A DNA stretch of 58,675 nucleotides from Macrostomum lignano (lineage: Eukaryota). Positions within the stretch are counted from its first letter, which is position 1. The number at the start of each line of letters is the position of its first letter. Of this stretch, positions 1 through 58,675 are shown piece by piece. Where the stretch lies: positions 1 to 58,675 of the forward strand of contig NIVC01004130.1 of the NCBI GenBank assembly GCA_002269645.1, in the 5' to 3' direction. The position numbers were made by a program, and so were the translations under genes. The notes under the pieces are model-generated. The model worked only from the letters and a program-made list of their open reading frames with translations. It ran no database searches and was not told the origin of the DNA.

Positions 1-269
1 GAAAAGTCTACTACGTCGACGCTCACGAACTCCAGTGACAGCGTTGTCGGCATAGTAGGCCATGTAATGAACGGCACAGTCGAATGTCGCCTTTGCTGTC
101 CGGAGATGTTGTTGTTTACTGAGGAGTTGGTAGCCTCGGAAACAGTTAAATCAGGAGTTGGAGCTGCGGCAGTGTTGGCCATAGACAGTAGATGGTCGAT
201 GATTGCCCTGTGTCTTTGATTTGGCCGGCAGCCTTCCAGTTGAAATAGGCTGCATTGAGAGCCGATTTC
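1..269 (-). CDS. Possible internal coding exon of an unidentified gene running off the window (EIGSQCSLFQLEG...LEFVSVDVVDF)
   Basis: Open frame to the window edge, preceded on the minus strand by an acceptor-like ttttctaattccgacag. No recognisable domain. Confidence 0.3.
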
Positions 270-388
270 CTGTCGGAATTAGAAAATTTGTGTTTTAGCC
301 AATAGTTGCAAAGATAGACTATAACAACACCCCTATTTTTAATTCAAAAAAAATTTGGCCCTTTATTCATTGACAACAATTATGTAGG

Positions 389-567
389 CAGGGACTACTC
401 AAACACCGGGACGGGAAACTAAATTTTTTTACGAGACTGGCTGGCAATTATTTGCATTAGAGAGATGCTGTGTTACTTTGTTGTCTATGGTTATTTTCTA
501 CTGCTGATAAAAGACCAGCCTCGTAAAAAATTCCTAGTTTCCCGTCCCGGTGTTTGAGTAGTCCCTG
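389..567. mobile_element. hAT-type MITE (179 bp)
   Basis: 33-bp perfect TIR (CAGGGACTACTCAAACACCGGGACGGGAAACTA) and 8-bp TSD TATGTAGG at 381-388 and 568-575. CAGGG ends plus an 8-bp TSD are hAT hallmarks. Confidence 0.9.
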
Positions 568-2789
568 TATGTAGGAACGAATTATAAATAATAATAGTTA
601 CACACCTGAGCGATGGCTGCACATTTAAACCTGTAATATGCATTAGTTTCATTAGATAAAGCAGCTCTTTCAAGCTCATTCAAATAGTTTTGAAGGTGCT
701 TTGCAGAAGTTTGATTCTGCCATGTGGTTCTTACTAATAGTCCAGGAGAATTCATGGACAAGAAATGAATTTCAATGTCTAGTAATATAATTATCAGAAA
801 GGCTATAGCGGTACTACAAGTAATGATTTTCAATTTCAAAACATTGCTTTTATTGACTGAAATGTGCAATCACCTTATATTATATGCTTTTATAACGTTT
901 TATCTTTTTATTTTTTTTTCAAATGTAATAGGAATCTAGTGGAGACGTGTTGGTTCCTTGTTTTTCATGTATTTCTTAGTACACTTTGCTTTAATTTTGT
1001 GCGATCTTACGCAGTATAATAAATTCTACTGCTGTAAATAGCATAAAAGTCTTAAAAAACAACTGTTAAAGTTTTAAGATGTTTTAGAACTTCTATATTA
1101 TTTTCACTTAAAATTTATTTACTCAGAGCGCAAAAGTAAATTCGTATTTGAATTTGCACTAATTTTCCTTTTAACTATGCATGCATGCATGCATGGCCTG
1201 GGCTAAGCAATGCTTATTCCCATAAGGCCTAGTTATATATTTTATATTATCTCTACAAAATGTTTATTTTTTGAATAATTGCATAGTGCACATACTTCAT
1301 AGGCCTTGTATTGACTTTTGCTAACTTTCCATACTATATTCAATATATTTTATTTTAGAAACTTCTGTATAATTATTACTTTATTTTCTATATTAGACAA
1401 TTTAAATTCCCATATGTATACTTCTTATTTAAATTGCCTTGATGCAAAATTCAGGAATTAAATGCTGTTTGAGCAAGTATAAATTGCAATATATTTGTAA
1501 TAGTGAGATAGAGGTAAAGAAAAAAAATTTGGCAGCCCAGTTGGCTAACACCAAATTGGAACAGTTCTGACTTTTGAATTTCTGCTGGCATTAGGTTCGA
1601 ACAAAGAAATCTAGAAAATCATGTAGACAAATCCTAACAAAATTTTTCCTATTTTACTCTGGCTGCTAGGGTCCTTAATTCTTGGAGGAAGGTAGTCCTA
1701 ATTATAGACAAGGGGTCTTTGTTAGGCACAGTCATTCAGAGCAAGTCCTTAGACACCAAAATTAATGTGCATTGAAATGCTTAGCTGATTACTATCAGTA
1801 GTGTAGCACTGCCACCATTGTAATTTATCTATTACAGAACAATGATATCTCAAAGCTTTTTTTAAGATGAGAACTTGGTTATTTTATGCCCCATAGGCCA
1901 TAGGCAAATGACTCAAGATAGGCTATGGCTTCATTTAATTAATAAGTTTATTTGAAGGTTATTAAAATTTCTTAAGAGCAAAACTTAAAATATTAACTAG
2001 ATTAAGCAAAGGTGACTTATTATTATGATGGTGACTCTACTAGTAGACAATAACCTGCAGCACCACGTGCACACTCATAAGTGTTAATTTGAAATCAAGT
2101 GCAAGCTAACAGGCTCAAGTCAAACTAAAAGGATTTCTAAGAGTTAAAGTAGTAAAACCAATTAAATTGTTAGGCAGAAAGGAGAAGGAAAGGGAAGGTA
2201 GACAGGATAGGAAGGCATAAAATTGAGCAATGCTGGTGAGCACCATTAAATAAAAGTTAGAAAGCAGAAAGTGGACAAAGGGGGACAAAGCATAAATGCC
2301 AAAAACCTTTAAAAATTTAAAACCTTTAAAAAAACCTTTAAAAAATTTATTGCAGAAAAACAAAGGAAAGGAAAAAAATAACCAGATGGAAGACATACAA
2401 AACCAGGAAAATGAGCAAGGAGGCCAAGCCTAGGAACCAGGAAGATGACAAAATTTTGTCAAAGGGAGCACCTTATGGTGGACAGATTGGGCCAACCCGA
2501 GTAATAGAAAAAGAGGGGAGGGTCACACAATAGTTTGAAATTATTAATAGTAAATTGAAAATAAGAAAATTAAATTGTTAGTGATAGTCCCCAGTCCCAC
2601 TACCACAGGCTTGGGGGAGCCATGCTAATGAAAAGAAAATGGATCTCTCGGTCTTCAATGGTATCGTTGTTGCTAGGCTGGGGCTTGGCCTCCTTGGTTA
2701 GCTAGCTGGGTGCCGCAGGTTGGGCCATTGTCCATGGCAGTCGAGCCAGTTGTTGGCAGGGCTGATGTTGACTACGCTTTGGCCTTGGC

Positions 2790-3230
2790 TAAGCTAGCAA
2801 TCTGGGCACACTCAGAGCTGCTCTAGCAAGTGCACATACCCTTTCTGGCAAGTGATCAGGTGGTTGATAGTCACAGCAAGCAGGGTGCAGCATAGCCAAA
2901 GCTGCTGGCCTTTGGTCTTGGAGCCAAGTTGGGCTACAGTCGAGATGGCTGCCATCTTGGTGGCCAAATCCACTGCTGCCAGGTTGTACTGCTAGGCCAG
3001 CTGCAACCAGTTTTTGCAGTTGCTAGATGTATGCAATGCCAGCCTCTCCTTTATTTCCAGCAACAATAGCTTGGCAAGCTGAAAAGCAATCTCCTCCAGT
3101 TCACTTGTTGGGGCACCAAGGGGCTCTGTCGAGAAGCTGCCAGCATATCGGAGCTAGACCTGCTAGTCCATATTGTAGGCAGTGGAGACAGTGTGAGGTG
3201 GTGGTTGGGCTCTAGCAGTCATATAGAGTC
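2790..3230 (-). pseudogene. Decayed BTB/BACK-like coding relic
   Basis: One minus frame reads ...LRYAGSF...ELEEIAFQLAKLLLLEIKERLALHTSSNCKNWLQLA*QYNL..., resembling the BTB C-terminus/BACK start, with several in-frame TAG/TGA stops. Similarity judged by eye only. Confidence 0.3.
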
Positions 3231-5104
3231 CAGCTCAGGGGCCAGCAGGAAGGTGTGCAACATGGTCTATAAGGCCGTTGAGCCAAGGGCTCGGGATAGC
3301 CATTGGCTAGGCCCATTGCGTCTATCAGGACCAGGTCAAGTGATTCGCGGCCTCCACTCACTATCACTCTATCAGGTTGTTGTCTTCAACTAGTTGCTGC
3401 ATAGTGATGTTGCTTGGGCAAGCAGTCGCAGCAATAGCAGATAAGCAAAAAGGACCAATGTACAAAGGGATTTATAAACAATTGGGGCTTAGTAGACAAT
3501 GAATGCAATATAGATTAATTACACAGCTTGTCACATAGAAGTTAAATCAGAGTTAACAAATTCACAATCTGCGCTGTATCCTTTTTGCCAATATCGTTGA
3601 GATGAATGACTAGTGGCCCATTGTCTTGGATTTCTAATTGCTCATAAAATGCTAATAAATTCCCTTTGTCTCTTGTCATGTAGGTTGATCACCATAGCAA
3701 TGGCAGAGTCAACACACAGATGGGTCTGGAGCTCCTCGCAGGTGACTGGCCTCGGGAAATGATCTGTTAGATTCAGAGTTCAGCATCTGTCAGTAGGATT
3801 TGTTGGTGCAGCTTTGGCTGTTGTGGCATGGTTTGGGGTCTGGAGCTCCCTCTGCATGATTGCTACTTAGACCAGTTGCCAGATTGTTGTTGTGTCCGAA
3901 GGTTGTTCCTCCTCAATAGCTTCGGTGTCACTGTCATCAGGTTTAGATTTGTCAGCAGATGATGATGATGATGAGGCATCTGAGCTGTCAGCATTGCTGC
4001 TGAAACTCACTTTCTTCTTTAACTTAGGGCAGTGAGTGGGTTGGCAGCAGTTATCTCTGGCTGCACTGTGGTTGCTGTCTGTGTCACATTCAGCTAGTAG
4101 TCGGCAGCTCCTAGTATGAACCACTTTTCATTGGTTTGGGATATTAGATTCTGGGCTCAATTGTTGGGGCAAACTAGGGGAGCTGAGGAGAAAAAGCAAG
4201 AGAGGAAAAGGAAGGCAGCAAGCTTAGGGAGCAGGCAGAAAAAGGGAGGCAAGGCTAAGCTTCATTCACACCAAATGTTGGAATATATGTTATTTCTATA
4301 ATGCATTTGATTGGTGTTTGTTATAGGCAAAAGGATCTTGATTGCTACACAAGTATGTATTATACTTTCCTGATAGAAAAACCGTCTAAAATTGCATTAG
4401 GCTAAAATAGCATTCAGGCATAACATGCTTGCCTTAAATTAAGATCATTTTATTGGAATCAAGAATATTCTGCCAAGCACGTTATAAATATATGCCAAGC
4501 ACTCAGCCAATAACTAAGTGTCCTTTTGGTTCGTTTTCTTACTTATTCCTCTTAGCCAAATATCTTTAAACAAACAGCTACTTTCATGCCTCATTTATTT
4601 AAATTACATCCTAGATCCTAGGCCTAATAAGAAAATAAATATTTAGACTTGTAATTCCATACAATATATAATTCTTGACTATCATAGTGTCATATCATCT
4701 ACTTATCATCTTAATGTATAGCCATATGGATACTAATTCAAGTAAAAAAATTAGATAATTTTTGCTCTCTTTTAGCTTTCTTTCTTGTACATTGTTGTAT
4801 ATGAAAGGGCCTGTCAGCTGAAGCTCATAGAGTGGAGCCCCAGTAACCTATGTACACAAATCATACATCATTCTGCTCAGTGACACCATTAAGCTGGATT
4901 TGGCAAAATGTTACAAAAATTAGACCTAGGATATGAGAGAACAAGCAAGCCGACAATTAGGGACTCCACCTTATGAGCTTAAGTTTACATAATAGTCCCT
5001 AATTATCCTCTTGCTTGATTTGTGCATTTAGCAGACATCTGCTGCTTTTCAAAATTGGCACCTTTACTTTTAACAAAAAACCCTATGATACCTACTGTAA
5101 GTAG

Positions 5105-7776
<2,672 letters not shown>

Positions 7777-7994
7777 TGAGACTAATGCTCCGGTTCTGCT
7801 GGATTTTCCTGTGTTTGACTCCTGTTGTTTAGCGAATTTTCAATCGCCTATTTATTTCTTTTTAATTACCTATTGTCACCTGATCCCTAGCCTCTCAGCT
7901 CCTTCATCAATCAATTCCCAGCATCTCATCATCAGATCTCCAGCCTCCTCACCTGCCTCATCAGATCCCAGTCTCCGTCTCCTTTATTAAATCG

Positions 7995-8253
7995 CAGCCT
8001 CACAGCCTCCCATCTCCATCATCAGATCCCAGCCTTCCATCTCCTCCATCAGATCGCAGCCTCCCTCCTCCATCAGATCGCAGCCTCCCTCCTCCATCAG
8101 ATCGCAGCCTCCCATCTCCTCCATCAGATCCCAGCCTCCCATCTCCTCCATCAGATCCAGCCTCCCATCTCCTCCATCAGATCCCAGCCTCCCATCTTCC
8201 TCATCAGATCCCAGCCTCCCATCTTCCTCATCAGATCCCTAGCCTCCAATAAA
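7995..8253 (+). repeat. ~23-bp minisatellite in the RBBP4 3' region, directly followed by AATAAA (~8248)
   Basis: Unit cagcctcccatctcctccatcagatcc, then ccaataaaaa. Confidence 0.8.
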
Positions 8254-9067
8254 AATTGAATTCGTAATTGCACCTGCAATTATTTATTTCATTGCTGCAT
8301 GCTCCTGTCACTTATTATCTGACTGTCTCGTTAATTGTTGTCTAATTTTTAACGACTCTTTGCTACAAATACTACTTGTATGCGCATGAGTAGCCACTGT
8401 TTTCAATTGCAGCCGTCTTTTTTATTTATTAATTTACAAACTAGCAAGTCTCGCACTCAGTTAGGCGTATCAAATGCTTTATTGTGTCTGTGCATTTGTT
8501 TATCTGGCTCGCGTCCCACCCTGGCCCGTTGATGTATTTAAATTCAATAAAATTTGTTTTTATTTTCAATTGACTTTACTGTAAGTAGCAATATGCTAAT
8601 CTAGTGTGTTTTTTATTCGATATCTGAAACACTGGGTCGTGTTAAGCTTCAATGTCATCTTGTATTGGCCTGCAGTGCTCCCGGTTTTGTGCTGAATCCA
8701 AATTAGCTTTGTTTTTAATATGCAAATGCCATCAGCAACTTCAATGTATTTCTGTTCCTTAACTGAAACTATTGCAAATTAATTTATTAATAATGATGAT
8801 GATTTATAAATTCGACTTGGGTGCCGATTATTCTCGCATTCGGGAGTGTTGAAATTTAAGTAATACTCAATTCGTTTGTTTGGGTTTATGACATGTAAGA
8901 TTTTTTATAACTTGAAGTTTGTTGGATTGCTCATCGCCCTCATACCTATTCTGTCCGCTATTGGTCATCGCCCTCACCTCTTCTGTCCGCTATTGTCATC
9001 GCCCTCACCTCTTCTGTCCGCTGTTGGTCATCGGTCATCGAGTCCTGATGACACACTGAGTCCTCAT

Positions 9068-9242
9068 TGTCGTTTGAACGAAGCTGTCGGAAGCGTTTAT
9101 TCAAGCATAGAAAATTATAACATAAGTGGGAGGCTGAGAACGAAAGCTTAAGAACGTAAAGCTGGTTGCTACCATATACATAAAAAGGATATGATTGCGT
9201 AATGTGCAACAACGCTAGCTCTAGCTAGCAGCCACTACCACA
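9068..9242 (-). repeat. 3' LTR
   Basis: Direct repeat of 13432-13609. Confidence 0.95.
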
Positions 9243-9449
9243 TGTCCCCATCTGCAACGGAAGACGATGAATAACGACGTCCACAAGACAGTCAAACAAA
9301 CAAACTTTAAGAACTAGCTAGTAAACTTCGCAAAATCAGTGAAATAACGCGATCACGGTTTACTTAGTCTGAGCCTACGGCACAAGGCGATTTGGGCGAT
9401 TCCTCACCCTAGTGCTTCTTCTTGTCGGAGCGATCTCTGGGGGAATCTC

Positions 9450-12400
9450 AGGTATATTAGTTTGTGGTTGTTGGTGAACTTCTCTTCTTCCTCATCAGCT
9501 TCAGAGGCAGGAGCCAGCGGGCCAAATTGATTTTTTGAAGCCAGGTGTAGTTTGGCGCCCGTGAGTAGTAGCCAGGAGGTGTTGCGCCCTTGCTACATCA
9601 GGAACTCAGCTCGAGAGCTGGTGGTGTCGCCGTTGGCCTTGAACTGCACCGGGTCGCCCTGCTGGAAGGTGAAGACCACCGGAACCCGAAGTCGCCGTCC
9701 TAGCACGAGCTCGGCAGGGGTTCGTCCGCGTGAAGTTGAAGAACTGCGATGATGTAGCAGAGCTCTGCAAAAAAGCAATAAAGCTGCCATGTGTTAGACG
9801 CTGGGTCCATGCCTGCAAGGCCTTCTTGATAGTCTGGACGGCTCGCTCAGCTGCACCATTAGATTGAGGGGAATATGGAGGGCTCTCCATCTTACGAGCA
9901 CCGTTCTTTTCCAACCAGGCCAATAGTGGAGCTGAGGTGAACTCCGCTGCGTTGTCCGAAACAACCAGCTCCGGAACCCCAAAGCGAGTAAAAACCGTTC
10001 GCAGCGAGTTGATGACACTGTCTGCTGATCTGTCCTTTGTGGGGGAAGCTTCTATCCAGCCCGAGTACGCATCAACCACGATGAGAATGTTGCCAACGGC
10101 TGGTACAAAAGCCCAGTCCATGTGCACTCTTTGAAATGGAGCGGTGGCAGGTAGCCAAGTGTCCTGAGTTTTTTGTAGACGAGGTCTTAACTGAGTGCAT
10201 GCCTGGCATTGATGAACGAATTGCTCCACGTCCCTCTGCATACCGGGCCACCAACAGGTCTGTGCAAGCAACTTGTGCGCTGCGTTGGAACCCGTATGAG
10301 TGTCATGCACTTGTGTCGAAGGCCTCTCGTCTGAGCCTTGGTGGAATGAATGCTCGGCGGCACATGTAGATCAGGCCATTCTCTAGGGTCAGGCATTCCG
10401 CGACTTTCTTAAAGGCTGCCTCTGCTTGTGTGCAGTCGCGCCAGTCACCAGACCGAATGCGGCGAACTATTTGTTGAAGGAGTCTGTCTGACTCAATTTC
10501 GGATATTATTCTGTGTGGATCGATGGCTGGGGATTCAAAGGCAACGCAGTTTATCTCCCAAAAGCTACTGCTAGGCTCAAGACCCGCGTTTTCGAACCGG
10601 AGTCGGGAGAGCGCGTCGAAATCATGGAGGAAAGAATAGAATGGAGTGCTAATCTGAGCCAGTTATTTTTATCTCGCTCGATCTTAACTTTTAACATCCC
10701 TTTCCCCCCCCCGTTCTTTCCTATTGGCTCGTGACTGCCATAGACAAAGTATTTTTCGTCTCGTTTTCGTTTTCGTTCCCCTCTGAAAGGTCTGTCCCAG
10801 CATAGTATGAGCTCGCATCAAAATATGCTTTCAGCCAATAGGAAGGAACGGGGGGAAAGGGATGTTAAAAGCGAAAATCGAGCGAGATAAAAATAACTGG
10901 CTTAGATTAGCACTCCATTCTATTCTTTCCTCCATGGTCGACATGCGGAATTTTTGTCCCTTGTACGTATTCCAGAGTGAAGTCGAATTGCATTAGAAAC
11001 AGCGCCCATCGGCTGATTCTGGAAGAGGTTCGCAATGGAATGCTGCCACCAAAGAGGCGAAGCAACGGTTGGTGATCAGTCCGAATGGTGAATTTTCGGC
11101 CTTGCAGATAGTGTGTCAGCCTATGGATTGCCCAGAAAATCGCCAGGCCCTCTCGTTCGATGTTTGAGTAGTTAGCTTCTGCGGATGAGAGAGTCCTGGA
11201 GATGTAAATCACGGGGTGCCCGTCCTGGGTCAAAACAGCCGCAAGCGCACCTTTTGAGGCGTCAGTGGTTAGAGTGGCCTCTTTTCCAGGTTGTATGGCT
11301 GCACCATAGGCCTGGATGAGATTTCTCGCTTGAGCCCCTCAAATGCGTGAACGCACTCGTCGGACCAGACGAAGGGCGAGTTTCCCTTCCGAAGGTCATT
11401 CAATGGAGCGACTTTGGCGGAAAAATTAGGTATCAGACGGCCAAAAAAATTTACTAGGCCAAGGAACTGCTCAACTTCCTTCTTGGAGCTGGGAGCGGCG
11501 ATATGACGGATCTTGTCAACTAGACGGTCATCAGGCTGAATTCCAGATGCGGAGATTTTGAATCCAAGAAAGGAAATTTCATCGCACATATTAATAGATT
11601 TGCTTTCGTTGATGGTCACTTTCTTCTCTGCGAGCCTGGTTTTGACCGCCTTCAGCCGCTTGCTTACCTAGTGCTTCGGAATGCTCTGCAAAGACTAGGA
11701 CATCATCTTGGTAGACAAGGATGCCTTTGAGGTCAGATAGAATATTCTCCATGGCCCTTTAAAAAATAAAAGAGGCATTTTTCATGCCCATTTGTAGGCG
11801 TTTGACACGGTAGAGGCCGCGTGAGGTGTTGATCACTGATAGTTCTTCCGCAGATTCATCGAGAGCTATTTGCCAATAGGCAGAGCGCAAGTCTATTTTC
11901 GCAAACTTTTTTGCGTTTTTGAGCTTGGCGAATAGGTGCTCAATTGAGGGGATTGGATAGGACTCCGACTTGATTTTCCCATTGACGTGCATTTTGTAGT
12001 CGGCACACATGCGCAGCGAGCCATCTTTCTTCTTAACCCAAACAACAGGCGATGCGTTGCTTACCGGGCCCTCAATTGGCTCGAGCTCTCTAGCTCGGCA
12101 TTAACTTGTGGCTCCAGCGCAAGTGGAACTGGACGAGCGCGGCAGAACTGTGGTCTGGCACCTTCAATCAGTTCCATGCTCGCTTTGATGCCCTTGATGG
12201 TCGGCAGTGGTTCATTGGCAGGTGCCGCTGTGGCAGTGGTGGCTGCGTGGAATACGGCGTCGCCATCTAGAAGATCGCGTCCTAGCAGGCCGAATGTCTT
12301 TGAATATATGAAACCACCATCAGCTCAGCTGGATGAATTCGACCGCGCATCTCGACGGTTGTAGACAGTTTTCCCAATGTCTTTAGGATGTGGCCATCAT

Positions 12401-13431
12401 ACGCCTCGAGTCGCCGATGATACTTGTCCAATTTGAGGCATTGCAGCGATTCCCAGAGGTGGCTAGAAAACACTGAAACTGAAGCTCCGGTGTCGATCTG
12501 CATCGGAATAGCGACACCGTTGATCAGCACAGTTTCTGTCGTTACCGAAACAGCATGGATGAGATCTACGTCTGTCAGATGGAGTACATCAGAGGCGTCG
12601 GAGTCCGAGGTTACAAGTTTTGTGTCCATATGGTTGACCTGTCTGACGCCACTGGAGCGGCACACGGATCCAAAGTGGTTGCGCTTGTTGCATTTGTTGC
12701 ATGTCTTTCCGTAAGCCGGGCATTTGCCAGCTGGATGAGATCGGCCACAAAACTTGCAGTCGCCTATGTGCCGTTCATGGGACACGCTACCGCCTCGATG
12801 CTGCCGAGCTCCCTTCCCTGTGAAGTTGATGGAGTGTCCTTCTTGGGTAGGCTCTGTGTCAGCGTTTCGAAGATCCTTGCTGTCTACGAACATCGTCACT
12901 TGTTCGATAGTCCTGACTATATCCACGATTTTGGCGATCTTCAAGTCTTTCGTTTGCATGGCTCCCAGAATGCGTCGTTGATCTTCTGGGTTCTGCAGGC
13001 CAGAGATGAGCATCAGACGTACTATTTCCTCTTCCGGTCTGGTGCAGGTTTTTAGAGCATCGAACTCGCAGTGCGTGGCCCCCTTCCTCAAGCGAGAAAG
13101 GAACTCCGTAATGGGCTCATCGGCAGCTTGACGTAGCGTGAAGAATTTAGTTCTCTCAGCAACGGCAAGGTGCTTTTGGGGTTGCAGAAAGTTCGTAATG
13201 GCAGTCTCCAGCTCCGCAAAGGTGTGTGCTTCCACTTCTTTCGGTGCGACAAGATGAGTAACTTTTTCGAGAGCTGCTAGTCCACAGAGCGCTAAAAAGT
13301 TGTCCGTGATTTTGTCGATCTGTTTCTTTATCTTCCCACTTCTTGGTTCGAGCCAAGGCTTTGAATGCCTTAATCCAGGTTAATGCATGAACCGTGTCAG
13401 TAAGATCCAGATTGCCAAGCCGCGACGCCGT
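9450..13431 (-). pseudogene. Disrupted single gag-pol ORF
   Basis: ORF fragments 12282-13235 (gag/PR), 11759-12010 and 11269-11619 (RT), 10907-11233 (RNase H) and 9606-10310 (IN) stitch together through frameshifts, stops and a MITE insertion. Confidence 0.92.
10620..10936. mobile_element. Unclassified MITE nested in the retrotransposon pol gene
   Basis: ~105-bp TIRs (CATGGAGGAAAGAATAGAATGGAGTGC...) and duplicated GTCGA on both sides. Removing it restores IPHVD-ALSRL. Confidence 0.9.
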
Positions 13432-13609
13432 TGTCGTAGTTTGAACGAAGCTGTCGGAAGCGTTTATTCAAGCATAGAAAATTATAACATAAGTGGGAGG
13501 CTGAGAACGAAAGCTTAAGAACGTATAGCTGGTTGCTACCATAGACATAACAAGGATATGATTGGGTAATGTGCAACAGCGCTAGCTCTAGCTAGCAGCC
13601 ACTACCACA
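13432..13609 (-). repeat. 5' LTR
   Basis: Direct repeat of 9068-9242; followed on the minus strand by the PBS/gag start. Confidence 0.95.
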
Positions 13610-14530
13610 CTCATGACACACTGAGTCCTCATGACACACTGAGTCCTCATGACACACTGAGTCCTCATGACACACTGAGTCCTCATGACACACTGGGCCG
13701 TATGCAGAAAGCTTAGTCCAGACTAGCTAGTCCGGACTTGGGTAGTTCAGTCTATAGTCTATGGTCTAGCTACCCTAGTTCTGCTATAGTAGACTGGTCT
13801 AACTTTGTGTTTCTGCATACCAAATCCAAGTCTAGACTAGTTTTTCAAGACCGGACTACCCTAGACAGAGCTTTCTGCATACGGCCCACTGAGTCCTCAT
13901 GACACACTCAGTCCTCATGACACACTGAGTATTGATGACACACACGAGTCCTACTCATGACACACTGAGTATTGATGACACACACGAGTCCTCATGACAC
14001 ACTGAGTCCTGGTGACACACTGAGTCCTAACTCACTGAGTCCTCATGACACACTCAGTCCTCATGACACACTGAGTCCTAACTCACTGAGTCCTCATGAC
14101 ACACTCAGTCCTCATGACACACTGAGTCCTAAGTCACTGAGTTCTCATGACACACTCAGTTCTCATGACACACTGAGCATTGATGACACACACGAGTCCT
14201 CATGACACACTGAGTATTGATGACACACACGAGTCCTCATGACACACTGAGTCCTGGTGACGCACTGAGTCCTCATGACACACACGAGTCCTCATGACAT
14301 ACTGAGCATTGATGACACACTAAGTCCTCATGACACACTGAGCATTGATGACACACACGAGTCCTCGTGGCACACTGAGCATTGATGACACACTGAGTCC
14401 TCATGACACACTGAGCATTGATGACACACACGAGTCCTCATGACACACTGAGTCTTGATGACACACACAAGCCCTCATGACACACTGAGTCTTGATGACA
14501 AACTGAGTGCTGATGACACACACTAAGTCC
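13610..14530. repeat. 18-bp minisatellite (gacacactgagtcctcat); also ~1.5 units left of the LTR element at 9045-9067
   Basis: Tandem units and variants; hosts both the LTR element and a MITE. Confidence 0.92.
13695..13887. mobile_element. PIF/Harbinger-type (Tourist-like) MITE, 193 bp
   Basis: 19-bp TIR GGGCCGTATGCAGAAAGCT and 3-bp TSD ACT interrupting a minisatellite unit. Confidence 0.88.
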
Positions 14531-14669
14531 TGACATTTTATATAAGTAATATTGGCATTCACTCCTATTAACATCTATCAATAGTAGATTTTTTTCAGCG
14601 CCGGAACGAAGTAAAGCAGGAACGCGAAATTCAACAACACGAGGCAAATTATTGTATATTTATTTAGGA

Positions 14670-15790
14670 TCTATTGTAGATCTATCGAAGATCCATTGAG
14701 GATCTATTGTGGATCTATTGTAGATTTATTGAGTATCTATTGAAGATCTATTGAGGATCTATTGTGGATCTATAGTAGATTTATTTAGGATCTATTGTAG
14801 ATCTATCGAAGATCCATTGAGGATCTATTGTGGATCTATTGTAGATTTATTGAGGATCTATTGTAGATTTATCGAAGATCTATTGAGGATCTATTGTAGA
14901 TTTATCGAAGATCTATTGAGGATCTATTGTAGATTTATCGAAGATCTATTGAGGATCTATTGTAGATTTATCGAAGATCTATTGAGGATCTATTGTAGAT
15001 TTATCGAAGATCTATTGAGGATCTATTGTAGATTTATCGAAGATCTATTGAGGATCTATTGTAGATTTATCGAAGATCTATTGAGGATCTATTGTAGATT
15101 TATCGAAGATCTATTAAGGATATATTGTAGATCTATCGAAGATCTATTAAGGATATATTGTAGATCTATCGAAGATCTATTGTAGATCTATCGAAGATCT
15201 ATTGAGGATCTTTTGAGGATCTATTGTAGATTTATCGATGATCTATTGAGGATCTATTGTAGATCTATTGAGGATCTTTTGAGGATCTATTGAGGATCTA
15301 TTGTAGATCTATCGAAGATCTATTGAGGATCTATTGTAGATTTATCGAAGATCTATTGAGGATCTATTGTAGATTTATCGAAGATCTATTGAGGATCTAT
15401 TGTAGATTTATCGAAGATCTATTGAGGATCTATTGTAGATTTATCGAAGATCTATTGAGGATCTATTGTAGATTTATCGAAGATCTATTAAGGATATATT
15501 GTAGATCTATCGAAGATCTATTAAGGATATATTGTAGATCTATCGAAGATCTATTGTAGATCTATCGAAGATCTATTGAGGATCTTTTGAGGATCTATTG
15601 TAGATTTATCGATGATCTATTGAGGATCTATTGTAGATCTATCGAAGATCTATTGTAGATCTATTGAGGATCTATTGTAGATCTATCGAAGATCTATTGA
15701 GGATCTATTTTAGATCTATTGAGGATCTATTGCAGATCTAGTTAGGATCTACTGTGTATTTACTGATGATCTATTGTAGATTTATTGTAC
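14670..15790. repeat. 11-bp/33-bp higher-order minisatellite
   Basis: gatctattgag-gatctattgta-gatttatcgaa trimers; source of the RIYCRFIEDLL pseudo-ORFs. Confidence 0.95.
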
Positions 15791-15888
15791 GGTTTCCGTT
15801 TACAGTTTTAGAGTAAAAAATGATTTGTTTCTACAAAATCAAGTCACCATTAAATTCTTCAAAGGTTTGACTGCAAGTCATCAGTCGG

Positions 15889-18800
15889 TCACACGGCTCT
15901 GCTACGCTGGGGTGCCACTTGGTTTTTGTTGCTGGATTCCGAACTGTAGATCACCAGGGAGCCGACGACCAGGAGGAGCTGAAAATTGTATTTTTCAGGG
16001 ATTTTTTGAAGTTTACAACTTATCACAAGGTATTTGTAATCGCTGACCCAATGATTCCCTGATCATATGACCCACTGACGCTATGAACCACTGACCCTAT
16101 GAACCACTGACCCACTGACCCCATGAACCACTGACCAACTGACCCTATGAACCACTGACCCACTGACCCTATGAACCACTGACCCACTGACCCTATGAAC
16201 CACTGACCCACTGACCCTATGAACCACTGACCCTATGAACCACTGACCCTATGAACCACTGATCCCATGAACCACTGACCCACTGACCCTATGAACCACT
16301 GACCCACTGACCCCATGAACCACTGACCAACTGACCCTATGAACCACTGACCCACTGACCCTATGAACCACTGACCCACTGACCCTATGAACCACTGACC
16401 CACTGACCCTATGAACCACTGACCCTATGAACCACTGACCCTATGAACCACTGACCCTATGAACCACTGACCCTATGAACCACTGATCCCATGAACCACT
16501 GACCCACTGACCCTATGAACCACTGACCCTATGACCCACTGATCCCATGAACCACTGACCCACTGACCCTATGAACCACTGACCCTATGACCCACTGATA
16601 ATATGACCCACTAACCCAATGACCTACTGACCTGACCCTATGACTCACTGATCATATAAACCACTGACCCTATGAACCACTGACCCTATGAACCACTGAC
16701 CCCATGAACCACTGACCCACTGACCCTATGAACCACTGACCCTATGACCCACTGATAATATGACCCACTAACCCAATGACCTACTGACCTGACCCTATGA
16801 CTCACTGATCATATAAACCACTGACCCTATGAACCACTGACCCTATGAACCACTGACCCCATGAACCACTGACCCACTGACCCTATGAACCACTGACTTT
16901 ATGACCCACCGATCCAATGACGCAATGACGTGACTTATAAAATTTATCCCAATGAACCATTAGCATTCCATAAAACTACACTGGCTAACCTGCAGCACCA
17001 GAAGGCCAGCCAACGCGGGAAACAAGTAATTAAGGAAATATTTGTCAATATAGCCAGTAAAAAAGATGTCATAGCAACCAATTTGGTAGTTGCTATCCGT
17101 GTTGTTGTAGGGACAGTACAGGTTTAGCGGTTCCATTCGAGCTAAGTCGAATTTACAGCAGGTCACCGGGTAAGTTAAGTCTGCAATTTTTATAATTTTG
17201 TTCATTCGTATTAAGCGTATTTGCCTACTGTTTCAGTTTAGTAGCAACATAGAAATATTTAGATAAATTTGCGCTGAAAAGTTAGAGCAAGAACTTACTG
17301 AAAGTGAAATTTCTGCCGCCCTGACTGATGAAGTGCTGCCTGTCCCAGTCCTGGCTGAGGTTCTCAAAGTCTGTGCCATTGTTCACTCCGCAGCAGCCAA
17401 CAAGTATCTGCAGCATATTCTGCAGAAGGCTCTCTAAGTTTGTGCTCCGGAATCCTTTGTACTTAGCGACACTTTGCTCCATGGCCGATTTGGCTGAAGC
17501 TTTTAGCTGCGGATTTTGGGAATTGTGGGATGTAGGTCAGTAATGCACTGATGGTGAGTCACTTTGATGAGTCACCGATGCACTAATAATAATCATGAGT
17601 CACTGTGATGAGTCACCGATGCACTAATAATGGTGTGTCACTATGATGAGTCACCGATGCACTAATGATAATTGTGTCATTGTGATGAGTCACCGATGCA
17701 CTAATAATATTTGTGTCATTGTGATGAGTCACCGATGCACTAATGATAATTGTGTCATTGTGATGAGTCACCGATGCACTAATAATAATTGTCATTGTGA
17801 TGAGTCACCTACACCTAGTTTAGTTAATGAACCCGGATTCACCGCCCTAGCTCATATTGATATGCTAATCAAGACGTCAATATTTAAGGTATCCTTGTAG
17901 CAGCCTGATTTTACCTGGCGTCAGTATTTTTACAGCGTACCTCGTTTCATACGAGCCTGTAACCTATTCAACATTGGCAATGTTGATAAGATAAACAGTC
18001 TCCGCTTTCAATGTCCTGCTGTCTTGCTTTTTTCTTGCTTTTTTCTTTATCGAAAGGCTGAATGCCGATAAAAAAGTCTTGTGTGTGATTGTCACTGTCT
18101 GCATTTAAACAGTTATGGTTAATGGAGGATAGAGACTCGACTCACAATTTCAGAGTTGGCGTACCAGATAATGACAACGATTAGCTGGCCAAGGAATACT
18201 AGCCCGACGATTATGGCGTACTGAAGTTAGAAATGTGACAGTATTTGCTTAGATTGCTTGACTCGGGACTCGGGACATGGGACTCGGGACATTGGACTCG
18301 GGACATGGGACTCGGGACATGGGACTCGGGACATGGGACTCGGGACATGGGACTCGGGACATGGGACTCGGGACATGGGACTCGGGACATGGGACTCGGG
18401 ACATGGGACTCGGGACATGGGACTCGGGACATGGGACTCGGGACATGGGACTCGGGACATGGGACTCGGGACATGGGACTCGGGACATGGGACTCGGGAC
18501 ATGGGACTCGGGACATGGGACTCGGGACATGGGACTCGGGACATGGGACTCGGGACATGGGACTCGGGACATGGGACTCGGGACATGGGACTCGGGACAT
18601 GGGACTCGGGACATGGGACTCGGGACATGGGACTCGGGACATGGGACTCGGGACATGGGACTCGGGACATGGGACTCGGGACATGGGACTCGGGACATGG
18701 GACTCGGGACATGGGACTCGGGACATTGGACTCGGGACATGGGACTCGGGACATGGGACTCGGGACATGGGACATGGGACTCGGGACATGGGACTCGGGA

Positions 18801-20420
18801 CATGGGACTCGGGACATGGGACTCGGGACATGGGACTCGGGACATGGGACTCGGGACATGGGACTCGGGACATGGGACTCGGGACATGGGACTCGGGACA
18901 TGGGACTCGGGACATGGGACTCGGGACATGGGACTCGGGACATGGGACTCGGGACATGGGACTCGGGACATGGGACTCGGGACATGGGACTCGGGACATG
19001 GGACTCGGGACATGGGACTCGGGACATGGGACTCGGGACATGGGACTCGGGACATGGGACTCGGGACATGGGACTCGGGACATGGGACTCGGGACATGGG
19101 ACTCGGGACATGGGACTCGGGAGTTTCTAAAAAGTCAGCTCTCACAATGAGGAGGCACTGCCGAATTTTGCAGCAGCCCCCGATACAGCCGAGACAGGCC
19201 ACTGCGAGAATGACCACCCCAGCCACAATGAAGGCGGCGCCAACGGATCCGGTCAGCTGACCGATGCTGCTCAGCAACTGCTGAATCTCAATTTCTTGAC
19301 CTGTCTGAGACTTCAGCAAATCCGAAATCGTCTTGAGCCAGTCCTGCACAGAGTCATTCGAGCTTAGCCAGTTCAGGCCAACGGTGAACACGAGACCCAG
19401 CGCGAACAGCAGCAGGCCTACGAGCTGTGAGAGTTCGAGTTGAATTAAAGTAGATTGAATTTGGCTGAGCCAGCATAGCAACCAGAGCTCTAACAGCATA
19501 GCGACCAGCGTCACAAACAGCATAGCAACCAGAGCTCCAACAGCATAGCAACCAGCCCTACAAACAGCATAGCAACCAGCCCTACAAACAGCATAGCAAC
19601 CAGCCCTACAAAACGGCATAGCAACCAGCCCTAAAAACAGCATAGCAACCAGAGCTCCAACAGCATAGCAACCAGCCCTACAAACAGCATAGCAACCAGC
19701 CCTACAAAACGGCATAGCAACCAGCCCTACAAACAGCATAGCAACCAGCCCTAAAAACAGCATAGAAACTAGCCCTACAGACAGCATAGCAACCAGCCCT
19801 AAAAACAGCATAGCAACCAGCCCTACAAAACAGCATACATGTAGCAACCAGCCCTACAAAACAGCATACATGTAGCAACCAGCCCTACAAACAGCATAGC
19901 AACCAGCCCTACAAACAGCATAGCAACCAGCCCTACAAACAGCATAGCAACCAGCCCTACAGACAGCATAGCAACCAGCCCTACAGACAGCATAGCAACC
20001 AGCCCTAAAAACAGCATACATGTAGCAACCAGCCCTACAAACAGCATAGCAACCAGCCCTACAGACAGCATAGCAACCAGCCCTACAGACAGCATAGCAA
20101 CCAGCCCTAAAAACAGCATAGAAACTAGCCCTACAGACAGCATAGCAACCAGCCCTAAAAACAGCATAGCAACCAGCCCTACAAAACAGCATACATGTAG
20201 CAACCAGCCCTACAAACAGCATAGCAACCAGCCCTACAAACAGCATAGCAACCAGCCCTACAAACAGCATAGCAACCAGCCCTACAAACAGCATAGCAAC
20301 CAGTGCCGCAGGAAATAAAAACAGCACAAAAACTTCCCAGCTCACAATGGCAAAGTTGTTGACGGTCACCAGCAGGCAGGCGCAGAGGCAGCTGCAGCAT
20401 TTCAGCCCAAAGTTCGACAT
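15889..20420 (-). CDS. Tetraspanin A, 305 aa; exons 20346-20420, 19146-19424, 18146-18220, 17299-17506, 16990-17180, 15889-15978
   Basis: Four hydrophobic TMs; EC2 with CCG, PVTCC, C and GC (6 Cys). All GT-AG junctions join in frame (phases 0,0,0,1,0). AATAAA on the minus strand at 15781-15786. Confidence 0.92.
16045..16925. repeat. 16/24-bp minisatellite in tetraspanin A intron 5
   Basis: Unit ccactgaccctatgaa with or without an extra ccactgac. Confidence 0.95.
17545..17810. repeat. ~39-bp minisatellite in tetraspanin A intron 3
   Basis: Unit tgtgatgagtcaccgatgcactaataataattgtgtcat. Confidence 0.9.
18259..19121. repeat. Homogeneous 14-bp minisatellite in tetraspanin A intron 2
   Basis: (gggactcgggacat)n, ~60 copies. 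Confidence 0.97.
19470..20305. repeat. ~24-bp minisatellite in tetraspanin A intron 1
   Basis: Unit cagcatagcaaccagccctacaaa. Confidence 0.95.
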
Positions 20421-20687
20421 TTTGTTGAAGAAAAACAATGAAAATTCCAAATAGGACTCAAATAGCTACAATATTGACTGTCACGAGTTAAAAGTTAAAT
20501 AAGTGCTCAGTCACTGCTGTACTCCGGTCACTATTGGCTGTGAAATTTTAGCGGACCAAAATTTTAACCAACTATAGATAGCGATATGTGGCTAGTGCTA
20601 TGCTATCTAGGTAATGCTTGTAAAAATAGACTTTGCACTCATAATCTGCTTGAGTTTTCTAAGGCTCTCCGTCACCCTGTTCTCTTT

Positions 20688-21995
20688 CCCCATGTATACC
20701 CTTTCCTGTTCCCTTTCTCCTATTCTCTTTTCCCTGTTCTCTTTTCCCTGTTCTCTTTTCCCTGTTCTCTTTCTCCTATTCTCTTTTCCCTGTTCTCTTT
20801 CTCCTGTTCTCTTTTCCCTGTTCTCTTTTCCCTGTTCTCTTTTCCCTGTTCTCTTTTCCCTGTTCTCTTTCTCCTGTTCTCTTTTCCCTGTTCTCTTTTC
20901 CCTGTTCTCTTTCTCCTATTCTCTTTTCCCTGTTCTCTTTTCCCTGTTCTCTTTTCCCTGTTCTCTTTTCCCTGTTCTCTTTCTCCTGTTCTCTTTTCCC
21001 TGTTCTCTTTTCCCTGTTCTCTTTTCCCTGTTCTCTTTTCCCTGTTCTCTTTTCCCTGTTCTCTTTTCCCTGTTCTCTTTCTCCTATTCTCTTTCCCCTG
21101 TTCTCTTTCCCCTGTTCTCTTTCCCCTGTTCTCTTTCTCCTATTCTCTTTTCCCTGTTCTCTTTCCCCTGTTCTCTTTCCCCTGTTCTCTTTCCCCTGTT
21201 CTCTTTCCCCTGTTCTCTTTCCCCTGTTCTCTTTTACCTGTTCTCTTTTACCTGTTCTCTTTTCCCTGTTCTCTTTTCCCTGTTCTCTTTTACCTGTTCT
21301 CTTTTCCCTATTCTCTTTTCCCTGTTCTCTTTCCCCTGTTCTCTTTCCCCTGTTCTCTTTCCCCTGTTCTCTTTTCCCTGTTATCTTTTACCTGTTCTCT
21401 TTTACCTGTTCTCTTTTACCTGTTCTCTTTTCCCTGTTCTCTTTTCCCTGTTCTCTTTTCCCTGTTCTCTTTTCCCTGTTCTCTTTTCCCTGTTCTCTTT
21501 TCCCTGTTCTCTTTTCCCTGTTCTCTTTCTCCTATTCTCTTTCCCCTGTTCTCTTTCCCCTGTTCTCTTTCCCCTGTTCTCTTTCTCCTATTCTCTTTTC
21601 CCTGTTCTCTTTCCCCTGTTCTCTTTCCCCTGTTCTCTTTCCCCTGTTCTCTTTCCCCTGTTCTCTTTCCCCTGTTCTCTTTTACCTGTTCTCTTTTACC
21701 TGTTCTCTTTTCCCTGTTCTCTTTTCCCTGTTCTCTTTTACCTGTTCTCTTTTCCCTATTCTCTTTTCCCTGTTCTCTTTCCCCTGTTCTCTTTCCCCTG
21801 TTCTCTTTTCCCTGTTCTCTTTTCCCTGTTCTCTTTTCCCTGTTCTCTTTTCCCTGTTCTCTTTCTCCTGTTCTCTTTTCCCTGTTCTCTTTTCCCTGTT
21901 CTCTTTTCCCTGTTCTCTTTTCCCTGTTCTCTTTCCCCTGTTCTCTTCCCACTGATCTCTTTCCCCTGTTCTCTTTCCCCTGTTCTCTTTCCTTA
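20688..21995. repeat. 14-bp polypyrimidine/polypurine minisatellite between the divergent tetraspanins
   Basis: (ctgttctcttttcc)n, ~1.3 kb, overwhelmingly pyrimidine on the + strand. Confidence 0.97.
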
Positions 21996-22203
21996 TTTTT
22001 TCCTCAAATATTGAACATAGTACTTGAAGTAGTAGTCAAACTATCTCAGCTACGTTAGCATCTTACTTTAGCCTCTCCACTTTGCTTTCAGTTTTAGTTG
22101 TTGACCTAATCTCTATGCTCTTGAAACTTGACACTTCCTCTGCTGCAGTTCTTGCGTCAGTCATTCATCTCCGAGCGCACTGCCTCTCAGCAGCTATCGT
22201 GTC

Positions 22204-22230
22204 TGTTTACCAATTGGTTGTCATGGAGAC
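22204..22230 (+). promoter_or_regulatory. Adjacent forkhead (TGTTTAC, 22204-22210) and RFX X-box (GTTGTCATGGAGAC, 22217-22230) motifs
   Basis: Matches RYYNYY-AT-RRNRAC, ~125 bp upstream of the tetraspanin B ATG. Motif match only. Confidence 0.5.
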
Positions 22231-22353
22231 GAAAGTCGCGCTAGACCGACACTTCGGCGTTGTAGAGTTTATAAAAATGTTAAACAACATAAGTTGGCAA
22301 GTCGCAAAAACCAGTCTGATTAACATTGCCGTCGAATCTTGACTTTTCTAGCT

Positions 22354-25300
22354 ATGGCTCGCTCATCGAGAGTGGACCTGAACTGGGCGTTTTGCTGTCT
22401 CTGCAGCTCCTTTCTGGCTGTGGCCAACTGCCTCTTTCTGGTAAACAATATTTTTGTTGATTGCTGATTTACACGTGTCAACTCCACCACTTAGCAAACC
22501 TATCAAGTGGTATGCACCAGTAAACAGACAAGATTCCAGCTATAAACTGCATCAATAAACACACAAGATTCCAGCCATAAACTGCATCAATAAAAACGCA
22601 AGATTCCAGCTATAAACTGCATCAATAAACACACAGGATCCCAGCTATAAACTGCATCAATAAACACACAAGATTCCAGCTACAGTATAAACTGCATCAA
22701 TAAACACACAGGATCCCAGCTATAAACTGCATCAATAAACACACAGGATCCCAGCTATAAACTGCATCAATAAACACACAAGATCCCAGCTATAAACTGC
22801 ATCAATAAACACACAAGATCCCAGCCATAAACTGCATCAATAAACACACAAGATTCCAGCTATAAACTGCATCAATAAACACACAAGATCCCAGCCATAA
22901 ACTGCATCAATAAACACACAAGATTCCAGCTACAGTATAAACTGCATCAATAAACACACAAGATTCCAGCTACAGTATAAACTGCATCAATAAACACACA
23001 GGATCCCAGCTATAAACTGCATCAATAAACACACAGGATCCCAGCTATAAACTGCATCAATAAACACACAAGATTCCAGCTACAGTATAAACTGCATCAA
23101 TAAACACACAAGATCCCAGCCATAAACTGCATCAATAAACACACAAGATTCCAGCTATAAACTGCATCAATAAACACACAAGATCCCAGCCATAAACTGC
23201 ATCAATAAACACACAAGATCCCAGCTATAAACTGCATCAATAAACACACAAGATCCCAGCCATAAACTGCATCAATAAACACACAAGATCCCAGCTATAA
23301 ACTGCATCAATAAACACACAAGATTCCAGCTATAAACTGCATCAATAAACACACAAGATTCCAGCTATAAACTGCATCAATAAACACACAAGATCCCAGC
23401 TATAAACTGCATCAATAAAAACACAAGATCCCAGCCATAAACTGCATCAATAAACACACAAGATTCCAGCTATAAACTGCATCAATAAAAACACAAGATC
23501 CCAGCTATAAACTGCGATAATAAACACACAAGATCCCAGCCATACACTGCATCAATAAACACCAAGATTCCAGCTATAAACTGCCTCAATAAACACACAA
23601 GATTCCAGCTATAAACTGCCTCAATAAACACACAAGATTCCAGCTATAAACTGCATCAATAAAAACACAAGATCCCAGCCATAAACTGCATCAATAAACA
23701 CACAAGATTCCAGCTATAAACTGCATCAATAAAAACACAAGATCCCAGCTATAAACTGCGATAATAAACACACAAGATCCCAGCCATACACTGCATCAAT
23801 AAACACACAAGATTCCAGCTATAAACTGCATCAATAAACACACAAGATCCCAGCCATAAACTGCATCAATAAACACACAAGATCCCAGCTATAAGCTGCA
23901 TCAATAAACACACAAGATTCCAGCTATAAACTGCAATAATAAACACACAAGATCCCAGCGATAAACTGCATCAATAAACATATAAACTGCCTTAATAAAC
24001 AAAGCACAAGGGACCCCAACCGAAAGCTGCATTCCCCACAAACCGCGCCGCTCCCAGATCTTCGGCACCGCTTGCATCGTGCTGAGTGCGGTCTGGCAGC
24101 AGTTGCTGCAATCGTCCAACAACAATTCGTCATTATCACCATCCGCTGAACGTCGACAGCTTGTTGATTGCCTTCAAGCCGTGGCAACCGCAGCCGGCAT
24201 CAAGGATGTGTCGCTGGCAGCTCAGAATGCCCTGAGCTCCATTGGACCAATCGATACCGCTCTGCTGATCCTTGGCGTCAGTTTCACTTTGCTGGCTATC
24301 TTGGGCAGCTGCAGTTTGTGCTGCAGATCGAGAGGCGGCCTGGCTGCTGTAAGGCTGTTTAATTGACTTTTTATTGTGTGCTGATTTCTCTTTAAATATA
24401 ATTGAGTAGTACCCAGGGACATATAAATGGTATAGACTCTAATGGTTTCTGAGTACATTGGTTAGAGTTAGAGTACACCTGAGCTATGACTCATATTAGC
24501 GTCGATCTATACTTTACTGAATGATTAGGCCTGGATTGAAGTCATTGGAAGGAAGACATTCAAGTCCATAATATTTTTACCATTTTTAATCAAATTTAAA
24601 AAACAAAACTCACTAATTATAATTACAGTAAACAAAAAATATTTTCAAATTCACGACATCTATTTTCAGTACCTGGTCATCCTGTCAATGATATTCTTTG
24701 CTCAGCTGCTCATCCTAATTCTGCTCTATGGCAGTCCGGAGACTGTAAGTTGAGTTGTTTGTTTAAAAATCCGACTCAGTTTGATGGTTGCAACTGGTTG
24801 CTGTGAAAGATTCAATTTAGACTACTGAGAAAAGTAGGCTCATAAAGATTTGAATCGTAAAATCTCTCAAAGGTCCGAAAAATTCGCTATAAAAGAAACG
24901 GCAGCGTAAAAACACGCACTGAGAGTGCGCACAACAGTCCCCCGTGACTCGCTTAATCCTGTTAAACTATGCCCACAGTTCGACTCGCTAGTGAGGCAGC
25001 TGATGCAGCGCTGCGTTAGGCGTTACAGCGGCATCAGCTCAGCCAACGGTGCCAGCCTCCTGTTAAACGCTATGCAGATCTACGCCGGCTGTTGCGGCAC
25101 TGACAATGGGACCGATTTTCAAAACGCGAACTGGAATCGGAGCTACTCGATGACCCTGTTTAGACAGACGTTTACGCACAGTAAGTGCTTGCAGAAAATG
25201 CGTACAGAGACCGCACATTATAGCACTTTGGTTGCAATTGCATGCTTCATCCTTTTCTTGTTCAATAATTAAGACAATAACGTATATTTACCATTCCATC

Positions 25301-25884
25301 ATAAAATAATTTGTCTTCTCAGACCTAACCTACCCTGTGAGCTGTTGTCAGTACGACCTGGCTACACTAGAGCTTCGAGACAGCTTCTGCCCCGTTAACA
25401 ATCGGCACTTCAGCAACCACGCAGTTGGCTGCTATAAGAAAATAATCCAGTTTGTACACGAGTACTTTGAGCGGTACTACATTCTGCAATCGCTGGCCGC
25501 TATTGTTGGCATTCAGGTCAGGAGATCGCGTTTGCGCGCCAATTAGCGTAATTATGTGATAACCAACTTTTACATGTACTCCTGAGAACCAGCAGCCTAT
25601 AGCTACGAGCGTGTGTGTCATGCATGTCGATCGAATTCCTTTGCAGCCTCTCATTCAATCCTCAAGCTGCCACCGCTACATGTACAGGACTAACTATACT
25701 ACTCCCCCGTTCACTACTAGCACCAACCACCTCTCAGTCCAGTAACGTTCAAATTGTTCCAGCGAGATTCTACTGAATTTTACTATACAGCTCCTTTCGC
25801 TTTCAGGCGTTGCTGATTGCTGGAATTCTCGTCATTTTTCGCGATATTACCGAGAAAAAAAATAAGGTGCAGCCAGCTGTTTAA
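22354..25884 (+). CDS. Tetraspanin B, 308 aa; exons 22354-22440, 24058-24348, 24670-24744, 24979-25180, 25323-25516, 25807-25884
   Basis: Four TMs; EC2 with CCG, PVSCC, C and GC. GT-AG junctions in frame with the same phases as tetraspanin A. Confidence 0.92.
22530..23990. repeat. 35-bp minisatellite in tetraspanin B intron 1
   Basis: Unit ccagctataaactgcatcaataaacacacaagatc, ~40 copies. Confidence 0.96.
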
Positions 25885-25980
25885 CACGAGACAAAAAAGG
25901 TCGCATGCTATAACCTTGAAGTATAGTAACGTACATTATCATTGCTCTCATGCCTATTTGCTAAAAAGTGTTTGTTCATA

Positions 25981-26318
25981 CCCGTACAACAATCCGACGT
26001 ATCTGACCGACGTCGTACGACGTCTATGTAACATTACGTGTTTCCTATTGGTCGGACGTCGGGCTGACGTCGAAGTCGTAGTCGAAAAATTAAATTCGCC
26101 TTAATTCACGTTATTCGCCTTAAATAATTAAAATAAGCATAACAGTATTGCTTGCCAGTTCATCCCGCGAAAATAAATGTTAAAGCAGCGCGAAATAAAT
26201 TTTTGGACTGCGACTTCGACGTCGGCCCGACGTCCGACCAATAGGAAGCACGTAATGTTGCATGGACGTCGTACGACGTCGGTTCAGAGGTCGGTGCGAC
26301 GTCGGATTGTTGTACGGG
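25981..26318. mobile_element. CpG-rich MITE with CCCG termini (CACTA/EnSpm-like, tentative)
   Basis: ~120-bp imperfect TIRs starting CCCGTACAACAATCCGACGT; 3-bp TSD ATA. Confidence 0.85.
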
Positions 26319-26500
26319 ATAGCTAGAATACTTTTATTCAAAGGCAGTACGCGCATGCCCATCTCGTCGATTTGGCTCCTTTAACTTGTTTACTTTATAA
26401 CGAAAAAAAGCCTAACCATTTAGTGTGACAAATAAAAGACCAGAAAATGAAACGTTGCAAATTATTGGGTCTCTTTTAGTGATAGTCAAGGACGACTTAA

Positions 26501-27078
26501 GTAGAAGGACGGGAAAATTCGTTTCTTGGAAAATTTTTGAAGGCAGGTTTTTCCGAAATGAACACTATACGGAGATAGGAAGTTTTCTCTTTTTTAATAG
26601 TTATTGCTTTCGAAAGGAGGCAGAACCAATGTCTTGTGCCTAAAAACGATTAAAATTGCACAGCTCGGCTCTTTGATTTTATGATTCTATTTTATCATTC
26701 TTAGCTGACTGTGTTACAAAAATGTGTAACAGAGATGATAAAAAAGATTCATAAAAACATGGATTGGAGCTGTGCCATGCATTTTTATGATTTTTAGGTA
26801 CGTAGAATATGCGTAGAAATATACGTAGAAATATACATAGAATAAAAAAATAACATAGAATCCTAATTTTTGAACGAGAAGCTTTATGAATATCGATAGT
26901 CCTAGAGCTATAAGAAAGGCACAACTTATCAAAAGATGAACACTGGATCTGTCTCCTATATCATGGGCAATAACAATTTTTGTGCAGAAAAAATGAAAAC
27001 TTCCTATCTCCGTAGTGTATTTTTTCGGAAAAACCTGCCTTCAAAAATTTTCCAAGAAACGAGGTTTCCCGTCCTTAC
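26501..27078. mobile_element. Non-autonomous TIR element with TTAA target duplication (Kolobok/piggyBac-type, tentative)
   Basis: ~100-bp TIRs (..AGGACGGGAAA..CGTTTCTTGGAAAATTTTTGAAGGCAGG); TTAA at 26497-26500 and 27079-27082. Confidence 0.8.
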
Positions 27079-27459
27079 TTAAATCGCCGTTGTTGATAGT
27101 TTTATCTCTGAAATTGCACCCTTTGATTTTATTCCGTAAAATAATAATGAACTTTTAAGTAAAGTATAAAAAAGCAACTAAATGTAGCTAACATCCTGGA
27201 TTTATCAGTTTTTATTTTGTGTTTTACGTACTTTTTTACATATAAAAAATAATCATTTTATCAGATAAATTCTGCAGTTTTACTTAATTTTGGTTGTGTA
27301 AATATAAATTCTTTAAAACCGACAACTTTGGGTCGATTTCAGAACGACGACGACGATCTATAATTAGTTAAGCCCACTTGCTTTCTTTCTTTTTCAGCCT
27401 TTAGATTTTTGCAGTAGAAAAACCAATGTTTAAAACCGTTTCTATCAACAAGCAAGAAA

Positions 27460-30400
27460 ATTACGCGTAAAAGGAGAAAGCGTGTAAATTTAAGGGTGAT
27501 ACTTTGCCCTTCTGTAAGTAGTTTTATGCCTGGACATGCACATTTCATTTTTTAAATTGGCATCATTCGATTGCCTGTCTGGAGTATAAATTATACATTA
27601 TCTTTTTTAGCTAGAGAATTCGTCTTATAAATTCATAATTGCCTTTTAATTTTACTCTTAAGCTGAGGCAGGCTGCTAGTGCTAGGCCTATTACTAATAT
27701 TAGTAAAGTATTAAAGTTGCCTATTAGTATTATTATTAGACATGAAGGTCTAAGATTTACTTTATTATGGCATTAGGCTTTAAAGTTTAAATTATGGTAT
27801 CAAGCCTAAGGCTCATTCTATATAAGATGGACATTTTTGGAAAATAGAAAAAAGTCAATATTTTTGCTTGCCATTGCCTTATCAGCCAATTTTTTTACCA
27901 AATGTTTTTTATGTATAATAGGCCTATCTACAATCTAAGAATAAATGAATGATAAAATGTTAGATTAGTATGCTATCAAGTGGCAGAAAGTCATTTTTGT
28001 AAAAATTTAGACATTTTTCTAAGCAAAAGACATCATTAAGTTTGTGTACCTTTTAAAAACAAATAGAAAGCTTTGGAAGGTTGAAACAAACTATAGATAA
28101 AAGTATAGTACTTGCATTATCAGATAAAAGTATTGGTGACCAAATAATCTATTATATTTTTAATATATTGGTACCTCAAAGTTACTGAATTGACAGAAAA
28201 AAATATGTTACGACCATAATGTTACGACCATAAGGCTGCCTTTTCTTTTGTATCTTTGTTGCCTTTTTGAGTTTATATATTCTACAAAAAGAGTATGATT
28301 ACTAAAGATGTTCTTAGTCAACTTTTTAAAAATGTATTGCAAAATATCAAAAATAAAAATGTTATAAGACTTTTACCTTTTAGTTTCTATATGTCAAAAA
28401 TCCTGTTGTTACGACCATAAGTGCCATTCAAGGTTTAATAGCATCTATACTAATGATGATATCTACATGAAACTCTATAAAAATATTTTTGACAAAATTA
28501 TCTTTCATTTAAAATATTGGTTTAGTATATTCTATTATTATATTTCATTTTATAAGTAAAAATAGCCTGTCATGTTACGACCATGCTTATATGGAATGAG
28601 CCCTAAGTATTTTAGATATATCCATCAAGTGCTTTGTAAAGGCTTTAGTCTTTAGAATTTAGAAATTTTCTAACAATACAATAGTATACAGCATTCTATT
28701 GTATCCCTACATTTAATTATTTTCTTTGAAAATTTTAGTTTCTATTTAGTTTATTGATAAATACTATAATGGATTAAATAGAAAGATTTATGAAGTTCAA
28801 CAGATAAATTGATAATTAGGCCTATCAACTAGTAAAACTAGTGAATGGGAAATCCTAGGCCTATAAATAAACAGTTGTACAATAAAACAGCAATAAAAAT
28901 GGTTGTAGATATAGGTAAATGGCCAGTCATGGTTTTAGGTATATTTATCAATATTGTGTTTGAGTTATTGAGTCTACTGCATTTGCCCTGCGTTGACTTT
29001 ATAGTCAGGAAGATAGCCTTTTCATGGAAAATTTGGGAGTAAAAAGAGGTTAAAGGTGCACTGTGCCAGCATAATATGGTGCAAGAAAAAAATTGGCACT
29101 TTTTTGTAAAAGACAAAATCTTATGACCAGACAATATTTTCTCTAATAAAAATTAGCATATAACTAGCAATCTAGTGTAGCCCCCCTTTGGGGTGCCTAC
29201 TAAGAAAAGAGCAAAAACAGTTCATGGAAAACAATAAAAAGGCACATTTTCTTAAATACCAGTTCCTTCTTCACTTTTAAAAATCACCTTATTCGTGTAA
29301 AATTGTCATAGTCAAAGATGTTTGCAAAGTAAAAGAACCATTTTTTCTTTAAAATTAACAACAGACTACAAAATATAGCTTCCCCTAAATAGAAAATATT
29401 CCCAAGACAGCAAGCACCCCCTCCAAAAGTAAACAACCCCAGATAGCAAGCATTCTGTAGATAGCAAGCATCTCCCAGATAGCAAGCATCTCCCAGATAG
29501 CAAGCATTCTGCAGATAGCAAGCATCTCCCAGATAGAAGCATCCACCCAGATAGCAAGCATCTCCCAGATAGCAAGCATTCTGTGATAGCAAGCATCTCC
29601 TAGATAGAAGCATCCACCCAGATAGCAAGCATTCTGTAGATAGCAAGCATTCTGCAGATAGCAAGCATCTCCCAGATAGAAGCATCCACCCAGATAGCAA
29701 GCATCTCCCACATAGCAAGCATTCTGCAATAGCAAGCATCTCCCAGATAGAAGCATCCACCCAGATAGCAAGCATTTTGTAGATAGCAAGCATTCTGCAG
29801 ATAGCAAGCATCTCCCAGATATTGTTGAAGCATCCACCCAGATAGCAAGCATCCTGCAGATAGCAAGCACCTCCCAGATAGTATAGAAGCATCCTGCAAA
29901 TATAATAAGCACCCCCCCCCCCAGATATTATAGAAGAATCCACCTAGATAGCAAGAATCCCTAAATAGCAAGCATCCTTAGATAGAAAGAATCCCATACA
30001 TGTAGCCAATACCCCCTCTCCCAAATAGCAAGTATCCCCCCTCGAGAGCAAGCATCCTCCAGATAGCAAGCATCCGCAAGACAGCAAGTAGCTAGTGCAA
30101 ATGTTACCTCTGCTAATGCAATAATAGCTTTCTTAGGTTGTGCAACAATCCATGTCTTAGCGAGCGCAATAATCTCTTTTAGATAGCGCAATAATTGGCT
30201 TCTCAGCTAGTGCAATAATATTTTACTCATCAAGTCCAAAAATCAATGTCTCAGCTAGTGCAATAGCCTTTTCTAATCTAGTGCAATAATCCTTGGCTTA
30301 TCAAGTGCAATAATCCTTGGTTTATCTAGTGCCATAATCCAGGTCTTTTTAATTAGTCCTTTAATAAAAGCTTTCAATGAAAAAATTTATGCTACTTTTA

Positions 30401-33400
30401 TTTTTTATTTTACACTACTAAGATTCAAACCTAGGTTGCTGCATTAGCAGTCCAATCTGTTCACCTCTATTCTAGCTCTCATTGAAATTATAAAGGAATT
30501 TGTAGCACTTATAATTCAACACTCACACCAAGTCAATTGAGTAAAAGTCACACGAAGCAGTTATGACATAATCAGTTTCTTAGGCAAGTTAGTACCAGTC
30601 TCTATTAAAGTTAGCAATGTGGTTACGCAATATAAATCAAGTATTGTACTATGCTTCCACACTGCGTTTTCAATACTGTGATGCAATTCAATTCAGTGTC
30701 AAAATTCAGCCAGTATATACAGACAATAAATAAAAAGCCTATTGTGATGCAATCTATTTCAGAATCAGAATTCAACCAGTCAGTTTTTCCCTAGCATTCC
30801 TACAATGCATTTCAAGTTGAAAGAGCTGCTTGACCTTTGCAAAAAAGCTTGTTTTTCGAATATTTAATCCCTTTAGCATCGAGCAATTTCTTAGCCACGT
30901 TGCATGTACTGTCAAGGGAAAATTTCTGATTAAACAGTGCAAGTTTGAACAAAATCGGTTGAGCCATTTTTGCTAAAATCGATCACATACCAAGATACCT
31001 AGATACTTATATTACATGCACAACCTAGGGAATCACTGGGCCATTTCTATTGGCGACGCACACATGTAAGTTGCTATTGGCTGAGAGCAGTCACGTGACT
31101 ACTATTCTGTCCAATAGCAACTTACATGTGTGTGTTGCCAATAGAAATGGCCAGGTGAATCCATAGGTTGCACCCAAGCATGCCTAGATACCTAGATACT
31201 GACATACCATTTTTAGTATATGGATTTCTTTTTATTAGCAGTTTTTTATTTGCCAATGTATTGAAAGCTTTTTAATTAATTTATGTAAACAAAGCATTTT
31301 CTATGAAAGAGATTCAAATACAAGTTTTACTGGTATTTTTAAAATGGCAGATTATTGATTTTTGCATTTTTTCAAAAAGTTATAGTACATGTGACACAGG
31401 CAAACTTTTTGACATGAATAGTTCTGGCACACAACATAATCAAACTTTTTTTATAGGATTTGTCCTGGCACAGGCATGCTATGATCTTGATGGGGGGAAT
31501 CACAAACCCAAAAAATCACAACTCCAAATGCTTTCTATCATAAACCCAAAATATCATAAACCCAAAATATCATAAACCCAAAATATCACAACCCCAAAAT
31601 AACATAACTCCAAAATTGCTAGCAGCAAACATTATAAACCCGAAAAATCACAAACCCAAAATATCGTAATTCTGAAAGTTCTAGCAATGTCCAACACTAG
31701 TTTGGTTTTTGGAGTTATGATATTTTGGGTTTATGATGGGAAGTGCTTTGAGAGTTGTGATTTTTCAGGTTTATGATGGCAACCCATCTTGACTATGACA
31801 CTAACTGGCCATTGACTAAGTCTACCTATCTAGTAGGCAGTCACAAGCATTTTGTCCATTGCTTTTTCATTTCTTGATAGAAAAATATTTATAACAAAAG
31901 AAATTAAATTTAGTTTCATTCATATACTAAAAATAGTCATTTGGTATCAATTATTGCACTTAATAAGACAATGATTATTGCACTAGATAGAAAAAATTTT
32001 CCACTGAATCCACAGACTGAATCCACAGACAAAAATTATTCCACAGACTAAAAAAAACTATTGCATTAGCTAAGACATAGATTATTGAATTACCTGAGAA
32101 AGTAATTATTGCATTAGCCAAGGAAATAGTTGCACTAGCTTCTAGCTATCTGGTAGATGCTTGCTATCTAGTAGATACTTGCTATCTGGTAGATACTTGC
32201 TATCTAGAGGATGCTTATTATTTGTGGGTTGCTTGCTATTTTATTTAGGGAGAGGGCGCTTCTTATTGTATTTAGATGGGAGGATGCTTGCTATCAAGAT
32301 ATGCTTGCTGTCTATGTCTAGGGATACTTGCTGTTTGGGGATGCTTGCTATTTGGGGATGCTTGATATTGGGGAGACATGAGGCTTGCTCTTGGGGATGG
32401 GGGATACTTGCTACCTGGGGGCTGTTTGCTATCTGGGTTAATTTCTATCTGGCGGATGCTTGCTGTCTTGGGGATGTTTTCTATTTAAGGGAAGGCTTGC
32501 TATCTTTGTGAAGAAAGAACTTTAGTTGTTCTTTAAAATGTTCTTTTAAATAAAGGGGGCACTAGATTGCTATTAATTCTATAGCTTACTTTTCATAATA
32601 CAATTTGTGAGTTGTGTAAAAATTTATAGTTATATGTTGTTTAATATGTAGTTTTATTTGTCATAATATTTTAGAGAAATGGGATAACCCATTGTATAAT
32701 ATTTAAATATTAGGACAAGCGGGTGTTGCATTTTAGGCTACTGGTTTATTATTGCTATGCTTAGTGGATTTACTGGGTTGAGTTTGTAGGTCACTGCTAC
32801 TAGGCTCCTGATATTCTCTAATCCTAGTATGTTAGTGAGTAAAAAACTGTAAGGACACCAATATAGTATTTTTAATTCAACACAAACTTTTAAAAGAAAG
32901 AAAAGATTTTTTATTATACAAAAGAGTGGCTTGTTACATTATCTAAGTGCTTGGGCAAGACTCCCAGTTAGAGGCAAGATTCCTCTTTGTGCATTCTAAC
33001 TCTATTCCCCTATCCCTTTTACCTTTAACTTCCTTAAATTCTAAGTTGAGCTGCGGAATGCAGCATGGGTGTTCAGACAGGCTTTCTTTTCCTAGGAGCC
33101 CAACTGTTCTATATTAGTAGAGAGCCCAAAAATTCGCGGTTTACCCCCATCATAATTACCTTCGCTGGCCAAAACTACTGACAGTAGTATAAAAGCATAT
33201 TTGTCCTGTCTAAATTCTGCCCCTAAACTATGCCCTACTACATATCCAATAGGAAGACAATTTTAATTTTAACCAATCTTCTAGTCCATAAAACTCAATG
33301 TCTTTAATTAGATGATTTATTGATTATAATTTATCTGTTAGGCTTATATTTGATAGATGATTGACAGATAGCCAGGTTAATAAAAATATAAACAAAAAAT

Positions 33401-34145
33401 TATGGTAAATATTGTTTTTAGATATGCTTATACTTCTAATAAAATTAGTTGCTTGTTATCACTAATATTAAAAAAGAGTTTATCTATTGCTATCTCATTC
33501 TAATATCATAATGCTAATGTTGTAATAAATATTTTGTGGCAGACAAAAAGAGTAACAGATGAACTGACAGACATCAACCATAAGTCTTATATATACCCCA
33601 TATTGACTAACCACTGACTAATTCGACCCATCTTCACCCAACTGTCAGACTTGGTGCCATAGAAATTTTATAGCTTTAAAGCTTTTTTAGGAGGAACTCG
33701 AGTCTTCTATTGGGTTATAGACTTAACCAATAGACATGTTTGCTACCATATGTATATTGTGTAGTTCCATATTGGAATAAGTTTGAAAAATCTATAGACA
33801 ATCTATAGACATGCAACATAGACCACAAAAATAGCCCAAAAGTGCAACAAATTACATAGAAGCATTAAAATACACTGCATAAAAGCATAACACAAACACT
33901 GAAGATGAAATGAAAAATGTTTCGATGAGGGCCTATGTTATTTTAATTCTTAAATTATTTTATAATAACTCATTTGCTGAAAAAGCCATAATGTGGCACA
34001 GCCCACACGCATGAATCACTCCCCATCATCTGCCCGCTGCCCGCAGGTGGACGCATCGGCAGAGCCGCCTGAGTGCCTGCCGGCGCTAGTGCTAGCTGAT
34101 CACAATCGAGTCCCACCTTGGGACCCTGATCCGTTTGGCACTTGA
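27460..34145 (+). CDS. AUU-initiated regulatory uORF (uCC-like) of the ODC-like gene; exons 27460-27513 and 34047-34145, 50 codons
   Basis: AAAATT start, then ITRKRRKRVNLRVILCPS, GTAAGT donor (phase 0), ccgctgcccgcag acceptor (phase 0), VDASAEPPECLPALVLADHNRVPPWDPDPFGT*. Matches the known AZIN1/ODC uCC pattern. Confidence 0.75.
27810..28603. mobile_element. Decayed PIF/Harbinger-type MITE
   Basis: TIR (G)GGCTCATTC(T/C)ATATAAG flanked by TAA on both sides. Confidence 0.7.
31021..31170. mobile_element. 150-bp palindromic MITE nested in the foldback-like element
   Basis: ~60-bp TIRs CAACCTA(G/T)GGA(A/T)TCAC...CATGTAAGTTGCTATTGG. Confidence 0.8.
31491..31788. mobile_element. MITE with subterminal atcataaacccaaaat repeats
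   Basis: GATGGG...CCCATC ends and inverted ~70-bp arms. TSD unclear. Confidence 0.65.
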
Positions 34146-34334
34146 ACTCTGGATTGTTGACTTTTTTCTGTTTTTTTGAGTGTTTCCTCTTAAATATTTT
34201 ATCGCCTCCATTGTCTGTTGCAATCAATCAGATTTAATTTTTTATACTTGCGCATCATATACATGTCATACTACTAACAAAGACTTAATTTAGATCAGTA
34301 GCAAGTTTAGCGTTGTTTTTGTGTTATTTACCTG

Positions 34335-37300
34335 ATGAGAGAATCGCAACTGGAGCATCAGCAGCCTCAGCAGCAGCACCTGCTCTCAGCCCCAACACCG
34401 GCAGTTTGCCCACCAATTGGATGTGCTCTGGCGCCTCACCTGCCCAATCTTGAGCAATGCGATCAGCCGGTTGTGGCCTGCGACTTGGCCAGCGCCCAGC
34501 GCTGTCTGGCCGACTGGTGCAGCCGGTTTCCTGGCGTGCACGCGTCAACCAGCGCCCAGACTCTGGGCAGCTGGCCACTGACCCACGTGTTGGCTCTCAG
34601 CGGCCGCGTGTCCTTTCGGGCCTACTCTAAGGTGAGGCTGACGGTTAAAATAACCTGTCTTTGACCTTATTTGCTATAATAATAATAGTAGTAATTGAAG
34701 CAATTCAGAGTTAAGTGTCTTGCTCAGGGGCACACAAATATTATTCCGAGTTGACCTGACGTGTACTTCGCCCACGTTACTTGACCTTAATTGATCAAAT
34801 TGACCTTTATTGTCCCAATTGACCATAATTGTCCCAATTGACCTTCAATTGTCCTAATTGACCTTCAATTGTCCTAATTGACCTTCAATTGTCCCAATTG
34901 ACCTTCAATTGTCCCAATTGACCTTCAATTGTCCCAATTGACCTTCAATTGTCCCAATTGACCTTCAATTGTCCCAATTGACCTTCAATTGTCCCAATTG
35001 ACCTTCAATTGTCCCAATTGACCTTCAATTGTCCCAATTGACCTTCAATTGTCCCAATTGACATTCAATTGTCCCAATTGACATTCAATTGTCCCAATTG
35101 ACCTTCAATTGCCCCAATTAACCTTCAATTGTCCCAATTGACCTTCAATTGTCCCAATTGACCTTGATTGAGCAGTCCGACCTAAACGCTGCCGTGTCCG
35201 CCGGAGTCCCGGGCCACGCCATCCTGCTGGCCAACCCGTGCAAAACTCGCGGCCTGGCCAGGCACGCTCGTCGCCTTGGCGTCGGCGTCACCGTATTCGA
35301 CTCGGAGCCGGAGCTGGCCCGCCTAGCCGCGGCTTGGCCGGACGTCGAGCTGCTGCTTCTGCTGGCCGCATCGCCCCGCTGCCACCGGCTGGGCGCCCGG
35401 CCCGAAGAGGCGCCCCGCCTGCTGGCCGCCGCCAGACGCCACGGACTGCGAGTTGCCGGCGTAGCCGTCTGGTTCGGCGACGACAACGAATGCGAGGGCG
35501 ACGACGGCGGCGAGGTCAACTCCGACGTCGACGCCGAGTGGGCTGCTGCCGCGTCGACCGCCTGCGGTACTCTGGCCTTGGCCAGGCGTCTCGGCCATGC
35601 CAATGCCGATGTTGTCGACCTCGGATGTCTGTCCACCGGCGCCTTGGCCGGGCGGGCCCTGCCGGCCTTTGCGAACGCTGTCGGTGAGACTTTTTATATT
35701 TTCCATTATAGTAAGAGAGTTATTTTTATACGTCAAAATTAGAATTCTTATATTATGCTACTGTAGATTTTTTGTAACTACTCGTATTTTGCCTAACTTT
35801 ATTAAAACAAATGTTGTTTTGCGGCATAATTTTTTGAGAGTAAAATGAGTGTGATGCTGAATAATGCGATTTTTATGAAATTACCAATTAAAATTAACAG
35901 GCTATTAATACAAAAAAAGCTGTAAATACTTCGCTTGCTACAGCGTCACAACAATAATACAGGGTATTTCTTTGCAAACATTTAAGCCTTTAAAACCATT
36001 CTTAGAAACGGAGTAATTTTTATAACGTATTTCGAGCGGTTTCTCTCAAAATGCCTGCCTTAAATAGGTATTGGAAACGGTGACTGTCAGCCTCGTCTAC
36101 TCTGCGACCTGACTCCGGCGTTGCTAGCCGAATCCGTTGTCATGGCAACCAGGGTGTTGGCTAAAGCGGCGGCCGAGCAGCCAGGCTGTGGCGGCTACAG
36201 CTACCGGCTCAGCGGCCCGGGCCTCGGCGGCCAACTTTGCGGCCTCTTCAGCCGTGAGTGCGAGGGCGGCGGCTGCAGCGGCAGCAGAGACGGCGTGCCA
36301 AGCCGACTGGCCGACTGCGGCGGCGACCCGTTGAACCTCGTGCTGCCAGAGCTCAGCGTCGGTGACTGGTTGCTATGGCGCGGCCTGAGGGCCTGTCCGA
36401 CCGCTGCCAGGCTGATGCACTGGTGAGCCGTGGCTGTTTTTTTAATTCTAAGAGTGGCTTCGAATTCGGCTTTTCTTCCTGGAAATTTACATGTGCTGTC
36501 TTGAACTTTGCTGGAACATTTTTTACTTGGAACTTTAGAATTTCCCTTCGAACTTTGGGAGTTCATTCTTGGGATTTCCCCTTGAACTTTACAGTTGGCT
36601 ATTGGGATTTCCCTTCCAACTTTGAAGTTAATTCTTGGGATTTCACTTCCAACTTTAAAGTTCATTCTTGGGATTTCCCTTCCAACTTTTAAGTTCATTC
36701 TTGGGATTTCCCTTCCAACTTTAAAGTTCATTCTTGGGATTTCCCTTCCAACTTTTAAGTTCATTCTTGGGATTTCCCTTCCAACTTTAAAGTTCATTCT
36801 TGGGATTTCCCTTCCAACTTTAAAGTTCGCTCTTGGGATTTCCCTTCCAACTTGAACGTTCATTATTGGGATTTCCCTTCTAACTTTAAAGTTCATTCTT
36901 GGGATTTCCCTTCCAACTTTAAAGTTCGCTCTTGGGATTTCCCTTCCAACTTGAACGTTCATTATTGGGATTTCCCTTCTAACTTTAAAGTTCATTCTTG
37001 GGATTTCCCTTGAACTTTAAAGTTCGCTCTTGGGATTTCCCTTCCAACTTGAACGTTCATTCTTGGGATTTCCCTTGAACTTTAAAGTTCGCTCTTGGGA
37101 TTTCCCTTCCAACTTGAAAGTTCATTATTGGGATATCCCTTCTAACTTTAAAGTTTATTATTTAAATTTAAAATTTCTATATTGGATTTTTTGGTATTCC
37201 CCTATCGATACTGTTAACCTCGCGATGTTCAAATTTATTTTCAATTTCCTTAATCGTTTGCAGCCTCTTCACCGGCGAGCTGATGGAGACAAAGCCCGCA

Positions 37301-37336
37301 GCCTGTCTGGAAGAGGAGCCGCTGCCGACCGCTTAA
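34335..37336 (+). CDS. Ornithine decarboxylase-like pseudoenzyme / antizyme-inhibitor-like, 410 aa; exons 34335-34631, 35176-35683, 36068-36422, 37264-37336
   Basis: ODC-fold landmarks present (GVP..ANPCK, VFDSEPEL, LPELSVGDWLLW) and all junctions in frame. PLP lysine (YAVK->TSAQ), HVGS (->WFGD), GGGF (->GCLS) and EPGR (->DLTP) are lost. Confidence 0.85.
34790..35168. repeat. 20-bp minisatellite in ODC-like intron 1
   Basis: (aattgaccttcaattgtccc)n running up to the acceptor. Confidence 0.95.
36510..37150. repeat. 33-bp minisatellite in ODC-like intron 3
   Basis: Unit cttgggatttcccttccaactttaaagttcatt. Confidence 0.95.
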
Positions 37337-40300
37337 ATGTTTTGTTGCGAGCGAAGTTAAACAAAATATAAACCCAAGCAACTCACTTTTTATAATCATG
37401 ATTGACGAGATAATTTTTCATAATTCGTCCCTCAATATTAATTAACATCGTCTTTGTTTTTTTCATGCGCTATATTTTTGTTTGTTACACTGTTGTGATT
37501 CATTTTCAATCTAATAGATGGTAAGACAATAGATAGTTCACAGACCACGGAAGTTCAGTAAAATATTCAATATTAGTCTACTTATAAAGTACTATATTAA
37601 AAGATTGACAAGCTTTCTACAGTCTTCAAATGTTTACATATATTTTAATTGTTGTATTAATATAAAATTCTAAAGTTTTTAATATAAACGGCGAATATCT
37701 TTATGTTGTGCTTGCGTTGCTAAATTTGGCTTTAATTCCGCAAATTTTCCAATAGTTTAATTTTGTCGTTTTTGCTGCGAGTTACGCGCTAAGCTTAATG
37801 AAAAAATGCTTTTTTTATTTTGTTACAATTTTCCTAAAGACTTGCAAAGCAACACGGGTTTTTTGCGTGCATAAAATTATCGAAATATTTCTGATGACTG
37901 ATTTATTTAAAAGTTGGTCAGAACGAAAGAAAACAACCGACGTTGCTATGCAAATAGATTTTCTTATGTCTCGAATAATAACTTTTATTTTCTGCAACAT
38001 TGCGCCAGACTGTTATCCTCCACGCAATTCACTATCGTGATAAACTAATCTGTAATATTTTATTTACAATAAGTGTATACGTAGTGTGAATTATAAAATA
38101 AACTAATCCATATTATTAATCGCCCAGCCAACTTATTGGAATGAAAAATATTAATAATTTTAGTCCATCCGCTATACGGGTGCAATTGCTATATTTAAAT
38201 AACTTTTGGCCCGAGAAGCGGAGTAAGTGGCGTTAATTCAAAAATTCTTAGGATATGACTTGGTTTATTAATTTTCCAAACCACTGCCGTGTTTGTTTAC
38301 AGTTTAGATACAAATGTGGTACATGTCCAGTGTAAACGTGCAGGCACCTGTATTTTTATCTTTGATATTTAAATTACGAATTTTCTATTAATGATCGGTA
38401 AACAATTTGCTGTAGCCTGCAGCTGCGAATGCGATTGATTTCGAATTGGAAGCTTTGGATAGTATCTAGGATTAAGGAATAAAAGTAAAACAGGCGCAAT
38501 AATATAGTAATAGTATTATAATATATTATTTTACTTTAATGCTACGCTGAGTACAATATACGGATGCACCTGCTTTCTATATTCTGAATGATTAACTTAG
38601 TTTCGTATTTTTGTGCATATTTGGCCTAAAGCTCGCTGTTTATTCAAATATATTAATATATATTATTCACATGCATTGGAAATTCCAGCAATTATGCAAG
38701 ACGTTGAGTTATTATACTAATAAAATCTTCGTTCAAACTAGTACCACATGACTTTGGTGGAGAGTAGTAAGGGAGCGGAGATGGTGAGGTAGGGCCTTTT
38801 CATATTGCTTGTTATGGTTCCAGAACCAGAACAAATTTGTGAAGCATAACTTTTTGTCTCCATAACTAGAGGGAGATACGTGCTATAAAGTTTTTATTAT
38901 TGAATGACAATCGCCTAGAAGAAAGTGAAAAATTGTGCTAAGTGAGGTTGTTAAGGCAGTCAAAAATTCAACAGAATTAAATATTTGCTGTTTTTCTTGG
39001 AAGATCCGAACCGATTCTGATTCTGGAATTGGTAATATGAAAAGCCTCGTAGTTGGTGGAGAGTGTGGGAGCGGATAGCGGAGGTGGTGAAAATGAAGAC
39101 GGCTGAAAGTTATAACAAACTAATATGTAAACCCGTTTGCTTACGTTTAAATGCTAAACCTTATTTAAGAAAGCACATAGGAAAGTTTTTAGAAAAACCA
39201 CCTTAATTGTTTACAAAAGCATTTTTATAAATATTCGTACTGCTATTTTGTTAGAAAACAGACCTGTGTGTAGTAAGGTTAGTGCATCGGCACTAGTGTG
39301 GTCTCTTGTAGCCTTACTTGCTAAATGAATGGAGATAGTGTGCATAAACGTACAGCTAAACCTATATTTTAAAACAACAATCGGTTTATAAGCCGTTTTT
39401 TTACAGCATACTGATTCAGTCATTTAGGACTGACTTAGGTAGGAACTAGAACTAGGTCTAGCGTCTAGGCCTAGCCTAACCATTGACGACTGACGTTGTT
39501 GTTCAATTTTGAAAATACAAATGCCTGATTTTTCGTGTAGGCCCCCCGATTCCACAGCACAATGCACAGTTTTTTAATAAGTCTTTTTACCAAGGAGATT
39601 TTATAGACCTAAGCTTAGTTTTCATTATCTCAAAAGAAATCCAAATATAATAGCCATACTGCCATAGGCCTATTGTTAAAAAGTTTTTTGTGAAAAAGGT
39701 ATTCTTTATCTTTAATTTATATTGCTTTTTGTTTTATAAGCCTAAAAGGGCCTAACTGTTGACATTGTACATAATAATTTTATAGAAATAGAACACAGGT
39801 TTATTAACACTAGCAATAGCATTTTTATCAAGAAAAACTTGATTTTTTAAAATGTTAGACTAGGCCTAAAACTAAATTTGTTGCAAAACTTTGAAATTTT
39901 GATTTAATAATCTAGGCCTAACATTTGCATGCCATTTGCATGCATATTCTATTGGCAGACTGCTAGCAGAGGAAACAACTTTTCAAAAAGAAAAAGTTAA
40001 ATGAAGCTACGAAACTTATTTAGGTCTACCTTATTTTTTATAATGAGATTCTGCAAGTCAACTAAGATTTAGGCTTATTATAAGATTCTTTTTGTATTTG
40101 TAACTTTTTTATTGCAATTTTTAAAAGTTATATAATATTAAATTAAAAAATCTGTTAAAAAGAATTGGGACATGTTGTTAGTGAATCAAAGGCAGAGTTC
40201 ACAATTAGGGCCTAGGCCTAGCTCAACTAAGTGTTGCACTCATATCATATGTTTTTTGATATAGGAAATATGTTTTATATATCTATTTTTTCTATCTAAA

Positions 40301-40989
40301 AGCTGTCAAATCTATTAAGTACCTGTAACTATAGACAATAATAACAAAGCCCTAATAATAACTAAATAAAAACTAAAAATCCCAAACCTTGACAATTGTG
40401 ATATTTAAATTAATTTAAAAAAAAATATTTTTTTGTTTGCAACAAATCTAAATCTATGGTAGAATTCTAATGTAATATTTACACTAATATTTGTATTACA
40501 ATACATTTGTATTACATTACAATTATATTTATAATGTAACCTCCAGGTCTAGCTAAGGTGGGTAGTATGCACCACGCTATCTTTTTGCACTTCCCTAGGC
40601 CCCTCAATCTTGTGCTGTTTGTAAATATAAATATATGTGCCAAGCAGTGCAAAATATTTGTTGCCATTCTATCTATTAAACTAAAAAGGCTTTCTGCCTC
40701 AATATTATATATCAAAGAGCCCTTGAATATTAAGCTATAATTGATATATATAATTTCCATTTTTACACAATCTTACACAATGATATAAGAATGTTGCACT
40801 AACCATACATGTGCAAAACCTGGCTGACCCAGCCAATTTGGCCAGGTGACAGGGTGACCAAGGCAGATTTGTTTCAAAACTAGTCTTAAAAGCAAATCTA
40901 TTTATCAATTGGACATTTTGTTATGTAGTCATTAAGCTAAGTATGATAAAATAGATTCATAAAACTAATAAGTCAAGCTGTGTCATTTT

Positions 40990-41215
40990 AAAGACTTGGA
41001 CACAGGAATATAAAATAAAGATAAAATCCTAATTTTCTAAATGAAGCTTTCTGAATATCAATAGAGCTATAAAAAGGTTAAGCACATCAAAAGATAAATA
41101 TTGGGTCTGTCTCCTATCAAAAGCAAAAACAATTTTTGTGTGTAATCTCTGTAAGCATTTTTTGCAAAACTTGCTTTCTTAAATTTTCCAAGAATCATAA
41201 GTTTCCTGTCCTTTA
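40990..41215 (+). mobile_element. Decayed fragment related to the 26501-27078 TTAA element
   Basis: Aligns by eye to 26860-27078 (gaagcttt.tgaatatc.atag; tctgtctcctat; aattttccaagaa). Confidence 0.75.
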
Positions 41216-41401
41216 GCAAAGCTATGCTTTCTAAATATGACTATTATTTTAAAATATAATGCCTGTTTGTATTTTATTAATAACTCAATCAATCCACTTC
41301 AGTGTCTTTGCCCTGCTGAAGTTGAATCTCAAATTCAGTCTGCTAGATTTGACCAGCAGAACAGGGGCTGCGAAACAAATCTTTTTATTTTTAAGACACT
41401 C

Positions 41402-44400
41402 ATGTCTGCTCAAAGTACTCAGCAGCATCAGCATCAGCTAGAGAGGCAGGACTCCAATCCGGTGTGGGCCGAGTACCTCGATCCTCCGCTGCAGTACACC
41501 GCCATTGCCTCCTATACTGGCGCCGATGATGACGAACTCAGCTTCACGGCTGGCGCTAGGATTCTTGTTGTATCTCGCGATCCTCGAGACAGTCGGGACG
41601 AGGGCTGGTTTGTAGCCATTGCGCCGGCTTCTCCTAGCCAGGGAGGTGCAAGCGCTGGAGAATATTCCAGGCCAGAATCTCAGCGTACCGTGCTCAAATT
41701 GTTGCCAGGAAATTTTGTTCGACCGTCTGCTGAGATTGCCAGCGCCTGTCAGCAGGAGGTGCAGGCAGTTGGAAGGTGAATATTGCTTCTGGGTTATTCT
41801 GTATCCAGCATTGATGATATATTGAGATTGTGTTTGATCTGTGCCGTTCTATGATAAATCTATTTGATGTGTGCCGCTGTGTAATATAATCTGTTTGATC
41901 TGTGCCGCTGTGTAATATAATCTGTTTGATCTGTGCCGCTGTGTAATTAAATCTGTTTGATCTGTGCCGCTGTGTAATATAATCTGTTTGATCTGTTCCG
42001 CTGTGTAATTAAATCTGTTTGATCTGCGCCGCTGTGTAATATAATCTGTTTGATCTGTGCCGCTGTGTAATAAAATCTGTTTGATCTGTGCCGCTGTGTA
42101 ATTAAATCTGTTTGATCTGCGCCGCTGTGTAATATAATCTGTTTGATCTGTGCCGCTGTGTAATATAATCTGTTTGAACTGTGCCGCTGTGTAATATAAT
42201 CTGTTTGATCTGCGCCGCTGTGTAATTAAATCTGTTTGATCTGTGCCGCTGTGTAGTTAAATCTGTTTGATCTGTGCTGCTGTGTAATTAAATCTGTTTG
42301 ATCTGTGCCGCTGTGTAATATAATCTGTTTGATCTGTGCCGCTGTGTAATATAATCTGTTTGATCTGTGCCGCTGTGTAATATAATCTGTTTGAACTGTG
42401 CCGCTGTGTAATATAATCTGTTTGATCTGCGCCGCTGTGTAATATAATCTGTTTGATGTGCCGCTGTGTAATATAATCTGTTTGATCTGTGCCGCTGTGT
42501 AATATAATCTGTTTGATCTGTGCCGCTGTGTAATATACTCTGTTTGATCTGTGCCACTGTAATATAATCTGTTTGATCTGTGCCGCTGTGTAAAATAATC
42601 TGTTTGATCTGATTTTCCCAGTTTAAAAAAAAAACAAAGCACTTCAATAGACACCTGCATCTTTCATCCACCCCACAGCGTTCCCCAGCATCAGCAAGAT
42701 CCTCATGGGCATCATCAGCATGAGCATGAGCAGCAGCAGTCGCCACCCACGGTCTCATCCGATGAGATCGCATACGACTGTCTCCTCGGATCTGGTGGCT
42801 TCGCCGAAGTCCACCGAGCCACCTGGCGCGGCCAGCCAGTCGCAGTGAAACTGTTCGGCAGCGGCTTCTGCCCCGACCAGGTGCGCCGGGAGGCCGAGCT
42901 TATCTGGCTGTGCCGCCACCCGAACATTGTCCGAGTTCTGGCCATTGTGGCCGAGCCGCCACCCGCTCTGCTGTTGCAATTTGCCGCTGGCGGAGCTCTT
43001 AATAATTTTTTACGCGGCCGGCGACTTCCACCGGACGTGATTGTGAACTGGGCCGGACAGGTGGCCGAGGCCATGCGATTCCTGCACGAGGGCGCACCTG
43101 TGACCGTCTTCCACCGGGACCTGAAGTCTAGCAACAGTGAGTGGCTCTGCGTACCTGGGTAGGAGATTGGGCTTGGATACGTAAATTGGTAGACATTACA
43201 GGTAGATAGGTAGACACTACAGGTAGATAGACACTACAGGTAGATAGACACTACAGGTAGATAGACACTACAGGTAGATAGGTAGACACTACAGGTAGAT
43301 AGGTAGACACTGCAGGTAGATAGGTAGACACTACAGGTAGATAGACACTACAGGTAGATAGGTAGACACTACAGGTAGATAGGTAGACACTACAGGTAGA
43401 TAGGTAGACACTACAGGTAGATGGACACTACAGGTAGATAGGTAGACACTGCAGGTCGATAGGTAGACACTATAGTTGGATGGGTAGACACTACAGGTAG
43501 ATAGACACTACAGGTAGGTAGGTAGACACTGCGGGTAGAAAGGTAGACACTATAGTTAGATAGGTAGACACTATAGTAGATAGGTAGAAGACACTATCTG
43601 CAGATAGGTAGACACTATAGTTAGATAGGTAGACACTATAGTTAGATAGGTAGACACTATGCAGATAGGTAGACACTATAGTTAGATAGGTAGACACTAT
43701 AGTTAGATAGGTAGACACTATAGTTAGATAGGTAGACACTAAAGTTAGATAGGTAGACACTATGCAGATAGGTAGACACTATAGTTAGATAGGTAGACAC
43801 TATAGTTAGATAGGTAGACACTATAGTTAGATAGGTAGACACTATAGTTAGATAGGTAGACACTATAGTTAGATAGGTAGACACTATAGTTAGATAGGTA
43901 GACACTAAAGTTAGATAGGTAGACACTATAGTTAGATAGGTAGACACTAAAGTTAGATAGGTAGACACTATGCAGATAGGTAGACACTATAGTTAGATAG
44001 GTAGACACTATAGTTAGATAGGTAGACACTATAGTTAGATAGGTAGACACTATAGTTAGATAGGTAGACACTATAGTTAGATAGGTAGACACTATAGTTA
44101 GATAGGTAGACACTATAGTTAGATAGGTAGACACTATAGTTAGATAGGTAGACACTATAGTTAGATAGGTAGACACTATAGTTAGATAGTTAGACACTAT
44201 AGTTGGATGGGTAGACACTATGCAGATAGGTAGACACTATGCAGATAGGTAGACACTAAAGTTAGATAGGTAGACACTATGCAGATAGGTAGACACTATG
44301 CAGATAGGTAGACACTATAGTTAGATAGGTAGACACTATGCAGATAGGTAGACACTATAGTTAGATAGGTAGACACTATAGTTAGATAGGTAGACACTAT

Positions 44401-47400
44401 AGTTAGATAGGTAGACACTATAGTTAGATAGGTAGACACTATAGTTAGATAGGTAGACACTAAAGTTAGATAGGTAGACACTAAAGTTAGATAGGTAGAC
44501 ACTAAAGTTAGATAGGTAGACACTATGCAGATAGGTAGACACTATAGTTAGATAGGTAGACACTATAGTTAGATAGGTAGACACTATAGTTAGATAGGTA
44601 GACACTATAGTTAGATAGGTAGACACTATAGTTAGATAGGTAGACACTATAGTTAGATAGGTAGACACTATAGTTAGATAGGTAGACACTATAGTTAGAT
44701 AGGTAGACACTATAGTTAGATAGGTAGACACTAAAGTTAGATAGGTAGACACTATAGTTAGATAGGTAGACACTAAAGTTAGATAGGTAGACACTATGCA
44801 GATAGGTAGACACTATAGTTAGATAGGTAGACACTATGCAGATAGGTAGACACTATAGTTAGATAGGTAGACACTATGCAGATAGGTAGACACTATAGTT
44901 AGATAGGTAGACACTATAGTTAGATAGGTAGACACTAAAGTTAGATAGGTAGACACTATGCAGATAGGTAGACACTATAGTTTGATAGGTAGACACTATA
45001 GTTAGATAGGTAGACACTATAGTTAGATAGGTAGACACTATAGTTAGATAGGTAGACACTATAGTTAGATAGGTAGACACTATGGTTAGATAGGTAGACA
45101 CTAAAGTTAGATAGGTAGACACTATAGTTAGATAGGTAGACACTAAAGTTAGATAGGTAGACACTATGCAGATAGGTAGACACTATAGTTAGATAGGTAG
45201 ACACTATAGTTAGATAGGTAGACACTATAGTTAGATAGGTAGACACTATAGTTAGATAGGTAGACACTATAGTTAGATAGGTAGACACTATAGTTAGATA
45301 GTTAGACACTATAGTTGGATGGGTAGACACTATGCAGATAGGTAGACACTATGCAGATAGGTAGACACTATGCAGATAGGTAGACACTATAGTTAGATAG
45401 GTAGACACTATAGTTGGATGGGTAGACACTATGCAGATAGGTAGACACTATGCAGATAGGTAGACACTAAAGTTAGATAGGTAGACACTATGCAGATAGG
45501 TAGACACTATGCAGATAGGTAGACACTATAGTTAGATAGGTAGACACTATGCAGATAGGTAGACACTATAGTTAGATAGGTAGACACTATGCAGATAGGT
45601 AGACACTATAGTTAGATAGGTAGACACTATAGTTAGATAGGTAGACACTATAGTTGGATAGGTAGACACTATAGTTAGATAGGTAGACACTATAGTTAGA
45701 TAGGTAGACACTATAGTTAGATAGGTAGACACTATGCAGATAGGTAGACACTATAGTTAGATAGGTAGACACTAAAGTTAGATAGGTAGACACTATGCAG
45801 ATAGGTAGACACTATGCAGATAGGTAGACACTATAGTTAGATAGGTAGACACTATGCAGATAGGTAGACACTATAGTTAGATAGGTAGACACTATGCAGA
45901 TAGGTAGACACTATAGTTAGATAGGTAGACACTATAGTTAGATAGGTAGACACTATAGTTAGATAGGTAGACACTATAGTTAGATAGGTAGACACTATAG
46001 TTAGATAGGTAGACACTATGCAGATAGGTAGACACTATAGTTAGATAGGTAGACACTAAAGTTAGATAGGTAGACACTAAAGTTAGATAGGTAGACACTA
46101 TGCAGATAGGTAGACACTATAGTTAGATAGGTAGACACTATAGTTAGATAGGTAGACACTATAGTTAGATAGGTAGACACTATAGTTGGATGGGTAGACA
46201 CTATGCAGATAGGTAGACACTATGCAGATAGGTAGACACTATAGTTAGATAGGTAGACACTATAGTTAGATAGGTAGACACTATAGTTAGATAGTTAGAC
46301 ACTATAGTTGGATGGGTAGACACTATGCAGATAGGTAGACACTATGCAGATAGGTAGACACTATGCAGATGGGTAGACACTATAGTTAGATAGGTAGACA
46401 CTATAGTTGGATGGGTAGACACTATGCAGATAGGTAGACACTATGCAGATAGGTAGACACTAAAGTTAGATAGGTAGACACTATGCAGATAGGTAGACAC
46501 TATGCAGATAGGTAGACACTATAGTTAGATAGGTAGACACTATGCAGATAGGTAGACACTATAGTTAGATAGGTAGACACTATGCAGATAGGTAGACACT
46601 ATAGTTAGATAGGTAGACACTATGCAGATAGGTAGACACTATAGTTAGATAGGTAGACACTATAGTTAGATAGGTAGACACTATAGTTTGATAGGTAGAC
46701 ACTATAGTTAGATAGGTAGACACTATAGTTAGATAGGTAGACACTATGCAGATAGGTAGACACTATAGTTAGATAGGTAGACACTATAGTTAGATAGGTA
46801 GACACTATAGTTAGATAGGTAGACACTATAGTTAGATAGGTAGACACTATAGTTAGATAGGTAGACACTATAGTTAGATAGGTAGACACTATGCAGATAG
46901 GTAGACACTATAGTTAGATAGGTAGACACTAAAGTTAGATAGGTAGACACTATAGTTAGATAGGTAGACACTATGCAGATAGGTAGACACTATAGTTAGA
47001 TAGGTAGACACTATAGTTAGATAGGTAGACACTATAGTTAGATAGGTAGACACTATGCAGATAGGTAGACACTATAGTTAGATAGGTAGACACTATAGTT
47101 AGATAGGTAGACACTATAGTTAGATAGGTAGACACTATAGTTAGATAGGTAGACACTATAGTTAGATAGGTAGACACTATAGTTAGATAGGTAGACACTA
47201 TAGTTAGATAGGTAGACACTATAGTTAGATAGGTAGACACTATAGTTAGATAGGTAGACACTATGCAGATAGGTAGACACTATAGTTAGATAGGTAGACA
47301 CTAAAGTTAGATAGGTAGACACTATAGTTAGATAGGTAGACACTATGCAGATAGGTAGACACTATAGTTAGATAGGTAGACCCTATAGTTAGATAGGTAG

Positions 47401-50400
47401 ACACTATAGTTAGATAGGTAGACACTATGCAGATAGGTAGACACTATAGTTAGATAGGTAGACACTATGCAGATAGGTAGACACTATAGTTAGATAGGTA
47501 GACACTATAGTTAGATAGGTAGACACTATAGTTAGATAGGTAGACACTATAGTTAGATAGGTAGACACTATAGTTAGATAGGTAGACACTATAGTTAGAT
47601 AGGTAGACACTAAAGTTAGATAGGTAGACACTATAGTTAGATAGGTAGACACTAAAGTTAGATAGGTAGACACTATGCAGATAGGTAGACACTATAGTTA
47701 GATAGGTAGACACTATAGTTAGATAGGTAGACACTATAGTTAGATAGGTAGACACTATAGTTAGATAGGTAGACACTATAGTTAGATAGGTAGACACTAT
47801 AGTTAGATAGGTAGACACTATAGTTAGATAGGTAGACACTATAGTTAGATAGGTAGACACTATAGTTAGATAGTTAGACACTATAGTTGGATGGGTAGAC
47901 ACTATGCAGATAGGTAGACACTATGCAGATAGGTAGACACTAAAGTTAGATAGGTAGACACTATGCAGATAGGTAGACACTATGCAGATAGGTAGACACT
48001 ATAGTTAGATAGGTAGACACTATGCAGATAGGTAGACACTATAGTTAGATAGGTAGACACTATAGTTAGATAGGTAGACACTATAGTTAGATAGGTAGAC
48101 ACTATAGTTAGATAGGTAGACACTATAGTTAGATAGGTAGACACTATAGTTAGATAGGTAGACACTATGCAGATAGGTAGACACTATAGTTAGATAGGTA
48201 GACACTAAAGTTAGATAGGTAGACACTAAAGTTAGATAGGTAGACACTAAAGTTAGATAGGTAGACACTATGCAGATAGGTAGACACTATAGTTAGATAG
48301 GTAGACACTATAGTTAGATAGGTAGACACTATAGTTAGATAGGTAGACACTATAGTTAGATAGGTAGACACTATAGTTAGATAGGTAGACACTATAGTTA
48401 GATAGGTAGACACTATAGTTAGATAGGTAGACACTATAGTTAGATAGGTAGACACTATAGTTAGATAGGTAGACACTAAAGTTAGATAGGTAGACACTAT
48501 AGTTAGATAGGTAGACACTAAAGTTAGATAGGTAGACACTATGCAGATAGGTAGACACTATAGTTAGATAGGTAGACACTATGCAGATAGGTAGACACTA
48601 TAGTTAGATAGGTAGACACTATGCAGATAGGTAGACACGATAGTTAGATAGGTAGACACTATAGTTAGATAGGTAGACACTATAGTTAGATAGGTAGACA
48701 CTAAAGTTAGATAGGTAGACACTATGCAGATAGGTAGACACTATAGTTAGATAGGTAGACACTATAGTTAGATAGGTAGACACTATAGTTAGATAGGTAG
48801 ACACTATAGTTAGATAGGTAGACACTATAGTTAGATAGGTAGACACTATAGTTAGATAGGTAGACACTAAAGTTAGATAGGTAGACACTATAGTTAGATA
48901 GGTAGACACTAAAGTTAGATAGGTAGACACTATGCAGATAGGTAGACACTATAGTTAGATAGGTAGACACTATAGTTAGATAGGTAGACACTATAGTTAG
49001 ATAGGTAGACACTATAGTTAGATAGGTAGACACTATAGTTAGATAGGTAGACACTATAGTTAGATAGGTAGACACTATAGTTAGATAGGTAGACACTATA
49101 GTTAGATAGGTAGACACTATAGTTGGATGGGTAGACACTATGCAGATAGGTAGACACTATGCAGATAGGTAGACACTATAGTTAGATAGGTAGACACTAT
49201 AGTTAGATAGGTAGACACTATAGTTAGATAGTTAGACACTATAGTTGGATGGGTAGACACTATGCAGATAGGTAGACACTATGCAGATAGGTAGACACTA
49301 TGCAGATAGGTAGACACTATAGTTAGATAGGTAGACACTATAGTTGGATGGGTAGACACTATGCAGATAGGTAGACACTATGCAGATAGGTAGACACTAA
49401 AGTTAGATAGGTAGACACTATGCAGATAGGTAGACACTATGCAGATAGGTAGACACTATAGTTAGATAGGTAGACACTATGCAGATAGGTAGACACTATA
49501 GTTAGATAGGTAGACACTATGCAGATAGGTAGACACTATAGTTAGATAGGTAGACACTATAGTTAGATAGGTAGACACTATAGTTGGATAGGTAGACACT
49601 ATAGTTAGATAGGTAGACACTATAGTTAGATAGGTAGACACTATAGTTAGATAGGTAGACACTATGCAGATAGGTAGACACTATAGTTAGATAGGTAGAC
49701 ACTAAAGTTAGATAGGTAGACACTATGCAGATAGGTAGACACTATGCAGATAGGTAGACACTATAGTTAGATAGGTAGACACTATGCAGATAGGTAGACA
49801 CTATAGTTAGATAGGTAGACACTATGCAGATAGGTAGACACTATAGTTAGATAGGTAGACACTATAGTTAGATAGGTAGACACTATAGTTAGATAGGTAG
49901 ACACTATAGTTAGATAGGTAGACACTATGCAGATAGGTAGACACTATAGTTAGATAGGTAGACACTAAAGTTAGATAGGTAGACACTAAAGTTAGATAGG
50001 TAGACACTATGCAGATAGGTAGACACTATAGTTAGATAGGTAGACACTATAGTTAGATAGGTAGACACTATAGTTAGATAGGTAGACACTATAGTTAGAT
50101 AGGTAGACACTATAGTTAGATAGGTAGACACTATAGTTAGATAGGTAGACACTATAGTTAGATAGGTAGACACTATAGTTAGATAGGTAGACACTAAAGT
50201 TAGATAGGTAGACACTATAGTTAGATAGGTAGACACTAAAGTTAGATAGGTAGACACTATGCAGATAGGTAGACACTATAGTTAGATAGGTAGACACTAT
50301 GCAGATAGGTAGACACTATAGTTAGATAGGTAGACACTATGCAGATAGGTAGACACTATAGTTAGATAGGTAGACACTATAGTTAGATAGGTAGACACTA

Positions 50401-52785
50401 TAGTTAGATAGGTAGACACTATAGTTAGATAGGTAGACACTATAATTAGATAGGTAGACACTATAGTTAGATAGGTAGACACTAAAGTTAGATAGGTAGA
50501 CACTATAGTTAGATAGGTAGACACTAAAGTTAGATAGGTAGACACTATGCAGATAGGTAGACACTATAGTTAGATAGGTAGACACTATAGTTAGATAGGT
50601 AGACACTATAGTTAGATAGGTAGACACTATGCAGATAGGTAGACACTATAGTTAGATAGGTAGACACTATAGTTAGATAGGTAGACACTATAGTTAGATA
50701 GGTAGACACTATAGTTAGATAGGTAGACACTATAGTTGGATGGGTAGACACTATGCAGATAGGTAGACACTATGCAGATAGGTAGACACTATAGTTAGAT
50801 AGGTAGACACTATAGTTAGATAGGTAGACACTATAGTTAGATAGTTAGACACTATAGTTGGATGGGTAGACACTATGCAGATAGGTAGACACTATGCAGA
50901 TAGGTAGACACTATGCAGATGGGTAGACACTATAGTTAGATAGGTAGACACTATAGTTGGATGGGTAGACACTATGCAGATAGGTAGACACTATGCAGAT
51001 AGGTAGACACTAAAGTTAGATAGGTAGACACTATGCAGATAGGTAGACACTATGCAGATAGGTAGACACTATAGTTAGATAGGTAGACACTATGCAGATA
51101 GGTAGACACTATAGTTAGATAGGTAGACACTATGCAGATAGGTAGACACTATAGTTAGATAGGTAGACACTATGCAGATAGGTAGACACTATAGTTAGAT
51201 AGGTAGACACTATAGTTAGATAGGTAGACACTATAGTTAGATAGGTAGACACTATAGTTAGATAGGTAGACACTATGCAGATAGGTAGACACTATAGTTA
51301 GATAGGTAGACACTATAGTTAGATAGGTAGACACTATAGTTAGATAGGTAGACACTATAGTTAGATAGGTAGACACTATAGTTAGATAGGTAGACACTAT
51401 AGTTAGATAGGTAGACACTATGCAGATAGGTAGACACTATAGTTAGATAGGTAGACACTAAAGTTAGATAGGTAGACACTATAGTTAGATAGGTAGACAC
51501 TATGCAGATAGGTAGACACTATAGTTAGATAGGTAGACACTATAGTTAGATAGGTAGACACTATAGTTAGATAGGTAGACACTATGCAGATAGGTAGACA
51601 CTATAGTTAGATAGGTAGACACTATAGTTAGATAGGTAGACACTATAGTTAGATAGGTAGACACTATAGTTAGATAGGTAGACACTATAGTTAGATAGGT
51701 AGACACTATAGTTAGATAGGTAGACACTATAGTTAGATAGGTAGACACTATGCAGATAGGTAGACACTATAGTTAGATAGGTAGACACTAAAGTTAGATA
51801 GGTAGACACTATAGTTAGATAGGTAGACACTATGCAGATAGGTAGACACTATAGTTAGATAGGTAGACACTATAGTTAGATAGGTAGACACTATAGTTAG
51901 ATAGGTAGACACTATGCAGATAGGTAGACACTATAGTTAGATAGGTAGACACTATGCAGATAGGTAGACACTATGCAGATAGGTAGACACTATAGTTAGA
52001 TAGGTAGACACTAAAGTTAGATAGGTAGACACTATAGTTAGATAGGTAGACACTATAGTTAGATAGGTAGACACTATAGTTAGATAGGTAGACACTATGC
52101 AGATAGGTAGACACTATAGTTAGATAGGTAGACACTATGCAGATAGGTAGACACTATGCAGATAGGTAGACACTATAGTTAGATAGGTAGACGCTAAAGT
52201 TAGATAGGTAGACACTATAGTTAGATAGGTAGACACTATAGTTAGATAGGTAGACACTATAGTTAGATAGGTAGACACTATGCAGATTGTCAGACACTAT
52301 GCAGATAGGTAGACACTATGCAGATAGGTAGACACTATGCAGATAGGTAGACACTATGCAGATAGGTAGACACTATAGTTAGATAGGTAGACACTATAGT
52401 TAGATAGGTAGACACTATAGTTAGATAGGTAGACACTATAGTTAGATAGGTAGACACTATAGTTAGATAGGTAGACACTATAGTTAGATAGGTAGACACT
52501 ATAGTTAGATAGGTAGACACTATGCATATGGGGCACACTGGTATGGGTCAGACTGGGGCAGTCAATTGAGCCATACTGTACATAGTGAACAGTAGATAGA
52601 AATGCTGACTGGCTGACAGGCTGTGGCACTGAAAGCCGTTCTGTTCCCGGCATATCCCGGTCGTTGCGGATGAATCGAAGAATGAACTGATGAATATTTT
52701 AATATCTGAATAAATGCAATTATTGTTATATGAATCGATTGGCTGCTATGAATAATTTAATTGAATAATAAATAATGCCGTTAAC

Positions 52786-52863
<78 letters not shown>

Positions 52864-54392
52864 TAGAGAGAGAGAAATCGAATTTAGCTTGACTGCCTGC
52901 CTGACTGAGCACTTTTAGTTTGATATATATATATATATATCAAAGCATTCTTAATGGTACAGGCAGGCAGTTCAGAGTTGTTGACTGTCGAATTGCTAGG
53001 GAAGAATCCCCGAGCACTGATGATAGACAGGCCAAGACGAATAATTTAGTTTGATGCAACTTCAGCGAGGAGTCTTCGATTTCTCAGTCCCAACACACAG
53101 AATCGAGGGCAATTGCTTAGATTAATTTAGCGACACTATTCTAGATTGCGAGACTAATGTACCAATGTGTACTTTAGTATGAGCATCCTGATTATTTTTG
53201 ATAAATCAGCTACTATTTAAAATACCATAGTACTATTGACCATTTAAGTAGTATACGTTGATTTTTTATTTAATATACACTTATTGCTGATTATTTATTT
53301 AGTTAGTCCCACATTATAATGTTTTAAAAGACTGACTAGAATCAGGTTAAGCTAGATTAGTCACGGTTAGTACGCCACAATCACAAGCATTATTATGCTT
53401 AGACACTACTACCGCATCGACTTTATTAGCTCTTAGTAGTATGATGGTAGGTAATTATTATAAATAAATGCGACCGAAGATTTTAGTTAAAAATTTTCTT
53501 GGAAATAGCTAAACTAAGGCAATAGCTTTTTGAGGCGTGAAATCGATGGTTATCGTTTCTTTAATATTCAAATAATACTACTGACAAACGTTTTTCTTAT
53601 AAGTAGTATACGGTAAAAAACAATTTTAAAGTAGAAAATACACTATTTTAATTCATTTTCTGTTTTCTTTCTCAACACCCAGTCCTGCTAAAACACGCAA
53701 TGCCGCCGCCTCAAGCCGATGCCGAATCAATCGACGACCTGGCTGAGCATGAGCGCCAGCGCGACTGGCTGCTCAATCGTCAGGTATTATTAATCTCAGA
53801 TTTCGGCCTGGCCAAACAGTGCTGCATAACTCTGCCCGATGTTGAACCCGCTACTGCTGCCAACGATGATTCTGCGACCTCCTCGGCCGTAGCCGCTGCC
53901 GCCGCTGCGGCTGCTGACCAAACCGGCGGCCCAGGCGGTGTCGGGACTCACGCCTACATGAGTCCGGAGCAGCTGCGCGGCCAGTGCCCCTACACCTGGC
54001 ACGCCGATGTCTGGTCCTACGGCGTCGTGCTCTGGGAACTGCTGACCGGGGAGGTGCCTTACGCCAACCTGCTGCCCTACCAGATCATGTACAATGTAGC
54101 CAGGGGCCTGTTCCGGCTGCCCATTCCCGACGGCTGTCCCGTTGGGTTCCGTCGCCTGCTCGAGGACTGCTGGTCCGAGGCGCCGGAAGGTCGGCCAGCG
54201 TTTGCCGAGGTGCTGCACAGATTGAAGGACATCGCCAGTGTCGGCTTTGACGACTTCGATGAACTGCAGGTGAGGAGAGAAAGAGAAAGAGAGAGAAGAG
54301 AAGTCACGGCGTTTTTAAAAAATAATTAATTAAATCTGGGCTACCGGTTTCGAGCCTCTGGCCTCTTCGTCAGGCCAGAGAGAGAGAGAGAG

Positions 54393-54432
<40 letters not shown>

Positions 54433-56392
54433 TAATAGAAGCCATACAGCTCGATAGATTCCGATGGGAAACCCAAAGGAAACCCAGTGAAACCAAATGG
54501 AACTCAATAGGGTCTAATATGAAAACCCTTGTAAACCCATGGAAACCAATGGAAACCAATAAAACCCATGGAAACCAATGGAAACCAATGGAACCCATGG
54601 AAACCAATGGAACCAATGGAAACCAATGGAACCCATGGAAACCAATGGAAACCAATGGAAACTAATGAGAACCCATAAAAACCTATAAAAACACATGGAA
54701 ACTAATGGAAGCCAATAAAATCCAATGGAAACTAATCGCAATCGAAGGAATCCAATGAAAACCTAAGGAACCTAATTGAAACCAATGGAAACCCCATTCG
54801 CCCCCGCAGGCGGACTGGCGCCAGCAGGTTCAGGCCGCATTCGACCAGCTCCGAGACAAGGAGCGCCAGCTTGAAGAGAAAGATCGGCAGCTGGTGGACG
54901 CCGAGCTTCGAATGCGGATGCTGGAGCAGCGCATCGCCGAGCAGCAAAGGCAGCACGAAATCGAAGTCCTGTCGCGCGAGTTGACCATCTCGCTGCTGCA
55001 GGTGCAGCTGCAGTCTTCCACCGCGGCCGCGGCCGCCTACGCCGCGCAGCACACGCCGCCGAAACCGCCGCGTAGGTCGACATTTCGACGTCACGGCGGA
55101 TTGTCGTTTCTGCGCTCTTCGGCCGGCGCCGGCGGCAACCACTCGGTGCCGAACTCGCACCCGGTTGCCCCTAGCAACGGAGACGCCGCCGGCAATGTCA
55201 GTATCGACATTCCAGCCGACGGCGGCGCTTCGTTGAATATCTCGCAGCCGACGGACGTGAAGCACCTGTTTCATGTCAGCCACGAGCAGCTCAGCTTTGC
55301 CGGCTTCGGCGGCGGCGGCGGCTCTTTGATGTCACGTGAGTTCATTGGTTGATTGATTGTCCACTGGTTGACGTGTTGGTTACTTGCACTGGTGTAGGTT
55401 TGGTTTAGTTTTTTAGTTTACCTTTAGGTCGGATTTAGTTTTTTTAGTTTTTCTTAGGGTAATCTTAAGGTAGCCTTAGTTTTTTAGGTTTCCTTAGGAT
55501 GTGTTTAGTTTTTTAGGTTACCTTGAGATGGGTTTAGTTTTTTAGGTTACCTTGGGATGGGTTTAGTTTTTTAGGTTACCTTGGGATGGGTTTAGTTTTT
55601 TAGGTTACCTTAGAATGAGTTTAGTTTTTTAGGTTACCTTGGCGTAATTTTAGTTGTTTAGGTTTCCTCAGATTGGGTTTAGTTTTTTAGGTTTCAGTTA
55701 GGTCGGGTTTAGTTTTTTAGACTTTGGATGGGTTTAGTTTTTTAGGTTACCTTAGGGTAATTTAAGTTTTTTTAGGTTACCTTGGGATGGGTTTAGTTTT
55801 TTTTAGGTTACCTTGGGATGGGTTTAGTTTTTTAGGTTACCTTGGGATGGGTTTAGTTTTTTAGGTTACCTTAGGGTAATTTTAGTTTTTTTAGGTTTCC
55901 TTCGGGTGAGTTTAGTTTCCCCTCGTGTAGATTTTTTATGCTTAAGGTGGCTTTATAGATTCCTTATTTCCATTATCTTACAGATTTGGCTCTATAAACA
56001 CTATAATAGTCCAGATTTTGTGGCTAGTAGTTTATTAGTGTTTTATTAGTGATTTGCAAATGAACTTAAAAAAATGTTGTTTTATCTTCTGCTAGAGAGC
56101 GGATGCGGCGTTGGCCTGTTCGACTCGCCAGCGGTCCAGCAGCCGCCGCCTCCACCGCCGCCGCTGCAGCGCCAGGAGAAAAGCTGCCCCAGTAACAAGC
56201 AGCACAGCCTCAGAGCTTGGGGCGGAAAGTCGTCCTCTCGGCAGCAGCAGGCGAAAGAGCACAGCTCCGCCCGTCGCGGCTTTTTCGGCGGCCTTCACAG
56301 TTCGCTTCGATTTGCTTCAAGAAGCGCCCCAGATCTGCCAGAGAAATGCCAACCGCTTGGCAGCCGATCTGGCAGTAAACGAGAGAAAAAAG
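41402..56392 (+). CDS. MLK: Mixed-lineage kinase (MAP3K9/10/11 family), probably 3'-incomplete; exons 41402-41775, 42679-43136, 53683-54269, 54810-55335, 56096-56392
   Basis: SH3 (DDELSF..DEGW..PGNFV), kinase (GSGGFAEV, VAVK, HRDLKSSN, DFG, SPE, DVWSYG), coiled-coil zipper (ADWRQQV..REL) and CRIB (ISQPTDVKH). Splice phases 2,1,0,1,1 are consistent. Confidence 0.92.
41830..42612. repeat. 29-bp minisatellite in MLK intron 1
   Basis: Unit aatctgtttgatctgtgccgctgtgtaat. Confidence 0.96.
43190..52530. repeat. ~9.3-kb 19/21-bp minisatellite in MLK intron 2
   Basis: Variants gataggtagacactatagtta / ...ctatgca / ...ctaaagtta, roughly 450 units; source of all STYLTIV pseudo-ORFs. Confidence 0.98.
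52788..52876. repeat. (GA)n microsatellite
   Basis: Direct observation. Confidence 0.97.
54374..54795. repeat. (GA)n(GT)n microsatellite followed by a 10-bp tggaaaccaa minisatellite in MLK intron 3
   Basis: Direct observation. Confidence 0.93.
55390..55920. repeat. ~30-bp GT-rich minisatellite in MLK intron 4
   Basis: Unit gggtttagttttttaggttaccttgggat. Confidence 0.9.
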
Positions 56393-56689
56393 GTGAGCGC
56401 CGATATGTATCGAAAGTAGAGTTTCCAAACATTCATTTTGTCCTTAAGATTGAACGCCATTATTATTATCAAAGGGTTTGGATAATTAATTGATGTGCCG
56501 TCAGTCGCACCTATCATTTCATACATGCCTTTGTTAGTTGCACAGCCGCCGATCCAATAATTAGACGGATTCTTTTAATTAGCATAATGGTCTGTCTGTC
56601 TCTGTAGAATTCTGTCCCCTATTATCCAATCCCTTCGAAATTTCTATTCCTTCTATGAAGATTTATGAGCTATGAGCTCCTGGTTTTTA

Positions 56690-56841
56690 GTGTACAGCGG
56701 CCCTAACTTTATCGTTAGGCATGTACACTTCACTGCGCCTTTTTGGGTTGGCCCTCAAGGGCGTTAATTGTCTGCAATCAGTGTGACTGCGCTTGGAATC
56801 GAGCCTGGGCCGCCAAGCTTTTTAGTTTTAATCCACTGATT
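56690..56841 (-). mobile_element. Possible tRNA-derived SINE fragment cut by the adjacent transposon
   Basis: B-box-like GGCTCGATTCC on the minus strand near 56795-56805; no A box remains. Confidence 0.35.
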
Positions 56842-58675
56842 CACTGGTCAACAATGAAAAATAGGTTGGAGGTTTTTTAGCTGATTACAGGTAATTTTAA
56901 TGTGCTGAATCTAAAAATCTCTGATTTCCGCTGATTTCCATGTTTTAAATATCGCTTTATCTAATGTAAGTATTAGAACTGCAATTAGCTATTATATTTT
57001 GTCGCATTTAGCAACCTTATGCATTGCAGTGCACACAAGCATACTAAAAACAAGTATAAATGCATAAAACAGGCAAAACGAAAGTCTAAGCTCATGTCAA
57101 GGGCAGGCGTTTTCTTATGGCCTTCTGTGATGAATTTTGTCTGTCTGATCACGCTTCAAGCACCAGCAGTAATCAGCCATCATCGCAGCATACCATCTCC
57201 CTTGGTAACGCGTCTCCATCGTTTTGATGTCCTGTTGGTAGCGCTCTCCTTGTTTATCACTCAAAGCGCCGAGGTTGTCCGGAAATCTCGAGAGGTGGGA
57301 ATTCAGGTAATGCATCTTGATGCTCATATTACACCCTATCCTGCAATATGCAGCCATCAAGTTTTCAACCAATTCCTCAGTTGTCAGCTTTCCTATTTTC
57401 TAGAAAGTTGCTGACCACCTGGCAAAAAGCACGCCAGGCTGCCCAACCAATTCCTGACAGTTGTTAGCTTTCCTATTTTCTAGAAAGTTGCTGACTACCT
57501 GGCAAAAGCACGCCAGGCTGCCCAACCAATTCCTGACAGTTGTCAGCTTTCCTATTTCCTAGAAAGTTGCTGACCACCTGGCAAAAAGCACGCCAGGCTG
57601 CCCAACCAATTCCTGACAGTTGTCAGCTTTCCTATTTCCTAGAAAGTTGCTGACCACCTGGCAAAAAGCACGCCAGGCTGCCCTTTCCACATTCGTCAGC
57701 TCGATTTCCTAAAAGTTCAAATATGCCAGCCTTCAGCTTCTCCTCAGTGAGTGACGGAAATGCATAGCACAAATACTCGAAGCACTTTCCTTGCTTGTCG
57801 AGCGCTTTGGTGAATTGCTTGATGAGGCTCAATTTGATGTGCAGGGGTGGGAACAAGATCTTGTCGCGATTGACCAATGGCTCGTGGATCACGTTCTTTG
57901 CAAGGCTCCAGATGCTCTCTGACAGGCCATTCCTTCTGAATGTAGTGCTTCTGCTTTGCACGGCTGTCCCACATGCACAAGAAACAGGGAAACTTGGTGT
58001 AGCCTGATTGCTGGCCTTGCAGAAAATTTACCATCTTCAGATCAACGCAAATTACCCGTTGGTGGTCGTGGTAGGCAATTTTTTTGCAGAACATAGTCTT
58101 TCTCCTGCGCGAAGTACTTCATTAATGGGCCGTGCCTGTTGCATCTTCACCGAGAAAGTTCTTCGACTTCAGCCTGGAAGCCAGTAGCTTGCTGGCTTGC
58201 TTGGAAAGATGCAGATCGCGCACCAAGTCATTCAGCTCTTCTTGCGAGAAAGTCTGAGGAGCACAGCTCTCGTCAGAAGGCAAGTAGGCATCATCATAAG
58301 CGATTGCATCCCGGTGTTGCATTCCATGTCATCTTCGCCGTCGCTGATGTCTTGCAGCCCAGCATACGCAGGTACAAGAATTTCCTCACAGTGGAGGACT
58401 GGCCGACGCGCTGTTTCAAGGTCAGGGTATGTGAGAGTTATGCCAATTGTTGCGATTTATACCGTTCAGGTTGATGGCGCAAAAATAGCAGTCGCTGATG
58501 TGATTTGATGGTTCTCTCCACAACATCGGGATGCCGAACTTCATGCTCTGCTCTTGCCTTTGGTCCACAAGCGAAGTGCATCTGTGCAGCTCTTTCAGAC
58601 AACATGGGGGCGCCATCGCTTGTCCTGGTCTGCAAGCTGCATCCCAAGTATTGACATATGGTACGCTTAATGAAT
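56842..58675 (-). mobile_element. Inactivated DNA transposon, Chapaev3-like (CMC) by recollection; runs off the window
   Basis: Terminus CACTGGTCAACAATG. Fragmented transposase with motifs WREPSNHISDCYFC, ELNDLVRDL, VDLKMVNFL.GQQSGYTKFPCFLC.WDSR, PPLHIKL, SD.QGER. Many frameshifts. Family assignment needs a database check. Confidence 0.8.
57365..57682. repeat. 4 x 80-bp tandem duplication inside the transposase
   Basis: Unit encodes AAWRAFCQVVSNFLGNRKADNCQELV on the minus strand. Confidence 0.92.

What the first reader, a model, noticed from the sequence alone, without database searches (positions are those of the whole stretch)
34335..37336. Catalytically dead ODC homologue with intact frame: candidate independently evolved antizyme inhibitor
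Seen: an uninterrupted 410-aa, 4-exon ORF that has lost the PLP Schiff-base Lys (K69 equivalent is Q), the H197 motif, the GGG phosphate loop, EPGR and the Y389 equivalent. It keeps the segment matching the antizyme-binding element (NPCKTRGLARHARRLGVGVTVFDSEPELAR). Known: AZINs are inactive ODC paralogues that sequester antizyme. Inference: this is more degenerate than vertebrate AZINs as I recall them, and together with the uCC suggests a pseudoenzyme antizyme sponge in an invertebrate.
Basis: partly seen in the sequence, partly recalled or inferred. Interest (0 to 1): 0.72.

Follow-up and report, generated by a model that had tools for sequence, protein, structure and literature searches.

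The report
Dead ODC paralogue in a flatworm
This flatworm (Macrostomum lignano) gene encodes a conserved, catalytically dead copy of the polyamine enzyme ornithine decarboxylase, preceded by a polyamine-sensing upstream reading frame, and it most likely acts as a decoy for the regulator antizyme; such decoys are already known to have arisen many times.

Summary
Window 34335-37336 (+) carries a four-exon, 410-aa ORF, 100% identical to M. lignano BOX15_Mlig015075g3. It is an ODC homologue (Pfam E=7e-10; predicted fold matches ODC structures, E~1e-24). It keeps only 3 of the 18 residues needed for ODC catalysis; human AZIN1 keeps 14.

It is not a decaying pseudogene. Spliced transcripts of orthologues exist in two other species, and dN/dS is 0.16-0.27.

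A second dead paralogue lineage ("B", Mlig005245) coexists with it in all three species. All genes and transcripts with enough 5' sequence carry the same upstream conserved coding region (uCC): a conserved AUU start, about 50 codons, ending in DHNxxPPWDPDP.

The antizyme-binding segment is the part best kept relative to ODC. The lineage is not related to vertebrate AZIN1.

An antizyme-inhibitor role is the best-supported reading but remains unproven. Antizyme binding was not tested, and I could not find a canonical Macrostomum ODC.

Recurrent inactive ODC paralogues, including in flatworms, are already published (Ivanov 2010, Cassella 2017). This is a new, unusually degenerate member of a known kind.

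The parts
27439..27513 (+). 5' exon holding the first part of the uCC ('..KKITRKRRKRVNLRVILCPS'). The 5' limit and transcription start are unknown. The conserved candidate AUU start is at 27460-27462 in the context gaaaAUUa. A GTAAGT donor starts at 27514.
   Evidence: blastn to the sp2 orthologue's 5' UTR: 31 nt, 96.8% identity, E=6e-10; tblastn E=1.9e-8. Sequence read. The same element lies at the same distance upstream in the second genomic copy, L005. The AUU and its context are conserved in four mRNAs of both paralogue families.
27514..34046 (+). Intron of about 6.5 kb that splits the uCC between two codons (phase 0). It contains an 18/36-bp minisatellite at about 29.44-29.88 kb.
   Evidence: GTAAGT donor and cag|GTG acceptor. 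Joining 27513 to 34047 restores a continuous frame colinear with the intronless sp2 transcript. The intron sits at the same codon position in the paralogue B gene.
34047..34145 (+). Second part of the uCC: VDASAEPPECLPALVLADHNRVPPWDPDPFGT, with the stop (TGA) at 34143-34145. The PPW stalling motif is encoded here.
   Evidence: Between species, nucleotide conservation in the 5' UTR is confined to this stretch, and the differences are mostly synonymous. The DHNxxPPWDPDP motif is found in all six genes or transcripts of families A and B that have 5' sequence.
34146..34334 (+). Non-conserved, AT-rich spacer of 189 nt between the uCC stop and the main ATG.
   Evidence: Does not align between species.
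34335..34631 (+). First coding exon of the main ORF (aa 1-99). It contains 'STSAQ', where Q75 (34557-34559) replaces the PLP Schiff-base lysine K69.
34781..35165 (.). Intronic minisatellite, 20-bp unit x 19.4 copies.
35176..35683 (+). Second coding exon (an alternative in-frame acceptor lies at 35173). It holds the antizyme-binding-element equivalent at 35233-35322 (aa 119-148), 'VWFGDD' in place of 'FHVGSG', and 'DLGCLS' in place of 'DIGGGF'.
   Evidence: The annotated protein and both orthologous transcripts support the 35176 acceptor.
36068..36422 (+). Third coding exon. It holds 'CDLTP' in place of 'AEPGR', a degenerate beta-domain, and the conserved 'LPELSVGDWLLW'.
36540..37159 (.). Intronic minisatellite, 33-bp unit x 18.8 copies.
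37264..37336 (+). Last coding exon, with the stop (TAA) at 37334-37336. There is no ODC-type C-terminal PEST tail.

Best explanation
This is a functional pseudoenzyme gene of Macrostomum lignano, BOX15_Mlig015075 ('family A').

Shown here:
- The protein keeps the two-domain ODC fold but has lost PLP binding, substrate binding and the catalytic residues.
- It has been kept by purifying selection since before three Macrostomum-type species diverged.
- An older sister lineage of equally dead paralogues ('family B', Mlig005245) coexists with it.
- Its mRNA leader carries a two-exon uCC of about 50 codons with a conserved near-cognate AUU start and a C-terminal PPW motif.

Inferred, by analogy with vertebrate AZIN1: when polyamines are high, ribosomes stall at PPW, queue back, initiate more often at the AUU, and translation of the main ORF falls. 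When polyamines are low, the protein is made. It cannot make putrescine, so the only established way for such a product to raise polyamine levels is to bind antizyme through the retained antizyme-binding surface. That would free ODC and/or polyamine uptake from antizyme. This would make it an antizyme inhibitor that evolved independently of the vertebrate ones.

My confidence that it is a conserved, dead, uCC-controlled ODC paralogue is about 0.95. My confidence that its job is antizyme sequestration is about 0.5.
For: Dead enzyme: 15 of 18 key residues are replaced, with only minor differences among the three orthologues.

Fold retained: the AlphaFold2 model has pLDDT 78.8 and pTM 0.78. Foldseek's top hits are ODC structures at E~1e-24, TM 0.64-0.75, over 355-380 columns.

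Selection: dN/dS is 0.158, 0.237 and 0.265, with bootstrap upper bounds of 0.35 or less and dS of 0.77-1.16. Family B gives 0.33.

Expression: the orthologues are intronless contigs in RNA assemblies.

uCC: it is conserved at the codon level while the rest of the leader is unalignable. The AUU in the gaaaAUU context, the 48-55 codon length and DHNxxPPWDPDP are shared by A and B. The exon structure is also shared by A and B.

Literature:
- uCCs with AUU starts and adjacent prolines repress AZIN1 in response to spermidine (PMC2811004).
- The PPW motif is the polyamine/eIF5A-sensitive pause site (PMC8705083, citing Ivanov 2018).
- M. lignano has an antizyme gene with a UUU-UGA frameshift site (PMC1874602).

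Antizyme surface:
- Relative to the ODC consensus, the dead proteins are best preserved at positions 101-140 (identity 0.45-0.55, against canonical self-conservation of 0.54-0.63). They are worst preserved at the catalytic motifs, for example 0.08 against 0.59 at 261-280.
- P113, K115, A123, D134, E138 and L139 are kept, and K141 is R.
- Position 125 is basic, as in AZIN1 (K125), and there are no trypanosome-type acidic residues at 119, 125, 129, 137 or 140 (PMC3207831).

Dimer-interface residues are largely replaced (R277P, K294A, V322G, Y331F, D332S, Y389C). This recalls AZIN1, which is largely monomeric in solution (PMC4139326).

The sign of uCC control (less product when polyamines are high) fits a factor that raises polyamines.
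Against: - No binding test of any kind was possible.
- Only 7 of 20 human ODC-antizyme contact or AZBE positions are identical. Q116, Q119, V137 and R144, and all of interface II (Y331, D361, N398), differ (PMC4595762).
- The retained residues are 86-100% conserved in all ODCs, so they may reflect folding rather than antizyme binding.
- I did not find a canonical ODC in Macrostomum.
- In planarians, RNAi of two ODC-like paralogues gave a putrescine-independent phenotype. The authors took this as excluding an antizyme-inhibitor role for those paralogues (PMC5574924).
- The uCC is ancestral to animal ODC homologues in general (PMC2811004), so its presence is not specific to antizyme inhibitors.
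- The structure model leans on an alignment dominated by canonical ODCs.
Confidence: 0.5

Rival explanations
1. It is a pseudoenzyme with a job outside the antizyme circuit, such as a scaffold or small-molecule binder, as proposed for planarian ODC5/6. On this view the uCC is an inherited regulatory element.
For: The active site and the C-terminal antizyme interface are remodelled far beyond what is seen in AZIN1. Two anciently diverged dead lineages are both retained, which suggests sub- or neo-functionalisation. Planarian ODC5/6 RNAi phenotypes were not rescued by putrescine, not mimicked by DFMO and not modified by antizyme co-silencing (PMC5574924).
Against: The uCC is conserved at codon level in both lineages over dS greater than 1. 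This is hard to explain unless output must still track polyamine levels. The antizyme-binding segment is the best-preserved ODC-like part.
Confidence: 0.25
2. It regulates an active ODC by heterodimerising with it. It would act either as a dominant-negative inhibitor (the alternative raised by Ivanov et al. 2010) or as a prozyme-like activator, as with the dead paralogues of trypanosomatid AdoMetDC and DHS.
For: ODC is an obligate dimer with shared active sites. This alternative is raised explicitly in the literature (PMC5574924, summarising Ivanov 2010; PMC3663545 for dead-paralogue activation). D134 and D364 are retained and K169 is R.
Against: Most residues that hold the ODC dimer together are replaced (PMC4139326). 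An inhibitor that is switched off by high polyamines would give positive feedback, the wrong sign for homeostasis. An A-B heterodimer cannot rebuild an active site, because both have lost K69 and C360. No active partner was found.
Confidence: 0.15
3. It is a decaying pseudogene or an annotation artefact whose open frame is an accident of GC-rich sequence.
For: GC-rich exons give long ORFs in other frames and on the other strand, for example 35145-35636 on the minus strand. The protein is Ala/Arg/Gly/Leu-rich.
Against: dN/dS is 0.16-0.27 in this frame. The frame is intact in three species. Orthologous transcripts are spliced. The uCC is conserved. A confident ODC-like fold is predicted.
Confidence: 0.02
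4. It is still an enzyme, using different chemistry or a different substrate.
For: Some AZIN2/ODC-like proteins proved to be active decarboxylases, for example Xenopus xlAZIN2 (PMC6738921, title and abstract).
Against: The Schiff-base lysine, the PLP-phosphate glycine loop, H197, E274, R277, D88, C360 and D361 are all gone. No alternative lysine is conserved in the pocket motifs.
Confidence: 0.03

Closest known systems
Vertebrate antizyme inhibitor 1 (AZIN1)
   Same: It is an ODC paralogue without decarboxylase activity. Its mRNA leader carries a uCC of about 50 codons with an AUU start and a PPW motif that represses the main ORF when polyamines are high. It has a basic residue at position 125 of the antizyme-binding element, its ODC dimer-interface residues are replaced, and it lacks an ODC-type C-terminal degron.
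   Different: It is not orthologous: the Macrostomum clade never groups with AZIN1 (0/100 bootstraps), and AZIN1 arose in early vertebrates (PMC2811004). AZIN1 keeps 14 of 18 catalytic residues, including K69, H197, GGG and C360; this protein keeps 3. AZIN1 matches human ODC at 15 of 20 antizyme-contact or AZBE positions; this protein matches at 7. Antizyme binding is demonstrated for AZIN1 and untested here.
Catalytically inactive ODC homologues of invertebrates and fungi (Ivanov, Firth & Atkins 2010), including planarian ODC2-6 (Cassella et al. 2017, PMC5574924)
   Same: They are lineage-specific ODC duplicates with substitutions in the same 18-residue set. They have been proposed as independently evolved antizyme inhibitors or ODC inhibitors. 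Examples are known from another flatworm order.
   Different: Planarian paralogues mostly carry one to a few substitutions (for example K69S in ODC6, C360V in ODC5). Here 15 of 18 are changed and the C-terminal domain is barely recognisable by sequence. I found no paper in the library that deals with a Macrostomum ODC homologue. I could not test orthology with the planarian genes.
Upstream conserved coding region (uCC) of animal ODC homologues (Ivanov, Loughran & Atkins 2008; review PMC2811004)
   Same: It is a conserved peptide-coding region in the leader, with a non-AUG (AUU) start in a favourable context and adjacent prolines near the C-terminus. Conservation is concentrated at the C-terminal end.
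   Different: The review says that in six animal phyla the uCC ends in Pro-Ser. Here the end is PPWDPDP followed by 0-6 variable residues. In M. lignano the uCC is split by a 3-6.5 kb intron. In some paralogue-B protein models it is spliced in frame to the main ORF.
Macrostomum lignano paralogue B (BOX15_Mlig005245g1-3; UniProt A0A1I8GZH3 and others)
   Same: It is a sister lineage (100/100). It is also dead (4 of 18 residues kept). It has the same uCC and the same uCC intron position, and it shares the derived changes D88R, R154L and E274D and the 'D.T.ALL' replacement of EPGR.
   Different: It is only about 30% identical to this protein. It is longer (472 aa), with a Ser-rich tail that ends in a conserved 'REIC(C)SV(M/L)LS'. 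Its residues at K69 (D), H197 and Y389 differ from those of family A.

Membership tests
Eukaryotic ODC / group IV (fold-type III) PLP-dependent decarboxylases | Sequence match to the N-terminal PLP-binding barrel domain (Pfam PF02784) above the curated cut-off | tested here: met
   39.1 bits against a cut-off of 23.4, E=7e-10, residues 79-199 only. PDB ODC hits at E~2e-11.
Eukaryotic ODC / group IV (fold-type III) PLP-dependent decarboxylases | C-terminal beta-domain (Pfam PF00278) | tested here: inconclusive
   Pfam reports no PF00278 hit. Only the 'LPELSVGDWLL' motif aligns by sequence. The AF2 model does build a beta-domain that superposes on ODC over 355-380 columns, but its pLDDT there is lower and the alignment behind it is dominated by real ODCs.
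Eukaryotic ODC / group IV (fold-type III) PLP-dependent decarboxylases | The 18 residues required for decarboxylation (K69, D88, R154, K169, G171, H197, S200, G235-237, E274, R277, C360, D361, D364, G387, Y389, F397) | tested here: not met
   3 of 18 are kept (G171, G235, D364), and 3-4 of 18 in the orthologues. The protein is an ODC-family member by descent but not an ODC enzyme.
Antizyme inhibitor (functional class) | ODC homologue lacking decarboxylase activity | tested here: met
   Met at the level of sequence inference only. Activity was not assayed.
Antizyme inhibitor (functional class) | Binds antizyme, more tightly than ODC does, and releases ODC and polyamine uptake from antizyme | not testable with these tools
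   No complex prediction or experiment was possible. The M. lignano antizyme is known only from the literature (PMC1874602).
Antizyme inhibitor (functional class) | Intact antizyme-binding element (ODC 117-140 and its contact residues) | tested here: inconclusive
   This is the best-preserved ODC-like region. P113, K115, A123, D134, E138 and L139 are kept, K141 is R, and position 125 is basic. However, Q116T, Q119L, V137P, R144A and interface II are changed, so only 7 of 20 positions are identical.
Antizyme inhibitor (functional class) | Antizyme and an active ODC present in the same organism | tested here: inconclusive
   Antizyme: present according to PMC1874602, not re-tested here. Active ODC: none identified among the listed hits, which were only the best 150 and best 120 of 1,200 and 7,693 matches, most of them unnamed. 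This is a limit of the search, not evidence of absence.
Vertebrate AZIN1/AZIN2 clade (orthology) | Groups with AZIN1 rather than with ODCs | tested here: not met
   NJ bootstrap 0/100 for a grouping with AZIN1. The distance to AZIN1 (2.65) is larger than to ODC (2.05). PDB E-values are 1e-6 for AZIN1 against 2e-11 for ODC.
uCC-regulated ODC-homologue mRNAs | Conserved coding region in the 5' leader, conserved at the amino-acid level between species | tested here: met
   found in six genes or transcripts from three species and two paralogue families. The surrounding leader is unalignable.
uCC-regulated ODC-homologue mRNAs | Non-AUG (typically AUU) start in a favourable context | tested here: met
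   An ATT in the context (a/c)gaaaATT(a/c) is invariant in the four mRNAs that have this region. Actual initiation at it was not tested.
uCC-regulated ODC-homologue mRNAs | Adjacent prolines or a PPW motif near the C-terminus | tested here: met
   PPWDPDP is invariant.
uCC-regulated ODC-homologue mRNAs | Polyamine-dependent repression of the main ORF | not testable with these tools
   Needs reporter assays.

The most novel reading that the evidence does not exclude
Macrostomum may have turned its ODC family into a polyamine-sensing pseudoenzyme system. Two anciently split dead lineages, A and B, each keep the uCC switch. They may work without any canonical ODC partner, for example by controlling only polyamine uptake through antizyme, or they may have acquired a new polyamine-regulated function unrelated to antizyme. 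This would be the most degenerate ODC-derived regulator known and would show the uCC outliving the enzyme it originally controlled.
Probability: 0.15. Interest if true: 0.65.

Novelty: new member of a known kind. Interest (0 to 1): 0.42.

Why it matters
The locus adds a clean, extreme case to the known pattern in which ODC duplicates lose catalysis and become regulators. Almost every catalytic residue is gone, yet the fold, the antizyme-binding segment and the polyamine-sensing uCC have all been held by selection in two paralogue lineages. That combination suits it to asking what minimal part of ODC is needed for antizyme-inhibitor function. It also allows the AUU/PPW ribosome-queuing mechanism to be tested outside vertebrates.

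M. lignano is a tractable regeneration and stem-cell model in which RNAi and transgenesis are available, so the hypothesis can be tested directly. For annotation, the result shows that the gene is about 10 kb long, with a far-upstream leader exon, rather than the 3 kb annotated as CDS.

Tried and rejected
1. Searching the window protein alone in the 5.8-billion-protein index returned only itself and two orthologues. Low-complexity words appear to have swamped candidate selection, and even paralogue B was missed. The exhaustive profile search was needed to find B.

2. The first structure prediction, with a 3-sequence alignment, was poor (pLDDT 51.7), and I did not use it for fold search.

3. 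Looking for a canonical Macrostomum ODC led nowhere. The best canonical hit, P0008, shares 'LARLWPDVE' with the dead families and looked like a candidate parent. It and its relatives come from an environmental sample (JGI 3300006393) and from runs (ERR1719229, SRR26351914) other than the six that yielded the Macrostomum-type transcripts. Using P0008 as the query gave 7,693 ODC hits, and none of the 120 listed was named Macrostomum. This does not show absence.

4. I first took the in-frame ATG at 34011 or the GTG at 34047 as possible uCC starts. I rejected both once the upstream exon and the conserved AUU were found. The GTG is simply the first codon after the acceptor.

5. I considered that a trans-spliced leader supplies an AUG to the uCC at the 34047 acceptor. 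The orthologous transcripts show ordinary cis-splicing to a conserved upstream exon, so I dropped the idea.

6. An A-B heterodimer with one complementary active site, as suggested for planarian ODC5/6, is ruled out because both lineages lack K69 and C360.

7. Ivanov et al. 2008 (PNAS) and 2018 (Mol Cell) are not held in the library. Ivanov et al. 2010 appeared only as a citation in other papers, and I did not try to fetch it. Their content is cited second-hand from PMC2811004, PMC8705083 and PMC5574924.

8. The two genomic copies are 99.3% identical and encode the same protein, so they say nothing about selection.
Full report
**Where the window comes from.** The 58,675-bp window is the complete contig NIVC01004130.1 of the Macrostomum lignano assembly GCA_002269645.1. 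M. lignano is a free-living flatworm. GC-rich exons (63-72% GC) sit among AT-rich introns (29-38% GC) that are full of minisatellites.

**Checking the observation.** I translated the four GC-rich blocks and joined them at GT-AG sites. This gives exons 34335-34631, 35176-35683, 36068-36422 and 37264-37336 on the + strand, encoding 410 aa. An in-frame alternative acceptor 3 nt upstream, at 35173, would add one Gln.
- The product is 100% identical to the NCBI protein 'hypothetical protein BOX15_Mlig015075g3'.
- A second genomic copy on NIVC01002144.1 is 99.3% identical over 4.5 kb and encodes the same protein.
- Pfam recognises the N-terminal ODC barrel at 39.1 bits against a cut-off of 23.4.
- The best PDB sequence matches are T. 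brucei and human ODC at E~2e-11. AZIN1 scores only 1e-6.

**Catalytic residues.** I used the 18 residues regarded as essential for ODC activity, the list of Ivanov et al. 2010 as reproduced in PMC5574924. I scored them on a MAFFT alignment with human ODC (recalled sequence, verified identical to PDB 2on3), human AZIN1 (verified against 4zgz) and 46 canonical ODCs.
- The window protein keeps only G171, G235 and D364.
- The changes are K69Q, D88R, R154L, K169R, H197W, S200D, G236C, G237L, E274D, R277P, C360 lost, D361C, G387R, Y389C and F397H.
- Human AZIN1 keeps 14 of the 18.

**Not a pseudogene.** The protein index returned two relatives, 83% and 66% identical.
- Both are encoded on short intronless contigs from RNA assemblies: SRR28338166 ('sp1'), and SRR30276804 and SRR30276812 ('sp2'). 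They are spliced transcripts that read straight across all three exon junctions.
- Nei-Gojobori dN/dS is 0.158 (bootstrap 0.11-0.22), 0.237 (0.17-0.30) and 0.265 (0.20-0.35), with dS of 0.77-1.16. Every 60-codon block for which the ratio could be computed gave 0.41 or less.
- Strong GC3 bias (0.76) would, if anything, deflate dS, so the inference of purifying selection is conservative.
- The dead-site residues are the same in the three species at 17 of the 18 key positions (D361 is C in two species and D in sp2).

**Fold.** With a 27-sequence alignment, AlphaFold2 gives pLDDT 78.8 and pTM 0.78. Confidence is above 90 through most of the barrel and lower in the beta-domain. Foldseek places the model on ODC structures at E~1e-24 and TM 0.64-0.75 over 355-380 columns. 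The alignment is dominated by true ODCs, which biases the model towards that fold.

**A second dead lineage.** An exhaustive profile search of 1.84 billion cluster representatives found only four clusters closer than ordinary ODCs. One is family A, this gene. The other three form family B:
- M. lignano BOX15_Mlig005245g1-3, 472 aa;
- its orthologue from the sp1 runs, SRR28338163-6;
- its orthologue from the sp2 runs.

Both lineages therefore coexist in all three species. Family B is also dead, keeping 4 of 18 residues, and has dN/dS of 0.33. It shares with A the derived changes D88R, R154L and E274D and the replacement of EPGR. In neighbour-joining trees, A+B is monophyletic in 100 of 100 bootstraps and never joins AZIN1 (0 of 100). 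Long-branch attraction cannot be excluded for the A+B grouping, but the shared uCC structure supports it independently.

**The uCC, and a longer gene.**
- Upstream of the main ATG, one frame reads ...VDASAEPPECLPALVLADHNRVPPWDPDPFGT and stops at 34143-34145.
- The sp2 orthologue's leader encodes ...VDASSSEPPDSPKRSVGGDHNRIPPWDPDP followed by a stop. Nucleotide similarity between the two leaders is confined to this frame, and the differences there are mostly synonymous.
- All family B leaders carry the same element.
- The transcripts extend the conserved frame further 5', to ...KI(T/P)RKK(K/R)RR..RV.L.P. In the window this part lies in a separate exon at about 27439-27513. The match to the sp2 leader is E=6e-10 by blastn and 1.9e-8 by tblastn.
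- That exon ends in a consensus GTAAGT donor and joins in phase to the cag|GTG acceptor at 34047.
- The second genomic copy has the exon at the same distance upstream. The paralogue B gene has an intron at the same codon position.
- An ATT codon in the context gaaaATT(a/c) is invariant in all four mRNAs that cover it (window 27460-27462). From it the uCC runs 48-55 codons, 50 in this gene.
- This matches published descriptions of the animal uCC: an AUU start in a good context, adjacent prolines near the end, spermidine-dependent repression of AZIN1, and PPW as the polyamine/eIF5A-sensitive pause (PMC2811004; PMC8705083).
- The gene therefore spans at least 27.44-37.34 kb, not just 34.3-37.3 kb.

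**How it most likely works.** The shown steps are that the protein is dead, folded, conserved and expressed in relatives, and that the uCC is conserved. The rest is inference.
- A uCC lowers output when polyamines are high, so the product should act to raise polyamines.
- A dead enzyme can do that, by any known mechanism, only by neutralising antizyme. M. lignano is reported to have antizyme, with a UUU-UGA frameshift site (PMC1874602).
- Relative to the ODC consensus, the dead proteins are best preserved across positions 101-140, which include the antizyme-binding element. Other islands of preservation are 181-200 and 361-380. The catalytic motifs are almost erased.
- P113, K115, A123, D134, E138 and L139 are kept, and K141 is R. 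Position 125 is basic, as in AZIN1. None of the acidic substitutions that stop T. brucei ODC from binding antizyme is present (PMC3207831, PMC4066113).
- Most residues that hold the ODC dimer together are replaced, as they are in AZIN1, which is largely monomeric in solution (PMC4139326).

**Why this falls short of proof.**
- Only 7 of 20 known contact or AZBE positions match human ODC.
- The key residues Q119 and V137 are L and P, and interface II is not conserved (PMC4595762).
- The retained residues are nearly universal in ODCs and may be structural.
- The worm's antizyme has presumably co-evolved with its partners.
- No complex prediction was possible with these tools.

**Rival explanations.**
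1. A function outside the antizyme circuit. Planarian ODC5/6 RNAi phenotypes were independent of putrescine, DFMO and antizyme (PMC5574924). Retention of two ancient dead lineages hints at specialisation. Against this stands the tenacious conservation of the polyamine-sensing uCC.
2. Heterodimerisation with an active ODC, as inhibitor or as prozyme-like activator. This is disfavoured by the eroded dimer interface. For the inhibitor version, the feedback would also have the wrong sign.
3. A decaying pseudogene. Refuted.
4. Residual enzymatic activity. Very unlikely given the loss of the PLP-binding residues.

**Comparison with what is known, and novelty.** Repeated, lineage-specific emergence of inactive ODC paralogues as putative antizyme inhibitors was described by Ivanov, Firth & Atkins (2010) and covers flatworms (three Schmidtea paralogues). 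Cassella et al. (2017) described six planarian ODCs, five of them carrying substitutions in key residues (PMC5574924). The uCC in animal ODC-homologue leaders has been known since 2008 (PMC2811004). I found no paper in the library on Macrostomum ODC homologues. The locus is therefore a new and unusually degenerate member of a known kind. Its specific points of interest are:
- the extent of decay (3 of 18 residues kept);
- two ancient dead lineages that both retain the uCC;
- a uCC split by a long intron;
- paralogue B isoform models in which the uCC is spliced in frame to the main ORF.

**Open point.** I could not establish whether Macrostomum has a catalytically competent ODC. This determines whether the circuit would rescue ODC or only modulate polyamine uptake.

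Noticed in passing
window 35170-35178: Tandem NAGNAG acceptor (gAG|CAG|TCC) at the start of the second coding exon. Use of 35173 would add one Gln (411 aa). The annotation and both orthologous transcripts use 35176.
   Followed up: partly
window 27426-27470: A short AUG uORF (MFKTVSINKQENYA, then a stop) in another frame overlaps the conserved AUU start of the uCC in the leader exon. Whether it lies inside the transcript depends on the unknown transcription start.
   Followed up: no
L015 about 6397-6460 and 9786-9870 (NIVC01001413.1); proteins P0010, P0157, P0158: In M. lignano paralogue B, some UniProt transcript-derived models read the uCC (…DHNREPPWDPDPTT) in frame into the main ORF, while the genomic frame has a stop right after PTTG. 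This suggests alternative splicing that converts the uCC into an N-terminal extension.
   Followed up: partly
proteins P0004, P0007, P0155 (paralogue B), C-termini: The family B proteins end in a conserved 'REIC(C)SV(M/L)LS' after a long Ser/Ala-rich tail. This could be a lipidation or targeting signal. Family A lacks it.
   Followed up: no
L006 1-245 (JGI 3300006393 contig encoding canonical ODC P0008): The leader of this environmental canonical ODC mRNA also has an upstream frame containing '…HDSNKKPPW…'. This is a likely uCC in front of an active ODC. The organism is unknown (an aquatic metatranscriptome lineage, also seen in run ERR1719229).
   Followed up: partly
window 43188-52523: A 9.3-kb satellite of a 21-bp unit (GGTAGACACTATAGTTAGATA, about 457 copies, 92% matches). 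It accounts for the strong positive GC and AT skew at 44-52 kb.
   Followed up: no
window 18265-19122, 19471-20303, 20675-21990, 22513-23980: A block of dense minisatellites with 14-, 24-, 14- and 35-bp units. They create long spurious ORFs in several frames and extreme strand skews at 20-24 kb.
   Followed up: no
window 5108-7150 (+): Exons of an RBBP4/CAF-1 p48-type histone-binding WD40 protein (CAF1C_H4-bd E=2e-31; WD40 repeats). Minisatellites lie in its introns at 5766-6422 and 7052-7379.
   Followed up: partly
window 9606-13235 (-): ORFs with retroviral-type integrase (rve, Integrase_H2C2) and aspartyl protease domains. This is a fragment of an LTR retrotransposon of the worm genome. I noted it only and did not assemble it.
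   Followed up: no
window 41237-41779 (+) and 53700-54329 (+): An SH3-domain exon and the C-terminal part of a protein tyrosine/Ser-Thr kinase domain (E=3e-22). They may be parts of one downstream gene interrupted by the large satellite.
   Followed up: no
L005 (NIVC01002144.1, 186394-201206): A second genomic copy of the whole locus, including the far-upstream uCC exon, is 99.3% identical. It is either a haplotype or a very recent duplicate.
   Followed up: partly
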